Positions 1 to 64,000 of a stretch of 64,000 nucleotides of DNA are shown here, piece after piece. The stretch is taken from assembly GCF_003018255.1 (NCBI RefSeq), contig NZ_CP027440.1; one strand, given 5' to 3'. Positions within the stretch are counted from its first letter, which is position 1; each line of letters begins with the position of its first letter. The translations under genes were made by a program, and so were the position numbers. The DNA comes from Escherichia coli. GTDB taxonomy: Bacteria; Pseudomonadota; Gammaproteobacteria; Enterobacterales; Enterobacteriaceae. The notes under the pieces were generated by a model. The model was not told the origin of the DNA and ran no database searches. It saw only the letters and a program-made list of their open reading frames with translations.

Positions 1-38
1 ATTTTAAATATCCACTATTAAGCCAGTGTTTAACGGCG

Positions 39-311
39 TTAAGATGGCAATGTGCAGATCATGTTATCAGAGTGGGGCGGTAGCGTATATTCCTTATACA
101 AACCATCATTCATTTCAATGATTGTTATTGAATTATTTATTGTTGTGAATAAAAAGACATTATGAATATTGGTTTGACTTTGCATATCAGGTTTTTTATT
201 ATTCGCTCTAATGTACGAGCCTGTCGTGAATAACGTCGAGAACCCATCCGTTGCGTTTGTGATTATTTTGTTGACTAAACAGACACCCGTTTCTCTGAAG
301 TAAAATCCCAT
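39..311 (-). CDS. hypothetical small protein (90 aa) in AT-rich DNA upstream of the first IS copy
   Basis: ORF track only; AT-rich, no recognisable motif; may be an orphan accessory remnant. Confidence 0.25.
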   Translation of the reverse strand: MGFYFRETGVCLVNKIITNATDGFSTLFTTGSYIRANNKKPDMQSQTNIHNVFLFTTINNSITIIEMNDGLYKEYTLPPHSDNMICTLPS

Positions 312-462
312 ACTAAATCATCACATAACCATGACATTTTTCTGATATTCCCCGGTAACGCCAGATGTCGACTCGCTTATCTCATCCGCCCGACATGTTG
401 TACATGCAATATGTGCGGATTATTATTCATTTTCACGGAGGTTGCTATGTCAACCGGATTAC

Positions 463-1753
463 CAGGGAAAGATCACGTAACGCTGCTTTTTTGCACTAAA
501 TAATTCGCATTTTATGTTTAAAAATTGAGATATTCCTCATTACCTGAAGCTGTTTTTTATTGCGTATACATGTTCAAATACTCCTTACATAATTAAGGAG
601 AACAAAATGGAACTTAAAAAATTGATGGAACATATTTCTGTTATCCCCGATTACAGACAAGCCTGGAAAGTGGAACATAAATTGTCGGATATTCTACTGT
701 TGACTATTTGTGCCGTTATTTCTGGTGCAGAAGGCTGGGAAGATATAGAGGATTTTGGGGAAACACATCTCGATTTTTTGAAGCAATATGGTGATTTTGA
801 AAATGGTATTCCTGTTCACGATACCATTGCCAGAGTTGTATCCTGTATCAGTCCTGCAAAATTTCACGAGTGCTTTATTAACTGGATGCGTGACTGCCAT
901 TCTTCAGATGATAAAGACGTTATTGCAATTGATGGAAAAACGCTCCGGCATTCTTATGACAAGAGTCGCCGCAGGGGAGCGATTCATGTCATTAGTGCGT
1001 TCTCAACAATGCACAGTCTGGTCATCGGACAGATCAGGACGGATGAGAAATCCAATGAGATCACAGCTATCCCAGAACTTCTTAACATGATGGATATTAA
1101 AGGAAAAATCATCACAACTGATGCGATGGGTTGCCAGAAAGATATCGCAGATAAGATACAAAAACAGGGCGGTGATTATTTATTCGCTGTAAAAGGAAAT
1201 CAGGGGCGGCTTAATAAAGCCTTTGAGGAAAATTTCCCACTGAAAGAATTAAATAATCCAGAGCATGACAGTTACGCAATTAGTGAAAAAAGTCACGGCA
1301 GAGAAGAAATCCGTCTTCATATTGTTTGCGATGTCCCTGATGAACTTATTGATTTCATGTTTGAATGGAAAGGTCTGAAGAAATTATGCGTGGCAGTCTC
1401 CTTTCGGTCAATAATAGCAGAACAAAAGAAAGAGCCAGAAATGACGGTCAGATATTATATCAGTTCTGCTGATTTAACCGCAGAGAAGTTCGCCACAGCA
1501 ATCCGAAACCACTGGCACGTGGAGAATAAGCTGCACTGGCGTCTGGACGTGGTAATGAATGAAGACGACTGCAAAATAAGAAGAGGAAATGCAGCAGAAT
1601 TATTTTCAGGGATACGGCACATCGCTATTAATATTTTAACGAATGATAATGTATTCAAGGCAGGGTTAAGACGTAAGATGCGAAAAGCAGCCATGGACAG
1701 AAACTACCTGGCGTCAGTCCTTGCGGGGAGCGGGCTTTCGTAATCTTTCCCTG
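463..1753 (+). mobile_element. ISAs1-family (H-repeat type) insertion sequence, copy 1, 1291 bp
   Basis: Imperfect terminal inverted repeats CAGGGAAAGATCACG (left, from 463) and CGTAATCTTTCCCTG (right, ending 1753); single 378-aa transposase ORF; near-identical second copy at 7125..8415. Confidence 0.8.
607..1743 (+). CDS. ISAs1-family DDE transposase (H-repeat-associated protein, YdcC/YhhI-like), 378 aa
   Basis: Protein begins [11 protein letters not shown] and carries the [13 protein letters not shown] region typical of H-rpt proteins; SD AAGGAG 7 nt upstream of ATG. Confidence 0.85.
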
Positions 1754-2359
1754 AACACCGAGGTGCTGAATAACCGCACCACGGATGTGATAAACAACCA
1801 TGCTGAGACCATCGGCAACAATCAGGTGATTGCGGTTACCAACAATCAGATACAGACGGTGGGCGTTAACCAGATAGAGACGGTGGGCAGTAACCAGATC
1901 ATTAAAGTGGGCTCTGTTCAGGTGGAAACGATTGGACTTGTTCGTGCGCTGACCGTGGGCGTGGCGTATCAGACGACGGTAGGTGGCATTATGAACACCT
2001 CGGTGGCCCTGATGCAGTCCTCGCAGATCGGTTTGCATAAATCGTTGATGGTCGGGCTGGGTTATGACGTCAAAGTCGGAAATAACGTTACCTTCACCGT
2101 TGGTAAAACGAAAAAGGATGATACCGGACAGACCGCGATTTACTCCGCCGGTGAGCATCTGGAACTCTGCTGTGGTAAGGCAAGGCTGGTGCTGACTAAG
2201 GACGGACAAATTTTTCTCAACGGCACAAAAATTCATTTGCAGGGTAAGGAGCAGGTTAATGGTGACTCACTGTTGATTAACTGGAACTGTGCAGCCTCGA
2301 AATCCCCACCGAAGACCCCTGATGAAAAGCAGGATACGCCGGATATGAGAGAGTACTGA
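1754..2359 (+). pseudogene. vgrG: vgrG 3' remnant (T6SS spike C-terminal repeat region), 5' part removed at the IS right end
   Basis: Translation shows VgrG-type repeats (VGVNQIETVGSNQIIKVGSVQVETIG); the track ORF start at 1721 lies inside the IS, so there is no native start. Confidence 0.65.
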
Positions 2360-2425
2360 TCCCGTACCTGTTCGGTATTCAGTAACAAACAAGCATTAAA
2401 AATAAACAGAAGAAGGAATTGAATC

Positions 2426-5400
2426 ATGAGCGGAAAACCAGCGGCGCGTCAGGGAGATATGACTCAGTATGGCGGTCCCATTGTCCAGGGTTCGGCAGGT
2501 GTAAGAATTGGCGCGCCCACCGGCGTGGCGTGCTCGGTGTGTCCGGGCGGGATGACTTCGGGCAACCCGGTAAATCCGCTGCTGGGGGCGAAGGTGCTGC
2601 CCGGCGAGACGGACCTTGCGCTGCCCGGCCCGCTGCCGTTCATTCTCTCCCGCACCTACAGCAGCTACCGGACGAAGACGCCTGCGCCGGTGGGGATTTT
2701 TGGCCCCGGCTGGAAAGCGCCTTCTGATATCCGCTTACAGATACGCGATGATGCACTGGTACTCAACGACAACGGCGGACGGAGCATTCACTTTGAGCCG
2801 CTGCTGCCGGGTGAGGCGGTGTACAGCCGCAGCGAGTCAATGTGGCTGGTGCGCGGTGGTAAGGCAGCGCAGCCGGACGGCCACACGCTGGGGCGGCTGT
2901 GGGGGGCGCTGCCGCCGGATATCCGGTTAAGCCCGCATCTTTACCTGGCGACCAGCAGCGCACAGGGACCGTGGTGGATACTGGGGTGGTCAGAGCGGGT
3001 GCCGGGTGCTGAGGACGTACTGCCAGCGCCGCTGCCGCCGTACCGGGTGCTGACGGGGCTGGCGGACCGCTTCGGGCGGACGCTGACGTACCGGCGTGAG
3101 GCCGCCGGCGACCTGGCCGGGGAAATCACCGGCGTGACGGACGGTGCCGGGCGTGAGTTCCGTCTGGTGCTGACCACGCAGGCGCAGCGTGCGGAAGAGG
3201 CCCGCACCTCTTCGCTATCTTCTTCTGACCGTCCCCGCCCTCTCTCAGTCTCAGCGTTCCCCGACACACTGCCCGGTACCGAATACGGCCCCGACAGGGG
3301 TATCCGCCTTTCGGCGGTGTGGCTGATGCACGACCCGGCATACCCGGAGAGCCTGCCCGGTGCGCCACTGGTGCGGTACACGTATACGGAAGCCGGTGAA
3401 CTGCTGGCGGTATATGACCGCAGCAATACGCAGGTGCGCGCTTTCACGTATGACGCGCAGCACCCGGGCCGGATGGTGGCGCACCGTTACGCGGGAAGGC
3501 CGGAGATGCGCTACCGCTACGACGATGCGGGGCGGGTGGTGGAGCAGCTGAACCCGGCAGGCCTGAGTTACCGCTACCAGTATGAGCAGGACCGCATCAC
3601 CGTCACCGACAGCCTGAACCGGCGTGAGGTGCTGCATACAGAAGGCGGGGCCGGGCTGAAGCGGGTGGTGAAAAAAGAACTGGCGGACGGCAGCGTCACG
3701 CACAGCGGGTATGACGCGGCAGGAAGGCTCACGGCACAGACGGACGCGGCGGGACGGCGGACAGAGTACGGCCTGAATGTGGTGTCCGGCGATATCACGG
3801 ATATCACCACGCCGGACGGGCGGGAGACGAAATTTTACTATAACGACGGGAACCAGTTAACGGCGGTGGTGTACCCGGACGGGCTGGAGAGCAGCCGGGC
3901 ATATGATGAGCTGGACAGACTGGTATCGGAGACATCGCGCAGCGGGGAGACAGTACGCTACCGCTACGATGACGTGCACAGTGAGTTACCGGCGACGACA
4001 ACGGATGCGACGGGCAGCACCCGGCAGATGACCTGGAGCCGCTACGGGCAGTTGCTGGCCTTCACCGACTGCTCGGGCTACCAGACCCGCTATGAATACG
4101 ACCGCTTCGGCCAGATGACGGCGGTTCACCGCGAGGAAGGTATCAGCCTTTACCGCCACTATGACAACCGTGGCCGGTTAACCTCGGTGAAAGACGCACA
4201 GGGCCGTGAAACGCAGTATGAGTACAACGCCGCAGGCGACCTGACTGCCGTTATCACCCCGGACGGCAACCGGAGCGAGACACAGTACGATGCGTGGGGA
4301 AAGGCGGTCAGCACCACGCAGGGCGGGCTGACGCGCAGTATGGAGTACGATGCTGCCGGACGTGTCATCAGCCTGACCAACGAGAACGGCAGTCACAGCG
4401 ACTTCAGCTACGATGCGCTGGACCGCCTGGTACAGCAGGGCGGCTTTGACGGGCGGACGCAACGTTATCATTATGACCTGACCGGAAAACTCACGCAGAG
4501 TGAAGATGAGGGGCTTGTCATCCTCTGGTACTACGATGAATCGGACCGTATCACTCACCGCACGGTGAACGGCGAACCGGCAGAGCAGTGGCAGTATGAT
4601 GGCCACGGCTGGCTGAGAGAAATCAGCCACCTGAGCGAAGGCCACCGTGTTGCCGTCCACTATGGCTACGACGATAAGGGCCGTCTGACCGGGGAGCGCC
4701 AGACGGTGGAGAACCCGGAGACGGGGGAACTGCTGTGGCAGCATGAGACGAAACAGGCATACAACGAACAGGGGCTGGCAAACCGCGTCACGCCGGACAG
4801 CCTGCCGCCGGTGGAGTGGCTGGCCTATGGCAGCGGTTATCTGGCGGGCATGAAGCTGGGCGGGACGCCGCTGCTGGAGTACATGCGGGACAGACTGCAC
4901 CGGGAGACGGTGCGCAGCTTCGGCAGCATGGCAGGCAATACAGCCGCATATGAACTGACCAGCACTTACACCCCCGCAGGCCAGTTACAGAGCCGGCACC
5001 TGAACAGCCTGGTGTTTGATTGTGACTATAACTGGAATGACAACGGCGACCTGATGCGCATCAGCGGCCCGCGACAGACGCGGGAATACGGCTACAGCGC
5101 CACGGGCAGGCTGGAGAGCGTGCGCACCCTCGCACCGGACCTGGACATCCGCATCCCGTATGCCACCGACCCGGCGGGCAACCGGCTGCCGGACCCGGAG
5201 CTGCACCCGGACAGTACACTCACAGTGTGGCCGGATAACCGAATCACCGAAGACGCGCACTACCTGTACCGTTACGATGAATACGGCAGGCTGGCGGAGA
5301 AGACGGACCGCATCCCGGCGGGTGTGATACGGACGGACGACGAGCGGACCCACCACTACCACTACGACAGCCAGCACCGCCTGGTGTTCTATACGCGGAT

Positions 5401-6586
5401 ACAGCATGGCGAGCCACTGGTCGAGAGCCGCTACCTTTACGACCCGCTGGGCCGCCGGACGGGTAAACGGGTATGGCGGCGGGAGCGTGACCTGACGGGG
5501 TGGATGTCGCTGTCGCGTAAACCGGAGGTGACGTGGTACGGCTGGGACGGCGACCACCTGACGACGGTGCAGACCGACACCACGCGTATCCAGACGGTAT
5601 ATCAGCCGGGGAGCTTCGCGCCGCTCATCCGCATCGAAACAGACAACGGTGAGCGGGAGAAAGCGCAGCGCCGCAGCCTGGCGGAGAAGCTGCAGCAGGA
5701 AGGGAGCGAGGACGGGCACGGCGTGGTATTTCCGGCTGAACTGGTGCGGCTGCTGGACAGACTGGAGGAAGAAATCCGGGCAGACCGCGTGAGCAGTGAA
5801 AGCCGGGCGTGGCTTGCGCAGTGCGGGCTGACGGTGGAGCAACTGGAAAAACAGGTGGAGCCGGAATACACACCGGCGCGAAAAGTTCATCTTTACCACT
5901 GCGACCACCGGGGACTGCCGCTGGCGCTTATCAGCGAAGACGGCAATACGGTGTGGAGCGCGGAGTATGATGAATGGGGAAACCTGCTTAATGAGGAGAA
6001 CCCGCATCATGTGTATCAGTCATACCGTCTGCCGGGGCAGCAGCATGATGAGGAGTCGGGGCTGTACTACAACCGGAACCGGTACTACGATCCGTTGCAG
6101 GGGCGGTATATCATCCAGGACCCGATAGGGCTGGCGGGGGGAATAAACCCGTACAGTTATGTTATGAACAATCCTGTGCAATGGATTGATCCATTGGGAT
6201 TAGCTCATACTTCAGGAAAATGGAAGGACTGTGGTAAAGGTTGTCGAATCCGAATAGATGGCGATGCTGTTGGTGACGGAAGACATTTGCATTGGGAGTG
6301 TAAAAATGGGAGTGGTGTAATGGGGGAATTTGGAGGTATGTCCCATGGTGAGGATTACTCATCAGCACCAAATAGCATTAAGAAATGTGCAAAAAAATAT
6401 GGTTTCGAGCCAGAACCAAGTAAAGATCTGTCATGCAAAACCTCCGGGCTATCAACTACTGATGCGGCTCTTGCAACTGGTGCTACAATTGGCGCAGGGT
6501 ATGTTATATATAGAGTGATTCGATTTATACCTTCACTTGCACCACCTCTTTGGTGGTCAATACCTGCAAACGTTGTTACTCCATGA
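2426..6586 (+). CDS. rhsE: Rhs family polymorphic toxin, full length (1386 aa): N-terminal domain, YD-repeat shell, PxxxxDPxGL motifs, divergent C-terminal tip
   Basis: N-terminus [31 protein letters not shown] and many YD repeats; DPIGLAGG at ~6120-6140 and WIDPLGL at ~6184-6204; GC-rich core then AT-rich ~125-aa tip; SD GAAGAAGGA upstream. Symbol is by position only. Confidence 0.85.
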
Positions 6587-6957
6587 TTAAAACGGATAAT
6601 GGAGATTATATAATGAGCGATTTTGACATTGTGAGTTCAATTGACTGGCATGATGGGGTTTTGTTAGAAGTAAAAACGACATTCAAAGAATCTCATTTTA
6701 ACATGACGTTATTTATTGACATTTATAAAAATGAGAACATTAGGGAAAAAATGATAGTTGAATTTTCTGATGTAGATGATTTAGTGTTCGCTATGGATTC
6801 TGCTGAGTTAATCGATAATCACAAGTCAGGTAATATAAGTAATGGGTATGTAAAGAAATTAAAAAACAAAAGGATATATAAATTTTTTCTTTATTTTTCT
6901 GATGGCTTATTAAGCATGACATTTAAAAATTTACAATTAATAAAACCATTAGAGTAA
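6583..6957 (+). CDS. putative cognate Rhs immunity protein (RhsI-like, ~124 aa)
   Basis: ATG overlaps the rhs TGA stop (ATGA) around 6583-6586; AT-rich like the toxin tip; no hydrophobic segment. Start could instead be 6550 or 6613. Confidence 0.6.
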
Positions 6958-6995
6958 CCAAATAAAAGGACTGGAGGAATCAGGGGAAGATCATT

Positions 6996-7021
6996 AAAGT
7001 TGTGATTATCATCACAACTTT
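6996..7021. repeat. perfect 11-bp inverted repeat AAAGTTGTGAT-TATC-ATCACAACTTT
   Basis: Read directly; lies ~40 bp after the immunity stop; terminator-like or protein-binding palindrome. Confidence 0.5.
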
Positions 7022-7124
7022 AATCTTGGTTTCACCTTGTTGATTTGATTAAAATTTAATCGCCAAATAATTAAATATATTAGAAAAGGACGTCTGGTGA
7101 ACATTCAAAGTCTTCTTGAGCATA

Positions 7125-8415
7125 CAGGGAAAGATCATCAGAAGTACACTTTTTGTACTAAATAATTCGCATTTTATGTTTAAAAATTGAGATATTCCTC
7201 ATTACCTAAAGCTGTTTTTTATTGCTTATACATGATCAAATACTCCTTACATAATTAAGGAGAACAAAATGGAACTTAAAAAATTGATGGGACATATTTC
7301 TATTATCCCCGATTACAGACAAACCTGGAAAGTGGAACATAAATTGTCAGATATTCTACTGTTGATTATTAGTGCCGTTATTTCTGGTGCAGAAGGCTGG
7401 GAAGATATAGAGGATTTTGGGGAAACACATCTCGATTTTTTAAAGCAATATGGTGATTTTAAAAATGGTATTCCTGTTCACGATACCATTGCCAGAGTTG
7501 TATCCTGTATCAGTCCTGCAAAATTTCACGAGTGCTTTATTAACTGGATGCGTGACTGCCATTCTTCAGATGATAAAGACGTCATTGCAATTGATGGAAA
7601 AACGCTCCGGCATTCTTATGACAAGAGTCGTCGCAGGGGAGCGATTCATGTCATTAGTGCATTCTCAACAATGCACAGTCTGGTCATCGGACAGATCAGG
7701 ACGGATGAGAAATCTAATGAGATTACAGCTATCCCTGAACTTCTTAACATGCTGGACATTAAAGGAAAAATTATCACAACTGATGCGATGGGTTGCCAGA
7801 AAGATATTGCAGAGAAGATACAAAAACAGGGAGGTGATTATTTATTCTCTGTAAAAGGAAACCCGGGGCGGCTGAATAAAGCTTTTGAGGAAAAATTTCC
7901 ACTGAAAGAATTAAATAATCCAGAGCATGACAGTTACGCAATTAGTGAAAAGAGTCACGGCAGAGAAGAAATCCGTCTTCACATTGTTTGCGATGTCCCT
8001 GATGAACTTATTGATTTCACGTTTGAATGGAAAGGTCTGAAGAAATTATGCGTGGCAGTCTCCTTTCGGTCAATAATAGCAGAACAAAAGAAAGAGCCAG
8101 AAATGACGGTCAGATATTATATCAGTTCTGCTGATTTAACCGCAGAGATGTTCGCCACAGCAATCCGAAACCACTGGCACGTGGAGAATAAGCTGCACTG
8201 GCGTCTGGACGTGGTAATGAATGAAGACGACTGCAAAATAAGAAGAGGAAACGCCGCAGAATTATTTTCAGGGATACGGCACATCGCTATTAATATTTTA
8301 ACGAATGATAAGGTATTCAAGGCAGGGTTAAGACGTAAGATGCGAAAAGCAGCCATGGACAAAAACTATCTGGCGTCAGTCCTTGCGGGGAGCGGGCTTT
8401 CGTAATCTTTCCCTG
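7125..8415 (+). mobile_element. ISAs1-family (H-repeat type) insertion sequence, copy 2, 1291 bp, same orientation as copy 1
   Basis: Same terminal repeats (CAGGGAAAGATCA ... CGTAATCTTTCCCTG) and same length as copy 1; internal sequence near-identical with scattered substitutions. Confidence 0.8.
7269..8405 (+). CDS. ISAs1-family DDE transposase (H-repeat-associated protein), 378 aa, copy 2
   Basis: Same length and register as 607..1743 with several substitutions (e.g. [15 protein letters not shown] vs [15 protein letters not shown]). Confidence 0.85.
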
Positions 8416-8419
8416 TATT

Positions 8420-8707
8420 GTGAAATCATCAAGAGTACATATAGATCATGATAAAGATATTTTTGATGGCCTTGACAAAATCTTGGCTTTTTCCGATAAA
8501 AATAAGCATGAGTATTTTTTATATATAAAGGCATATTGGCTCAGTTTATACTTTTGTGAAATTTCTCAGAAAGTGAGAGAAAGAGATAAGTTGTCATTTT
8601 ATTATGATGAATTTTCTGTCCGATTTCCTAATGTTGTCCTATATCCGACATACTTCCAATTGCATGGTTTAGCATCTGAAAAGTCATTGTTAATTCGAGA
8701 CGCTTGA
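8420..8707 (+). pseudogene. AT-rich ORF abutting the IS right end; possible orphan Rhs immunity remnant
   Basis: 95-aa ORF begins 5 bp after the IS end; composition resembles the immunity gene; no convincing native start context. Confidence 0.3.
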
Positions 8708-8986
8708 TTGTCCACTATATCAAAATAGTCATGCCCCGGAATTTTCTCACATTAGTCCATAAGGGATTCAATTTTTGTAATTGCACCCTGAAAAAACCGC
8801 AAAAGTGCTTTGTCGTGTCCTGTCGCAATGAAGTCTGGTGTTAATGTTATACTTTAATTGATATTTAAAGAGATGGCTTCTTTGCTTATATAAATACCCA
8901 TCTATTCTTTCTCAAAAATATTGGCTCAGATTAACCATGTTCCACGCAAACAATTTTCAAACATTCATCAATAGATAAGGAATTCC

Positions 8987-9454
8987 ATGATTATACGACC
9001 AGTCAAACCTTCAGATGTTGAACCATTACTGGATATGCTGCTTGCCAGTGGACAATTTAATCAAGATGGCCTTCATCATGTACAAAAAACACTAACACAT
9101 TATTTCTCAGGTCAATCTGCCGATTTATGGTTTAGTGCAGAACACTTAGGACTGGCAGGGATTGCCTATTGCGCTCCTGAAGTGATGACAAATGATGTCT
9201 GGAATTTATTAATGCACTGGATCAGTCCTTCCCATCAGCGCCAGGGAGTGGGACATCTGCTGATTAACGAAATAGAAAAGGAGCTCACAATTAAACAGGC
9301 AAGACTACTTTTAGTAGAGACCTCCAGCTATGTCGATTTTAGTGCCGCCCGCGCATTTTATACATAACAGGGCTTTATCAATGAAGCTATAATACGCAAT
9401 TACTATGATGTTGGTGAGGATAAATTAATCTTCACTAAAAATATGCAATCGTGA
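8987..9454 (+). pseudogene. GNAT-family N-acetyltransferase with an in-frame TAA (9365-9367); reading frame continues 28 codons to TGA at 9452-9454
   Basis: SD AAGG 7 nt upstream; acetyl-CoA motif QRQGVGH; the stop sits where GNAT motif B expects a lysine (AFYT-stop-QGF). Confidence 0.65.
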
Positions 9455-9520
9455 GATAAAATATGCTTTTAACTCATATTGAAACATTGCTTAAGCAACT
9501 TGGTTGCTGCATATGATTCT

Positions 9521-10090
9521 TTAGCCCGCGGTGACTCGCTTGCCGCTGGTAACAAACGTGCCAGCGCCTAAATGATGCAACGTATTGAGCTTATCATCAT
9601 CAAACTGCCAGCGGCCTTCGACAAATACCCGTGCGTCTGCCGCTGCTGATACCACTTCGCCAAACAGCGTGTCGTATTTCTCTTGCGCGGAAGTCGCTGG
9701 TAGCAATCGGCACTCCATCCACGCCAGACATTTCTCTTCAACAAGTGGCAAACCAAGCACCGGACCTTTCACCACCGGAATGCCATAGCAATAAAATTTA
9801 TCCTCTTCACGCCCAGATACACTTCCCACTGCCCACGTCCAGTTAGTCGCTGCAACGCCTGGGATAACGATGCCAAATTTACCGTTACGCTCAATCAACT
9901 CCCTGGTCCATGTCGACTTATCTACCACAATCGCCACGCGTGGAGGTTCAAACTCCACCGGCATTGACCAGGCTGCAGCCATAATGTTACGCCGCTGGGA
10001 TTGCTCATCGAAACTGGTGATCAAGACAGTTGGGCCATGATTTAACAGACGGCTGGCATGGTGTAATTCGACGGGAATGAATTGGCTCAC
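9521..10090 (-). CDS. yddH: flavin reductase-like protein YddH (189 aa)
   Basis: Full-length ORF; sequence recalled as K-12 YddH. Confidence 0.8.
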   Translation of the reverse strand: MSQFIPVELHHASRLLNHGPTVLITSFDEQSQRRNIMAAAWSMPVEFEPPRVAIVVDKSTWTRELIERNGKFGIVIPGVAATNWTWAVGSVSGREEDKFYCYGIPVVKGPVLGLPLVEEKCLAWMECRLLPATSAQEKYDTLFGEVVSAAADARVFVEGRWQFDDDKLNTLHHLGAGTFVTSGKRVTAG

Positions 10091-10264
10091 GATATCGCCT
10101 CGCTATGAAGGGTGTTTTAAAAGCGTAGCTCGTAACGCAATAAGTAACGAAATTAACGGGATTGGCGATTTGCGAACGTGATGCATGTCCGCGATCGCAC
10201 AAAATAGCCGGTGCGGCGTCTATTCCAGGTTATAAGTTGAGAAAACCACTAAGGGAAACGCCTG

Positions 10265-11110
10265 ATGACGCCCATTCTGAATCATTATTTTGCCCGTATT
10301 AACTGGTCGGGAGCTGCTGCGGCCAATATTGATACGCTTCGTGCATTGCACCTGAAACACAATTGCACCATTCCGTTTGAAAACCTCGACGTTTTGCTGC
10401 CGAGGGAAATACAGCTTGATGATCAATCGCTGGAAGAGAAACTGGTGATAGCCCGTCGTGGTGGTTACTGTTTTGAGCAGAATGGCGTGTTTGAGCGGGT
10501 GTTACGCGAGCTGGGGTTTAACGTTCGCAGCTTGTTAGGGCGCGTAGTGTTATCAAATCCGCCAGCATTACCGCCGCGCACCCATCGTTTGCTGTTGGTG
10601 GAACTGGAAGGGGAAAAATGGATTGCTGATGTCGGTTTCGGTGGGCAGACGCTAACCGCGCCGATTCGTTTAATGCCGGATATCATGCAAACCACGCCAC
10701 ACGGAGAGTATCGGTTGTTGCAAGAGGGTGATGATTGGGTGTTGCAGTTTAATCATCATCAGCACTGGCAGTCGATGTACCGTTTTGATCTCTGCGAGCA
10801 GCAACAAAGCGATTATGTGATGGGCAATTTCTGGTCGGCGCACTGGCCGCAGTCGCATTTTCGCCATCATTTGCTGATGTGTCGCCATTTGCCGGACGGT
10901 GGCAAGCTAACGCTGACCAATTTTCATTTTACCCATTATGAAAATGGGCACGCAGTTGAGCAGCGAAATCTACCAGATGTGGCGTCGTTATATGCCGTGA
11001 TGCAGGAACAGTTTGGTCTGGGCGTAGATGATGCGAAACATGGCTTTACTGTGGATGAGTTAGCGCTGGTGATGGCGGCGTTTGATACGCACCCGGAGGC
11101 GGGAAAATAA
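10265..11110 (+). CDS. nhoA: N-hydroxyarylamine O-acetyltransferase (281 aa)
   Basis: MTPILNHYFARINWSG N-terminus and arylamine N-acetyltransferase length. Confidence 0.9.
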   Translation: MTPILNHYFARINWSGAAAANIDTLRALHLKHNCTIPFENLDVLLPREIQLDDQSLEEKLVIARRGGYCFEQNGVFERVLRELGFNVRSLLGRVVLSNPPALPPRTHRLLLVELEGEKWIADVGFGGQTLTAPIRLMPDIMQTTPHGEYRLLQEGDDWVLQFNHHQHWQSMYRFDLCEQQQSDYVMGNFWSAHWPQSHFRHHLLMCRHLPDGGKLTLTNFHFTHYENGHAVEQRNLPDVASLYAVMQEQFGLGVDDAKHGFTVDELALVMAAFDTHPEAGK

Positions 11111-11119
11111 TTTATGTCA

Positions 11120-11200
11120 GGTTGCCGGATGTGGCGTAAACGCCTTATCCGGCCTACATTAGCCCGGTTGTAGACCTGATAAGCGAAGCGCATCAGGCAA
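11120..11200. repeat. two REP (repetitive extragenic palindromic) elements between convergent nhoA and yddE
   Basis: TGCCGGATGTGGCGTAAACGCCTTATCCGGCCTAC and TGTAGACCTGATAAGCGAAGCGCATCAGGCA match the E. coli REP family. Confidence 0.8.
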
Positions 11201-11205
11201 CGGTT

Positions 11206-12099
11206 TCAGAGTTCAATTGCCCATTCGGCATGAAACAAAATCACCGCCACGCCAGAAATGGTGACTTTCTCCGGTTGGTTATCACGAATTGTCACCGTCA
11301 CTTCAATCACGCCGTCACGCCCTAATGCGCGCCCCTGATGGCCTTTAACACGCAACACGTTGCCATCGTGGGGCAATACGTTGTGATGTACTAACCATGC
11401 ACCCATCGGGCCATTGGCATTGCCAGTCACCGGATCTTCCACAATACCAATGGCAGGCGAGAACATACGACCGTCGGTTTCGTTTTTGTCTGGGCGGATC
11501 TGGAACGGGAAGAAACCATTGCAGCCAATCTGTTTGCTGATAGCGGTCAGCGCATTAAGGTCAGGCGAAAGGGCGTCGATATCCACTTCCGGTTTCAGTG
11601 GGATCATCACTTTTGAGTGTCCTGTGGTTGCCACCTGAATTGGCAAGCCTGGCAGAATATCGTCTTCAGTGAGATGAAGCGCGTTGATAATCGCCGCACG
11701 TGTTTCACCTTCCAGCGGTGACTCAAAGCCCGGCGTACCTTGTTCCAGCGAAATACGATAATCATCGTTGTGCTTTTCGATAGTCACGCGATGTTTTCCT
11801 GCCAGCGATGTTTGCCAGACCGTGCAATTTCCTAAACCTAACACCTTTGCACGTACATAGTGCGCAGCTACTGTCGCGTGACCACAAATCGGAACTTCAA
11901 CCGTTGGCGTAAAGTAGCGGATGCGCACATCGCTGTCGTCGCTGTGCAGCAGAAAAGCAGTTTCCGAATGACCTAACTCGCGGGCGATAAGCTGCATTTG
12001 CGCTTCACTGAGATTATCGGCGGGGAAAACAACACCGGCAGAATTGCCGCGAAACGGTTGAGAGGTAAAAGCATCGACGTGGTAAACCTGCGGTTTCAT
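11206..12099 (-). CDS. yddE: PhzF-family isomerase-like protein YddE (297 aa)
   Basis: Full-length ORF; K-12 synteny. Confidence 0.8.
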   Translation of the reverse strand: MKPQVYHVDAFTSQPFRGNSAGVVFPADNLSEAQMQLIARELGHSETAFLLHSDDSDVRIRYFTPTVEVPICGHATVAAHYVRAKVLGLGNCTVWQTSLAGKHRVTIEKHNDDYRISLEQGTPGFESPLEGETRAAIINALHLTEDDILPGLPIQVATTGHSKVMIPLKPEVDIDALSPDLNALTAISKQIGCNGFFPFQIRPDKNETDGRMFSPAIGIVEDPVTGNANGPMGAWLVHHNVLPHDGNVLRVKGHQGRALGRDGVIEVTVTIRDNQPEKVTISGVAVILFHAEWAIEL

Positions 12100-12178
12100 T
12101 AATGTTCTCCTGTGGCTGGAGAACTATCATAGCCTGCAAGTGGCCGGAGAGCGAAGGGCTGTCCGGCCCGCGTGAGAA

Positions 12179-12859
12179 TTAACGCCGCGAACGCACAATC
12201 TGATACCGACGAGTAAAGTACTCAAACGGCGCGCTCCAGACATGCACCAGTCGGGTGAACGGGAAGAGCAGGAAGATGGTCATTCCAAGCACCAGATGAA
12301 CGCGGAATATAAAGGCGACACCATCAAGATGCGTAGATGCACCGCCCTGGAAAGTGACAATGCTTTGCGCCCAGCCCACCAGCTTCATCATTTCACTGCC
12401 GTCCGGATGTTGTGCTGAAAAAGGAATGGTGGTTAACCCAAGAATGCACTGAATTAACAAAATGGCGAGGATCAGGATATCCGCACCAGAAGACGTCGCC
12501 CTGATACGCGGATTTGTTAAACGACGCACCAGTAGCCCCGCACCGCCAATCAGCGTCAATACCCCGCATATTCCGCCGAGGATCATCGCCATCTGCTGTT
12601 TTACCGCCACCGGCAGAAACCACGCGTACATCCAGTGCGGCGTTAACATGCCGAACAGATGACCGAAGAAGATCCCCAGAATGCCGATATGGAACAAGTT
12701 CGACCATAGCACCATCCCGCGTTTATCCAGCATCTGGCTGGAGGCGGCACGCCAGGTATACTGCCCGTAATCGTAGCGCAGCCAGCTTCCAAGGATAAAA
12801 ACCGTGCCACACAAGTACGGGTAGATATCGTAAAAAAAGACGTTCAGATACTGAATCAT
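12179..12859 (-). CDS. narV: nitrate reductase Z gamma subunit (226 aa)
   Basis: Multi-span membrane protein; narZYWV order. Confidence 0.9.
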
Positions 12860-13551
12860 TTCCCACCTCCCGCACTGATGTCGACATACTGCGGCGCGAC
12901 ATCCTGGCTAAAGCGTCGCTGATATTGATTAAGCGGCGAGCTGTCACACGCCGTGGCGTTATCTTCAATAAACTTCACCTGTTCTTCTTCCCACACCGCA
13001 TCCAGCGCCTGGCGGGTGTCGTCACGCTCTTCACTGCGAATCTGTTTTGTGACACTGTCACTTGATAGAGGGCTTCCTGCCAGTTGCAACAGGGCGTCAA
13101 ATAACGCGTACCACGGTGCCTCGCGTTGTTTTAAGCGTCCGCCAAGCAGGGCGAGGATCGGCGCAACGTTGAGTAATCCTTCTTTCGCCTGATCGTCCGG
13201 AAGTATGCTTAAATACTCCAGATACAGCGGTAGATAATCGGGCAGTTCCCTACAATTCAGTTGCAGACCGACCTTTTCATACTCCGCCAGCAGGTCCACC
13301 ATTGCCTGGCCGCGATCGCGGGACTCGGCATGAACATGTTCAAACAGCAGCAGCGACGTGGTGCGCCCGCGGTCAAACACTTCACACCATTCGGCCTGTT
13401 TATCCAGCAGCGGCGCGTTGAGCAGGTCGAGTGCAAAATCGGTGAGCATCGGTGCGTCGCGGCGGATCAACGCCAGCGCGTCCTCCTTACATTCCCACAA
13501 CAGCTCGTCCGGATACTCCATCAACAGGCCGATCACTTTGAGGATCTGCAT
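12856..13551 (-). CDS. narW: nitrate reductase Z assembly chaperone (231 aa)
   Basis: NarJ-like; 4-bp overlap with narV. Confidence 0.9.
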
Positions 13552-15095
13552 TATTCGCCCTCCGCTTTGTCGCGCACTTCGGTGATGTTGATGGCATCGA
13601 TACGGCTACTGTTGAACAGGTTGAATTTGCTGTCCGAGCCGTGGCAACCGTCGCCAAAGGTAAAACCGCAGCCATTGCGTTCTGCGAAGGCATCGCCCGC
13701 CATTTCCCGATGACTGGTTGGAATGACAAAACGGTCTTCATAGTTGGCAATGGCGAGGTAGCGATACATCTCTTCGACCTGGGCGACGCTCAGGCCTACT
13801 TCGTCAATGGCGCGGGTATCGGTAACGCCTTCCACGGTTTGTGAACGCATATAGTGGCGCATCGCCATCATCCGTTTTAGCGCCCGCAGTACCGGACCGG
13901 TATCGCCAGCACTTAACATATTGGCGAGATATTGCACAGGAATACGCAGGCTTTCGATGGCGGGCAGCACGCCTTCGCTTTTCGGCAAGCCGCCCGCATC
14001 AGCGTAGGACTGAATCGGTGACAGCGGAGGAACGTACCAGACCATCGGCAGGGTGCGATATTCAGGGTGCAGCGGTAGCGCCAGTTTCCAGTCCATCGCC
14101 ATTTTGTAGACTGGCGAACGCTGGGCAGCTTCAATCACGTTTTGTGGAATACCTTGTTTCAGGGCTTCTTCGATCACTGAGGGATCGTGCGGATCGAGGA
14201 ACACTTCGCACTGGCGTTCATAGAGGTCAACTTCGCGCTCGGTGCTCGCCGCTTCCTCGATGCGGTCGGCGTCGTAAAGCAGCACGCCCAGATACCGGAT
14301 GCGACCCACGCAGGTTTCTGAGCACACGGTGGGTTGGCCTGACTCAATTCGTGGGTAACAGAAGATGCATTTTTCTGACTTGCCGCTTTTCCAGTTGAAG
14401 TAGATTTTTTTGTACGGACAACCGCTAATGCACAAACGCCAGCCACGGCATTTATCCTGATCGATCAGCACAATGCCGTCTTCTTCGCGTTTGTAGATAG
14501 CGCCGCTTGGGCAGGTCGCCACGCAGCTGGGATTGAGGCAGTGTTCGCACAAGCGCGGTAGGTACATCATGAAGGTGTTTTCAAACTGCCCGTACATCTC
14601 CTTTTGCATGGCCTCGAAGTTGCGGTCACGGGCGCGTTTTTCGAATTCGCCGCCCAACAATTCTTCCCAGTTTGGCCCCCAGATCACTTTGTCCATCCGT
14701 TTGCCGTCAATCAGTGAACGCGGGCGAGCAGTAGGGATATGTTTGCCTTCCGGTGCGCTATGCAAATGTTCGTAGTCGAAGGTGAAAGGTTCGTAGTAAT
14801 CATCAATCTGCGGCACCACCGGGTTGGCGAAGATTTTGGTTATTACGCCCATCTTGCTGCCCAGACGCGGGCGGATCTTGCCATTCACATCACGCACCCA
14901 GCCGCCTTGCCACTCTTCCTGATCTTCCCAGTTTTTCGGATAACCAATGCCCGGTTTGGTTTCGACGTTGTTAAACCATGCGTACTCCATGCCTTCGCGT
15001 CCGGTCCAGACGTTTTTACAGGTCACCGAACAGGTATGGCAGCCGATACATTTATCGAGGTTAAGCACCATGCCGACTTGCGAACGTATTTTCAT
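13551..15095 (-). CDS. narY: nitrate reductase Z beta subunit, Fe-S (514 aa)
   Basis: Several Cys clusters (CIGCHTC, CEHCLNPSCVATCP). Confidence 0.9.
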   Translation of the reverse strand: MKIRSQVGMVLNLDKCIGCHTCSVTCKNVWTGREGMEYAWFNNVETKPGIGYPKNWEDQEEWQGGWVRDVNGKIRPRLGSKMGVITKIFANPVVPQIDDYYEPFTFDYEHLHSAPEGKHIPTARPRSLIDGKRMDKVIWGPNWEELLGGEFEKRARDRNFEAMQKEMYGQFENTFMMYLPRLCEHCLNPSCVATCPSGAIYKREEDGIVLIDQDKCRGWRLCISGCPYKKIYFNWKSGKSEKCIFCYPRIESGQPTVCSETCVGRIRYLGVLLYDADRIEEAASTEREVDLYERQCEVFLDPHDPSVIEEALKQGIPQNVIEAAQRSPVYKMAMDWKLALPLHPEYRTLPMVWYVPPLSPIQSYADAGGLPKSEGVLPAIESLRIPVQYLANMLSAGDTGPVLRALKRMMAMRHYMRSQTVEGVTDTRAIDEVGLSVAQVEEMYRYLAIANYEDRFVIPTSHREMAGDAFAERNGCGFTFGDGCHGSDSKFNLFNSSRIDAINITEVRDKAEGE

Positions 15096-18000
15096 TTTTT
15101 CGCCTCCTGTACCTGATCGCGACCTTCATCATCCAGCCAGTTAACGTTCTTCATCTTGCGGATCATGATGAATTCGTCACGGTTCGAGCCGACGGTGCCG
15201 TAGTAATTAAAGCCCCAGGCCAGCTGCGCGTAACCGCCAATCATATGCGTTGGTTTCGGACAAACGCGGGTGACCGAGTTATGAATGCCGCCGCGCATGC
15301 CAGTTACTTCCGAACCAGGAATATTCATAATGCGTTCCTGGGCGTGATACATCATGGTCATACCCGGCGGTACACGTTGGCTGACCACCGCGCGGGCAGT
15401 CAGCGCGCCGTTGGCGTTAAACACTTCCACCCAGTCGTTATCGACAATGGTCAGTTCACGGGCATCGGTTTCGCTAATCCAGACAATCGGTCCACCGCGA
15501 GAGAGCGTCAGCATTAGCAGGTTTTCACTGTAGGTTGAGTGAATGCCCCATTTCTGATGCGGCGTCAGGAAGTTAAGTGCTTTTTCCGGGAAGCCGTTTG
15601 GCGGTATCTGGCGCATTTCACTGACGCTACGGGTGTCGATAGGCGGGCGATAAGCCACCAGGCTTTCACCAAAAGCACGCATCCACGGATGATCCTGATA
15701 GAGCTGCTGGCGTCCCGACAGCGTGCGCCACGGAATTAACTCATGAACGTTGGTGTACCCCGCGTTATAGGAAACGTGATCGCTTTCCAGACCGGACCAT
15801 GTGGGGCTGGAGATAATTTTACGTGGCTGCGCCTGAATATCGCGAAAGCGAATCTTCTCGTCCTCTTTGTGCAGCGCCAGATGGGTATGTTCGCGTCCGG
15901 TGATCTCGCCCAGCGCCTGCCACGCTTTGACTGCAACATGACCATTGGTTTCCGGTGCAAGAGCCAGAATCACTTCTGATGCGTCAATGGCGGTGTCAAT
16001 CAGCGGACGCCCCTGTGCCGGGCCTTCACGCTTGGTGTAGTTGAGTTTGCCGAGGAAATCGATTTCATCCTGGGTATTCCACGAAATCCCTTTACCGCCG
16101 TTGCCAAGTTTGTCCATCAATGGCCCGAGCGAGGTAAAGCGTTCATAGGTAGCAGGGTAGTCGCGTTCCACCGCTACAATATTCGGCGCGGTTTTACCCG
16201 GGATCAGATCGCATTCGCCTTTGCGCCAGTCGAGCACTTCACACGGCTGGGAGAGTTCTGCCGGAGAGTCATGCAGCAGTGGTTGTAATACCACGTCGGT
16301 TTCTTTGCCAAGATGGCCCACGCACACTTGCGAAAATGCTTTGGCAATACCTTTGTAGATTTCCCAGTCGCTGCGTGATTCCCAGGCCGGATCGACCGCC
16401 GCAGAAAGCGGATGAATAAATGGATGCATATCCGAGGTGTTCATATCGTCTTTTTCATACCAGGTGGCGGTGGGCAGAACGATATCGGAGAACAGGCAGG
16501 TACTGGACATACGGAAGTCGAGCGTCACCAGCAGGTCGAGCTTGCCTTCAATCGCCGCAGTTTGCCACTCGACTTCTTCTGGTTTGATCCCGTCGCTGGC
16601 ACCGAGTTCCTCACCCTGAATCCCACTTTCGGTTCCCAGCAGATACTTCTGCATATACTCGTGACCTTTGCCGGAGGAGCCAAGCAGGTTAGAACGCCAG
16701 ACAAACAAATTACGCGGATGATTGCTGCCCCTATCTGGTTGTTCGCAGGCCATGCGTAAATCGCCCGATTTCAGCGCCTGGGCGGTGAATTCTGTGGGGG
16801 ATAATCCGGCCTTGTCGGCTTCAGCTTTAATCCCGAGCGGGTTACACCCCAGCTGCGGCGCAGAAGGTAGCCAGCCCATACGTTCGGCACGAACGTTGAA
16901 ATCAATCAGATGACCGCTGTACTTACTGGCATCGGCGAGCGGTGAAAGTAACTCCTGAGCAGAGACTTTTTCATAGCGCCATTGACTGGAATGATTGTAG
17001 AAAAACGAGGTGCTGTTCATCTGGCGCGGTGGGCGGTTCCAGTCGAGCGCAAAGGCCAGCGGCAACCAGCCAGTTTGTGGGCGCAGTTTTTCCTGACCGA
17101 CATAGTGTGCCCATCCGCCACCGCTTTGCCCGACACAACCGCAGAAGATCAGCATATTGATCATTCCCCGGTAGTTCATGTCCATGTGGTACCAGTGGTT
17201 AACACCTGCGCCGAGGATAATCATCGAGCGCCCATGCGTTTTATGGGCAGTATCGGCAAATTCACGAGCGATGGTTTCAATATACTGGCGCGGCACACCG
17301 GTAATTTGCTCACCCCAGGCTGGGGTGTACGGTTTGATTTCAGCGTAATCTTTCGCGCTGTTTTCATCTTCCAGCCCGCGATCGAGGCCGTAATTCGCCA
17401 GTACCAAATCATAAACGCTGACCACCGGACAGGTGTTGCCATCGGCTAATGTCAGGTTTTTAACGGGCAATTGGCGCACCAGGACCGGATTGTGTTTTAC
17501 GCTGCGAAAATGCGGATTTTCAATGCCGCCAAAGTAGGGGAAGGCCACGCCTGCAACGGCATCATGTTGACCGAGCAGAGTTAACGACAATTCGGTTTCC
17601 GTACCGGCGGCAATGGATTCCAGATTCCATTTGCCTTTTTCTCCCCAGCGAAAACCAATCGAACCGTTCGGCACCACCAGTTCGCCTGCTGTATTAACTG
17701 CTACGGTTTTCCACTGCGGATTGTTGCTTTCGCCCAGTCCATCTACCAGGTCAGACGCGCGGATCATGCGCCCGGGTACGTAGCTGCCATCGTCGCGAGG
17801 TTCCAGCATTACCAGCATCGGCATGTCGCTGTAGCGGCGGCAGTAGTTGATAAAGTAGTCGCTGGGATTATCGAGATGAAACTCTTTTAAAATCACATGG
17901 CCCATTGCCATCGCCAGGGCGCTATCAGTGCCTTGTTTTGGTGCCAGCCACTGGTCGCACAATTTGGCCACTTCAGAGTAGTCAGGGGTAATTGCGATGG

Positions 18001-18832
18001 TTTTAGTGCCTTTGTAGCGTACTTCGGTAAAGAAATGGGCGTCCGGCGTACGTGTCTGCGGTACGTTAGACCCCCAGGCGATGATGTAACTGGAGTTATA
18101 CCAGTCGGCAGATTCTGGCACGTCGGTTTGCTCACCCCAGGTCATCGGCGAGGCGGGCGGCAGGTCGCAATACCAGTCGTAGAAGCTTAAACAGGTGCCA
18201 CCTAACAGCGACAGATAGCGTGTTCCGGCGGCGTAAGAAACCATCGACATCGCCGGAATCGGCGAGAACCCGGCAACGCGATCCGGGCCGTAAGTTTTGA
18301 TGGTCCAGACGTTAGCGGCGGCAATCAGCTGATTTAGCTCCTGCCAGTTGGAGCGGATAAAGCCACCGCGTCCACGCACTTGTTTATAGCTCAGGCACTT
18401 TTGCGGATCGTTCATAATCGATGCCCACGCCAGTACCGGATCGCTGTGTTGCTTGAGGGCTTCGCGCCACAGTTCAATCAGTCGTTTACGAATGAGCGGG
18501 TATTTCAGGCGGTTAGCGCTGTAGAGATACCAGGAGTAACTTGCGCCACGCGGGCAGCCGCGAGGTTCATGATTTGGCAGGTCAGGGCGAGTGCGCGGGT
18601 AGTCGGTCTGTTGGATTTCCCAGGTCACCAGACCATTTTTAACGTAGATTTTCCAGCTACAGGAGCCTGTACAGTTAACACCGTGGGTGGAACGCACGAT
18701 TTTGTCGAACTGCCAACGCTGGCGATAGCTGTCCTCCCAGTCGCGGTTGCTGTGCATCACCTGTCCGTGACCATCGGCAAAGGTTTCGCCCTTTTGTTTA
18801 AAGTAGCGAAAGCGATCCAAAAGTTTACTCAT
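15092..18832 (-). CDS. narZ: nitrate reductase Z alpha subunit, molybdopterin (1246 aa)
   Basis: Track ORF trimmed to the MSKLLDRFRYF start (ATG at 18830-18832); ATGA overlap with narY. Confidence 0.9.
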   Translation of the reverse strand: MSKLLDRFRYFKQKGETFADGHGQVMHSNRDWEDSYRQRWQFDKIVRSTHGVNCTGSCSWKIYVKNGLVTWEIQQTDYPRTRPDLPNHEPRGCPRGASYSWYLYSANRLKYPLIRKRLIELWREALKQHSDPVLAWASIMNDPQKCLSYKQVRGRGGFIRSNWQELNQLIAAANVWTIKTYGPDRVAGFSPIPAMSMVSYAAGTRYLSLLGGTCLSFYDWYCDLPPASPMTWGEQTDVPESADWYNSSYIIAWGSNVPQTRTPDAHFFTEVRYKGTKTIAITPDYSEVAKLCDQWLAPKQGTDSALAMAMGHVILKEFHLDNPSDYFINYCRRYSDMPMLVMLEPRDDGSYVPGRMIRASDLVDGLGESNNPQWKTVAVNTAGELVVPNGSIGFRWGEKGKWNLESIAAGTETELSLTLLGQHDAVAGVAFPYFGGIENPHFRSVKHNPVLVRQLPVKNLTLADGNTCPVVSVYDLVLANYGLDRGLEDENSAKDYAEIKPYTPAWGEQITGVPRQYIETIAREFADTAHKTHGRSMIILGAGVNHWYHMDMNYRGMINMLIFCGCVGQSGGGWAHYVGQEKLRPQTGWLPLAFALDWNRPPRQMNSTSFFYNHSSQWRYEKVSAQELLSPLADASKYSGHLIDFNVRAERMGWLPSAPQLGCNPLGIKAEADKAGLSPTEFTAQALKSGDLRMACEQPDRGSNHPRNLFVWRSNLLGSSGKGHEYMQKYLLGTESGIQGEELGASDGIKPEEVEWQTAAIEGKLDLLVTLDFRMSSTCLFSDIVLPTATWYEKDDMNTSDMHPFIHPLSAAVDPAWESRSDWEIYKGIAKAFSQVCVGHLGKETDVVLQPLLHDSPAELSQPCEVLDWRKGECDLIPGKTAPNIVAVERDYPATYERFTSLGPLMDKLGNGGKGISWNTQDEIDFLGKLNYTKREGPAQGRPLIDTAIDASEVILALAPETNGHVAVKAWQALGEITGREHTHLALHKEDEKIRFRDIQAQPRKIISSPTWSGLESDHVSYNAGYTNVHELIPWRTLSGRQQLYQDHPWMRAFGESLVAYRPPIDTRSVSEMRQIPPNGFPEKALNFLTPHQKWGIHSTYSENLLMLTLSRGGPIVWISETDARELTIVDNDWVEVFNANGALTARAVVSQRVPPGMTMMYHAQERIMNIPGSEVTGMRGGIHNSVTRVCPKPTHMIGGYAQLAWGFNYYGTVGSNRDEFIMIRKMKNVNWLDDEGRDQVQEAKK

Positions 18833-18861
18833 GACATAACTCCTGCTCCAGGAATGAATTG

Positions 18862-18923
18862 GGATCTGATGCCTTGTCGGATGCGACACGGTTGTAGCCT
18901 GATAAGACGTGTCAGGCATCGAT
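18862..18923. repeat. REP-like palindromic element between narU and narZ
   Basis: CGGATGCGACACGG ... GCCTGATAAGACGTGTCAGGCATC resembles REP units. Confidence 0.5.
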
Positions 18924-18926
18924 CTC

Positions 18927-20315
18927 TTATTTTTGGCTGAACTTCCGCCGACCATAAACCAGCCAGGTCAGTAGCACACAAACGATGTAGAAGATTAAAA
19001 ACACTTTCATCGCGCCCACCGGAGAGCCGGTCATATTGAGCGACATGCCAAACGCCTGCGGAATAAAAAAGCCGCCCACTGCGCCAATGGCTGAGATAAA
19101 GCCCAGAGCGGCTGCCGTTTCGGTGATGGCTTCTCTTTGAGCTTGCTCATCACTACCGCCTTTCATCTTCACCCGATAAATTGTTATCTGGCGAAAGATG
19201 ACGGCGATCATCTGGAAAGTAGAACCACTTCCCAGACCCGCGGTCAGAAACAGCCCCATAAATACGGCGTAAAATGCGATGAAATTACCGGAGCCTGTGC
19301 CCGGTAAGGTAAGGAACAGCAGGGCGCTGAAAATCGCCATAAAAATGAAGTTGATCAACGTCACCCGCACGCCGCCGAATTTATCGGAAATAGCACCACC
19401 AACCGATCGCGCGATGGCACCGATAAATGGGCCAAAGAACGCCAGGCGCAGAATATTCACATCCGGGAACTGGGTTTTTGCCAGCATGGCAAAACCCGCA
19501 GAAAAACCGATAAACGAACCGAAGGTGGCAAGGTAAAGCAGGCTCAGCAGCCAGAGATGCAGGCGTTGTAAGACAGGGAGCTGGTCGGCAATTGAGGCGC
19601 GTGAACTGGCGATATCATTCATCCCTGACCAGGCGGCGATCGTGGCAATCGCCAGTAATGGCACCCAAATCCATGCGGCATTCGCCAGCGACATCACCGA
19701 ACCGTCGGCCTGCGGTACGCCATTGACGCCGAGAAAGGCAAATACGGGGACAAAAATGACCAGCGGTGCAACCAGCTGCATCACACTTACACCTAAGTTT
19801 CCTAATCCGCCATTAATCCCAAGAGCGCTCCCTTGTTTGGCTTTTGGAAAGAAGAAACTGATATTGCCCATGCTCGAAGCAAAGTTCGCACCTGCAAAAC
19901 CGCATAGCAAAGCGATAACGATAAATATCCCAAAAGGAGTATTCGGATTCTGCACGGCAATTCCGAGCCAGACGCAAGGAATAATCAGGATTGCAGTACT
20001 AAAAACCGTCCATCGGCGTCCACCGAATATAGGCACCATAAAGGAGTAGGGGACACGCAATAATGCGCCAGAAACGGAGGGTAATGCGGTTAATAAAAAG
20101 AGTTGATCGGTAGTGAAATTAAAACCGATTTTATTGAGATTAACAGTAACTGCGCTAAATAGCATCCAGACACAGAAGGCAAGAAGTAGGCAACTGACTG
20201 ATATCCAGAGGTTTCTTCGTGCAATATGCTTTCCTTTATTTTCCCAGAAGGCCGGATTTTCTGGTTTCCAGTCGCGTAAAAGATAACGACTATTTTTCTC
20301 ATTTTGCAGTGCCAT
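18927..20315 (-). CDS. narU: nitrate/nitrite transporter NarU (462 aa, MFS)
   Basis: Start set at MALQNEKNSRYLL within the track ORF. Confidence 0.85.
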   Translation of the reverse strand: MALQNEKNSRYLLRDWKPENPAFWENKGKHIARRNLWISVSCLLLAFCVWMLFSAVTVNLNKIGFNFTTDQLFLLTALPSVSGALLRVPYSFMVPIFGGRRWTVFSTAILIIPCVWLGIAVQNPNTPFGIFIVIALLCGFAGANFASSMGNISFFFPKAKQGSALGINGGLGNLGVSVMQLVAPLVIFVPVFAFLGVNGVPQADGSVMSLANAAWIWVPLLAIATIAAWSGMNDIASSRASIADQLPVLQRLHLWLLSLLYLATFGSFIGFSAGFAMLAKTQFPDVNILRLAFFGPFIGAIARSVGGAISDKFGGVRVTLINFIFMAIFSALLFLTLPGTGSGNFIAFYAVFMGLFLTAGLGSGSTFQMIAVIFRQITIYRVKMKGGSDEQAQREAITETAAALGFISAIGAVGGFFIPQAFGMSLNMTGSPVGAMKVFLIFYIVCVLLTWLVYGRRKFSQK

Positions 20316-20587
20316 ATTGTTCCTCACATGCACACATTGGTAATGAAAAAAAGACAAAACAGGAGGTAAGGCGCAATAGCCAGTTATTAGAATTAAGGAT
20401 GAATCAGGTGAAGTGCTGATTAGAAGAATAGATAAGAAAGCGTAACTGCGGGGGCAGAATGTGGATTAAACAGACAGATATGTGTTACTAAATGTAACTA
20501 AAATGGCTTTCTGGTATTTGAAATTTATTTTTTAATATTGTCAGAATTTATCTGATTAACTGCCGGGCCGTAGACCCGACAATTATT

Positions 20588-21469
20588 TTAGCCACGACGT
20601 GTCGCCAGCCAGCAGAGCAGGGAACCGCCGCAGACCATTAGCGCGCCTTGCCAGAACGAGAACGACAGCGGGGCGCTGAGCAGCACGGCTGCAAGCGCTG
20701 AGGAAAGGACGGGCGTAAAATACGAACCTACCGCCATAATGGTGACGTTGCCATGTAATATACCGACGTTCCATGCAGCATAAGCAAATCCTAAGGTAAA
20801 TGCCGCAGAGATGAGTTTAATCATGACTGGCGTGCTAAATACCATTTCTGGTTGTGGCGTGAGAAAATAGTAAACCCACAGACTTGCTCCCGTTAGCAGG
20901 ACAAAAACGGTAATTCCGTTAAATCCGCGTGCGTATTTATTCGTTACTGTGCAGTAGGCTGCCCAGATAAACGCACCAATAAACGACAGGAAATAACTCA
21001 ATGGGCTGGTGGTGATATTATTGATGATTTCATCATAATGTAACCCATTGTCACCACCTAACACCCAGCAGACGCCGACCAGGGCTAATAATAATCCTGG
21101 TACAATCAGCCAGTTGGTTTTCTGACCATTAAACAGAATGGCAAAGAGAATTGTCAGGCTGGGCCATAGATAGTTCACCATCCCCACTTCAATCGCCTGA
21201 TGACGGGTCGCCGCATACCCTAAGGAAAGCGCCAGACAGATTTCATAGCTGACGAATAACAGACTCCCGGCGAGTAAATAGCCTTTCGGGATCTGCCGAA
21301 TACGCGGAAATCCAACCGTGAAGATTAACAGCAGCCCGCTTAATGAATAGATAGCAGCTGCGCCGCCGACCGGGCCGAGCCCCTCACTGACACCGCGAAT
21401 CAATCCTACCATCGTGCTCCACAGGACGATCGCTATTAGCCCTATGAGCGTTGCTTTTTGTCGTGTCAT
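20588..21469 (-). CDS. yddG: aromatic amino acid exporter YddG (293 aa, DMT family)
   Basis: 10-TM-type hydrophobic protein; K-12 synteny. Confidence 0.85.
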   Translation of the reverse strand: MTRQKATLIGLIAIVLWSTMVGLIRGVSEGLGPVGGAAAIYSLSGLLLIFTVGFPRIRQIPKGYLLAGSLLFVSYEICLALSLGYAATRHQAIEVGMVNYLWPSLTILFAILFNGQKTNWLIVPGLLLALVGVCWVLGGDNGLHYDEIINNITTSPLSYFLSFIGAFIWAAYCTVTNKYARGFNGITVFVLLTGASLWVYYFLTPQPEMVFSTPVMIKLISAAFTLGFAYAAWNVGILHGNVTIMAVGSYFTPVLSSALAAVLLSAPLSFSFWQGALMVCGGSLLCWLATRRG

Positions 21470-21559
21470 GCTCGCTGTTTTGTCTCTCTTGCCGTTAAAA
21501 ATTAAGCTGAATTTTATAGCATTTTTTTAACTGGCCTGTCAGGCAGTGGTGCGTTTTTC

Positions 21560-21636
21560 TACCGCTATTGAGGTAGGTCAATTTGCGCAGGCGGATTATT
21601 TTGTGGCAAACACGTGTTCTTTTTGATTTCGCGCAA
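21560..21636 (+). promoter_or_regulatory. fdnG control region: NarL 7-2-7 inverted heptamers (TACCGCT-AT-TGAGGTA) and FNR-like half-sites (TTGAT-TTCG-CGCAA)
   Basis: Motifs read directly at 21560-21575 and 21623-21636; spacing to the fdnG ATG fits a class II FNR promoter with an upstream NarL site. Confidence 0.55.
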
Positions 21637-21700
21637 AAAGATTCAGAATTTTACTGTTAGTTTCCTCGCGCAGTAATACCCCTGAAAAAAGAGGAAAGCA

Positions 21701-24700
21701 ATGGACGTCAGTCGCAGACAATTTTTTAAAATCTGCGCGGGCGGTATGGCTGGAACAACGGTAGCGGCATTGGGCTTTGCCCCGAAGCAAGCACTGGCTC
21801 AGGCGCGAAACTACAAATTATTACGCGCGAAAGAGATCCGTAACACCTGCACATACTGTTCCGTAGGTTGCGGGCTATTGATGTATAGCCTGGGTGATGG
21901 CGCGAAAAACGCCAGAGAAGCGATTTATCACATTGAAGGTGACCCGGATCATCCGGTAAGCCGTGGTGCGCTGTGCCCGAAAGGGGCCGGTTTGCTGGAT
22001 TACGTCAACAGCGAAAACCGTCTGCGCTACCCGGAATATCGTGCGCCAGGTTCTGACAAATGGCAGCGCATTAGCTGGGAAGAAGCATTCTCCCGTATTG
22101 CGAAGCTGATGAAAGCTGACCGTGACGCTAACTTTATTGAAAAGAACGAGCAGGGCGTAACGGTAAACCGTTGGCTTTCTACCGGTATGCTGTGTGCCTC
22201 CGGTGCCAGCAACGAAACCGGGATGCTGACTCAAAAATTTGCCCGCTCCCTCGGGATGCTGGCAGTAGACAACCAGGCGCGCGTCTGACACGGACCAACG
22301 GTAGCAAGTCTTGCTCCAACATTTGGTCGCGGTGCGATGACCAACCACTGGGTGGATATCAAAAACGCTAACGTCGTAATGGTGATGGGCGGTAACGCTG
22401 CTGAAGCGCATCCCGTCGGTTTCCGCTGGGCGATGGAAGCGAAAAACAACAACGATGCAACCTTGATCGTTGTCGATCCCCGTTTTACGCGTACCGCTTC
22501 TGTAGCGGATATTTACGCACCTATTCGTTCCGGTACGGACATTACGTTCCTGTCTGGCGTTTTGCGCTACCTGATCGAAAACAACAAAATCAATGCCGAA
22601 TACGTTAAGCATTACACCAATGCCAGCCTGCTGGTGCGTGATGATTTTGCTTTCGAAGACGGTCTGTTCAGCGGCTACGACGCTGAAAAACGGCAATACG
22701 ATAAATCGTCCTGGAACTATCAGTTCGATGAAAACGGCTATGCGAAACGCGATGAAACACTGACTCATCCGCGCTGTGTGTGGAACCTGCTGAAAGCGCA
22801 CGTTTCCCGCTACACGCCGGACGTTGTTGAAAACATCTGCGGTACGCCAAAAGCCGACTTCCTGAAAGTGTGTGAAGTGCTGGCCTCCACCAGCGCACCG
22901 GATCGCACAACCACCTTCCTGTACGCGCTGGGCTGGACGCAGCACACCGTGGGTGCGCAGAACATCCGTACTATGGCGATGATCCAGTTGCTGCTCGGTA
23001 ACATGGGTATGGCCGGTGGCGGCGTGAACGCATTGCGTGGTCACTCCAACATTCAGGGCCTGACCGACTTAGGTCTGCTCTCAACCAGCCTGCCGGGTTA
23101 TCTGACGCTGCCGTCAGAAAAACAGGTTGATTTGCAGTCGTATCTGGAAGCGAATACGCCGAAAGCGACGCTGGCTGATCAGGTGAACTACTGGAGCAAC
23201 TATCCGAAGTTCTTCGTTAGCCTGATGAAATCTTTCTACGGCGATGCCGCGCAAAAAGAGAACAACTGGGGCTACGACTGGCTGCCGAAGTGGGACCAGA
23301 CCTACGACGTCATCAAGTATTTCAACATGATGGACGAAGGCAAAGTCACCGGTTATTTCTGCCAGGGCTTTAACCCGGTTGCGTCCTTCCCGGACAAAAA
23401 CAAAGTGGTGAGCTGCCTGAGCAAGCTGAAGTACATGGTGGTTATCGATCCGCTGGTGACTGAAACCTCTACCTTCTGGCAGAACCACGGCGAGTCGAAC
23501 GATGTCGATCCGGCGTCCATTCAGACTGAAGTATTCCGTCTGCCTTCGACCTGCTTTGCTGAAGAAGATGGTTCTATTGCTAACTCCGGTCGCTGGTTGC
23601 AGTGGCACTGGAAAGGTCAGGACGCGCCGGGCGAAGCACGTAACGACGGCGAAATTCTGGCGGGTATCTACCATCATCTGCGCGAGCTGTACCAGGCCGA
23701 GGGTGGTAAAGGCGTAGAACCGCTGATGAAGATGAGCTGGAACTACAAGCAGCCGCACGAACCGCAATCTGACGAAGTGGCGAAAGAGAACAACGGCTAT
23801 GCGCTGGAAGATCTCTATGACGCTAATGGCGTGCTGATTGCGAAGAAAGGTCAGTTGCTGAGTAGCTTTGCGCATCTGCGTGATGATGGTACAACCGCAT
23901 CTTCTTGCTGGATCTACACCGGTAGCTGGACAGAGCAGGGCAACCAGATGGCTAACCGCGATAACTCCGACCCGTCCGGTCTGGGGAATACGCTGGGATG
24001 GGCCTGGGCGTGGCCGCTCAACCGTCGCGTGCTGTACAACCGTGCTTCGGCGGATATCAACGGTAAACCGTGGGATCCGAAACGGATGCTGATCCAGTGG
24101 AACGGCAGCAAGTGGACGGGTAACGATATTCCGGACTTCGGCAATGCCGCACCGGGTACGCCAACCGGGCCGTTTATCATGCAGCCGGAAGGGATGGGAC
24201 GCCTGTTTGCCATCAACAAAATGGCGGAAGGTCCGTTCCCGGAACACTACGAGCCAATCGAAACGCCGCTGGGCACTAACCCGCTGCATCCGAACGTGGT
24301 GTCTAACCCGGTTGTTCGTCTGTATGAACAAGACGCGCTGCGGATGGGTAAAAAAGAGCAGTTCCCGTATGTGGGTACGACCTATCGTCTGACCGAGCAC
24401 TTCCACACCTGGACCAAGCACGCATTGCTCAACGCAATTGCTCAGCCGGAACAGTTTGTGGAAATCAGCGAAACGCTGGCGGCGGCGAAAGGCATTGCCA
24501 ATGGCGATCGTGTCACTGTCTCCAGCAAGCGTGGCTTTATCCGCGCGGTGGCTGTGGTAACGCGCCGTCTGAAACCGCTGAATGTAAACGGTCAGCAGGT
24601 TGAAACGGTGGGTATTCCAATCCACTGGGGCTTTGAGGGTGTCGCGCGTAAAGGTTATATCGCTAACACTCTGACGCCGAATGTCGGTGATGCAAACTCG

Positions 24701-24748
24701 CAAACGCCGGAATATAAAGCGTTCTTAGTCAACATCGAGAAGGCGTAA
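21701..24748 (+). CDS. fdnG: formate dehydrogenase-N alpha subunit, selenoprotein (1015 aa), in-frame UGA at 22286-22288 decoded as Sec
   Basis: Track ORFs 21701..22288 and 22337..24748 are in one frame separated only by TGA; Tat signal MDVSRRQFFKICAGG. Confidence 0.95.
22289..22330 (+). promoter_or_regulatory. putative SECIS stem-loop directly 3' of the fdnG UGA
   Basis: Small palindrome GCAAG-TC-TTGC within ~25 nt of the UGA; exact structure not computed. Confidence 0.4.
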
Positions 24749-24760
24749 GGGGGCGAACAG

Positions 24761-25645
24761 ATGGCTATGGAAACGCAGGACATTATCAAAAGGTCCGCAA
24801 CTAACTCCATCACGCCGCCTTCTCAGGTGCGTGATTACAAAGCAGAAGTCGCAAAACTTATCGACGTTTCCACCTGTATCGGCTGTAAAGCCTGTCAGGT
24901 GGCGTGTTCGGAGTGGAACGACATCCGTGATGAAGTGGGGCACTGCGTCGGGGTTTACGATAACCCCGCCGATCTGAGCGCCAAGTCCTGGACGGTGATG
25001 CGCTTTAGCGAAACCGAACAGAACGGCAAGCTGGAGTGGCTGATCCGTAAAGACGGCTGTATGCACTGTGAAGATCCGGGCTGCCTGAAGGCGTGCCCGT
25101 CTGCTGGTGCAATCATTCAGTACGCTAACGGGATTGTCGATTTCCAGTCGGAAAACTGCATCGGCTGTGGTTACTGCATTGCCGGGTGTCCGTTTAATAT
25201 TCCGCGCCTCAACAAAGAGGATAACCGGGTATATAAATGCACGCTCTGCGTCGATCGCGTCAGCGTCGGCCAGGAACCGGCTTGTGTGAAAACCTGTCCG
25301 ACCGGGGCTATCCACTTCGGCACCAAGAAGGAGATGCTGGAGCTGGCGGAACAGCGCGTGGCGAAACTGAAAGCGCGTGGTTACGAACATGCTGGCGTCT
25401 ACAACCCGGAAGGGGTCGGTGGTACGCACGTTATGTACGTGCTGCATCACGCCGATCAGCCGGAGCTGTATCACGGTCTGCCGAAAGATCCGAAGATCGA
25501 CACCTCGGTAAGCCTGTGGAAAGGCGCGTTGAAACCGCTGGCAGCGGCTGGCTTTATTGCCACTTTTGCCGGGTTGATTTTCCACTACATCGGTATTGGC
25601 CCGAATAAGGAAGTGGACGATGACGAGGAGGATCATCATGAGTAA
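24761..25645 (+). CDS. fdnH: formate dehydrogenase-N beta subunit, 4Fe-4S (294 aa)
   Basis: Ferredoxin-type Cys motifs ([23 protein letters not shown]). Confidence 0.95.
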
Positions 25646-26291
25646 GTCGAAAATGATTGTGCGCACCAAATTTATTGATCGCGCCTGTCACTGGACCGTG
25701 GTGATTTGCTTCTTCCTGGTGGCGCTGTCCGGGATTTCGTTCTTCTTCCCGACGCTGCAATGGCTGACGCAAACCTTCGGTACGCCGCAGATGGGACGCA
25801 TTTTGCACCCGTTCTTCGGCATTGCGATTTTCGTCGCGCTGATGTTTATGTTTGTGCGTTTTGTACATCACAATATCCCGGATAAGAAGGATATTCCGTG
25901 GCTGTTGAACATTGTCGAAGTATTAAAAGGCAATGAGCACAAAGTGGCGGATGTTGGTAAGTACAACGCCGGGCAGAAGATGATGTTCTGGTCGATCATG
26001 AGCATGATTTTCGTGCTGCTGGTGACCGGGGTGATTATCTGGCGTCCGTACTTTGCGCAGTACTTCCCGATGCAGGTTGTTCGCTACAGCCTGCTGATTC
26101 ACGCGGCTGCGGGTATCATCCTGATCCACGCCATCCTGATCCATATGTATATGGCATTCTGGGTGAAAGGATCGATTAAAGGGATGATCGAAGGGAAGGT
26201 GAGCCGTCGCTGGGCGAAGAAACACCATCCGCGCTGGTATCGTGAAATCGAGAAGGCGGAAGCGAAAAAAGAGAGTGAAGAAGGGATATAA
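25638..26291 (+). CDS. fdnI: formate dehydrogenase-N gamma subunit, cytochrome b556 (217 aa)
   Basis: Start set at [12 protein letters not shown]; overlaps fdnH end. Confidence 0.9.
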
Positions 26292-26312
26292 TCTCTTTTG
26301 AACTTTAAGCTG

Positions 26313-26345
26313 AAAATGGCGCTTTAAGAAGCGCCATTTTTTTAT
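26313..26345. terminator. rho-independent terminator after fdnI (usable from both strands)
   Basis: AATGGCGC-TTTAAGAA-GCGCCATT hairpin followed by a T7 run. Confidence 0.75.
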
Positions 26346-26626
26346 TGCGTAACCAGACGGCGCAGTCGCGACACATCCACCGTTTTTTCAGCCTCTGCCA
26401 GGCTCCAGGCGTTTTGCAGATTCAGCCACATTTGCGGCGAACTGCCGATCACCACGGAAAGTTTAATCGCCATTTCCGGAGTGAGCGCCGCTTTTCCGGT
26501 CAGCAATCGGCTTGCCGTTGAGGGCGCAATTTCCATTGCTCTGGCAAACTCGCGCAGGCTGACATTAAGTTCGTCCAGTGATTCCTGAATAATGTCCCCC
26601 GGGCGGGGATGATTGGCCATTTTCAT
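26342..26626 (-). CDS. yddM: HigA-like HTH (XRE-family) antitoxin (94 aa)
   Basis: Short HTH protein directly downstream of the toxin gene with a 1-nt overlap. Confidence 0.75.
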
Positions 26627-26904
26627 CAGTGATAGTCCTCGTAATCCAGTATGTATGCATCGCCATTGACGAATTCAAATGTGATTCGCCAGTTGCCCGA
26701 GACAGATATCGCCCAAATTCCATCGCGATCGCCGCTTAACGGGTGTAGTCGGTAACCGGGCATATCGATATCAGCAAGACAGCTTGCTGCATCAATCACA
26801 GCGAGTCGGTGGCGTAATCGTTTGACTTGCGTCGGTATAACGCCGGAGGTTTTGCCGAGAAGAAACAAGTCACGCAATCCCTTGTGTCTGAAATTCATTA
26901 TCAT
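26626..26904 (-). CDS. HigB-like RelE/ParE-superfamily toxin (92 aa)
   Basis: Toxin-first gene order; size and sequence consistent with HigB-type killer proteins. Confidence 0.7.
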
Positions 26905-26916
26905 CTCTTCATCCTT

Positions 26917-26933
26917 GTTCCTTCAAAAGGAAC
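26917..26933. promoter_or_regulatory. palindrome GTTCCTT-CAA-AAGGAAC just upstream of the toxin start; candidate autoregulatory operator
   Basis: Perfect 7-bp inverted arms 13-31 nt upstream of the higB-like start codon. Confidence 0.4.
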
Positions 26934-27089
26934 ACTATCACTATTGTTCCGTGCAGCGCAACAAATTTCGCTACGTTTTTGCGAATTGTGAGGGGAAATA
27001 TGGGGGAGGAAAAGAAGAAGAGTGAAATTGCGGAAAGCGTCTCGCAAAACAGGCTGCGACCCGAACATGGCAGTCGCAGCAAAGGCCTC

Positions 27090-28100
27090 TTAGCGGCGGA
27101 AATCAATCACCATACGGCCACGGATTTTGCCTTCTTCCATCTCGGTAAAGATGGTGTTGATGTCCGCTAACGGACGCAGGGCGACTTTCGGCACCACTTT
27201 GCCTTCGGCGGCAAACTGGAAGGCTTCGGTTAGATCCTGGCGCGTGCCGACCAGCGAACCGACCACTTCAATACCATCCAGCACAAGGCGTGGGATGTCC
27301 AGGCTCATAGACTCCGGCGGCAGACCGACAGCCACAACACGACCGCCTGCTCGTACAGCATCAACCGCCGAGTTAAACGCAGCTTTAGCTACCGCTGTCA
27401 CCACCGCGGCGTGAGCGCCACCGGTTTTTTCTTGCACAATTTTGGCGGCGTCTTCAGTGCGTGAGTTAATCGCTAAATCAGCGCCCATTTCGGTTGCCAG
27501 TTTTAACTGCTCATCATTGACATCAATGGCGATCACTTTGGCGTTAAAGACATTCTTCGCGTATTGCAGGGCGAGGTTACCCAGACCGCCAAGACCGTAG
27601 ATAGCAATCCACTGACCGGGACGAATTTTTGACAGTTTCACCGCTTTATAGGTGGTGACCCCCGCACAGGTAATGCTGCTGGCCGCCGCCGAGTCCAGGC
27701 CATCTGGCACTTTTACCGCGTAATCGGCGACCACGATGCACTCTTCCGCCATCCCGCCATCAACGCTGTATCCGGCATTTTTAACTGAACGGCAGAGCGT
27801 TTCGTTACCACTGTTACAGTATTCGCAATGACCGCATCCTTCGTAAAACCACGCCACGCTGGCACGATCGCCTGGTTTTAATGAGGTGACACCTGGGCCA
27901 ACTTCTGCCACCACACCGATGCCTTCATGGCCCAGAATTACGCCGGTTTTGTCACCAAAATCGCCATTCTTAACATGAAGATCGGTATGACATACACCAC
28001 AACACTCCATTTTCAGCAGGGCTTCGCCATGTTTCAGTGAGCGCAGTGTTTTATCCGTAACGTCAACATGATGATCCTTCGTAACAACTGCAGCCTTCAT
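27090..28100 (-). CDS. adhP: alcohol dehydrogenase, propanol-preferring (336 aa)
   Basis: Zn-ADH motifs ([14 protein letters not shown]); start set at MKAAVV. Confidence 0.9.
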
Positions 28101-28233
28101 AGTTCCTCCTTTTCGGATGATGTTCTGCATAGCAGGTGAGGCAAATGAGATTTATTCGCCACTACCCAGTATGGATGAGATCTGAAAAAGGGAGAGGAAA
28201 ATTGCCCGGCAGCTTTCACCACCGGGCGCAGGC

Positions 28234-29931
28234 TTAGATGGAGGTACGGCGGTAGTCGCGGTATTCGGCGTGCCAGAAATTATCATCAATGGCCTGTTGC
28301 AGAGCTTCGGCAGACGTTTTCACCGCCACGCCTTGCTGCTGCGCCATTTTGCCAACCGCAAAGGCAATTGCGCGGGAGACTTTCTGAATATCTTTCAGTT
28401 CCGGTAGTACCAGACCTTCGCCGTTCAGGACCAGCGGCGAATACTGAGCAAGCGTTTCACTTGCCGACATCAGCATCTCATCGGTGATACGTGACGCGCC
28501 GGAAGCAATAACGCCCAGCCCGATGCCCGGGAAAATAAAGGCGTTGTTACACTGGGCGATAGGGTAGATTTTATCTTTCCATACCACTGGGTTAAACGGA
28601 CTGCCAGTGGCGACCAGCGCGTTACCTTCAGTCCAGGCGATAATGTCCTGCGGTGTGGCTTCCACGCGTGAAGTCGGGTTAGACAGCGGCATCACGATCG
28701 GACGCGGACAGTGTTTATGCATCTCACGGATAATCTCTTCCGTAAACAGCCCGGTCTGTCCTGAGACGCCAATCAGAATATCTGGTTTTACATTACGCAC
28801 CACATCCAGCAGTGACAGCACATCGCTGTCGGTATCCCAGTCACTGAGGTTTTCGCGCTTCTGCACCAGTTTGGTCTGGAAAGGCAGCAGGTTCGGCATC
28901 TTGTCGGTCAGCAGGCCAAAGCGATCAACCATAAAGACTTTCTGCCGCGCCGCTTCCTCGCTTAATCCTTCACGCTGAGTCTGGGCGATGATCATTTCGG
29001 CAATGCCGCACCCCGCAGAGCCTGCGCCGAGGAAGACAATCTTTTTCTCGCTCAGTTGACCACCTGCCGCGCGGCTGGCTGCGATCAGTGTGCCGACCGT
29101 TACCGCCGCGGTGCCCTGAATGTCATCGTTAAAAGAACAAATTTCATTGCGATAGCGGTTAAGTAACGGCATCGCATTTTTTTGTGCGAAGTCTTCAAAC
29201 TGCAACAGTACGTCCGGCCAGCGTTGTTTCACAGCCTGGATAAATTCATCAACGAATTCATAGTATTCGTCGTCAGTGATACGCGGATTACGCCAGCCCA
29301 TATACAGCGGATCGTTAAGCAGCTGTTGGTTGTTCGTCCCGACATCCAGCACCACCGGAAGGGTATACGCCGGGCTGATGCCGCCACAGGCGGTATAGAG
29401 CGACAGTTTACCGATCGGAATGCCCATCCCGCCGATGCCCTGGTCACCAAGCCCCAGAATACGTTCACCGTCAGTCACCACAATCACTTTAATATTATGG
29501 TTCGGCACGTTTTGCAGAATATCGTCCATATTGTGGCGGTTCTGGTAAGAGATAAACACGCCGCGTGAACGGCGGTAGATCTCAGAAAAACGCTCACAGG
29601 CTGCGCCGACGGTTGGGGTATAAATAACAGGCATCATCTCATCAAGATGATTGTTTACCAGACGGTAGAAGAGGGTTTCGTTAGTGTCCTGGATGTTACG
29701 CAGGTAGATGTGTTTGTCGATTTCGGTTTTGAATCCCTGATACTGGATCCATGCTCGTTCCGCTTGTTCTTCGATGGTTTCGACCACTTCCGGCAGTAAC
29801 CCCAGCAGGTTGAAGTTACGGCGTTCTTCCATGCTGAAGGCGCTGCCTTTATTCAACAACGGAAATTCCAGCAGTACAGGGCCAGCGTAAGGAATATAAA
29901 GCGAACGCTGTCTTTTTGTTTTTGGTTCCAT
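28234..29931 (-). CDS. maeA: NAD-dependent malic enzyme (565 aa)
   Basis: Start set at MEPKTK within the track ORF. Confidence 0.9.
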
Positions 29932-30020
29932 GTCACTCACTCTTTTTTGAATATCCATCCCTGGCACGCTTTTATCGTCTTTGCTTTACCGCCAGGGCGT
30001 CGGCCCCAAGTATAAAGCAG

Positions 30021-30058
30021 ATAAAAACAAAAACACCATTGCGCAGGCAATGGTGTTT
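30021..30058 (-). terminator. rho-independent terminator downstream of sra
   Basis: 10-bp stem ACACCATTGC-GCAG-GCAATGGTGT with a U-run on the minus strand. Confidence 0.7.
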
Positions 30059-30087
30059 AATCGTCATTGAGGACTGATGGTTATGAA

Positions 30088-30225
30088 TTACTTTTCAGCG
30101 GGGCGTTTTCTGCCTGTTGGGTTATTTACCACGCTGGATTTGTCACCTTCGGTAACTATTTTGCGCTGGTTAGAAATTTTATGGTCCAGTCCAAGAATAT
30201 GACGTGCCTGACGGTTCGATTTCAT
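30088..30225 (-). CDS. sra: stationary-phase ribosome-associated protein Sra (45 aa)
   Basis: Manual translation [45 protein letters not shown]; below the ORF-track size cutoff. Confidence 0.85.
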
Positions 30226-30326
30226 TTTAACTCCTCAATCCTGTTACTAGTTTTAAGGACAACATCGCCGTAGCGAAGAAACACGTGCTAAACCCCTAAA
30301 TTAGGTTGCCGATCAAGCATAGCACC

Positions 30327-30542
30327 TTAAAGCGTAGGGTGCTGACCACTGACCACATAATTGATCGTTTGCTGGTAGATATCACTGAGGATGTCGTTAT
30401 CAGATGCTTCCACCCATTTGGTCAGCTCCATGAGAATGTCATCTTCAGTGACAACACCGTGCTCTGCCCGAAGGCCTTGCTCAATGGCATTAACCAGAGC
30501 GGGTTCTGCTGTTGAATTTTCTGCCTGATAATAAGTAAACAT
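30327..30542 (-). CDS. bdm: biofilm-dependent modulation protein Bdm (71 aa)
   Basis: Start set at MFTYYQAENSTAEP inside the track ORF. Confidence 0.8.
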   Translation of the reverse strand: MFTYYQAENSTAEPALVNAIEQGLRAEHGVVTEDDILMELTKWVEASDNDILSDIYQQTINYVVSGQHPTL

Positions 30543-30886
30543 AGTGATTCTCCGTGTCTGTGTATTTATGGTGTCTGCTACGGATCGCAGATTTATAAAG
30601 CACATTCAGCATGGCAAATATTTGCCGCTTCGTTGTTAAGATTAGTCCTGGTTGATGATTTTTATATTTTAACTCCATGATATTGATAGGTATTATTATT
30701 GTGATGAGTTGATTGATATTGATGCAATATCTCTTGAGTTATATATTTCCGGTTATCTATTGTGGAAATTTAATTTAAGTGCAGGAATTATATTTTCGCC
30801 GGATTTTATTCGGATTATCCTGCTTATCCTCGTGCTGTTTCTCACGTAGTCTATAATTTCCTTTTTAAGCCCACAGGAGAGCAACA

Positions 30887-31318
30887 ATGACAATCCATAA
30901 GAAAGGTCAGGCACACTGGGAAGGCGATATCAAACGCGGGAAGGGAACAGTATCTACTGAGAGCGGCGTGCTGAACCAACAGCCGTATGGATTTAACACG
31001 CGTTTTGAAGGCGAAAAAGGAACCAACCCTGAAGAACTGATTGGCGCAGCGCATGCCGCATGTTTCTCAATGGCGCTTTCATTAATGCTGGGGGAAGCGG
31101 GATTCACGCCAACATCGATTGATACCACCGCAGATGTGTCGCTGGATAAAGTGGATGCCGGTTTTGCGATTACTAAAATCGCACTGAAAAGCGAAGTTGC
31201 GGTGCCGGGTATTGATGCCTCCACCTTTGACGGCATTATCCAGAAAGCAAAAGCAGGATGCCCGGTTTCTCAGGTACTGAAAGCGGAAATTACGCTGGAT
31301 TACCAGTTGAAATCGTAA
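30887..31318 (+). CDS. osmC: osmotically inducible peroxiredoxin OsmC (143 aa)
   Basis: Full-length OsmC/Ohr-family ORF; the only plus-strand gene in this stretch. Confidence 0.9.
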   Translation: MTIHKKGQAHWEGDIKRGKGTVSTESGVLNQQPYGFNTRFEGEKGTNPEELIGAAHAACFSMALSLMLGEAGFTPTSIDTTADVSLDKVDAGFAITKIALKSEVAVPGIDASTFDGIIQKAKAGCPVSQVLKAEITLDYQLKS

Positions 31319-31373
31319 AGCGTTGCCGGATGACGCGTCAGGCGTGTGATTGCCTGATGCGTTGTTAGCGTCT

Positions 31374-32300
31374 CTACAGCGCCCGCCAGCACCGGATCTC
31401 ACGTTCGTCCTCCCTTATTGTTAATGATTGCCGGACTTCACATCCGTGGGTTGTCAGAGGGCAGCGTTCGCGGAAAAAACAGCCTTGTGGCAACGTGCGG
31501 TTTCCTGGTAGATCCGTTTTACGTAATGCCCATTCTTCCTCCAGCGGTTTATCAATGGCGGGGAGGGAATCCAGCAATAATCGGGTGTATGGATGTGCCG
31601 GAGCTGTCAGCACCTGTTGCGCGTCTCCTAGTTCCACAATCTGTCCGAGATACATCACCGCCACCCGATCGCTCATATGACGTATCACCGAGACATTGTG
31701 TGAAATCAGCACATAAGTCAGCTCGCGATTTTCCTGTAGCGTTACCAGTAAATTGAGGATCTGCGCCTGCACGGAGATATCCAGCGCCGAGGTTGGTTCA
31801 TCAAGCACAATCACGTCAGGCTGCGAAGAGAGTGCTCTGGCAATGGCGATACGTTGCCGCTGCCCGCCGGAAAACGCATGAGGCAAGCGGTCGAGATACT
31901 CCGGACGAATACCCACCTGCACAGCCAGCTCCTCTGCCAACGCTCGCCGCTGTTGTTCACTACTACGCTTAGCAATCCAGAGCGGTTCCGTGATGATGCG
32001 CCACACCGGTAAGCGCGGATTAAGCGAAGAGAGCGGGTCCTGAAACACCATCTGCATAATGCGTTGTGATCCTGAACGGATGTACTGCCCGTGGCTCGGT
32101 TGCAGCATACCCATTAAAAGCTGTGCGAGGGTGCTTTTGCCGCAGCCTGACTCACCGACGATCCCTAAGGTTTCACCACGACGGATCTGTAAATCAATAC
32201 CATTGATGGCATGAACATGTTCCGTAGTTTTACCAAGCCAGTTTTTACGGGCCGGGAAATTGATATGGACGTCGCGTAACGTTAATAATGTATCAGACAC
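31374..32300 (-). CDS. ddpF: D,D-dipeptide ABC transporter ATP-binding protein (308 aa)
   Basis: Walker A GESGCGKST; probable GTG start overlapping ddpD end. Confidence 0.8.
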   Translation of the reverse strand: MSDTLLTLRDVHINFPARKNWLGKTTEHVHAINGIDLQIRRGETLGIVGESGCGKSTLAQLLMGMLQPSHGQYIRSGSQRIMQMVFQDPLSSLNPRLPVWRIITEPLWIAKRSSEQQRRALAEELAVQVGIRPEYLDRLPHAFSGGQRQRIAIARALSSQPDVIVLDEPTSALDISVQAQILNLLVTLQENRELTYVLISHNVSVIRHMSDRVAVMYLGQIVELGDAQQVLTAPAHPYTRLLLDSLPAIDKPLEEEWALRKTDLPGNRTLPQGCFFRERCPLTTHGCEVRQSLTIREDEREIRCWRAL

Positions 32301-33279
32301 TAATGACCTCCTGCTGCGGATACCAACAGGCGCAGCGGTGGTTGTTGTCACCATACGCTGTTAGCACCGGGACGTTTTCACACTGTGCACCTGCCGCATA
32401 GCAACGATCGCGAAAAGCGCAGCCGTCAGGCAAATGGGTGAGGTTTGGTACCGTCCCCGGAATAGCGGGTAATGGCTGGCGCGGTATTCCATGTTCCGGT
32501 GCGCATTGCAGCAAACCAATGGTATACGGATGCCGGGGATGATGGATAACGTCTGCCGTCACGCCGCTCTCAATCACGCTTCCGGCATACATCACGTAAA
32601 CGCTATCGCACAGTTGCGACACCACGGCCATATCATGGCTGATGAACAGTACCGCAGTTCCACTGGCGCGGGCTTTATGTTTAAGCAGACGCAGTACCTG
32701 CAACTGTACCGTGACGTCCAGCGCCGTAGTCGGTTCGTCGGCAATAATCAATTGCGGCTCGCAGGAGAATGCCAGCGCAATCATTACCCGCTGGCGCATA
32801 CCACCTGAAAGCTCAAACGGATAGCGCGACATAACTTCCACGGCATCCGGGATTTGCATCTCTTCCAGCAGGGCAATCGCTTTAGCTCTGGCTTCCCGAC
32901 GACTTATTGGTTGATGATGGCGGATCACGTCCATCATCTGAAGACCTATTCGACGTGTCGGATTAAGGGCGGTCATCGGTTCCTGAAAGATCATCGCCAC
33001 TCGTGCGCCGCGCCACTGACGAAGCTGCTTTTCCCGAGCGTTAAGAACATCTTCTCCCAGCAGTGAAATATGTCCCCGATGTACGCAATAACTGCCCGTC
33101 GGTAGCAGACGCATAATCAACATTGCAGTGACTGATTTACCCGAGCCGGATTCTCCCACCAGACCGACAATTTCACCGCGGTTGATTTTCAATGACACAT
33201 TGTTGAGCGCGTGAACGTCGCCGTTAAAACCGGGGAAACTCAAATGCAGTTGTTGAATGTCCAGAACGGGTTGGGTCAT
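32293..33279 (-). CDS. ddpD: D,D-dipeptide ABC transporter ATP-binding protein (328 aa)
   Basis: Walker A GESGSGKS. Confidence 0.85.
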   Translation of the reverse strand: MTQPVLDIQQLHLSFPGFNGDVHALNNVSLKINRGEIVGLVGESGSGKSVTAMLIMRLLPTGSYCVHRGHISLLGEDVLNAREKQLRQWRGARVAMIFQEPMTALNPTRRIGLQMMDVIRHHQPISRREARAKAIALLEEMQIPDAVEVMSRYPFELSGGMRQRVMIALAFSCEPQLIIADEPTTALDVTVQLQVLRLLKHKARASGTAVLFISHDMAVVSQLCDSVYVMYAGSVIESGVTADVIHHPRHPYTIGLLQCAPEHGIPRQPLPAIPGTVPNLTHLPDGCAFRDRCYAAGAQCENVPVLTAYGDNNHRCACWYPQQEVISV

Positions 33280-43701: not shown

Positions 43702-45102
43702 TCAGGTGTGTTTAAAGCTGTTCTGCTGGGCAATACCCTGCAGTTTCGGGTGGTCGCTGAGATATTTCAGGGAGGCTTTGTAGTCTTCCAGCAACAGTTC
43801 AGCAAAGTCCATTTCGAAGCCGCGACGGCACATAATGCGCATCACCACGATGTCGGTGGCTTCACCGCCTAGAGTGAAAGCCGGAACCTGCCAGCCGCGC
43901 AGACGCAAACGTTCAGAGAGGTCATACAGGGTGTATCCCGGATCTTCACCATCTTTCAGTTTGAAGCAAACCGCCGGGATGCCTTCGTCCGGGCGACCCG
44001 TACAGATGAACTCATACGGCCCCAGTTTGGCGATTTCATCCGCCAGATAAGCAGCAACCTGGTAGGAAGCGTTCTGTACTTTGGTATAGCCTTCACGACC
44101 GAGGCGCAGGAATTCATAGTACTGTGCAATCACCTGACCCGCCGGGCGGGAGAAGTTGATGGCGAAAGTACCAATCTGACCGCCGAGGTAGTCAACGTTG
44201 AACACCAGTTCCTGCGGCAGCGCTTCTTCATCACGCCAGATAACCCAGCCGCAGCCCAGCGGAGCCAGACCGAATTTATGGCCTGAAGCACTGATCGATT
44301 TCACACGCGGCAGGCGGAAGTCCCAGACGATATCCGGGGCGACGAACGGTGCCAGGAAGCCACCGCTGGCGGCGTCGATGTGCATGTCGATGTCGATACC
44401 GGTGTCGGCCTGGAATTTATCCAGCGCATCGTGCAGCGGCTGCGGGAACTCATAGTTACCGGTGTAGGTCACGCCGAAAGTCGGCACCACGCCGATGGTG
44501 TTTTCGTCGCAGGCTTCAATCATGCGTTTCGGGTCCATAAACAACTGACCGGGGCGCATAGGGATCTCACGCAGCTCCACATCCCAGTAGCGGGCGAATT
44601 TATGCCAGCAGATTTGCACCGGACCGCACACCAGGTTGGGTTTATCCGTTGGTTTGCCTGCAGCTTCCATACGCTTGCGCCAACGCCATTTCATCGCCAT
44701 CCCGCCGAGCATACAGGCCTCGGAAGAACCAATGGTGTTGGTGCCAACGGCCTGACCATTTTTCGGCGCAGGCGCATGCCACAGATCGGCAACCATGTTT
44801 ACGCAACGCAGGTCGATGGCTGCAGATTGCGGATATTCTTCTTTGTCGATCCAGTTTTTATTGATCGACAAATCCATCAATTTATGGACGTTTTCGTCGT
44901 CCCAGGTCTGGCAGAAAGTGGCCAGGTTCTGACGAGCGTTGCCATCAAGATATAATTCATCATTGATAATCTGAAATGCAACATCATCGCGCATTTCGTG
45001 CAGCGGAAAACGTTTTGATTCTGCGATAGTGGAAATAGACTTCGCACCAAAACGTGAATCGAGTAGTTCCGACCTTAAATCCGTTACTAGCTTCTTATCC
45101 AT
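43702..45102 (-). CDS. gadB: glutamate decarboxylase B (466 aa)
   Basis: Start set at [24 protein letters not shown] lysine motif [15 protein letters not shown]. Confidence 0.9.
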
Positions 45103-45432
45103 TTTAAACTCCTTAAAATGATTGGATCGCATTAAAAAAGTAGGATTTATCGATAAAGTAAGCAAGTGCAAAGGACTCGTGTTTAAATAACAAAATCCTA
45201 ATGTTATTTATCGTGAGATATTATGCGAATAATATTTTTTCATTGAAAATCAATACATTATTGAATTATTGGGTGGTAGCAAGGTGTTTTGTGTTGTTAT
45301 TTTTATGCACTTTCTACGCCTCCTGAATTATCACGTAAAAATCAGACCTTAAAATATCACTATTAGTACTTGGTTATTATTTTGAACGCATTTATAAAAT
45401 TATTACATAAAAATAGCGAATATTGATAAAAT

Positions 45433-45457
45433 CCCCGCCAACGATGTGTTGACGGGG
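45433..45457 (-). terminator. hairpin with U-run just after the pqqL stop
   Basis: CCCCGCCAAC-GATGT-GTTGACGGGG, then ATTTTAT on the minus strand. Confidence 0.55.
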
Positions 45458-45463
45458 CTGTTA

Positions 45464-48247
45464 TTATTTTGGCAATAATACTCCGGTATAGGTATTCACC
45501 GGATGAGAAAGATATTGTTTAACGGCAGTGTTAACATTCTCTACCGTCATTTGTTTCAATAATTGCTCCTGCTCAGTCCATGCTGCAGGATCGTCATATT
45601 GAATAAGACTATTTACAATGGTGTTCGCTAATTGTTGAACGCTACGCTGTTGGATATCGAGGCTGCGCTGAACGTTTTGCTGGTATTCGTTCAGTTCTTG
45701 CTCACTGATCCCTTTAGCCAGACGCTTAACCATCACTTCATTCGCTAACGTTAACAGTTCATCATGTCGTTCCGGTTGACAAGTAAAAGCCAGCAAATGA
45801 CTGATATCTTTGGCCTGAGGATCAACCGAGAGGCGAGAAGAAACGCTGTATGCCCCAGAGGCCTGTTCACGAATATTAACGCGTAGATCTTTTGCCAGTG
45901 CGACGTTAAAAGCATCGAGCGCCATACGCGTCTCCAGATTAACCGGTGTCCGGGAATCATAACGCTTCCACTGTGAAACCTGTGCCACAGGTTCATTTTG
46001 TTCTTTTACAGTAACCGATGCGTTGTCCGTCGCGCGAGTTAATGGTTTACCTGCGGCTAATGGCGAATCAGAGTGTTTGATTGATCCTAAGTAAAGCGTA
46101 ATTAACGGCAGGAGTTTGTCTTCTGCGACATTACCGACAATGACAAACGTGATATCCGCTGGAGATGAAAACAACTGGCGATCGGCAGCCAGCGCATCTG
46201 CGGCAGTAAACTGTGCAATCTGATTTTCTTGCAGTAATTTCGTGCGGTCATCAGCATAGCGCGTCTCATACATCTGCTGGGCGAATTTCTCCGCTGGACG
46301 CTGGTCGAGCGTTTTCAACGCCTGAATTTGAGCATTTTGTAGCGATGCCCAAATATTATCGTTAATCGTGCTGTGGGTGATTCGCTGGTTAATCAACTGG
46401 AAACCAGGTTCAGGGTTATTAGTCCGCGCGCTAACAGAGAGCAATGTATTCATGCCACTGACTTTACTGCTCATGGTTACCGAGTTTTCCGCACTCCAGC
46501 GTTTCAGGCTGGAAGAGGAGAGTTCACCAACGCCGCTTCCGCTTACTGCTTTATTTGCCAGCGCGATAAGTGATTTTTGCTGCGCAGGGAAACTTAAATC
46601 GCCTTTATTAGATACGGCAGTAATTTGTAGCTTTTGCTCTTCACCCGCGGATTTTGCCAGAATAACCCTGGCACCATTGGAAAGTGTTAATGATGTCAGA
46701 TTCTCAGCCAGCGTTTCTTTGCTGCTAATTTCCGCCTGTGGGTCAGCGTCTACTGTTAACGATAAATTTCTGCCTGGGAAGATGTAAGCCGCCAGCTTTT
46801 TGTTGGCGTACTCTTTTTCCAGCGCCAGGATAGCCGCAGGAGACAATGCTTTTTTGGCAGCAACCTCATTGTTTACCATTTGCTCCCAAAATGCATCCTG
46901 GTTCTTTCTTAACTGCTGCCATTTTTCCGCCAGACTTTGCACGGTAATTTGCTGCCACAGACGTTTCGAAAGTTGATATGTCTCTTCCGGCGACAAGAAC
47001 GGCGTATTATTTAATGAGCTGGATGCCAGGCGACTGGTCAGCATACGTAAATCACGCTCAGCTTGCTGATCAACCGCATTTTTCAGCCAGGTAAGGCGGG
47101 TAGATTTAACATCATCGAGTTCTTCAGCAGAAAAGCCATGCTGATCAATGGTTGCCAACTCTGCCATTAATGCATTCGCAGCATCCTGCATATTATCGTC
47201 TTGTGCATTTACACGGAAAAACAGCGACTGATAATCGGGTGCAATTTTGACGCTGCGCGCAGTGCCGCCAGAAATAGTCTTCAACTCGCCCGACTGTATG
47301 CGTTCTTGCAGACGTTGGTTGAACAGCTGAACCAACATGCTCCATTCAGCTTGTTCGATAAAGCTTTGCTCATCGTTCACTTGTACCATTGGCAGGCGAT
47401 AATAGAGTGCGATGCCGTTCACCCGGTTTTCTTTATCATTGATGATATTAAAGCGCAGGTGGTTTTCGGCTTTTGTCGGCCAGACGCGATTTTCAGCTGC
47501 TTTGTTAGCCGGAAGCTTACTTAAATTATCCTTTATCAGCGCCAGCGCTTCTTTACTGTCGATATCGCCGACCACAATAAAGGTCATATTATTTGGTTGA
47601 TACCAGCGTTGATAAAATTGGCGCAATTGTGCCGGTGTGACCGTAGCGACAGTATCCATCAGGCCGATAGGTTCACGGTCTAAATTACGGGTATTTGCCA
47701 GCAGGAAAGGGCGGCGCGCCTGAGAGGTGCGCCATTTCGCATCCTGATGGGCACGCCATTCCTCAGTAATTACGCCGCGTTCAGCGTCTACTTCGAGTTT
47801 TTCAAAGGTTGCGGCATTACTCCATTCACTGAAGATTGCCATCACTTGTTGCAGATTTTGTTTCTGCGTAGTCGGCAAACTCACCTGATACACTGTTTCG
47901 TCATAGCTGGTATAGGCATTAACATCGCGACCAAAACGCAGGCCCATTGACTCAAATGTTTCGATGACTTTATTACCCGGCCATGTTTTTGTGCCGTTAA
48001 ACATCATATGTTCTACAAAATGAGCCACGCCGCGCTCATTGTCCTCTTCCTGCAATGAACCGGTATGAATTTGCAGCCATAAATTTACCTGATCCTTTGG
48101 TTGAGCATGCGGATAAATCATATATCGCAAGCCATTGTCCAGTTGCCCGGTAATTAACTTTTCATCCTGCGGTAAGGCGGCGGCAATCAGTCGCCCGGGG
48201 AGCAACAGAGTTGCCACTAACATCAGTAAGAAACAGAGGTTTCTCAT
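45464..48247 (-). CDS. pqqL: periplasmic M16-family zinc peptidase PqqL
   Basis: HFVEH zinc motif near the N-terminus; start set at MRNLCFLLMLVA. Confidence 0.8.
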   Translation of the reverse strand: MRNLCFLLMLVATLLLPGRLIAAALPQDEKLITGQLDNGLRYMIYPHAQPKDQVNLWLQIHTGSLQEEDNERGVAHFVEHMMFNGTKTWPGNKVIETFESMGLRFGRDVNAYTSYDETVYQVSLPTTQKQNLQQVMAIFSEWSNAATFEKLEVDAERGVITEEWRAHQDAKWRTSQARRPFLLANTRNLDREPIGLMDTVATVTPAQLRQFYQRWYQPNNMTFIVVGDIDSKEALALIKDNLSKLPANKAAENRVWPTKAENHLRFNIINDKENRVNGIALYYRLPMVQVNDEQSFIEQAEWSMLVQLFNQRLQERIQSGELKTISGGTARSVKIAPDYQSLFFRVNAQDDNMQDAANALMAELATIDQHGFSAEELDDVKSTRLTWLKNAVDQQAERDLRMLTSRLASSSLNNTPFLSPEETYQLSKRLWQQITVQSLAEKWQQLRKNQDAFWEQMVNNEVAAKKALSPAAILALEKEYANKKLAAYIFPGRNLSLTVDADPQAEISSKETLAENLTSLTLSNGARVILAKSAGEEQKLQITAVSNKGDLSFPAQQKSLIALANKAVSGSGVGELSSSSLKRWSAENSVTMSSKVSGMNTLLSVSARTNNPEPGFQLINQRITHSTINDNIWASLQNAQIQALKTLDQRPAEKFAQQMYETRYADDRTKLLQENQIAQFTAADALAADRQLFSSPADITFVIVGNVAEDKLLPLITLYLGSIKHSDSPLAAGKPLTRATDNASVTVKEQNEPVAQVSQWKRYDSRTPVNLETRMALDAFNVALAKDLRVNIREQASGAYSVSSRLSVDPQAKDISHLLAFTCQPERHDELLTLANEVMVKRLAKGISEQELNEYQQNVQRSLDIQQRSVQQLANTIVNSLIQYDDPAAWTEQEQLLKQMTVENVNTAVKQYLSHPVNTYTGVLLPK

Positions 48248-48303
48248 AATTATCTCCATGCGAAAACCGGGCAAATTTACCCGGTAAAGTAAAATCCGAA
48301 CTA

Positions 48304-50676
48304 TTAAAATTTCATGCTGACATCAAGCCAGAAAGTACGGCCACTGGCGTAGGTCGCCACGCCGGTATTCGTTGTATCAACCGCGGTTTTGCTATCCAGT
48401 ACATTGAGAATATCGGCACTGATCGTCAGGTTTTGTTGTTTCAGAAATTGTGGCGTCCAGGACAAGCGGGTGTCCCAGGTCAGGCTGCTATCCAGTTTCT
48501 CGTCAACATACTGCTTGTAATCTGAATATTCGTTGATGTATTGCGCATTCGTCTTACCCAGGATAATGCGAGCTTTACGCGCTTCTTGCCAGGTCAGCGT
48601 ATTCGCCCACACCAACCCGCTCGGTTGATGCGTGAAATCCATGTTTAAGGAGATCTTTAATGGATTATTAAAATCCGCCACTGGAACGCTATCATAAGAG
48701 ACCAGATTACCGTTATAAACCACCCGGTTATCATCGGTATTGCTTTCCTCATAACCATTGTTTAACGACAAGTTGCCCTTGCTCTTGATATAGCTAAAGA
48801 CAATTTGCGGGTTAACATCTACCTGGCTGATATGCAGGGGTTCGGCCAGTTCAAAACTGAGGTTGAACGAATGCGTTTTGGTTTTGCCGTCGTTGTTATA
48901 TTCAGTAATGGTGGTTTTAGTCGCGCTGTCGGTACGACTGCTTTTGCTGATTTGATCATGCGCTTCACGGTAAACATAGTTTGCGCGCGCAATAACGTTC
49001 TTACCGATTTTCTGCTGCAACCCCATTGCCAGTTCATCGTTATAAGGCGTTTTCAAATCCTGATAACGCGTCAGGGTTTTATTGCCTGATACCGATTCCG
49101 TCCAGCTATTGCGGATATCACGTAATCCCATATCAAGAATATTCCCGCCATAGTAACGGTTATAACCTGCGGTAATCATTGAGGTTTGATCAGCAAAAAT
49201 ATCCCATTCCGTCATAAAGCGCGGGGAGATATTGTGGTTTGACAGATAGTTGTCATAGTCATACCGCACACCGGGCATTAACGACACATTCCGCCAGCTA
49301 ATGCGATCCGCCATATACAGCGTGTAGTTGTCAATTCCCAGACTGCCTTTACCTTTATGGTAAATGGTATGGTTAGTTTTCTTTCCTGCAGCATTAATCA
49401 CATAGGATTCAGACTGGTTATGGCGTTCAGTCCATGCATCGGAATAGATGTATTCCGCGCCGAAGTAGGGTTGATGCGAAACATCACCCACGGCGAATTT
49501 TTGCCAGTCCAGGCGTGTTTTGAAGGTGTAATTATCTACAGCCTGGGAAATGTGTCCTAATCCACCACGGGTGCAACGACCTGAAATATCACCATATGTA
49601 CATGAAAGTTCGGTGTACCAGATGTCATGATCGTGACGGGTATAATCACTAATATGATCCCAACCAACGGTAGTACGTAGTTTGGCCCATGCGAGCTGCG
49701 TATCCATATCCCATGCCAGACCGTAGGATTTATTACCCATTTCGCGATCAGACTGCGGGAAGGTGCTGGTATTATAATCACGACTGGAGCCGGTATATTT
49801 TAAGGTAAAATCGTGGGTAAAGCGGTCGCTGGCAAACCAAGTAAATTTGCTCAATGCGGTATCGATAACGTTTTTATACTGTGCCCGACCGGCGACAATG
49901 CCGTCATTCGAAACATAATCCGCGCGGGTGATATCAGACTGGCGGCGCGATAAACCGGCGGTAACGCCAAAGTTATCAGCGAGTTCCTGATTAAACGACA
50001 AGGTATAAAAGTTCTTTTTAAAATCTGGAGAGTAATAAGTACTTCCTGAAGAACCTTGATTAAATGCGCTCTTGTTATTCTCATCGATATGCGATGTTAA
50101 CCAGTCCGAACGCGTAGTGCGATAACCCAGTTTCACGCTGCTATCATCAGCGTTGAAGCGTTTGATCTTTGCATCAATTACCCCGCCATTGAAGCGACCG
50201 AATTCAACCGGCACAAAACTGTCATAAAGCGTCACATTGTCCAGTAAGCTGACATCAAGATAATAGCCCTGTGACATCCCGCTAATATTGGTTGCACTAC
50301 TGGCATCGGACTCATTCGCTGGGTTCAGGTTATTAGTTGCACTAATACCATCAATCAAATAGGCATTCTGGTAGGGCGACGCACCGTGAATAGAGATTTT
50401 CTCCGGGCGAATATCTCCCTGGTTCAATGAGGTACTTTGCGTTGAATCCATGCGCACCGCAGGGTTGGTTCTCAGCAGATCGCTGATATTGCCATTCCCG
50501 GTCGGTAAACGCTCGATGCTTTCACTGGTGTAATGCGTGTTGCCGTTTACGGGTACAGGGACAGGAGCATAGACCGTCATCTCTTCAAAAACATGCATGT
50601 ACATGTTTTTGTCATCGACGGCCTGCGCTACATCAGCGCCACATAAAATGACGCCAGGAATAAGAACTCGCTTCAT
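48304..50676 (-). CDS. yddB: TonB-dependent outer membrane receptor-like protein (790 aa)
   Basis: C-terminal phenylalanine and beta-barrel composition. Confidence 0.8.
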   Translation of the reverse strand: MKRVLIPGVILCGADVAQAVDDKNMYMHVFEEMTVYAPVPVPVNGNTHYTSESIERLPTGNGNISDLLRTNPAVRMDSTQSTSLNQGDIRPEKISIHGASPYQNAYLIDGISATNNLNPANESDASSATNISGMSQGYYLDVSLLDNVTLYDSFVPVEFGRFNGGVIDAKIKRFNADDSSVKLGYRTTRSDWLTSHIDENNKSAFNQGSSGSTYYSPDFKKNFYTLSFNQELADNFGVTAGLSRRQSDITRADYVSNDGIVAGRAQYKNVIDTALSKFTWFASDRFTHDFTLKYTGSSRDYNTSTFPQSDREMGNKSYGLAWDMDTQLAWAKLRTTVGWDHISDYTRHDHDIWYTELSCTYGDISGRCTRGGLGHISQAVDNYTFKTRLDWQKFAVGDVSHQPYFGAEYIYSDAWTERHNQSESYVINAAGKKTNHTIYHKGKGSLGIDNYTLYMADRISWRNVSLMPGVRYDYDNYLSNHNISPRFMTEWDIFADQTSMITAGYNRYYGGNILDMGLRDIRNSWTESVSGNKTLTRYQDLKTPYNDELAMGLQQKIGKNVIARANYVYREAHDQISKSSRTDSATKTTITEYNNDGKTKTHSFNLSFELAEPLHISQVDVNPQIVFSYIKSKGNLSLNNGYEESNTDDNRVVYNGNLVSYDSVPVADFNNPLKISLNMDFTHQPSGLVWANTLTWQEARKARIILGKTNAQYINEYSDYKQYVDEKLDSSLTWDTRLSWTPQFLKQQNLTISADILNVLDSKTAVDTTNTGVATYASGRTFWLDVSMKF

Positions 50677-50713
50677 TTATTTATATCTCCGTACAGCAGG
50701 GCTTTTATTGTTT

Positions 50714-52399
50714 TTATATAACCGCGCTAATGTCACAAATATCATCAGCCAGGTTCCAGACACCGGGTTGATGTGTAACCATAATGACGCCGCTTGTGGG
50801 TAGTTTTTCACGCACTAAACGCAGTAAGCGGATAGCCTCTTGTTCCTCAAGATGAGAGGTAGTTTCGTCAAGAAATATCCATTTCGGACGTCGTAAAATT
50901 AATCGTGCCAGGGCGATACGTTGTTTTTCGCCGCTGGAAAGAATATCGCCCCAGCGATCGTGGTCATGAATACGCGCAGCCAATTTCCCCAGACCAACCT
51001 GATGCAGTACTTCGCTCAACGATTTATCGTCTACGGACAGGGGAAGTGCTTTACAAATTATCTCTTTCAGTAAGCCGGTTTTGATTAACGGTGTTTGTGA
51101 CACATACCAACTGTCAGCAGGAGAAGAAATATCACCTTTAAACCACGGCCAGCAGTGGGATAATGTTTTAAGCAGTGTGGTTTTTCCCGCACCAGAGTAA
51201 CCTTTCAGTAATAGCCATTTGCCTGGCGAAACATGAAAGTTCAGGTTCTCTAATATGATCTTATTATCAGGAGTACGAATACTCGCGTCAGCCACTTGTA
51301 CCGCATGTTGGCAATTTTTAGGCTTATTCGTAGGGCGCTGTTCGGTGAGTTGATGGAACTCATACAAACGATCGATAACCGCAGCCAGTTCAGCAAGTTC
51401 GTCATATTTATAAATAAACCAGCTTAAATTGTTCGATACCAGCATAAATGCCTGGCGCGATTTCATCAGTCCGCCCAGATTGATCTGTCCGCTAATAAAC
51501 TGCGGCAATAACAGAAAGTAGGGAAGAACGCTAAGCGAGCGCGAATAAATATTCTGCCAGTAATCAAGCCACCGCTGACGATTCATTAAACGATGCCAGT
51601 TCTCTTTAATGGTATGAAAATTGTCGCTTAACTCCTGGCGTTGTAGAGACTCAGCATTGCTTAGCGCAATCAGTTCTGCCTGCTTATTATGCTGCACAAG
51701 ATTAGTTCGAAATGTCGCTTCGCTACGTTGTTTTTCCACATTAAGCGGACGAATACGTTTACCAACCTTATGGGTAAATAAAGTTCCACCGATCACAATG
51801 AGCACAACGGTATAGACCATATACCCCTGGATATTCCATTCTGTTCCACCAACAGTGAATGAGAGCGTACCCGCGCTTTGCCAAAGAATAACGGTAAAGG
51901 TGATCAACATGCTAAGTGACTGGATGAAGCCAAATGAAAGGCTGAGCGTTTTACTGATCAGTAAGAGAATGTCCTCAGCGATACGTTGGTCAGGGTTATC
52001 TGTATTTTTATGCTCACCGTAGATCTGCGTGAAGTAGTAGTTTTTATCTGCAAACCAGCGATTAAGGTAGTAATCTGTTAACCATTCGCGCCAGCGAATA
52101 GTCAGTAGTTTAATTAGCCATGTTTTGTTTACGGATATTAATACAAAGATCCCCAGCAGGGCAGGGAACCAAAGGACAAGCTGCCAAAGCTTATCGGTTT
52201 CTTTCTGGCTTAGCGCATTGAAAAAATCATTATTCCAGTCGTTTAACCAGACCTGAATTTTAACCACGCCAAGGATCATGGCGAGGATAATAATGATTAA
52301 CAACACTGAAGTTTTATTATTCTTACGCAGCCAAAATGGCTTCAGCAGACAGAGATACTTTGCTATCAACATACAAAACGTAATGGGAATGGTTATCAT
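50714..52399 (-). CDS. yddA: ABC transporter, fused permease/ATPase (561 aa)
   Basis: Walker A GYSGAGKTT in the C-terminal half. Confidence 0.8.
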   Translation of the reverse strand: MITIPITFCMLIAKYLCLLKPFWLRKNNKTSVLLIIIILAMILGVVKIQVWLNDWNNDFFNALSQKETDKLWQLVLWFPALLGIFVLISVNKTWLIKLLTIRWREWLTDYYLNRWFADKNYYFTQIYGEHKNTDNPDQRIAEDILLLISKTLSLSFGFIQSLSMLITFTVILWQSAGTLSFTVGGTEWNIQGYMVYTVVLIVIGGTLFTHKVGKRIRPLNVEKQRSEATFRTNLVQHNKQAELIALSNAESLQRQELSDNFHTIKENWHRLMNRQRWLDYWQNIYSRSLSVLPYFLLLPQFISGQINLGGLMKSRQAFMLVSNNLSWFIYKYDELAELAAVIDRLYEFHQLTEQRPTNKPKNCQHAVQVADASIRTPDNKIILENLNFHVSPGKWLLLKGYSGAGKTTLLKTLSHCWPWFKGDISSPADSWYVSQTPLIKTGLLKEIICKALPLSVDDKSLSEVLHQVGLGKLAARIHDHDRWGDILSSGEKQRIALARLILRRPKWIFLDETTSHLEEQEAIRLLRLVREKLPTSGVIMVTHQPGVWNLADDICDISAVI

Positions 52400-52689
52400 T
52401 AGCGAAAATTGATTGTGCCATCCAATGATTATCTATGGCAATGATTTACTGATAAAATTTATTTAAGTATCATTTAACAATATGAAATATAAAGAAATAT
52501 TTCATTTTCAGTGGTTATGGTTATGCTATTGATAATCAAGGGTATTGCTAATGCCCTGACGCATGCCGCGTAAGCCAGAATTTTCGCAAGGGAAGATGAT
52601 GATGACGAAACACCCAACAGGAATTTATGTCGGGTGCTTTGTTAAGGTCATAAGACGGAGGCTAAGACTGGAGCAAAGAAGGAGCGTTA

Positions 52690-53847
52690 TTAATTATTCT
52701 CCATTTGTTTTGCAACATCCATAATGTGGTAAAGCGGTACTCTGTTCTTGGCTAACTCCACCATGGCGTTCATATAAGGTACCATGGTTGAAAAAAGGAT
52801 TTTATAACCTTCGCAAAAATAGGAAATAGTCTCATTGTTTACTTTAGTAATACGATGCTTAGGGCAACCACCATTGCAGATAGGTTTATATACACATTGC
52901 TGACATTTCGCTGAAATCCGTTTTTTTTGCGCTGTCAGTTGTACACTGTTCATCGTTTTGAGTTCCGATTTATTAATGTTTCCAATTTTGTACTGTGGAT
53001 AGACAAAATGGTCGCATTCGTAAATGTCTCCATTACTTTCAACAACCAGATTATCCTTGCAGGACTCCTGGAAAATACAACTGGTATGCCCATTCCCCAA
53101 AAAACGGCTGACAAAGCTTTCAAACTGACGGATGAAAATTTCACCCACATCGTTTTTAACCCATTGCATAAAAATGGTTGACATAAACTTGCCATAAGCC
53201 GTGGGAGGCACAGAAAAATCAATGATACGGAATGTATTCTCAGTATGACCACTGAAATCAATATTCGGCGTCCCGGTTTCGAGCAATTCGATAAATTGCA
53301 TATGTTTACTGCCGATAGATTTTAAAAAATGATAAACCTCAAGAGGGTAATGGACATTAATGTTATTAATAACGGTTAACGTATTAAACTCTATTTGATA
53401 TGATTTCAGACGCTCGATGGCTGCTATCACTTTTGCAAAAGTACCGTTACCTGAATTACTGCGTCTGTAACGGTCATGTAGCTCTTGGGGGCCATCGATC
53501 GAGATACCAACCAGAAACTCATGTTCTTTGAGAAAGGCACACCATTCATTATTCAATAAAATGCCATTCGTTTGTAATGCATTAAAAATACGTTTTTGGC
53601 CTGCATAGCGTTGTTGATAGTGAATAACTTTACGGAAAAAATCCAGGCCAGCCAGAGTGGGTTCACCGCCTTGCCAGGTAAAATAGACCTGATTGCCAGA
53701 CGCTGCGATATATTGTTTGATGAACTCTTTCAGAGTGCTGTCATCCATCCATTTTTCATGAGTAAACTGCGACTCTTTTTCAAGGTAAAAACAGTAATCA
53801 CATTTGAGATTACATTGAAAACTGGAGGGCTTGGCTGTAACGTGCAT
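52690..53847 (-). CDS. ydeM: anaerobic sulfatase-maturating enzyme homolog, radical SAM (385 aa)
   Basis: CxxxCxxC motif (CNLKCDYC) near the N-terminus. Confidence 0.8.
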
Positions 53848-53898
53848 CGCTATCTCGCTCAATAAGGCGGCGGAAAAATCCGCCGCATGAAGGTTTAG

Positions 53899-55581
53899 TT
53901 ATTTCGCTTCGCTTAGTGCTTTCTTGATATTGTTAAACTTCTCCTGATTTACCTCGCTAAGCGGTGGCTGGCTGTTGTCGATAAACTCTCTTACCACGCC
54001 TTGCATCTCTTTAACGACCTGCGGATTGGCGGCGGCAAGGTTATCTTTTTGCTGTAGATCCGTCAGTTTGTAGAGACCTAACTGATTATTTTCTACTGTA
54101 TAGACAAGCGAATAATCGTTATTTCTCACCGTATAAGAGAATTGGCTTAAGTCCTCGGTGTTGGGGTTATGCGGGTAATCGTCTGACTGATGGCGGACAA
54201 ATTTGTGGTAATTATCCCAGAATGGAATATTTTCCTCATCAAACCAGTGAGAATAAGAGGTTATCCAGGTCAGATTTTTATGTGGCTCGCCTTGTTTCTT
54301 ATCTTGCAACCAGGGCAGCAAGGAAACGCCATCCAGCTTAAGGTCTTTTGGAATGCTGATATCGGCTGCATCAAGAGCTGTCGGGTAGAAATCCATTGCG
54401 GAAATCAGCTTGTCATAATTACCGGGTTGAAGTTTTCCTTTCCACCACATAAACATTGGGGTGTGAGTACCGCCAGGATAGGTCTGACTCTTATAGCCTT
54501 TTTGCGCCCCGTTCAGCGGCAGAGGACCATCGATAACCGCACCATTATCGGAGGTAAAGAGAATAATAGTATTGTCATACTGTCCGTTTTTCTTCAGTTG
54601 TTCGAGAATGCGTTTTACACCCTGATCAACAGAATAAACGGAAGCGTAGTAGTTATCTGCTGTTTGACTACCGGTATTAAATTGCTTCTGATATTGCTCC
54701 GGTGCAGGATTATCATTTGGCAGATGCGGAGCATTATAAGCCAGGTAAAGCATAAAAGGCTGGTCAAGTGTTTTGGCACGATCAACAACGCCAATTGCCT
54801 CATCGGTTAACTGATCGCTGATATAACCTTTTGCGGGGACGCGTTCACGGTTTTTGAACAGTGAAGGGGAGTTGTAATATGCCGTTCCTGCAGCGTGGAA
54901 TCCCATAAAGTAATCAAAGCCACGGTTTTGCGGTTGCCATTCTTCCGCAGAATAGGTGGTGAAGTTGTCATGATAGTCACGCGTTTGTTTATCTTCCGGT
55001 ACCGGCACATTACTGATTTTTGACAAGTGCCATTTACCTACTGCTGCAGTGTAATAACCATGATTCTGGAATAATTCAGGCAGGAAAGTTTCTGTTAGCG
55101 GAATACCATCCTGAGCATCGGTATTGGAATAGACACCAAAGCGGGCGGGCGCTCGACCGGTCATTATTGCGGCGCGGGAGGGGCCGGAAACACCGTGCGC
55201 CACATAGCCGTTAGTAAAACGTACGCCTTCATCCATTAATGACAGGAGCGTCGGCGTTGATTTTTGCGCAGCTTCAATGGCTTTATCTATCCCTATTTTG
55301 TAGGTATCGACAACTTCACGATTTTCCATTGTTTTTGGGTCAAAAGATCCCTTATCAAAAGGAAGTTGTCCATAACCAAGATCATCCATAGTCAGTACGA
55401 TAATATTTGGCTTTCCCTTGGTACTGTATTCAGTCGGCGTAAAGTCTGAGAAAGCAACGTTTGTTTTGGTTGCTTTCAGCTTTACATCATCTGCCGCATG
55501 AGCAGCAAATGCAGCCATACCAGATGCCAGTATCAAAGATATCGAGGTACTTACGACACTTTTCTTTAATGCAGACTTCAT
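53899..55581 (-). CDS. ydeN: putative sulfatase (560 aa) with signal peptide
   Basis: Alkaline-phosphatase-superfamily sulfatase next to its maturase homolog. Confidence 0.8.
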   Translation of the reverse strand: MKSALKKSVVSTSISLILASGMAAFAAHAADDVKLKATKTNVAFSDFTPTEYSTKGKPNIIVLTMDDLGYGQLPFDKGSFDPKTMENREVVDTYKIGIDKAIEAAQKSTPTLLSLMDEGVRFTNGYVAHGVSGPSRAAIMTGRAPARFGVYSNTDAQDGIPLTETFLPELFQNHGYYTAAVGKWHLSKISNVPVPEDKQTRDYHDNFTTYSAEEWQPQNRGFDYFMGFHAAGTAYYNSPSLFKNRERVPAKGYISDQLTDEAIGVVDRAKTLDQPFMLYLAYNAPHLPNDNPAPEQYQKQFNTGSQTADNYYASVYSVDQGVKRILEQLKKNGQYDNTIILFTSDNGAVIDGPLPLNGAQKGYKSQTYPGGTHTPMFMWWKGKLQPGNYDKLISAMDFYPTALDAADISIPKDLKLDGVSLLPWLQDKKQGEPHKNLTWITSYSHWFDEENIPFWDNYHKFVRHQSDDYPHNPNTEDLSQFSYTVRNNDYSLVYTVENNQLGLYKLTDLQQKDNLAAANPQVVKEMQGVVREFIDNSQPPLSEVNQEKFNNIKKALSEAK

Positions 55582-55982
55582 AAATGTTCCTCTTCTTATT
55601 GTACTTAATTCCAAAGTAATTTTACGAAGAGAAATAAGTGGATGTAAGTGAAGTTAGTCACATAAAGAGATAGCAGATTAAGCTAAAAAAAGAGAAATAA
55701 CAGTCCATAAACTGTTGACATTACTTTCTATTCTACTAAGTAATTTCTCGCCGATAAACAACTAATCTATTGATATTTAATAAATTATTGTATTTTACTG
55801 ACAAAATTCCGAATTGAGATCATAAATAATCATGCAACAGGTTATGCAAATGCATAAATATGTGATGAATGTCACTTATTTATTTCAATAATATATCGCC
55901 TAAAAACAACGCGGGGCAGGGAATGGCTGCCCCATTTTAATTTCTACGTAACGTGCGTGGTTGACTACTCGTTAGCAAATAA

Positions 55983-56744
55983 TCAAATAGCTAAAGCACT
56001 CATCGTGTTATCCGTGTTCATACCCGTGTGCCTTTGACAACGGTACTCCTTAGAAACTCTCTTCGGACTGTTGCCGAAATGTTTGCGGAACGCATAAATA
56101 AAATAAGATGTACTCGCATAACCACATTGTTCGGCAATTTTATTGACTGAACCTTCTACGCGTATCAAATTTTTTGCGTGCTGCATTCTGGCATCTAAAA
56201 GAATCTGTGAGAATGTCGTTTGCTCTTGCTTTAGTTTTTTCTTCAACAGGCTTTCACTAATGTACAGGCAGTCACAAATATCTTTCAGCTTCCATGGGTG
56301 CGCCAGCTTCATGTTGACAATATTTCTCACTTTCCCGGAAACGGATAGCACACCGTTAGTTAATAGTGTAATGAAACCTTTGCATGTGGCAAAAATAGAC
56401 AGGCAAGAAAAAAGCAAAAGTTCTGAAAAGTTATGATGATTGCGTTCTTCCGAGTTGAGATAAGCAATCATTTCATTAAGCAATCCAGTCGGTACATTTG
56501 AAGCACGTAAAAACTTCGCAGGGACAGGCATCGTCACTGTCTGGATGTTAGTGCATTGTAGATATTTTTTAATGGTGTTTTCATTAAATCCGATTTCTTT
56601 GAAATGCCGCTCATAAGGTTCAAAATGCGTACGAACAGCGTTATCTACCATCAGGATCTCGCCGTCAGAGAAGGCGTAATCTTTATCTGAAATGTTAGCG
56701 TTGAAGGCATGATGAATAAATATAACAGAACAAACGAGCGACAT
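55983..56744 (-). CDS. ydeO: AraC-family acid-resistance regulator YdeO (253 aa)
   Basis: C-terminal AraC-type HTH. Confidence 0.85.
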   Translation of the reverse strand: MSLVCSVIFIHHAFNANISDKDYAFSDGEILMVDNAVRTHFEPYERHFKEIGFNENTIKKYLQCTNIQTVTMPVPAKFLRASNVPTGLLNEMIAYLNSEERNHHNFSELLLFSCLSIFATCKGFITLLTNGVLSVSGKVRNIVNMKLAHPWKLKDICDCLYISESLLKKKLKQEQTTFSQILLDARMQHAKNLIRVEGSVNKIAEQCGYASTSYFIYAFRKHFGNSPKRVSKEYRCQRHTGMNTDNTMSALAI

Positions 56745-56818
56745 TTTATCTCCTTAAAATAATAAAGTTTTTATCGATAATTTTTTAACATTTCATATTT
56801 ATAATTTGCTGTTTATTT

Positions 56819-57016
56819 TCAGTCTTGCAAACTATTGATAATGAAATGTGTAAGATCTCTTGCAATGCGACCCATTTCTGAAATACCCAGCTGATCAATT
56901 GCCGAAAAAATGGCTATCAACGTAAGTGTCAGTAATAAGACAACCACAATTACAGACATGATTTCTTTATAGTTGTCTCTTTGCGTGATTTTGTTTTTCA
57001 CTGTGGTCGCATGCAT
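56819..57016 (-). CDS. safA: small membrane protein SafA, PhoQ activator (65 aa)
   Basis: Single TM segment; immediately upstream of ydeO. Confidence 0.8.
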   Translation of the reverse strand: MHATTVKNKITQRDNYKEIMSVIVVVLLLTLTLIAIFSAIDQLGISEMGRIARDLTHFIINSLQD

Positions 57017-57127
57017 TTCAAATATGTTAATTTAGCGGATAACGTTAAAAATCGTTAATCAGTATGCTTAATATAACAGGCTGGAGAAAAGAGGAAATAG
57101 GACTGGCACTTCAGTACTGAGCGGAGT

Positions 57128-57146
57128 TTCTTACAGCTGTAGGCAG
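57128..57146. promoter_or_regulatory. EvgA-box-like inverted repeat TTCTTACA-GC-TGTAGGCA upstream of safA
   Basis: Close to the EvgA consensus TTCYTACA-N2-TGTARGAA; nearly the same 18-mer recurs upstream of ydeP. Confidence 0.5.
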
Positions 57147-57263
57147 AAGTTTATATCTTATAGGATGTGGTTTAATTTAATCCATGTGAGCAAATTGCGC
57201 GATAATAGTCAATGAGGAATTCTTCTGCTGTGCGGATGACAGCAGAAGAAATGAGAAGAGGCA

Positions 57264-59543
57264 TTAATTTGATGGTTCTAATTCAACCGGAATACTTTTA
57301 TAGCCTGGAATGCCACTTAATGGATCGTGGTTATCAAGTGTTAGCATGTGATTCGATTCTGGAAAATAGGTCACCAGTGAGCGGTCAGCCATAGGGTAAA
57401 TGACCACTTTTAATCTATCCATGCGGCGTGAGCTTCGCTTACCGTCTGGCGTAAGCGCAATAAGATTAACTCTTTCGCCGTTTTTTACACGGCAAATTTT
57501 AGCTTGTTTAGCACTCATAAAGACCACATCTCGTTGACCGAATACCCCTCGATAGCGATCATCCATACCATAAATCGTCGTGTTGTACTGATCGTGACTG
57601 CGTACTGTCGCCATGACTAGCTTACTGTTAAACGCTGAAGAGGGATCTTCTAACAGCCCTTTACTGGTAATGAAATTAGCCTTACCTGACGACGTCCTCC
57701 AGCGCCTTTCAGCAGCTGCGTTTATCAGGTGAAAACCTCCAGGATGTCGGATGCGCTGGTTATAGTCGGCGAACTCTGGCAGTACAGCTTCAATGTCATT
57801 GCGAATGCGATCATAATCTTCCACCAGATACTCCCAGGCTACCACGCTCTGGGGGAGTGCTGCCTGCGCGATTCCCGCAACCACTGCACACTCTGATTTC
57901 AGCATTACACCGGCGGGTTTTAACACGCCACGCGAGGCATGAATCATCGACATTGAATCCTCAACGGTTACCGCCTGCGTACCGCTTTTTTGCATGTCAA
58001 TCTCGCTGCGTCCCAGAACCGGCAGAATATAGCTATGCCGTGCGGTCAGCAGATGAGAGCGGTTAAGCTTAGTGGCAACGTGTACCGCCAGATCTAATTG
58101 CGTTAACGGTACAGCGCTCGCTTCCCGATCTGGCATTGCCAGTGCAAAGTTGCCCCCCATGCAGATCAATGCGCGAGCCTGCCCCGTACATATTGCTTGC
58201 ATGCTGGCAATTGCAGCATGTCCAGGTGCATGAGGTGGGGTGAAACCATAGCGCTCACCCAGGCGAGCCAGAAACTCTGCAGACGGTTTCTCGGTGATAC
58301 CGACGGTTCGGTCGCCCTGTACATTAGAGTGACCTCGTAGTGGGCAGATACCCGCACCAGGCTTACCAATGTTACCTTTCATCAACAGCAGATTGACCAG
58401 TTGCTGTACGTTCTGGGTACCATGTTCGTGCTGAGTGATCCCCATTCCGTAACAGATAATGGTTCGTTCGGCAGCGGCATATGCATCAGCAAGTTCGGCG
58501 ATTTGTGTCTGACTTAGTCCAGAAATACGTTCGATATCTTTCCACTCGGAATTGAGCACGTCACGGCGTAGCTCGTCAAAGCCGATGGTATGCGTTTGAA
58601 TAAATTCGTCATCCAGCAATGAGGGCCGACCTGCGGCGCTTGCAGCATCATCGCGCTCAATTAACAGGCGCATCATCCCCTTGAGCAACGCCATATCACC
58701 ACCAATGCGCACGTTGTAGTAGGCACTGGCCAACTGAGTCTCAGAGTTCGTCAGCATTTCAAACGGGTTTTGCGGTGCGGTAAATCGCTCCAGGCCACGT
58801 TCCTGTAGAGGATTGATGGCGATCATTTTCGCTCCCCGTTTCACTAAAGCGCGCAACGAAGTCAACATGCGAGGGTGGTTTGTACCAGGGTTATGCCCAA
58901 TGCAAATGACTAAATCGCATTTCTCAAAGTCTTCCAGCAACACGGTCCCTTTACCTACACCGATACTCGCTGCCAAACCCACACTGGTCGGTTCATGGCA
59001 CATGTTGGAGCAGTCGGGGAAGTTATTGCTCCCGTATTCACGGGCAAAAAGCTGATAAAGAAAGGCAGCTTCATTGGAAGTGCGGCCCGAAGTATAGAAT
59101 TCAACCTGATTGGGATCACTATAGCTTTGAAGGCGTTCGCCAATTTCGTCGAAAGCTTGTTGCCAGCTTAATGGCTTGTAACAGTCGCTGACGTCATCAT
59201 ATTTCAAAGGCTGAGTGAGACGTCCCGCAGCCTCAAGCTCGTGATCTCCCCAGGTAAGTAATGATTGAACCGTATTCTCAGCAAAGAAAGAGGCATTTAC
59301 CTGCTTATCCGTGACTTCCCAGGCGATTGCTTTTGCGCCGTTTTCACAAATGTCGAATGACGCACTGTGCTTAGGATCTGGCCATGCACATCCCGGACAG
59401 TCAAAGCCCTCTGGCTTATTCATATCAAACATGGCAATAACATCCTGGCGTATATCCATCTGCTTACGTACTGCATTTGCTACGGATTTAACAGCACCCC
59501 AACCACCGGCAGCTCCCTGGTAGGATTCAATTTTTTTCTTCAT
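57264..59543 (-). CDS. ydeP: molybdopterin oxidoreductase-like acid-resistance protein YdeP (759 aa)
   Basis: Formate-dehydrogenase-like fold, full length. Confidence 0.85.
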
Positions 59544-59785
59544 CTGCTTATCCTGTGTGGAAATGAATTATTAGGATTTGTAATAGCGATGATGCACAGT
59601 ATATACAAAGGGATTATCGTCAACATGGATATATAAGAGTAGGGGACTACTCTCTTTCTATTTTAATCTATTATCGTTAAACAAAAGATTAAATACGATA
59701 AATTAAGCATCATCTCTCATAGTGTTTAAATTAACATATTTTTCAATATAAAAAATAAGACTCTGGCGTTAATTGTGCGCGGATT

Positions 59786-59803
59786 TTCTTACAGGTGTAG
59801 GAT
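59786..59803. promoter_or_regulatory. EvgA-box-like inverted repeat TTCTTACA-GG-TGTAGGAT upstream of ydeP
   Basis: Second copy of the motif seen at 57128; flanked by an imperfect inverted repeat AATTGTGCGCGGAT ... ATCCGCGCAATT. Confidence 0.5.
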
Positions 59804-59875
59804 AATAGCCTTCACAAAATAATTATCCGCGCAATTTTCGCGAATGGAGCGCATAGACTAAGGTCAAAATCACAA

Positions 59876-60790
59876 TTATTCATAGATAAAAGTGACACCA
59901 ATGACTGACTGAACTGTTCCGGCTGAAACTTTGTTTCCTGTTTGTCCATAGGTTGCGCTTAAACCCAGAGGTACTTTGCTTTTATTTACTGTCCCCAGGG
60001 AGACGTTTTCTCCCGTAGCCAGTATTTTTCCATTACGCATCAGAGAGACACCCACTCCCGATGCTTTTGTTGCATCTGGTGCTGTGTTAGCAAACACTTG
60101 TCTGGCACTGTCAGTGGTAGCACCCGAAAGATAAAATGAGAGCTTTTGTTCACTTGAGCAATATACGCCAAGGGGTATTTCTGCGCTTCCAAGAAAGTCC
60201 GGGAGATTCACGTTGACATTACGACTATCAACGGTGCAGCCGCCTGTTGGCATAACAACACTGTTATTTGAAATAATATTCCACGTAAAATTACGCGGAT
60301 TTCCGCTTCCTAACGTGGCAATTTTATACATATGAATACGGGCAATAACTTCCCCTGCTTTTATGACAACTCCACCGGCCACTCCGACTGGGGTAATATA
60401 GAGTTTTAACGGTAATGGCATCGGTGTCTTATCACCAATATCCAATACGTTGGTATTTGTCGTCAACGGGAAGGGGTAGGTCACATTATTCCAGTACAGT
60501 GATCCTTTATATGACTGTAGGGAGCCTGCGAAAGCTGATCCTTGTACCAGGTTTATATGATCAGTGTCGTACCAGCCGCCGTAATCATTCCAGCAACTTA
60601 TATGCTGAGACAAGTCTACAACCAGATTCTGGCCCGGTTGTATTACAGGATCGAGATTAACATAAACAGAGGTTGTACCTGCTCCAATACTTGACCCGCC
60701 ATCGACATTACAACTGAAGGCAAAAACTTTGCCTGCCATTAATAGAAGATAAATACCGAACAGGACCTTTATACTGAATGTTTTATCCAT
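59876..60790 (-). CDS. ydeQ: fimbrial adhesin-like protein (304 aa)
   Basis: Signal peptide; FimH-like size; last gene of a chaperone-usher cluster. Confidence 0.75.
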
Positions 60791-60849
60791 GATATATCCT
60801 AAGGTTAAAAAATTGATTTAAAAAGGAGGCAAAAAAAATCAAATTGATG

Positions 60850-61353
60850 TTATTGCCAGGTATAGATCACATTGATTAGCGCCTCGATCGTTCCCTGGCT
60901 TGCGTTTCCATTCACCGTGATAGCTCTTGCCTTAAGTGGAAACTGTGCATTACGAGTGATCTCATCAACAATAACCGTTTTGCTATCGCCATTTTTTAAC
61001 GTCGCATCCTGGTCATCCCTTAGCTCTATCTGAATATTTTCGGCAGTACCTTCATTTTTGTAATAACCCGTATTGTCAGTTGAACCTGTCACGATTGCCG
61101 TCACTGCACTTGTTTCAACCGGACAATCGGTTAATGACAAAGTAATATTGTGCCAGCCTGATGCAGAACCAGGTTGTTGCAGATTGCGCGTATAAAGATC
61201 CCCGAGATTAACGTTAGCTTCTTTGGTTTGAATAGTGCAGGGTTTAGCGACTACCCGACCATTAACAGTGATAGTGACATCGGCGGCCTGGAGAGTTGCT
61301 GTGAATAACGCGCAAAACGTCGCTAACAGGAACCTCTTGTGAAGTCTTTTCAT
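60850..61353 (-). CDS. ydeR: fimbrial minor subunit (167 aa)
   Basis: Signal peptide and pilin-like C-terminus. Confidence 0.75.
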   Translation of the reverse strand: MKRLHKRFLLATFCALFTATLQAADVTITVNGRVVAKPCTIQTKEANVNLGDLYTRNLQQPGSASGWHNITLSLTDCPVETSAVTAIVTGSTDNTGYYKNEGTAENIQIELRDDQDATLKNGDSKTVIVDEITRNAQFPLKARAITVNGNASQGTIEALINVIYTWQ

Positions 61354-61365
61354 ATCTGGCTCTGA

Positions 61366-61896
61366 TTATTGAAATTCAAGGGTAAAGGTTGCCGAAGCCC
61401 TCACCAGTCCCGGATTGACGGACTTCTGAGTTGACTTCAGACGAGCGGAGTAAGGCAAAATATTGTTCTGTTCTGGTACCAGTGGGATCCACTGCATCCC
61501 GGCATGAAGGTCATTCAATTTCACCGGACGCATATTTCCGTCCAGTATTTCTATACCCAAACCGGAGGCCGTGTTGCTTCCTTCATCCAGTTTCAACAGA
61601 GTATTATTTTCTGCATCCTCAATACCGTTAAATGCAACCCGAACCCCCGTTGTCCCTTTACTGCATTCACTTAACGTAATCTGAAAAGGGACGGCTGGAC
61701 TTGTGCTACCGGTCGTTGGAAATTGTCTGGCACTGTTTTTTTGGAGATCTACGGTAAAATTAAGCGAATCCGATGAGACTGTGCAGCCATAATCGAGAAC
61801 GCGCCCGCTAATTTTAATAACGCTATCTGCAGATAAAGCAGAATAGGTGGTTAACCCCAGACATAAACCGAGGAAAATAACGTTATTGTATTTCAT
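61366..61896 (-). CDS. ydeS: fimbrial minor subunit (176 aa)
   Basis: Signal peptide and pilin-like C-terminus. Confidence 0.75.
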   Translation of the reverse strand: MKYNNVIFLGLCLGLTTYSALSADSVIKISGRVLDYGCTVSSDSLNFTVDLQKNSARQFPTTGSTSPAVPFQITLSECSKGTTGVRVAFNGIEDAENNTLLKLDEGSNTASGLGIEILDGNMRPVKLNDLHAGMQWIPLVPEQNNILPYSARLKSTQKSVNPGLVRASATFTLEFQ

Positions 61897-61909
61897 AATC
61901 TATTGTTCC

Positions 61910-63922
61910 TTAGCGACAGATTGCTGTCTGCTGGTTCAGCAAGGTTTCAGGAGAGACTGCAGGAAGCTTGTACTCGACAATACAGTTTGAGTTTTTATCT
62001 TTGCCCCATGAAACCTGTAATTTCCCTGACTGTGGAAGTCCAGTCAGATAAACCTGACCGTTTTCCGCGACAATGCTGCCATTTTTATTCTCCCCATGTG
62101 TGACAATTGCACCGAATGGAACGCTCTTATTACCGTACTTCAACGTCATTAATACTTTCCCGCCGATTTGTGCATTAAATGTTGCTCTGGCAATAGCACC
62201 GTGAGTTGGGATGACAGTGACAACGGTTTCATCCAGTTCAACATTATCTGCAAGGGAATTCGCGTTAAGAGCGACACGATTTTCTCTATATTCTGTCGCA
62301 AATGGTAATATGGCATAGCCACGCCAGTCGGTATGAATTCCGGTCTGGTTCTCTATTTTGACATTATCAGCGCCAGGAGCCTTAACCAGAACCATTGTGT
62401 CGCCCAGCGGCTGTCCAAAGGTGATGCCATCAGCATGAGCAATAATGCCACCACTCATTCCGTAATAAATCTGGCTGCTGTCACCACTCCGACTGTAACC
62501 GACATTCGTATTACCGTAAGCTCCACGATAATTAAGAGAACTGTAACCACTGGTGCCAGACGATGTATTACCCCCTTGGGTGTTACCGACCTGAACGCTA
62601 TAATTCAGGTTATTATCCGGCAGCAGAGTGCCATAAACCCCTGATAGGTTGGTCATGCCGCCTTTCAAATCGTTTGACATACTGTAACTGGCGTTTGAAT
62701 TACGAAATGCCGACTGACTGTCTGTACGCATCCAATGACTGAAGGGAACATTAAGCGTAAAAGCAAGTAAATGATCCCGATCGTTTTGCCATATATTATT
62801 GGAATAGCTGTAATTCAGCGAAGTCGTAATATCACCAAACGGCACATTTAATCCAAATGATATTTGCTGGTCGCTGCGTGACGTGTTCCAGTAACTTTGG
62901 CGACTGGCACTGAAAAATGTCGTACCGTAATGTCCAAGCTGCTGAGAGATGCTTATTTGTTCCTGACCACGCTTACTGTAAAACAGATTAAAATAATCAA
63001 TAAATAGTGTCTGCTCATTGCTGTCTCCGGTAGGAGGCTTGACGGTGTAACCACTCATTCGACTGTAGGCACTGTCGGATAAGTTATAAAAACCTTGCGT
63101 AGAATAGCGATATCCTGCGACCTGGATATTGGTTCCCGTCTGGTAGAAGGATTTGCTGTAGACGGATTTAACCGATTGTCCGCTGTGACGGGTGTCATCT
63201 GCAAGCGTCGTATTGGCCTGCGTGATATCGAAAGAAAAGGCACCAAAAAGTCCTAAATCTTTACCAATACCAAGGTTGAAGGCCTGATATTCTTCTGCAA
63301 TTTGCATTCCGCCATAAGGTGTCCAGTTTCCTTCCAGTCCATGCATCAAGCTACCTTGTATGAATTTGGGGGAGCTTTGCAGGTTATTTCCACTACGATA
63401 TTCCCCCATGGCAAGCGCATAACGCGTATATCCAGCACGTTGGAGAACCGGAACAGACGAATAAGGAACATATAATGTCTGAATACTGCCGTCTGCATCT
63501 TTTATGGTTACTTGCAGATCACCACCATTGGCCGCAGAGTTGATATCATCAATAGTAAAAGGGCCGGGTGGGACAGTAGTCTGATAAACATCGTATCCAT
63601 TCTGTTTTACACTCACTTGTGCGGTGCCGCGGGCAATACCATGAATCACCGGAGCGAAACCATGTTGGCTATCGGGCAACATCGCTTCTGTTGAATTTAT
63701 TTTGAGGCCACGAAAGTTTACACTATCAAAAATATCGCCATCGGTATAACTATCACCTACCGTTAAGCGTGAGCGTAAGGGAATAATGTCACGTTCAGCC
63801 GACGTATTGATATGCTGCCATTTATTGCTGTCAGATGAATTGCTACTCCCACTGTTATAACTCCACGTTGAGTTATCGCGCAGTCGCCAACTACCAATGT
63901 TGATGCCACTCTGTAAATTCAA
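61910..63922 (-). CDS. ydeT: fimbrial usher (FimD-like), C-terminal 670 codons; N-terminal part lies at or beyond the window edge
   Basis: Usher-type beta-barrel sequence; the track ORF starts at the first in-window Met, so intact versus truncated cannot be decided here. Confidence 0.6.
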   Translation of the reverse strand: MNLQSGINIGSWRLRDNSTWSYNSGSSNSSDSNKWQHINTSAERDIIPLRSRLTVGDSYTDGDIFDSVNFRGLKINSTEAMLPDSQHGFAPVIHGIARGTAQVSVKQNGYDVYQTTVPPGPFTIDDINSAANGGDLQVTIKDADGSIQTLYVPYSSVPVLQRAGYTRYALAMGEYRSGNNLQSSPKFIQGSLMHGLEGNWTPYGGMQIAEEYQAFNLGIGKDLGLFGAFSFDITQANTTLADDTRHSGQSVKSVYSKSFYQTGTNIQVAGYRYSTQGFYNLSDSAYSRMSGYTVKPPTGDSNEQTLFIDYFNLFYSKRGQEQISISQQLGHYGTTFFSASRQSYWNTSRSDQQISFGLNVPFGDITTSLNYSYSNNIWQNDRDHLLAFTLNVPFSHWMRTDSQSAFRNSNASYSMSNDLKGGMTNLSGVYGTLLPDNNLNYSVQVGNTQGGNTSSGTSGYSSLNYRGAYGNTNVGYSRSGDSSQIYYGMSGGIIAHADGITFGQPLGDTMVLVKAPGADNVKIENQTGIHTDWRGYAILPFATEYRENRVALNANSLADNVELDETVVTVIPTHGAIARATFNAQIGGKVLMTLKYGNKSVPFGAIVTHGENKNGSIVAENGQVYLTGLPQSGKLQVSWGKDKNSNCIVEYKLPAVSPETLLNQQTAICR

Positions 63923-64000
63923 ATATGCATAGTTGGATTTTCCTGCATTATGGTTACTACGATTATTAATAGAATTACCATTAAAACTATAGTTTAGTAG

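Follow-up and report, generated by a model that had tools for sequence, protein, structure and literature searches.

The closest described relatives of the locus analyzed here are the HigBA toxin-antitoxin (TA) systems of Rts1 and P. vulgaris (entries 4MCT, 4MCX, 4YPB, 6CHV, and 9CHL). In these systems, the gene for a 92-aa toxin comes first and HigA carries an N-terminal XRE helix-turn-helix (HTH); on an IncT Rts1-like plasmid, a 279-bp higB is followed by higA with a 1-nt overlap. Four residues (H54, D90, Y91, and H92) are critical for the activity of P. vulgaris/Rts1 HigB in vivo (PMC5027501), and an H54A substitution inactivates the toxin (PMC12266136). The Rts1 promoter, Phig, has the form TTGCAC-17-TATAGT, with operator O1 over the −35 hexamer and O2 abutting the −10 hexamer. 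A HigA dimer occupies each of these 21-bp operators, which overlap the −35 and −10 elements, and both are needed for full repression.

Two further systems, GraT-GraA of P. putida and HigBA of P. aeruginosa, belong to the same PF05015 and HigA families but are far more distant in sequence. Their promoters contain palindromic operators bound by antitoxin dimers, with two dimers on one compact 28-bp region that includes TTAAC-GTTAA. E. coli K-12 has its own HigB-HigA pair (YgjN-YgjM), which is likewise toxin-first and shares the family name. Its HigA carries the HTH at the C terminus (PMC6987408).

A predicted TA pair at the present locus is already part of the record in several strains. The structure of HigA from strain CFT073 (2ICP/2ICT) was reportedly described by Arbing et al. 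in 2010. In the literature, 2ICP is given as HigA of E. coli CFT073; the available structure is of the antitoxin alone, and the stoichiometry of the HigB/HigA complex is listed as "unknown" (PMC4803016). The pair was designated TA20 (ParE-2/HigA-2) in the adherent-invasive E. coli (AIEC) strain NRG857c by Bustamante & Vidal (2020), who found the toxin gene to be common to NRG857c and CFT073 and missing from nonpathogenic chromosomes, with HS and K-12 encoding only the antitoxin partner at this locus. In a 2024 review with TADB-based tables, the TA20 pair is listed as higB/higA, and the parE/higA pairs of AIEC are said to "remain to be characterized." Deletion of higBA in CFT073 (Norton & Mulvey), possibly at another locus, caused no defect in mouse urinary tract infection. 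Our literature search found no published experiment on this particular HigB.

Results

Gene layout

In the window, i.e., the whole 64-kb stretch of E. coli DNA that was analyzed, the interval between fdnI (plus strand, ending at position 26291) and adhP (minus strand, 27090 to 28100) contains two minus-strand ORFs (Table 1). An earlier note on this DNA had described a 92-aa and a 94-aa ORF overlapping by 1 nt between the fdn operon and adhP; these coordinates were right, although the note omitted that the genes are on the minus strand. At the junction, CAC TGA TG AAA, a single A serves both the toxin stop codon and the antitoxin ATG (TGATG). Reading of the ORFs bore out the claim that both frames are intact, and the toxin-first order on which that note had relied is exactly the order of Rts1-type higBA. 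The ORFs are taken as real genes because their Pfam, NCBIfam, and PDB matches reflect homology rather than chance.

Table 1. Features of the higBA locus, in window positions
Feature	Position	Strand	Remarks
Hairpin between convergent fdnI and higA	26313..26340		Probably a bidirectional terminator
higA (= yddM)	26342..26626	−	94 aa, ATG start; HigA-family XRE HTH antitoxin, putative autorepressor
higB	26626..26904	−	92 aa, ATG start; HigB-family toxin, predicted ribosome-dependent mRNA endonuclease
AGGA Shine-Dalgarno	26912..26915	−	7 nt before the higB ATG; read from the sequence
Proximal operator-like inverted repeat, TGTTCC-N7-GGAACA	26916..26934		Candidate site for predicted HigA binding; contains the palindrome of the earlier note
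Putative sigma-70 promoter	26934..26961	−	TTGCGC (26961-26956), 16-nt spacer, GATAGT (26939-26934); proposed from the layout of Rts1 Phig
Distal operator-like inverted repeat, TGTTGC-N7-GGAACA (gene orientation)	26945..26963		Candidate; overlaps the putative −35
Hairpin past the adhP stop	27053..27080	−	GCTGCGAC...GTCGCAGC, then CTGTTTT; upstream boundary of the higBA unit

Purine-rich GGA or GAGG sequences occupy the position matching the Shine-Dalgarno element in the Citrobacter and Phytobacter loci described below. The hairpin between fdnI and higA has a 12-bp stem and a folding energy of −16.2 kcal/mol (z = −3.6; no shuffled sequence folded equally well) and is followed by a T-run on the plus strand. 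A consensus-based terminator scanner called no terminator, this hairpin included. The hairpin on the adhP side is an inverted repeat with a folding z-score of −0.9, which is not significant alone, and it is kept in both toxin-plus and toxin-less alleles. Elsewhere in the 64-kb window, the sole Rfam family match was the selenocysteine insertion element of fdnG (RF01989, 84.3 bits) at 22283-22341 on the plus strand.

The toxin and antitoxin families

The first ORF matches Pfam family PF05015 (HigB-like_toxin) with an E value of 1.4e-17 and a score of 64.4 bits against a cutoff of 27, over profile positions 2-91 of 91. No other Pfam family matched it at E ≤ 0.01, and neither did a ParE model. The closest PDB relatives are P. 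vulgaris/Rts1 HigB entries (E values of about 1e-31; phmmer E = 8e-32 to 4MCT_B), and alignment to this solved toxin is gap free, with 52/92 identities (57%). H54, D90, Y91, and H92 are all present at identical positions, as are N71 and R73. Residue-for-residue alignment with Rts1 HigB also fixes the higB start at 26904. Because of the 57% identity to a solved HigB, the protein is predicted to adopt the microbial RNase fold. These results support the assignment of the 92-aa ORF to the HigB family of toxins in the RelE/ParE superfamily, as had been proposed; in the profile search that the note had named as a possible refutation, the protein fell inside the HigB family and not outside it. A single substitution (S41C) separates the toxin encoded in the window from the Nissle allele.

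The second protein matches the equivalog model TIGR02607 (antidote_HigA) with 93.7 bits against a cutoff of 47.7 and PF01381 (HTH_3) with 39.1 bits against a cutoff of 23. The HTH lies in the N-terminal part, at residues 14-65. The protein is identical over all 94 aa to the "antitoxin HigA" of PDB entries 2ICP and 2ICT, so the description of the second ORF as an XRE-type HTH antitoxin holds. Identity to P. vulgaris HigA is 40%, and the window antitoxin is 10 residues shorter at the C terminus than its Rts1/P. vulgaris counterpart.

Matches to the other described systems were weaker. GraA/GraT (6F8S) was a weaker PDB match to both window proteins, and P. aeruginosa HigA (6JPI) matched the antitoxin only. 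K-12 YgjN and YgjM were absent among the PDB matches of the window proteins at E ≤ 0.01, and the HTH of the window antitoxin is N-terminal, in contrast to the C-terminal HTH of K-12 HigA. The K-12 HigBA pair thus belongs to a different subfamily.

Candidate operator and putative promoter

A perfect palindrome, GTTCCTT-CAA-AAGGAAC (26917-26933), had been put forward in the earlier note as a plausible autoregulatory operator. It extends to a perfect repeat of 8+3+8 nt, TGTTCCTT-CAA-AAGGAACA, at 26916-26934, which ends 11 nt upstream of the higB ATG, abuts the AGGA Shine-Dalgarno element, and sits between that element and the putative −10 hexamer. An imperfect copy is located 29 bp away, at the distal site, and is 70% identical to the proximal one when the two are compared as a direct repeat.

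Eight upstream regions were aligned, from two toxin-plus E. coli, two toxin-less E. coli, three Citrobacter, and one Phytobacter locus. The invariant blocks (TGTTGCG, G-AACA, TGTTCC, and GGAAC) correspond to the four half-sites of the two inverted repeats. Across the eight regions, the distal site reads TGTTGC-N7-G(G/C)AACA and the proximal site TGTTCC-N7-GGAAC(A/G); the site starts are 28-29 bp apart, and the N7 spacers and the flanks vary freely. Both sites of the joint consensus, TGTTSC-N7-GSAACR, were kept in 11/11 chromosomal loci examined, and in each fetched chromosomal locus the consensus was found only upstream of higB or yddM. In the 64-kb window, it occurs at these two sites and nowhere else against 0.02 strand-matches expected, a rarity that is partly circular because the consensus was derived post hoc from the same sequences; for this reason, the footprint pattern and not the site count constitutes the real evidence. 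A search of TGTTCC-N7-GGAACA with two mismatches gave a nonsignificant result (4 sites found versus 2.6 expected), and only the exact and degenerate consensus sequences are specific.

The perfect 7-3-7 palindrome is specific to the window allele, and Nissle and EC958 carry GAGGGAAC at this position. Phylogenetic footprinting therefore makes the proposed operator a well-supported candidate in a modified form, since the conserved core is 6-N7-6 and there are two sites, not one. We regard the two inverted repeats as the likely operator, to which HigA is predicted to bind.

The hexamers TTGCGC and GATAGT, with their 16-nt spacer, are proposed to form the higBA promoter by analogy with Rts1. They are weak (3/6 and 4/6 matches), and the consensus scanner did not call them. 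The sole promoter that it did call, TTGAAG-18-GATAAT (26926 to 26897), has a −10 hexamer overlapping the higB start codons and was rejected as the main promoter, because transcription would begin inside the higB ORF; it is unlikely to drive the operon.

The arrangement in the window resembles that of the Rts1-type promoter, in which a pair of inverted repeats with a spacing of about 30 bp likewise surrounds the −35 and −10 elements. The half-sites differ (TATTACAC-N3-GTGTAATA in Rts1 versus TGTTCC-N7-GGAACA in the window), and the window pair occupies a syntenic chromosomal position in Escherichia and Citrobacter, whereas the Rts1 pair is plasmid-borne. The two separate sites are unlike the single compact operator region of GraTA and P. 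aeruginosa HigBA.

Annotation and loss of the toxin gene in E. coli

The RefSeq chromosome of strain 2017.09.02CC is 100% identical to the query. The earlier note had called for a comparison with the reference annotation, and this record annotates both genes; the PGAP names are "type II toxin-antitoxin system RelE/ParE family toxin" (WP_000605676.1) and "yddM: HigA family addiction module antitoxin" (WP_000781370.1). The CFT073 HigA with its partner toxin, TA20 of NRG857c, and the higBA pair in TADB represent the same locus with the same antitoxin sequence, of which the window carries another strain's allele. The pair is therefore an already known predicted system: it has a RefSeq annotation, a TADB entry, and a place in a comparative paper, and the antitoxin has been crystallized.

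The suggestion that the toxin would be unannotated wherever a reference lists only the HTH gene did not hold. In K-12 MG1655, O157, and others, the yddM-adhP interval is only 145 bp, and in the alignment the toxin ORF is missing; it has been deleted, not overlooked. Because the ORF is gone, references with the HTH gene alone are correct. K-12 yddM (b1477) is thus an orphan that shares with the window the protein, the position between fdnI and adhP, the promoter, and the operator core. The YddM proteins of the window and K-12 are the same, and their genes have 13 nucleotide differences, all synonymous. In toxin-less alleles, the promoter and both operator sites are retained and lie almost immediately before the yddM start, with AGACAC-T(A/G)ATG-AAA at the junction (AGACAC-TAATG in K-12). 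One reading of this sequence is that codon 7 of higB (CAC) has been fused to its last codon (CAC) and the TGATG overlap, although the exact breakpoint is ambiguous.

The extent of toxin loss was assessed in 5,426 complete E. coli genomes, with toxin presence defined by at least 80% coverage. Any match to the locus query was found in 5,412 of these genomes, and yddM was annotated in every inspected entry that spans it. The toxin gene was kept in 1,328/5,426, leaving about 75% without the toxin ORF. In EC958 (ST131), a 1-bp deletion breaks the toxin frame at codon 33 (L005:601-878; window equivalent, 26626-26904), and the PGAP annotation marks it as a frameshifted pseudogene. An exact match to the 54-nt frameshift allele of this strain was present in 545/5,426 genomes, about 41% of toxin carriers. 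In strain JA0265 (L006:601-870), a 9-bp in-frame deletion removes QVK from HigB, which is then 89 aa long. The sequences thus indicate that the toxin has been lost in E. coli in at least three separate ways, by a shared deletion of the whole ORF, an ST131-type frameshift, and an in-frame deletion. With the ORF lost from about 75% of genomes and frameshifted in 545, the toxin is clearly dispensable.

The surroundings of the two allele classes also differ. The stretch from the adhP-side hairpin to the distal operator (window 26964-27052 versus L002:1883-1925) is about 88 nt long in toxin-plus and about 40 nt in toxin-less alleles and cannot be aligned, while the flanking genes differ by a few percent; the allele classes therefore seem to be much older than their surroundings or to have recombined. 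The fdnI-yddM gap is 50 bp with a single hairpin in the window (26292-26341) and 229 bp, an intermediate length, in Nissle and JA0265. In K-12 (L002:1140-1520), this gap contains a tandem duplication whose two units, of about 178 bp, both have a terminator-like hairpin and REP/BIME-like palindromic units. An IS200/IS605 family tnpA is annotated beside yddM at the yddM-adhP locus of the toxin-less E. coli strain LH85-a (NZ_CP100486.1).

Relatives of the pair

Homologs are 78-87% identical in Citrobacter farmeri, C. amalonaticus, C. rodentium, and C. werkmanii and 97% identical in E. marmotae. In the three Citrobacter contigs fetched, higB-higA lies next to fdnI/fdnH, with the 1-nt overlap kept. 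An inorganic pyrophosphatase-family gene stands between higA and fdnI in these contigs (L009, L010, and L011), and the neighbor on the side of higB that faces adhP in E. coli is maeA in C. rodentium or a gene for a two-domain ABC ATPase in C. farmeri and the C. werkmanii type. HigB of the C. werkmanii type (L011:2501-2767) has lost four residues in frame and is 88 aa long; both this deletion and that of JA0265 fall in the helical N-terminal part and retain the catalytic C terminus. The Phytobacter pair is found at another genomic position and shares the toxin-first arrangement.

Comparison of the window with Citrobacter gave dN/dS values of 0.05-0.07 for the toxin and 0.04-0.06 for the antitoxin, which are rough because dS is near saturation, and which point to purifying selection on both genes. 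The module is therefore an old chromosomal pair that has been maintained vertically, and the loss of the toxin within E. coli is derived.

Enterobacterial plasmids commonly carry HigB homologs, which occur in 99 E. coli plasmid records among others and are at most 57% identical to the window toxin. An identical toxin is present in NZ_CP141089.1, a record of 4.94 Mb that is filed as a plasmid in PLSDB and is evidently a chromosome; it would inflate counts of "plasmid-borne" toxin copies.

Discussion

The locus is very probably a chromosomal type II TA operon of the Rts1/P. vulgaris HigBA type, with toxicity, neutralization, and DNA binding as predicted properties. By homology, HigB would enter the ribosomal A site, cleave mRNA that is being translated, and arrest growth. 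Translation of higA may be coupled to that of higB through the TGATG overlap, and the dimeric XRE HTH protein YddM would bind and neutralize the toxin. By analogy with Rts1, HigA alone or with HigB would repress the operon at the two inverted repeats, one over the −35 hexamer and the other between the −10 hexamer and the ribosome-binding site.

The nature of the toxin has been named differently by different sources. Bustamante & Vidal (2020) chose the label ParE-2 because of its CDD superfamily, ParE_toxin, and the generic PGAP name would also admit a ParE-type gyrase poison paired with a HigA antitoxin in a hybrid system. The probability of such a hybrid is close to negligible: PF05015 is the sole Pfam match, the top PDB relatives are all HigB endoribonucleases, the catalytic tetrad is intact, TADB relabels the pair higB/higA, and the partner is a HigA HTH protein and not of the ParD type. 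Phage defense is known for some type II TA modules, and an abortive-infection role might be considered here as well. Such a role is very improbable for this pair, since no feature of the locus specifically suggests it. PADLOC gave no match for the toxin and only a weak generic HTH match for the antitoxin, and the two genes form a small syntenic islet surrounded by core metabolic genes, outside any defense island or prophage.

The pattern of loss across the species raises the question of whether the toxin still matters. Repeated loss, by the deletion seen in K-12 and O157, the frameshift shared by EC958 and 544 other genomes, and the in-frame deletions in JA0265 and C. werkmanii, together with conservation of YddM with or without its partner, would fit a decaying remnant in which, despite the intact ORF, the toxin is attenuated or silent and YddM alone accounts for the function of the locus. 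Any single intact-looking allele could indeed be attenuated. Nevertheless, the window toxin is full length, has the four critical residues, and is one residue away from the Nissle allele, and its dN/dS relative to Citrobacter, about 0.06, indicates that a functional protein has been selected for over a long time; we consider decay of the window locus improbable. A somewhat less unlikely proposal, although still a minority possibility, is that YddM is the main player, either in anti-addiction against plasmid HigB toxins or as a domesticated regulator, and that HigB is an accessory that is being purged. The near-universal match to the locus, the identity of YddM in K-12 and the window, and the retention of the promoter and two-site operator in the toxin-less allele are in keeping with it. 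So are the abundance of HigB homologs on plasmids and the choice of K-12 YddM as one of the candidate transcription factors for a ChIP-exo study. Anti-addiction is disfavored by the limited identity (at most 57%) of the plasmid homologs, as type II antitoxins are usually toxin specific. A toxin-independent role of YddM would not preclude a functional TA pair in the window strain, which, if YddM has such a role, would represent the ancestral, still-armed state.

Taking the locus as a HigBA-type TA operon, the significance of the finding beyond correct annotation is small. What the present analysis adds is a two-site operator consensus with an Rts1-like O1/O2 layout, evidence that the module is ancestral to Escherichia and Citrobacter at its present chromosomal position, and counts of toxin loss, all of which may be useful for testing the system or for studying orphan antitoxins.

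Follow-up and report, generated by a model that had tools for sequence, protein, structure and literature searches.

The ydeN–ydeM gene pair of Escherichia coli as a putative serine-type sulfatase and anaerobic maturase module

Described sulfatase–maturase systems and the ydeN–ydeM locus

In Klebsiella pneumoniae the Sec-exported periplasmic serine-type S1 sulfatase AtsA and the cytoplasmic anaerobic sulfatase-maturating enzyme (anSME) AtsB are encoded by adjacent co-oriented genes in the order atsBA, with the maturase first. Serine-type sulfatases need an anSME and cannot be served by the oxygen-dependent formylglycine-generating enzyme. The ydeN–ydeM pair of E. coli resembles AtsA/AtsB in that a serine-type sulfatase gene and an anSME gene adjoin in the same orientation, a likeness drawn from the features of the genes and proteins. 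It differs in the reversed gene order, with the sulfatase first, and in its regulators, which are CRP, AraC and GadX for ydeN versus sulfate starvation for the Klebsiella ats genes.

The natural substrate of anSMEcpe from Clostridium perfringens is a Cys-type sulfatase. This enzyme (PDB 4K36-4K39) is ~34% identical to YdeM and shares with it the three radical-SAM cysteines, the eight auxiliary cysteines and the Asp after the third auxiliary Cys, whereas a C-terminal extension of ~25 residues in YdeM and its proteobacterial orthologues is not found in anSMEcpe. The same E. coli genome also encodes a second pair, AslA and AslB, in which AslB shares 41% identity with YdeM. AslA is of the serine type like YdeN (SSPTR aligned with Ser132) but only 27% identical to it, and aslB and aslA are convergent, unlike the co-oriented ydeN and ydeM, and therefore do not form a single operon.

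The window (the whole stretch of 64,000 nucleotides that was analysed) is E. coli chromosome with ~98.5-98.8% nucleotide identity to K-12 MG1655 over ydeN and ydeM. The two genes (Table 1) were located exactly where the preliminary description had placed an adjacent, co-oriented and intact pair, and its identification of a secreted sulfatase and an anaerobic maturase homolog is borne out by Pfam PF00884, TIGR03942 and the predicted signal peptide. The ORF scan recovered ydeN within a minus-strand frame of 571 aa (53899..55614), where translation from the first ATG (55581) yields a product of 560 aa, and ydeM within a frame of 390 aa (52690..53862), in which the ATG at 53847 gives 385 aa. For ydeM a TTG start at 53862 was dropped in favour of this ATG; the orthologues all start with MH(V/I/F)T(A/I)KP. 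The genes are separated by 51 nt, with ydeM downstream. The RefSeq annotations of JNE23-011 (99.9-100% identical) and of MG1655 give the same names and boundaries, and relative to MG1655 there are 21 nucleotide and 3 amino-acid differences in ydeN and 18 and 6, respectively, in ydeM. A chance pair of open reading frames is excluded by the matches of YdeN to the Pfam Sulfatase profile (238.4 bits, cut-off 25, E 1.5e-70, whole profile 1-301 covered) and of YdeM to the NCBIfam equivalog TIGR03942 (502.1 bits, cut-off 349.45, positions 1-362 of 363). The pair has also been called a known K-12 gene pair, which is correct for the genes, documented and annotated in MG1655, and not for the window, which is from a strain other than K-12. 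The families of both proteins and several of the regulators had been published before.

Table 1. Features of the ydeN–ydeM locus (positions in the window)
Feature	Position	Strand	Basis
ydeN, 560 aa, family S1 formylglycine-dependent sulfatase precursor	53899..55581	minus	ORF scan, RefSeq annotation, Pfam PF00884, solved structures
ydeM, 385 aa, radical-SAM/SPASM anaerobic sulfatase-maturating enzyme	52690..53847	minus	ORF scan, annotation, TIGR03942, 4K36
Formylglycine target motif, serine type, S132-G-P-S-R136-A-A-I-M-T-G-R143 (SGPSRAAIMTGR)	55153..55188	minus	sequence, alignment
Predicted Sec-type signal peptide, codons 1-29 (MKSALKKSVVSTSISLILASGMAAFAAHA, then ADD)	55495..55581	minus	read from sequence
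Radical-SAM cluster motif C12-N-L-K-C16-D-Y-C19 (CX3CX2C)	53791..53814	minus	aligns to C15/C19/C22 of anSMEcpe
SPASM region: C257, C263, C278, C315, C318, C324, C328, C345 and D279	52813..53079	minus	alignment; Pfam SPASM E 2.4e-6
Predicted sigma-70 promoter of ydeN: -35 CTTACA, 18-nt spacer, -10 TAAAAT	55619..55648	minus	consensus scan, 9/12
CRP-like site TGTGACTAACTTCACT, 9/10	55647..55662	minus	consensus match
Distal second CRP-like site AGTGACATTCATCACA, 9/10	55861..55876	minus	consensus match
Intrinsic terminator after ydeO, delimiting the ydeNM transcription unit upstream	55912..55934	minus	terminator scan
Intergenic hairpin GCGGCGGA-TTTT-TCCGCCGC, then CTTATTG	53867..53886	minus	RNA fold

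Catalytic features of YdeN and YdeM

The formylglycine target motif and the auxiliary Fe-S cysteines, on which the preliminary description had made the two assignments depend, are both present, the former in its serine form. The Ser132 motif fits sulfatase signature 1, (C/S)-x-P-x-R followed by xxx-(L/M)-T-G-(R/K), and residues 175-185 (GYYTAAVGKWH) fit signature 2, G-Y-x-T-x-x-x-G-K-W-H; both are PROSITE patterns. SGPSR was invariant in 110/110 full-length-like YdeN homologues inspected, all of the serine type, and the peptide …AHGVSGPSRAAIMTGR… derived from YdeN is a possible target of the maturase. YdeN being of the serine type, an anSME and anaerobic co-expression would therefore be required. 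The metal and catalytic motifs DDLGYG, APHLP, SDNG and KGxK align with those of solved S1_19 sulfatases such as 9hh2.

Among solved structures, the closest to YdeN are the S1_19 sulfatases 9hh2, 6bia and 6b0j (E 1e-52 to 1e-50), which precede S1_7 (1e-43) by about nine orders of magnitude in a comparison that covers solved structures only. The likeness to 9hh2, 6bia and the iota-carrageenan sulfatase 6b0j extends over residues 109-436 with every active-site motif aligned. YdeN differs from them in ~27 additional residues (82-108) following the DDLGYG motif and in a C-terminal domain (437-560) that aligns poorly, and its Ser type contrasts with the Cys type of wild-type 9hh2/9hh3 (CGPSR in 9hh3). 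The N-terminus of YdeN, as read from the sequence, has a basic n-region, a hydrophobic core and an AHA-A cleavage-type end without a twin-arginine. The protein has been listed as periplasmic (PMC10746267), and a YdeN peptide was detected in the O157 proteome from anaerobic rumen fluid (PMC3936929).

YdeM matches the anSMEcpe structure 4K36 over residues 4-359 (E 8e-63). The motif CNLKCDYC noted earlier for ydeM lies near the N-terminus, and C12/C16/C19, the eight auxiliary-cluster cysteines (8/8 aligned to anSMEcpe), D279 and GGEP do not vary when YdeM is aligned with three orthologues and anSMEcpe. The eight aligned cysteines presumably ligate the two auxiliary [4Fe-4S] clusters of the 4K36 structure, and D279 corresponds to the proposed catalytic base of anSMEcpe. 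Benjdia and colleagues reportedly found in 2007 that a Cys-type sulfatase was still matured in E. coli after deletion of ydeM and aslB, and no phenotype is therefore tied to ydeM.

We consider it about 85% probable that the two genes form a module in which YdeM activates the serine-type YdeN by formylglycine formation and the exported YdeN hydrolyses a sulfate ester. In this scheme YdeN would be synthesised as a Sec-signal precursor, and cytoplasmic YdeM would oxidise Ser132 to C-alpha-formylglycine ahead of export. YdeM would cleave S-adenosylmethionine reductively and take a hydrogen from the serine beta-carbon, an electron leaving the enzyme via the two auxiliary clusters. In the periplasm, the hydrated aldehyde of the modified YdeN and a bound divalent metal would then hydrolyse the sulfate ester. 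The modification of YdeN by YdeM, its chemistry and the periplasmic action are all likely from the family assignments and aligned residues.

Promoter, regulation and putative physiological role

The ydeN promoter is predicted from its match to the consensus alone, and the count of such sites in the region was not above chance. Upstream, the transcription unit is bounded by the terminator after ydeO, which has an 8-bp stem with 6 GC pairs followed by CGTTGTTTTT. With its centre ~41-42 nt ahead of the predicted start, the proximal CRP-like site would have a class-II-like placement, and it agrees with the inclusion of ydeN among the CRP targets found by genomic SELEX (PMC3105977). AraC binding upstream of ydeN requires arabinose (PMC3738151) and ydeMN expression is up in an araC deletion (PMC10878103, citing Stringer 2014). 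The window-wide count of the AraC half-site TAGC-N7-TCCATA (≤2 mismatches) was not above that in shuffles, with no convincing instance, and no convincing tandem half-sites 21 bp apart were found in the ydeN upstream region; the published binding can therefore not be placed on the sequence. Repression of ydeN by GadX has been reported (PMC4918353). This regulation agrees with the earlier proposal of a candidate conditionally expressed system, and the promoter would, from the literature on CRP, AraC with arabinose and GadX, answer carbon-catabolite and acid signals. The label "cryptic", also given to the pair, holds for activity and substrate only: the searched literature contained no demonstrated sulfatase activity, substrate or formylglycine of YdeN. 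It fails for expression, as ydeN is transcribed and regulated and ordinary cultures yield readily measurable ydeN mRNA (PMC10746267, PMC2731931).

The substrate of YdeN is probably a sulfated sugar used for carbon and not an aryl sulfate used for sulfur. A working module that instead scavenges sulfur, with YdeN as an arylsulfatase like AtsA of Klebsiella or Pseudomonas, appears unlikely. Classical bacterial ats systems are induced by sulfate starvation, and YdeN matches the NCBIfam models for arylsulfatase and choline-sulfatase in part, with scores far under their cut-offs. In the same direction, FD&C Red 40, a sulfonated azo dye, induced ydeN and no other gene (PMC10653809). Against sulfur scavenging stand the known inputs, which in the sources cited above are CRP, AraC with arabinose and GadX, and the 32-fold drop of ydeN at pH 4.4 alongside malE, xylF, lamB and treC (PMC10746267), while no report of control of ydeN by CysB or Cbl was found in the searched literature. 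The nearest solved relatives argue likewise, being carbohydrate sulfatases (S1_19, S1_7, S1_16) and GALNS, with arylsulfatases not among the closest. One paper suggests that ydeNM could be linked to the foraging of gut glycans (PMC10878103). The basis for a carbon-foraging role is solely the identity of the promoter regulators.

Conservation of the pair and the intergenic hairpin

Orthologues with 72-81% identity occur in Yersinia pestis, Aeromonas veronii and Anaerobiospirillum, where the gene after the sulfatase is likewise of the radical-SAM family, encoding 387-391 aa, and the flanks of the module are wholly different. This bears on the proposal that YdeM modifies another protein or peptide and that YdeN is activated by AslB, by a third E. 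coli system or never, which we regard as very improbable. Related SPASM enzymes do modify other targets, and YdeM matches peptide-maturase models, but weakly (e.g., 218 bits for DynA, whose cut-off is 450), whereas the sulfatase-maturase model TIGR03942 is the only equivalog that it passes. E. coli has a second maturase in AslB, and a third formylglycine-forming system is suspected (PMC8379841). Some E. coli also carry a second ydeN-like sulfatase without an adjoining maturase gene, next to which a tblastn search found no maturase remnant. Against these points, the sulfatase-then-maturase order is held in four genera despite changing surroundings. The orthologous sulfatases are, moreover, all of the serine type, which needs an anSME.

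Both genes are under purifying selection, with dN/dS between the window and K-12 of 0.045 for ydeN and 0.12 for ydeM. That ydeNM is the decaying remnant of a cassette gained by horizontal transfer, without function, silent or useless in E. coli and retained by chance, is highly improbable and the least credible reading, as the low G+C (38.6% in ydeM and 44.6% in ydeN versus 48.9% in the window), which suggests foreign origin, the literature silent on YdeN activity, the IS5 or IS2 insertions in or near ydeM in 2/40 sampled genomes and the weak ydeM ribosome-binding site are set against these dN/dS values, the retention of all catalytic and cluster residues, the transcription of ydeN under several regulators (PMC10746267, PMC4918353, PMC3738151), the detected peptide (PMC3936929) and the presence of at least 80% of the pair, at a median of one copy, in ~98% (5,322/5,426) of the complete E. 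coli genomes.

For the module of serine-type sulfatase and maturase, the sole small addition to the known facts is that the intergenic hairpin may set the sulfatase-to-maturase ratio. This GC-rich structure (-17 to -18.7 kcal/mol, z = -2.4 by RNA fold) is unchanged in K-12, and in Yersinia, Aeromonas and Anaerobiospirillum the same intergenic gap holds a strong hairpin of different sequence. We do not term it a terminator, because its T-tract is weak and it was passed over by the terminator scan. A permissive Rfam scan of 52300..56100 gave two sub-threshold matches only (isrK at 20 bits versus 50, and a plastid element), which were taken as chance, and the hairpin thus belongs to no known RNA family. 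It may reduce expression of the maturase relative to the sulfatase.

A more speculative and rather doubtful extension is that sulfatase, hairpin and maturase make up a self-contained, horizontally mobile cassette for CRP/AraC-controlled carbon foraging, in which the hairpin partly terminates transcription or forms an RNA-processing barrier and so leaves the maturase sub-stoichiometric or conditional. If true, the level of formylglycine-bearing YdeN would be fixed after transcription initiation, which could explain the ready transcription of ydeN without laboratory sulfatase activity in E. coli, and control by CRP and AraC would point to carbon foraging on one particular sulfated sugar from host or diet. 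As a discovery ydeNM matters little; its residual value is that of an annotation puzzle in the best-studied bacterium, concerning a near-universal module. The practical points are that its nearest structural relatives are sugar sulfatases, that its promoter looks like CRP class II and that the conserved hairpin may restrict maturase expression. The Shine-Dalgarno region ahead of the ydeM ATG (GAGCGAGATAGCG) is weak and, because the hairpin lies in front of it, ydeM may be poorly expressed.

Gene limits and protein families

An ORF scan of 50000..58500 recovered two ORFs opening with TTG, of 571 aa (ydeN) and 390 aa (ydeM), and the first ATG of ydeN (55581) and the ATG of ydeM at 53847 give proteins of 560 aa (N-terminus MKSALKK) and 385 aa (N-terminus MHVTAKP), reproducing the limits 52690-55581 of the preliminary description. 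RefSeq labels the genes of the region yddA, ydeM ('anaerobic sulfatase maturase'), ydeN ('sulfatase-like hydrolase/transferase') and ydeO, within the gene order pqqL-yddB-yddA-(yneP)-ydeM-ydeN-ydeO-safA-ydeP. The pair had been described as known from K-12; both genes are indeed present with equal lengths in K-12 MG1655, but the window itself is not K-12, its best match being strain JNE23-011 (99.9-100%), and relative to MG1655 ydeN has 21 nucleotide and 3 residue differences and ydeM 18 and 6, respectively. The gene identities and their interpretation were correct, and the finding is not new: PMC10878103 cites Schirmer and Kolter 1998 and subsequent studies for it. The small ORF yneP (40 aa, intact) lies antisense to ydeM, and overlaps its final 35 nt; the K-12 annotation names it protein YneP, and many other genomes list it as 'hypothetical protein'.

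YdeN matched the Pfam Sulfatase model across the whole profile (E 1.5e-70), with a serine-type formylglycine target motif (S132-G-P-S-R-A-A-I-M-T-G-R143), the second sulfatase signature GYYTAAVGKWH, and DD, PH, DN and KGxK positions that line up with solved sulfatases. Its N-terminus, MKSALKKSVVSTSISLILASGMAAFAAHA followed by ADD, reads by eye as a Sec signal peptide without twin-arginine. The nearest solved structures were the S1_19 carbohydrate sulfatases 9hh2, 6bia and 6b0j (E 1e-52 to 1e-50), followed by S1_7, S1_16 and GALNS-type structures, well above classical arylsulfatases in score; these best structural matches suggest a tentative placement of YdeN in SulfAtlas subfamily S1_19. A segment of about 27 residues (82-108) is extra in YdeN, being absent from those structures and from AslA, the sulfatase of the other E. 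coli sulfatase/maturase pair.

YdeM scored 502 bits against the NCBIfam equivalog TIGR03942 for anaerobic sulfatase maturases (cut-off 349), remained under the cut-off for every peptide-maturase model, and aligned to the anaerobic sulfatase-maturating enzyme (anSME) of Clostridium perfringens, anSMEcpe (4K36; E 8e-63). When YdeM was aligned with anSMEcpe and three of its orthologues, C12/C16/C19, the GGEP motif, D279 and the auxiliary cysteines C257, C263, C278, C315, C318, C324, C328 and C345 were invariant. Both the sulfatase motif and the eight auxiliary Fe-S cysteines, on which the preliminary description depended, are thus present. With every sequence-level defining feature found, YdeN is assigned to the S1 sulfatases and YdeM to the anSME family.

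Conservation and spread of the gene pair

The region was found by megablast in 5,393 of 5,426 complete E. coli genomes and the full-length pair in 5,322, normally as one copy; dN/dS between the window and K-12 was 0.045 for ydeN and 0.12 for ydeM. A protein search retrieved YdeN orthologues (70-84% identity), all with SGPSR, from Leminorella, Citrobacter, some Salmonella, Dryocola, Yersinia, Proteus, Shewanella, Aeromonas, Iodobacter and Anaerobiospirillum. A co-oriented radical-SAM gene (387-391 aa, 53-66% identity to YdeM) comes after the sulfatase gene in Y. pestis, A. veronii and a metagenome contig of Anaerobiospirillum. The flanking genes are entirely different and include IS transposases (Aeromonas) and a Y1 transposase (Yersinia). 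The G+C content is 38.6% for ydeM and 44.6% for ydeN vs 48.9% for the window. Selection, prevalence, distribution, conserved pairing and low G+C together describe ydeN-ydeM as a cassette of two genes that has spread horizontally without its parts being separated. Short of experiment, this is the strongest evidence at hand that YdeM would serve YdeN.

IS insertions (IS5, IS2) in or beside ydeM occurred in 2 of 40 genomes of a spread sample. These two genomes, NZ_CP062895.1 and NZ_CM148329.1, are occasional natural knock-outs, with IS5 inside the ydeNM region in one and IS2 splitting ydeM in the other.

Upstream region and intergenic hairpin

Coordinates of the features discussed (window positions unless a comparison locus, with its own coordinates, is named)
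Feature	Position	Strand	Remark
ydeN ORF	53899..55614	-	from TTG
ydeM ORF	52690..53862	-	from TTG
yneP	52602..52724	+	
Terminator after ydeO	55934..55912	-	terminator scan, clear
Predicted ydeN promoter	55648..55619	-	-35 CTTACA / -10 TAAAAT; consensus match only
CRP-like site	55662..55647	-	TGTGACTAACTTCACT, 9/10; adjoins predicted -35
Second CRP-like site	55876..55861	-	9/10
PhoB-site copy in ydeN	55008..55025	-	TGTCAAAAATCAGTAATG
ydeN-ydeM hairpin	53886..53867	-	GCGGCGGA-TTTT-TCCGCCGC
A+T-rich stretch	55500..57500		ydeN upstream region, ydeO, safA
Porin gene, A. veronii (L004)	2156..3235		
Porin gene, E. coli island (L006)	4770..5906		
Second ydeN-like sulfatase gene (L006)	6001..7698		GCA_043957195.1
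aslB/aslA (L008)	3959..7008		convergent

Since the terminator after ydeO is clear, about 330 bp of upstream sequence belong to ydeN alone, and the predicted promoter is the sole promoter-like match on the correct strand. The centre of the adjoining CRP-like site is about 41-42 nt from the expected ydeN start, which would be a class-II-like position. The A+T-rich stretch is the most A+T-rich near the pair (G+C 36-39%; flanking ydeP about 52%), a composition that would fit the acid-resistance island known to be silenced by H-NS.

The pair had been called cryptic. For transcription this does not hold, the ydeN promoter being active and regulated according to the literature: ydeN is among the genomic-SELEX CRP targets (PMC3105977), and its upstream region is occupied by AraC only with arabinose (PMC3738151). 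PMC10878103 (citing Stringer et al. 2014) gives increased ydeMN expression in an araC deletion and increased ydeM in mouse-gut-adapted strains. The ydeN transcript is lowered by GadX binding (PMC4918353), pH 4.4 reduces both its mRNA level and its ribosome occupancy about 32-fold, alongside malE, xylF, lamB and treC (PMC10746267), and it is down-regulated in Psp and Cpx overexpression sets (PMC2731931). The sulfonated dye FD&C Red 40 induced ydeN and no other gene, yet ydeN is dispensable for dye reduction (PMC10653809), and a YdeN peptide was detected in the O157 proteome in anaerobic rumen fluid (PMC3936929). We infer from this regulator set a carbon-source logic rather than sulfur starvation. 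For activity the term stands, as no report of a YdeN substrate, formylglycine formation or phenotype was found in the literature searched; E. coli maturation systems are incompletely understood (PMC8379841). The intragenic PhoB-site sequence occurs once in the window (0 expected by chance), as an exact copy of a site reported to be transcriptionally inert in K-12 (PMC10294691).

The two genes are separated by a gap of 51 nt that holds a GC-rich hairpin (-17 to -18.7 kcal/mol by RNA fold, z = -2.4), unchanged in K-12 and without an Rfam family match. The T-tract that comes after the hairpin is weak, as is the ribosome-binding region of ydeM. Strong hairpins of unrelated sequence occupy the same gap in Yersinia, Aeromonas and Anaerobiospirillum, followed in the last by TTTTTCTTG. 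Structure kept despite sequence change suggests a function, most likely partial termination or 3'-end stabilisation that would hold the maturase below the sulfatase level, a lead drawn from four sequences with a single z-score as the sole statistic.

Related sulfatase systems

The system closest by described mechanism is Klebsiella AtsA/AtsB, a serine-type periplasmic sulfatase and an anSME, whose gene order and regulation are unlike those of ydeN-ydeM. The parallel case in the same genome is AslA/AslB: AslB and YdeM share 41% identity, AslA is of the serine type (SSPTR) like YdeN but only 27% identical to it, and aslB/aslA are convergent in K-12 whereas ydeN-ydeM are co-oriented. As AslA also has serine at the formylglycine position, both E. 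coli sulfatases with a neighbouring maturase (AslA, YdeN) are classed by motif as serine type.

A second serine-type sulfatase resembling YdeN (565 aa, 77% identical, motif SGPSRAAILTARA) is encoded by some E. coli (loci L006 and L007), and one cluster of these sulfatases comprises 303 member sequences. Its gene lies in an island directly 3' of a porin gene, near S6 autotransporter and TonB-dependent receptor genes. Downstream of it, tblastn detected neither a gene resembling ydeM nor a remnant of one, so this sulfatase would rely on a maturase encoded elsewhere. A porin gene is also located upstream of the sulfatase in A. veronii, so porin and sulfatase may be associated in certain forms of the cassette.

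Follow-up and report, generated by a model that had tools for sequence, protein, structure and literature searches.

The 18-bp inverted repeats of the safA-ydeO and ydeP promoters of Escherichia coli: very probable EvgA operators

The acid-resistance genes safA, ydeO and ydeP of E. coli lie side by side, and an 18-bp inverted repeat is found upstream of safA-ydeO and again upstream of ydeP. The locus raises the question of which protein, if any, reads these two repeats, and of how much of the DNA around them belongs to the same control element. The window referred to below is the whole stretch of E. coli DNA that was analysed, 64,000 nucleotides long. We hold with high confidence that the two 18-mers are operators for the response regulator EvgA at the safA-ydeO and ydeP promoters.

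Positions 55900-60000 of the window match the chromosome of E. coli strain 2017.09.02CC with 100% identity, and thousands of further E. coli genomes with about 99%. The annotation beneath the match gives ydeO, safA, ydeP and ydeQ, all four on the minus strand. ydeO (55983-56744) encodes an AraC-family protein with the Pfam domains HTH_AraC and HTH_18; safA (56819-57016) encodes a protein of 65 aa which matches the Pfam family SafA (E = 1e-47); and the product of ydeP (57264-59543) is a putative molybdopterin oxidoreductase (Pfam Molybdopterin). ydeQ is found at 59876-60790. A first-pass annotation of this DNA had already named the genes behind the repeats as the acid-resistance genes safA-ydeO and ydeP; the genome annotation and the Pfam matches agree with it. 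SafA is the connector from EvgS/EvgA to PhoQ/PhoP, and YdeP is required for acid resistance. YdeO is an activator of gadE and of other acid-resistance genes (PMC4222967). An inverted-repeat scan also finds a perfect 12-bp hairpin 3' of the ydeP stop codon (57220-57250, minus strand); it sits between ydeP and the safA-ydeO promoter, and its stem is kept in the divergent Escherichia L002. The evgAS genes are absent from the 64-kb window because they are located elsewhere on the chromosome. In a set of 5426 complete E. coli genomes, the evgA region is found in 5398, the safA promoter in 5373 and the ydeP promoter region in 5327.

The box of the safA-ydeO promoter (TTCTTACAGCTGTAGGCA; 57128-57145, minus strand) lies 111 nt upstream of the safA ATG and reads TGCCTACA-gc-TGTAAGAA in gene orientation. 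The box of the ydeP promoter (TTCTTACAGGTGTAGGAT; 59786-59803, minus strand) lies 242 nt upstream of the ydeP ATG and reads ATCCTACA-cc-TGTAAGAA. The earlier coordinates of the second box stand; those of the first need a small correction, as an end at 57146 is one base too far for a box which spans 57128-57145. Both boxes are intergenic and have the same orientation relative to their minus-strand genes. Each is an 8-2-8 palindrome in which the perfect half-site TGTAAGAA is promoter-proximal and an imperfect half-site, xxCCTACA, is distal. Two copies of the core pattern TTCTTACANNTGTAGG, and no more, are present in the 64 kb, against 0.25 expected with up to two mismatches. Each box differs from the full consensus TTCYTACA-N2-TGTARGAA at one position, and the window holds no further site with three or fewer mismatches to it. 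When the window was shuffled 300 times with its dinucleotides preserved, not one match with a single mismatch or none arose, and matches with up to two mismatches averaged 0.03. The near-identical inverted repeats that had been noticed upstream of safA-ydeO and ydeP are thus both in place, similarly oriented and each one mismatch from the consensus.

That consensus, which we take to be that of the EvgA box, was checked on 52 kb of K-12 sequence around known targets. Allowing two mismatches, it is found in the emrK-evgA intergenic region and upstream of frc, yfdX, yegR, safA and ydeP, with one additional occurrence inside mdtE. The site upstream of frc is a perfect match, and yfdX has a second, weaker box 38 bp downstream of its first. 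The six upstream regions with a box are those of operons reported as directly EvgA-induced, and their recovery validates the consensus. The resemblance to the EvgA consensus first suggested for the two 18-mers is borne out by the single mismatch in each copy and by the same palindrome at the other direct EvgA target operons. EvgA of K-12 has a Response_reg domain (E = 1.5e-27) and a GerE domain (E = 2.8e-22) in Pfam. Judged by their two-fold symmetry and by this pairing of a receiver with a GerE domain, the boxes have the character of operators of a response regulator of the NarL/FixJ type (GerE/LuxR helix-turn-helix). Some papers call gadE a direct EvgA target, yet no box is found upstream of it at four or fewer mismatches in the K-12 regions scanned.

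The box sequences, their significance, their position and orientation, their conservation, the match to other EvgA promoters and the domains of EvgA were computed in this analysis, and EvgA binding, EvgS dependence and the effect of box mutation are taken from the literature. The EvgA box of the EvgS/EvgA regulon is said to have been defined by Masuda and Church in 2003 and by Itou and others in 2009. Masuda and Church reportedly described the 18-bp inverted repeat in six upstream regions, obtained gel shifts with EvgA on these repeats, and saw lower expression and lower acid resistance when the repeats of ydeP and b1500-ydeO were mutated; between them, the two studies are understood to cover EvgA binding and box mutagenesis at the two promoters considered here. 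Direct binding of EvgA to the safA-ydeO promoter is described (PMC9496106, citing Itou 2009), as is its binding to inverted repeats upstream of yfdX and yfdWUVE (PMC3720670, citing Masuda & Church 2003) and to the emrKY promoter (PMC8174306). An EvgA site is present at every directly regulated gene (PMC4283999), and EvgA-dependent induction of the target operons is stated in three papers (PMC4283999, PMC8174306, PMC9496106). EvgA goes unmentioned in a ChIP-seq compendium paper.

To follow the conservation of the boxes, the window was aligned with K-12, with a diverse set of seven E. coli and with L002, a divergent Escherichia that has a YdeP of 95% identity; a search of the E. coli collection for more divergent relatives added one intermediate lineage, EC42405. 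The proximal half-site TGTAAGAA is unchanged at both boxes in 9-10 Escherichia variants. At safA, GCCTACAG-n-TGTAAGAA is invariant in nine Escherichia variants and the distal half-site varies only at its first position ([T/C]GCCTACA); at ydeP, variation in the distal half-site is confined to the second and last positions (A[T/G]CCTAC[A/G]). The 2-nt spacer is free to vary among the E. coli lineages and L002, being CC, CT or TC at ydeP and GC or GT at safA. Half-sites which are kept while the spacer drifts form the pattern expected of a dimer operator. No site with three or fewer mismatches is present in the retrieved ydeP-homologue loci of Edwardsiella (84-85% protein identity), Yersinia, Raoultella, Tatumella and many Burkholderiaceae; since these homologues from other genera have no box, only Escherichia sequences are informative for footprinting.

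The likeness between the two promoters extends beyond the boxes. In what follows, p denotes the number of nucleotides after the box in gene orientation. Over about 90 nt the safA and ydeP promoters run colinear, and a gap-free alignment downstream of the box has 43 of 70 positions identical; the 5705 background windows give 17.7 ± 3.7 and never more than 33. The blocks common to both are AAxTCCGCxCA, yTGAAG, CAGTCyTATTT and TGtTAwwTTAArCA. When the six K-12 EvgA promoters are anchored on their boxes, the best-conserved hexamer is TCYKAT at p26-31, which is present in all six; 5000 random shifts never gave so high a score, whether safA and ydeP were both kept or one of them was left out. In the window this fixed-offset element is TCCTAT after the safA box (57097-57102, minus strand) and TCTTAT after the ydeP box (59755-59760, minus strand), the latter invariant in all Escherichia variants sampled. 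TCYKAT is similar to the core of the EvgA half-site, TTCYTA, a resemblance which the safA copy also has, and it lies 42 bp further downstream than the corresponding bases of the distal half-site, with no partner half-site of its own.

Where these elements lie relative to the start of transcription can be estimated from the ydeP leader. A CsrA study used this leader from -178 relative to the ATG (PMC11210196), and in K-12 that position corresponds to p66. Should transcription start there, the -10 element is TAATTT preceded by TG and the box is centred near -74. From this leader position and the colinearity with safA, we infer an extended -10-like element TGtTAATTT for ydeP (59728-59736, minus strand) and a start site near 59720. 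TCYKAT may be contacted by a further EvgA subunit or by RNA polymerase. The corresponding putative element of the safA-ydeO promoter, TGtTATATT (57070-57078, minus strand; p50-58), has an offset equal to that of ydeP and is conserved in L002; it would place the safA-ydeO start site near 57062-57063. TCYKAT would then fall at about -40 to -35, which suggests either an arrangement like that of BvgA or a fixed contact for RNA polymerase. A second assignment competes for ydeP. Consensus scanning picks out a sigma-70-like pair at 59745-59772 (minus strand), TTAACG-16-TATATT here and TTGAAG-16-TATATT in K-12, as a possible alternative to the extended -10 element; the K-12 pair has been listed as a predicted constitutive ydeP promoter with an H-NS mark (PMC3946193).

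Other likenesses between the two intergenic regions were considered and set aside. A perfect 15-nt inverted match between 57020-57034 and 59727-59741 is attributed to chance: outside this lineage it is imperfect, with TAAATAAACAT or TTAATAAACAC in other strains. Upstream of the safA box, AATTGCGCG occurs a third time (57194-57202); this copy was rejected, as K-12 has AATTGCGAA there. By our own estimate, about 0.5 shared 9-mers of this kind are expected by chance between two intergenic regions of about 250 nt.

The ydeP box is further bracketed by an imperfect inverted repeat, which had been reported together with the box and is indeed present, with 12 pairs and a 2-nt bulge. The proximal arm (AATTGTGCGCGGAT; 59771-59784, unstranded) occupies p2-p15 after the box and reads ATCCGCGCACAATT in gene orientation; the distal arm (ATCCGCGCAATT; 59825-59836, unstranded) reads AATTGCGCGGAT and has a core, CGCGGAT, which is invariant in nine variants. 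Between the arms is a 40-nt loop which contains the EvgA box. This repeat could have a function of its own: a second regulator might use the arms as half-sites and so loop or clamp the EvgA site, or the arms might form a structure in DNA or RNA. Several points favour such a role. Folded as single-stranded DNA the repeat gives z = -4.47, with none of 200 shuffles as good, which places it among the top 1.2% of the 78-nt windows of matched GC content in the 64 kb; some 15 loci in the 64 kb fold as well, and most of these are terminator-type hairpins. The GC-rich cores of both arms are invariant in nine variants despite indels in the surrounding upstream DNA. Across the nine Escherichia variants, 9 of the 12 pairs are invariant, one is compensatory (L002), one is a wobble (L002) and one is broken (EC42405). 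The compensatory case is a change from AATT to AAAT on both arms in L002, by which pairing is retained. L002 also has a 12-nt insertion within the loop; the distance between arm centres is about 53 bp in E. coli and about 65 bp in L002, or roughly five and six helical turns.

Against such a role, the covariation is not significant, as 52 of 500 shuffles do as well. An RNA structure is made less likely by the two imperfect pairs, since the L002 wobble and the EC42405 mismatch point to opposite strands; with 40 nt in the loop a cruciform is disfavoured, and the whole region probably precedes the start site. The block TCCGCxCA, which overlaps the proximal arm, is found at the same offset in safA, where there is no partner arm, and no known motif matches the repeat. 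Each arm has another possible reason for being conserved. The larger secondary structure or second protein-binding site that was first suggested for the two arms is accordingly regarded as possible but unlikely.

The distal arm may also be viewed from the other side, as belonging to an intrinsic terminator for ydeQ, the fimbrial operon upstream, with an incidental complementarity to the proximal arm. A pattern scan does find a local hairpin just after the ydeQ stop codon, ATTCGCG-aaaattg-CGCGGAT followed by AATTATTTTG (59825-59845, minus strand), which overlaps the distal arm; read from 59845 to 59825, its 7-pair stem and the following AATTATTTTG stand about 30 nt past the stop codon. However, the RNA fold of this hairpin is no better than that of shuffles (z = +0.28), and its stem has fewer pairs in K-12 and EC42405 and is missing from L002. 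Neither folding nor conservation supports a terminator here, and the stem is not conserved as that of an intrinsic terminator would be; we think it improbable that the distal arm owes its sequence to one.

Taken with the promoter comparison, these features allow a tentative extension of the EvgA operator reading. It is possible, though we would not favour it strongly, that EvgA promoters consist of more than the 18-bp box. The colinear stretches of about 90 nt at safA and ydeP may act as modules, TCYKAT at the -35 region of all six promoters may be in contact with additional EvgA subunits or with an RNA polymerase that EvgA holds in place, and the clamping repeat of ydeP is a candidate site for a second regulator.

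For the boxes themselves, two further explanations have to be weighed against EvgA. Other regulators that carry the LuxR-type helix-turn-helix also bind short inverted repeats of this kind, the RcsB box TAAGAAT-ATTCTTA being one, and several of these LuxR-type proteins operate in the acid-resistance network. The palindromes might for this reason be bound mainly by another member of the NarL/FixJ family, for example RcsB or GadE; the motif is found, however, at exactly those operons which are reported to be EvgA-induced independently of YdeO, including the evgA promoter region, and assignment to another regulator is very improbable. Least credible is the idea that the 18-mers arose as palindromes by chance, or survive passively from the duplication of a promoter segment and regulate nothing: the colinearity of the two promoters (43 of 70 positions) means that common descent could explain part of the similarity between the boxes, but no shuffle of the window gave as good a match, the same palindrome stands at four otherwise unrelated EvgA-regulated promoters, half-sites are preserved over a drifting spacer, and EvgA binding has been published (PMC9496106, PMC3720670). 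Masuda and Church reportedly also saw induction lost once a box was mutated, which this idea would not predict.

With EvgA as the protein that reads the boxes, the course of events with the best support is the one already published. Mild acid would activate the hybrid kinase EvgS, and EvgS would phosphorylate EvgA. A dimer of phosphorylated EvgA would then occupy TTCYTACA-N2-TGTARGAA, one monomer on each half-site, and from a box centred about 74 bp upstream of the start site it would activate an otherwise weak promoter. Of the products, YdeP would contribute directly to acid resistance, YdeO would switch on gadE and the glutamate decarboxylase system, and SafA would activate PhoQ/PhoP. The connections from EvgS/EvgA to ydeP and safA-ydeO, from YdeO to gadE and from SafA to the PhoQ pathway are described in the literature (PMC4222967, PMC9496106, PMC11210196). 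The two boxes are the entry point of the acid-resistance cascade that passes through EvgS/EvgA, YdeO and GadE, and of the SafA link to PhoQ/PhoP; together, the cascade and the link underlie the survival of E. coli in the acidity of the stomach.

Both boxes are already described regulatory sites, and the observation that they exist is correct but ordinary. Their role has been in the literature since 2003-2009, so their presence in another strain adds nothing new. What this analysis adds is the colinearity of the two promoters over about 90 nt and the presence of TCYKAT at 26-31 nt after the box in six EvgA promoters. If these have not already been described, they would amount to a modest refinement of how EvgA activates transcription.

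The closest homologue of EvgS/EvgA is BvgS/BvgA of Bordetella. BvgA operators have inverted half-sites resembling TTTCCTA, bound by a dimer of the NarL/FixJ type well upstream of the promoter, and weaker sites extend from there towards the -35 element. The EvgA boxes are likewise inverted repeats of TTTCCTA-like half-sites, and the offset of TCYKAT would fit the extended sites of BvgA; the difference is that at EvgA promoters only a lone hexamer resembling a half-site is seen and its partner half-site is absent. The 7-2-7 sites of NarL and the RcsB boxes are also built from two short inverted half-sites with a 2-bp gap, read by a dimer of C-terminal helix-turn-helix domains. The NarL half-site is TACYYMT, whereas that of EvgA is TTCYTACA, and the regulons differ as well. 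The nearest comparison is with the EvgA boxes of K-12, which serve emrKY/evgAS, yfdX, frc (yfdW)-oxc-yfdVE, yegR, safA(b1500)-ydeO and ydeP: the 18-bp repeat is the same, and so are the two promoters. The safA box is identical in K-12 and in this strain, and the ydeP box differs by one base, its distal half-site being ATCCTACA here and AGCCTACA in K-12, so that this strain is one base nearer the consensus. The base at that position is T in seven of the nine other Escherichia sequences compared and G in K-12 and L001. The boxes of the window do not differ in kind from the known EvgA boxes; they are the same sites in another strain of E. coli.

The promoters of safA and ydeP (57045-57145 and 59700-59803, minus strand) are colinear without gaps over about 90 nt, well beyond the 18-bp EvgA box (consensus TTCYTACA-N2-TGTARGAA) which each contains. 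Downstream of the box they are identical at 43 of 70 positions, and an extended -10-like sequence, TGtTAwwTT, lies at the same offset in both. The alignment also includes a hexamer, TCYKAT, which resembles the core of the EvgA half-site; it reads TCCTAT at safA (57097-57102) and TCTTAT at ydeP (59755-59760). In K-12 (loci L051, L053 and L054), this hexamer is found exactly 26-31 nt past the box in all six EvgA-box promoters: safA, ydeP, emrK, frc, the proximal yfdX box and yegR. None of 5000 random shifts gave conservation as good.

Two tandem boxes spaced 38 bp apart precede yfdX in K-12 (L051 16501-16556). The distal box is strong, with one mismatch to the consensus; the proximal box is weak, with three, and has fixed-offset features in common with frc (CTCTCTGATT). 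A further K-12 site, TTCTTACGCATGAAAGAA, is located within the mdtE coding sequence, 5' of mdtF (L052 5887-5904). It has two mismatches to the consensus, and about 0.004 matches of this type are expected by chance per 8 kb. MdtEF is a pump which is induced indirectly by EvgA.

The ydeP box itself varies between strains in its distal, imperfect half: K-12 has AGCCTACA (L054 8731-8748) whereas the window has ATCCTACA (59786-59803). When nine other Escherichia sequences were compared, seven had the window form; K-12 and L001, a metagenome-derived contig, had G. It is thus the laboratory strain which carries the variant more distant from the consensus. L001 (JARKOR010000108.1) is labelled 'Candidatus Nanosynbacter', yet it shares 99% identity with the ydeP-safA locus of E. 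coli and has the boxes too; because of this identity, the label probably reflects bin contamination. Across the loci L003-L006, Edwardsiella species have a YdeP of 84-85% identity, and no EvgA box with three mismatches or fewer occurs in the sequences compared. Among 5426 E. coli genomes, a match of 99% identity or more to window positions 55900-60000 was found in strain 2017.09.02CC alone, and the next best matches are 98.9% identical; the window therefore comes from a somewhat unusual lineage.

Other features of the region lie outside the boxes. A 15-nt stretch of the safA leader (57020-57034) is a perfect inverted match to the ydeP promoter (59727-59741; AAATATGTTAATTTA / TAAATTAACATATTT). 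It is perfect only in the window's lineage, and is thus probably a chance match in AT-rich DNA. The perfect 12-bp hairpin 3' of ydeP (57220-57250) keeps its stem in a divergent Escherichia (L002); its 7-nt loop is nearly the reverse complement (CATCCGC versus ACGGATG), as if it had been inverted.

Induction of DicC, a Qin prophage regulator, raises ydeP expression 20- to 47-fold (PMC11430063). The DicC motif is a short TT(A/C/T)G...C(G/A/T)AA palindrome; the same study is silent on binding of DicC at the ydeP promoter.

Just 3' of the predicted safA start site is the sequence TGATTA-acgat-TTTTAA (57045-57061, minus strand). It is similar to the direct repeat of the PhoP box. A PhoP site at this position would be in keeping with a report that PhoP represses safA (bioRxiv 10.64898/2026.05.06.723403).

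What the first reader, a model, noticed from the sequence alone, without database searches (positions are those of the whole stretch)
61910..64000. Fimbrial usher status cannot be settled at the window edge
The ydeQRS-type subunit genes are intact and the usher frame is open for 670 codons up to 63922. In K-12 this usher is recalled as a truncated pseudogene. Whether this strain has an intact usher (a potentially functional cryptic fimbria) depends on sequence beyond position 64000 and on the frame between 63923 and 64000.
Basis: inference. Interest (0 to 1): 0.25.

Follow-up and report, generated by a model that had tools for sequence, protein, structure and literature searches.

The report
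Intact F9/Fml fimbrial usher, cut by window
The gene at the window edge is the well-known F9 (Fml/Yde) fimbrial usher of E. coli. It is merely cut off by the end of the window: an identical public contig shows a complete 883-residue usher with its chaperone and major subunit, so this is ordinary and already described.

Summary
The minus-strand usher frame is open from its stop (61910-61912) to the last base of the window: 696 codons, not 670. Position 63922 is only the first TTG that an ORF finder reports. There is no stop or frameshift in 63923-64000.

The fragment holds the complete Pfam Usher domain and PapC_C. Only the signal peptide and the PapC_N domain (187 codons, 561 nt) lie past the edge.

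The window reads through the K-12 ydeT deletion junction (window 63136/63137) and carries 864 nt that K-12 lacks. The K-12 truncation is therefore excluded by the window alone.

A public contig (L007) is 100.000% identical to the window over all 14,125 shared bases and continues past the edge. It encodes an uninterrupted 883-aa usher, a 236-aa chaperone and a 187-aa major subunit, with hipBA upstream. Four close complete genomes show the same arrangement.

The adhesin's lectin domain is 159/160 identical to the crystallised FmlH. This is the six-gene F9/Fml/Yde operon, reported intact in about 60% of E. coli genomes. About 68% of 5,426 complete genomes carry the unseen segment.

One caveat: another contig, identical to the window where they overlap, carries a private 3,492-bp deletion. 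The window reads through that junction too.

Verdict: already known, low interest.

The parts
61910..64000 (-). C-terminal 696 codons plus stop of the F9/Fml (Yde) outer-membrane usher. These are residues 188-883 of an 883-aa protein (WP_001563355.1). They hold the whole beta-barrel/plug domain (Pfam Usher) and the C-terminal domain (PapC_C). The gene runs off the window; its ATG would lie at window-equivalent 64561.
   Evidence: Open frame to the edge. Pfam PF00577 positions 1-549/549 at E=2e-199, and PF13953. 696/696 residues identical to the tail of the 883-aa usher of L001, L002, L004 and L007. Best solved relatives are FimD 6e14/3rfz.
63136..63137 (.). Position that corresponds to the K-12 MG1655 ydeT deletion junction (3,281-bp deletion, L001 6584-9864). 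The window is continuous across it.
   Evidence: blastn of K-12 against L001, using the map L001 p = window 73001-p. Junction sequences. The K-12 junction is held by about 1,375 of 5,426 genomes.
63051..63052 (.). Position that corresponds to the junction of a second, larger deletion (3,492 bp, L001 6458-9949, GTT microhomology). It occurs in contig L008, which is otherwise 100% identical to the window. The window is continuous across it.
   Evidence: The junction was not found as a single piece among the best hits in the complete genomes.
61366..61896 (-). ydeS, a 176-aa minor fimbrial subunit (labelled FimF-like adaptor in some annotations).
   Evidence: PF00419, E=3e-22
60850..61353 (-). 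ydeR, a 167-aa minor fimbrial subunit (FimG-like).
   Evidence: PF00419, E=1e-9
59876..60790 (-). ydeQ = F9/Fml tip adhesin (FmlH), 304 aa. It has a FimH-type lectin domain plus a pilin domain.
   Evidence: Pfam FimH_man-bind E=3e-77. Lectin domain 159/160 identical to PDB 6AOW FmlH, with A113V the only change. Pocket residues F1, Y46, D53, K132, N140 and R142 (named in PMC5866590) are all retained. Differs from the JNE23-011 allele by P200L.

Best explanation
The window ends inside the usher gene of the chromosomal F9 (also called Fml or Yde) chaperone-usher fimbrial operon of E. coli. The operon lies between hipBA and ydeP, in the order major subunit, chaperone, usher, ydeS, ydeR, ydeQ/fmlH. 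The gene is not truncated in this strain; it is only cut by the window boundary, and the missing part is 561 nt encoding the signal peptide and the N-terminal domain.

How it works follows from established knowledge of FimD/PapC ushers. The periplasmic chaperone delivers subunits to the usher's N-terminal domain. The plug leaves the 24-stranded barrel. Subunits are joined by donor-strand exchange and handed to the C-terminal domains, so a fibre tipped with the adhesin FmlH is extruded. FmlH binds Gal(beta1-3)GalNAc and related galactosides.

Shown here: the open frame, the domain content, the absence of both known deletions, and the intact full operon in an identical contig. Inferred: that the source genome itself is identical beyond position 64000, and that the operon is expressed only conditionally. 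In CFT073 it is H-NS-repressed and expressed at low temperature.
For: The frame is open to the edge, 696 codons. The fragment has the full Usher and PapC_C domains, whereas K-12 YdeT covers only model positions 286-549. The window reads through the K-12 junction and carries 864 nt absent from K-12.

L007 is 100.000% identical to the window over 14,125 nt and encodes an 883-aa usher, a 236-aa chaperone and a 187-aa major subunit, with hipBA upstream. 22 further places were collapsed as similar to L007. Of the 24 contigs read that carry the exact YdeQ allele, only one, L008, was listed separately. Four close complete genomes have the usher annotated as an intact 2,652-nt CDS, and three of them match all 696 window residues.

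The unseen 561 nt is present at >=80% coverage in 3,680 of 5,426 complete genomes. The usher is 97.5-97.6% identical to the ushers of clone D i2 and O157:H7. The adhesin is 159/160 identical to crystallised FmlH. The operon layout, its flanks, and the 60% (25/42) rate of intact operons with K-12 scored as disrupted are published in PMC3966885. The FmlH receptor and pocket are described in PMC5866590.
Against: The first 187 codons, the chaperone, the major subunit and the promoter are not in the window, so their state in the source genome is inferred, not seen. No complete genome in the collection is identical to the window throughout: the best is 99.7% over 25 kb, so the exact source genome was not identified there.

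A contig identical to the window over 7,248 nt (L008) carries a private 3,492-bp deletion of this very region. Close relatedness therefore does not by itself guarantee an intact operon. No expression or assembly data exist for this strain.
Confidence: 0.93

Rival explanations
1. The usher is disrupted just beyond the window edge, by a private frameshift, an IS insertion, or a deletion whose junction lies upstream of 64000. The operon would then be non-functional in the source strain even though the frame is open in the window.
For: The f9 operon is often disrupted: 40% of 42 genomes in PMC3966885. At least three different deletion spacings were seen here, one of them in a contig identical to the window where they overlap. 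IS3 insertions occur in the locus in some strains (H10).
Against: L007 is identical over all 14,125 shared bases and is intact, and 22 further places were collapsed as similar to it. All four close complete genomes that were inspected are intact. The two known deletion junctions map inside the window, which reads through both.
Confidence: 0.05
2. It is the K-12-type ydeT remnant: a truncated usher pseudogene that lacks its N-terminal half, chaperone and major subunit.
For: The K-12-type junction is common, in about 1,375 of 5,426 genomes.
Against: The K-12 junction corresponds to window 63136/63137. The window continues for 864 nt of usher sequence that K-12 lacks and covers Usher model positions 1-549, against 286-549 in YdeT.
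Confidence: 0.005
3. The operon is structurally intact but is a silent relic in this lineage. It would never be expressed because of changes in the variable 5' regulatory region, so the intact usher has no phenotype.
For: F9 is H-NS-repressed and barely expressed at 37 C in CFT073, and the 5' region is variable and holds remnants of regulator genes (PMC3966885). A truncated helix-turn-helix pseudogene lies upstream in L001, L002 and L007.
Against: All six ORFs are intact. The usher is 97.5-97.6% identical in protein to those of distant phylogroups. The adhesin pocket residues are unchanged. A long-silent relic would be expected to have accumulated disruptions.
Confidence: 0.15

Closest known systems
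F9 fimbriae of UPEC CFT073 and EHEC O157:H7 (= Fml pili of UTI89; yde locus)
   Same: Same chromosomal site next to ydeP, with hipBA upstream in L007. Same six-gene order. The usher is 97.5-97.6% identical to those of clone D i2 and O157:H7 F7508. The adhesin lectin domain is 159/160 identical to crystallised FmlH.
   Different: Only allelic differences. This is a rare allele: only 14 of 5,346 records are >=99% identical over the 4.2 kb. The window's YdeQ has A113V in mature numbering relative to the crystallised protein and differs from the JNE23-011 allele at precursor residue 200 (P in JNE23-011, L in the window).
E. coli K-12 ydeT (b1505), truncated usher remnant
   Same: Orthologous locus. 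The last 382 residues align with 375/382 identical. ydeQRS have the same lengths.
   Different: K-12 has a 3,281-bp deletion that removes the promoter region, major subunit, chaperone and usher codons 1-475. The window strain does not have it.
Type 1 fimbrial usher FimD (PDB 3RFZ, 4J3O, 6E14)
   Same: Closest solved structure over the full length (1,150-1,164 bits). It aligns from the N-terminal domain to the C-terminus, and the three-domain Pfam architecture is the same.
   Different: A paralogous system at a different locus. Its adhesin FimH binds mannose, whereas FmlH binds galactosides (PMC5866590).

Membership tests
FimD/PapC outer-membrane usher family | Complete central Usher domain (beta-barrel with plug), Pfam PF00577 | tested here: met
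   The window fragment matches model positions 1-549 of 549 at E=2e-199.
FimD/PapC outer-membrane usher family | C-terminal periplasmic domain (PapC_C, PF13953) | tested here: met
   Residues 617-680 of the fragment, E=1e-21.
FimD/PapC outer-membrane usher family | N-terminal chaperone-subunit docking domain (PapC_N, PF13954) and signal peptide | tested here: inconclusive
   These lie outside the window. They are present at residues 43-195 of the 883-aa protein in L001 and in L007, which is 100% identical to the window where they overlap.
FimD/PapC outer-membrane usher family | Cognate PapD-type periplasmic chaperone encoded next to it | tested here: inconclusive
   Outside the window. A 236-aa PapD_N+PapD_C protein lies directly upstream in L001 and L007.
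F9 / Fml / Yde fimbrial operon | Chromosomal position: ydeP at the 3' side and hipBA at the 5' side | tested here: met
   ydeP lies at 57264-59543, next to ydeQ in the window. hipBA is upstream in L007 and L002. The layout is as described in PMC3966885.
F9 / Fml / Yde fimbrial operon | [quoted passage not shown] | tested here: met
   The last four genes are in the window. The first two, and the start of the usher, are in the identical contig L007.
F9 / Fml / Yde fimbrial operon | Tip adhesin is FmlH with its galactoside pocket (F1, Y46, D53, K132, N140, R142) | tested here: met
   159/160 identity to PDB 6AOW. All six residues named in PMC5866590 are retained in the window sequence.
F9 / Fml / Yde fimbrial operon | Fimbriae are actually assembled and bind Gal(beta1-3)GalNAc/GlcNAc glycans | not testable with these tools
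   This needs expression and binding assays on the strain.
K-12-type ydeT usher pseudogene | 3,281-bp deletion junction that leaves only the last ~382 codons | tested here: not met
   The junction maps to window 63136/63137, and the window is continuous there for a further 864 nt.

The most novel reading that the evidence does not exclude
The 5' half of the f9 operon (promoter, major subunit, chaperone and the N-terminal half of the usher) has been lost repeatedly by independent microhomology deletions with nearly the same extent. Examples are the 3,281-bp deletion in K-12-type strains and a 3,492-bp deletion within the window's own clone; a third junction spacing in SCU-172/MSB1_4I may mark another but was not resolved. 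ydeQRS and the usher tail are always kept. This could reflect recurrent selection against F9 expression, or for keeping the tip genes, rather than neutral decay.
Probability: 0.12. Interest if true: 0.3.

Novelty: already known. Interest (0 to 1): 0.07.

Why it matters
It matters little beyond correct annotation. The strain should be scored as carrying a complete F9/Fml operon, an adhesin system linked to chronic urinary tract infection, kidney binding and attachment at low temperature or to plants. It should not be scored as carrying the K-12-type remnant. The case is also a reminder that a 'first start codon' coordinate from an ORF finder is not a frame boundary, and that a gene cut by a window edge is not a pseudogene.

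Tried and rejected
1. A stop or frameshift between 63923 and 64000: rejected, because the usher frame is open there and only the other two frames have stops.

2. The K-12-type deletion: rejected by mapping the junction to 63136/63137.

3. The L008-type 3,492-bp deletion, found in a contig identical to the window where they overlap: rejected, because the window reads through 63051.

4. Looking for the exact source genome among complete RefSeq E. coli genomes: none is identical. The best is 99.7% over 25 kb, with mosaic divergence and one IS200 difference. The exact match came instead from the protein-identity look-up.

5. Counting L008-type junctions in complete genomes: the tool joins pieces up to 600 nt apart, so K-12-type genomes score as covering the query. 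The 12 best-ranked hits all had two pieces, and a single-piece match would have ranked first, so no such carrier appears to exist in the collection.

6. Searches (script looked for a missing file; search term too short) failed for technical reasons and gave no information.

7. The large protein-database searches, structure prediction and RNA tools were not used, because the genome comparisons already settled the question.

Full report
**The observation**

On the minus strand the window carries ydeP (57264-59543), ydeQ (59876-60790, 304 aa), ydeR (60850-61353, 167 aa) and ydeS (61366-61896, 176 aa). A long frame then follows whose stop codon is at 61910-61912. The three subunit genes have the same lengths as in K-12 MG1655.

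Translating from base 64000 gives 696 sense codons before the stop. The 26 codons from 63923 to 64000 (LLNYSFNGNSINNRSNHNAGKSNYAY) contain no stop, whereas the other two frames there do. So the frame runs off the window and nothing interrupts it.

**What it is**

The fragment matches the Pfam Usher model over its whole length (positions 1-549 of 549, E=2e-199) and also matches PapC_C. The only missing part is PapC_N, which occupies residues 43-195 of the full-length protein. The best solved relatives of the full protein are the FimD structures 6E14, 3RFZ and 4J3O, which align from the N-terminal domain to the C-terminus.

ydeS and ydeR are Fimbrial-family subunits. ydeQ has a FimH-type lectin domain that is 159/160 identical to the crystallised FmlH lectin domain of PDB 6AOW. 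The ligand-contacting residues F1, Y46, D53, K132, N140 and R142, named in PMC5866590, are all retained; the single change is A113V.

This is therefore the F9 / Fml / Yde chaperone-usher operon. [quoted passage not shown] They are flanked by ydeP on the 3' side and hipBA on the 5' side. The operon was intact in 60% (25/42) of the genomes examined, and disrupted in K-12 and most other phylogroup A strains.

**Is it the K-12 remnant?**

No. In MG1655, ydeT is 1,149 nt (382 aa) and covers only Usher model positions 286-549. Aligning K-12 to an undeleted relative (L001) shows a 3,281-bp deletion, L001 6584-9864. It removes the 5' region, the major subunit, the chaperone and usher codons 1-475. With the map L001 p = window 73001-p, the junction falls at window 63136/63137. 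The window continues for another 864 nt of usher sequence that K-12 lacks. The K-12 junction itself is held by about 1,375 of 5,426 complete genomes.

**What lies beyond the edge**

- **Complete genomes.** The last 4.2 kb of the window differs at a single base from JNE23-011 and JNE112863. That base is in ydeQ, and the 2,091 usher bases show no mismatch. In these two genomes, and in 2017.09.02CC and Z1323HEC0067, the usher is annotated as an intact 2,652-nt CDS. A 711-nt chaperone gene and a 564-nt major subunit gene precede it, and the ORF was confirmed. The window's 696 residues equal the tail of that 883-aa protein (WP_001563355.1) in three of the four genomes.
- **An identical contig.** No complete genome is identical to the window throughout; the best is 99.7% over 25 kb. 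I therefore looked up contigs that encode the window's exact YdeQ allele, which differs from the JNE allele by P200L. L007 (Logan assembly of SRR25147227, a 60-kb contig) is 100.000% identical to the window over all 14,125 shared bases, window 49876-64000. It continues upstream with an uninterrupted 883-aa usher, a 236-aa chaperone and a 187-aa major subunit, then hipA and hipB. 22 further places were collapsed as similar to it.
- **Where the unseen genes would lie.** In window-equivalent coordinates the usher ATG is at 64561, the chaperone at 64603-65313 and the major subunit at 65676-66239.
- **Population frequency.** The unseen 561 nt is present at >=80% coverage in 3,680 of 5,426 complete genomes. 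The whole K-12-deleted segment is present at that coverage in 3,514.

**A caveat worth recording**

The same look-up returned L008 (GCA_053698015.1), which is 100% identical to the window over 7,248 nt (window 55804-63051). It carries a 3,492-bp deletion, L001 6458-9949, that encloses the K-12 deletion and has a GTT microhomology at the junction. Its flanks are identical to the window's own lineage and unlike K-12, which is 97.4% identical on the right flank and 94.7% just left of the junction. The deletion therefore arose independently.

The 12 best-ranked hits in the complete genomes all match this junction in two pieces. A single-piece match would have ranked first, so none appears to carry it. 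Two genomes, SCU-172 and MSB1_4I, show a third spacing. Clonal relatedness alone therefore does not guarantee an intact operon. However, the window reads through both mapped junctions (63051 and 63136), so neither deletion is present here.

**How it most likely works**

This rests on established knowledge of FimD/PapC ushers and on the cited F9/Fml papers; none of it was tested here. The chaperone caps each subunit in the periplasm and docks on the usher's N-terminal domain. The plug is displaced from the barrel. Donor-strand exchange adds subunits below the FmlH-YdeR-YdeS tip, and the C-terminal domains hold the growing fibre.

FmlH binds terminal Gal/GalNAc and Gal(beta1-3)GalNAc (PMC5866590). 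F9 of CFT073 recognises Gal(beta1-3)GlcNAc glycans, is repressed by H-NS and is expressed at 20 C (PMC3966885).

- **Shown here:** the sequence integrity, the domain content and the near-identity to the characterised proteins. The usher is 97.5-97.6% identical to those of clone D i2 and O157:H7.
- **Inferred:** that the source genome equals L007 beyond base 64000 (my estimate is about 0.93), and that expression is conditional.

**Novelty and score**

This is an already known system, a known polymorphism (intact versus K-12-type deletion) and a rare but unremarkable allele. The finding is a window-edge question and it resolves to 'ordinary'. The only mildly interesting by-product is the recurrence of independent deletions of nearly the same segment.

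Noticed in passing
window 63051 and 63136 (junction equivalents); L008 7740-7742; L003 (K-12) around 12080: At least two independent deletions of nearly the same 3.3-3.5 kb of the f9 operon exist. The K-12 type is 3,281 bp and occurs in about 1,375 of 5,426 genomes. A private 3,492-bp deletion with GTT microhomology occurs in a contig otherwise identical to the window. SCU-172 and MSB1_4I show a third junction spacing (753-bp span).
   Followed up: partly
L001 567-5283 and L004 1-433 (upstream of the f9 operon, beyond the window): JNE23-011 and JNE112863, the closest complete genomes, carry a filamentous-phage-like block (Zot-domain protein, GspD/pIV-like secretin, phage coat protein) where L002 and L007 have hipBA. 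Whether hipBA is displaced or lost there was not checked.
   Followed up: no
window 40020-40560: dosC, the diguanylate cyclase partner of DosP, is reduced to a remnant. The dosP-to-digH gap is 565 nt in the window against 1,770 nt in K-12, where dosC is 1,383 nt. The closest genome annotates a 165-nt pseudogene there. The strain would have DosP without DosC.
   Followed up: partly
window about 26338-26343: JNE23-011 has an IS200C copy (about 705 nt) between fdnI and yddM that the window lacks. To the left of that point the window is 99.04% identical to JNE23-011, and to the right 99.94%, which suggests a recombination mosaic.
   Followed up: partly
window 56430-58173 (ydeP and its downstream flank): The mismatches against JNE23-011 cluster here (about 50 in 1.7 kb). 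2017.09.02CC is nearly identical in this stretch but diverges further along, in the ydeN-ydeM-yddA part (window about 50800-53600). This is a local allele exchange between close relatives.
   Followed up: no
window about 1-8400: By collinearity with JNE23-011 (offset 711), this end of the window holds ISAs1 transposase copies, an RHS core protein gene and a remnant of a T4 gp5-like (VgrG-type) gene. The window itself was not examined here.
   Followed up: no
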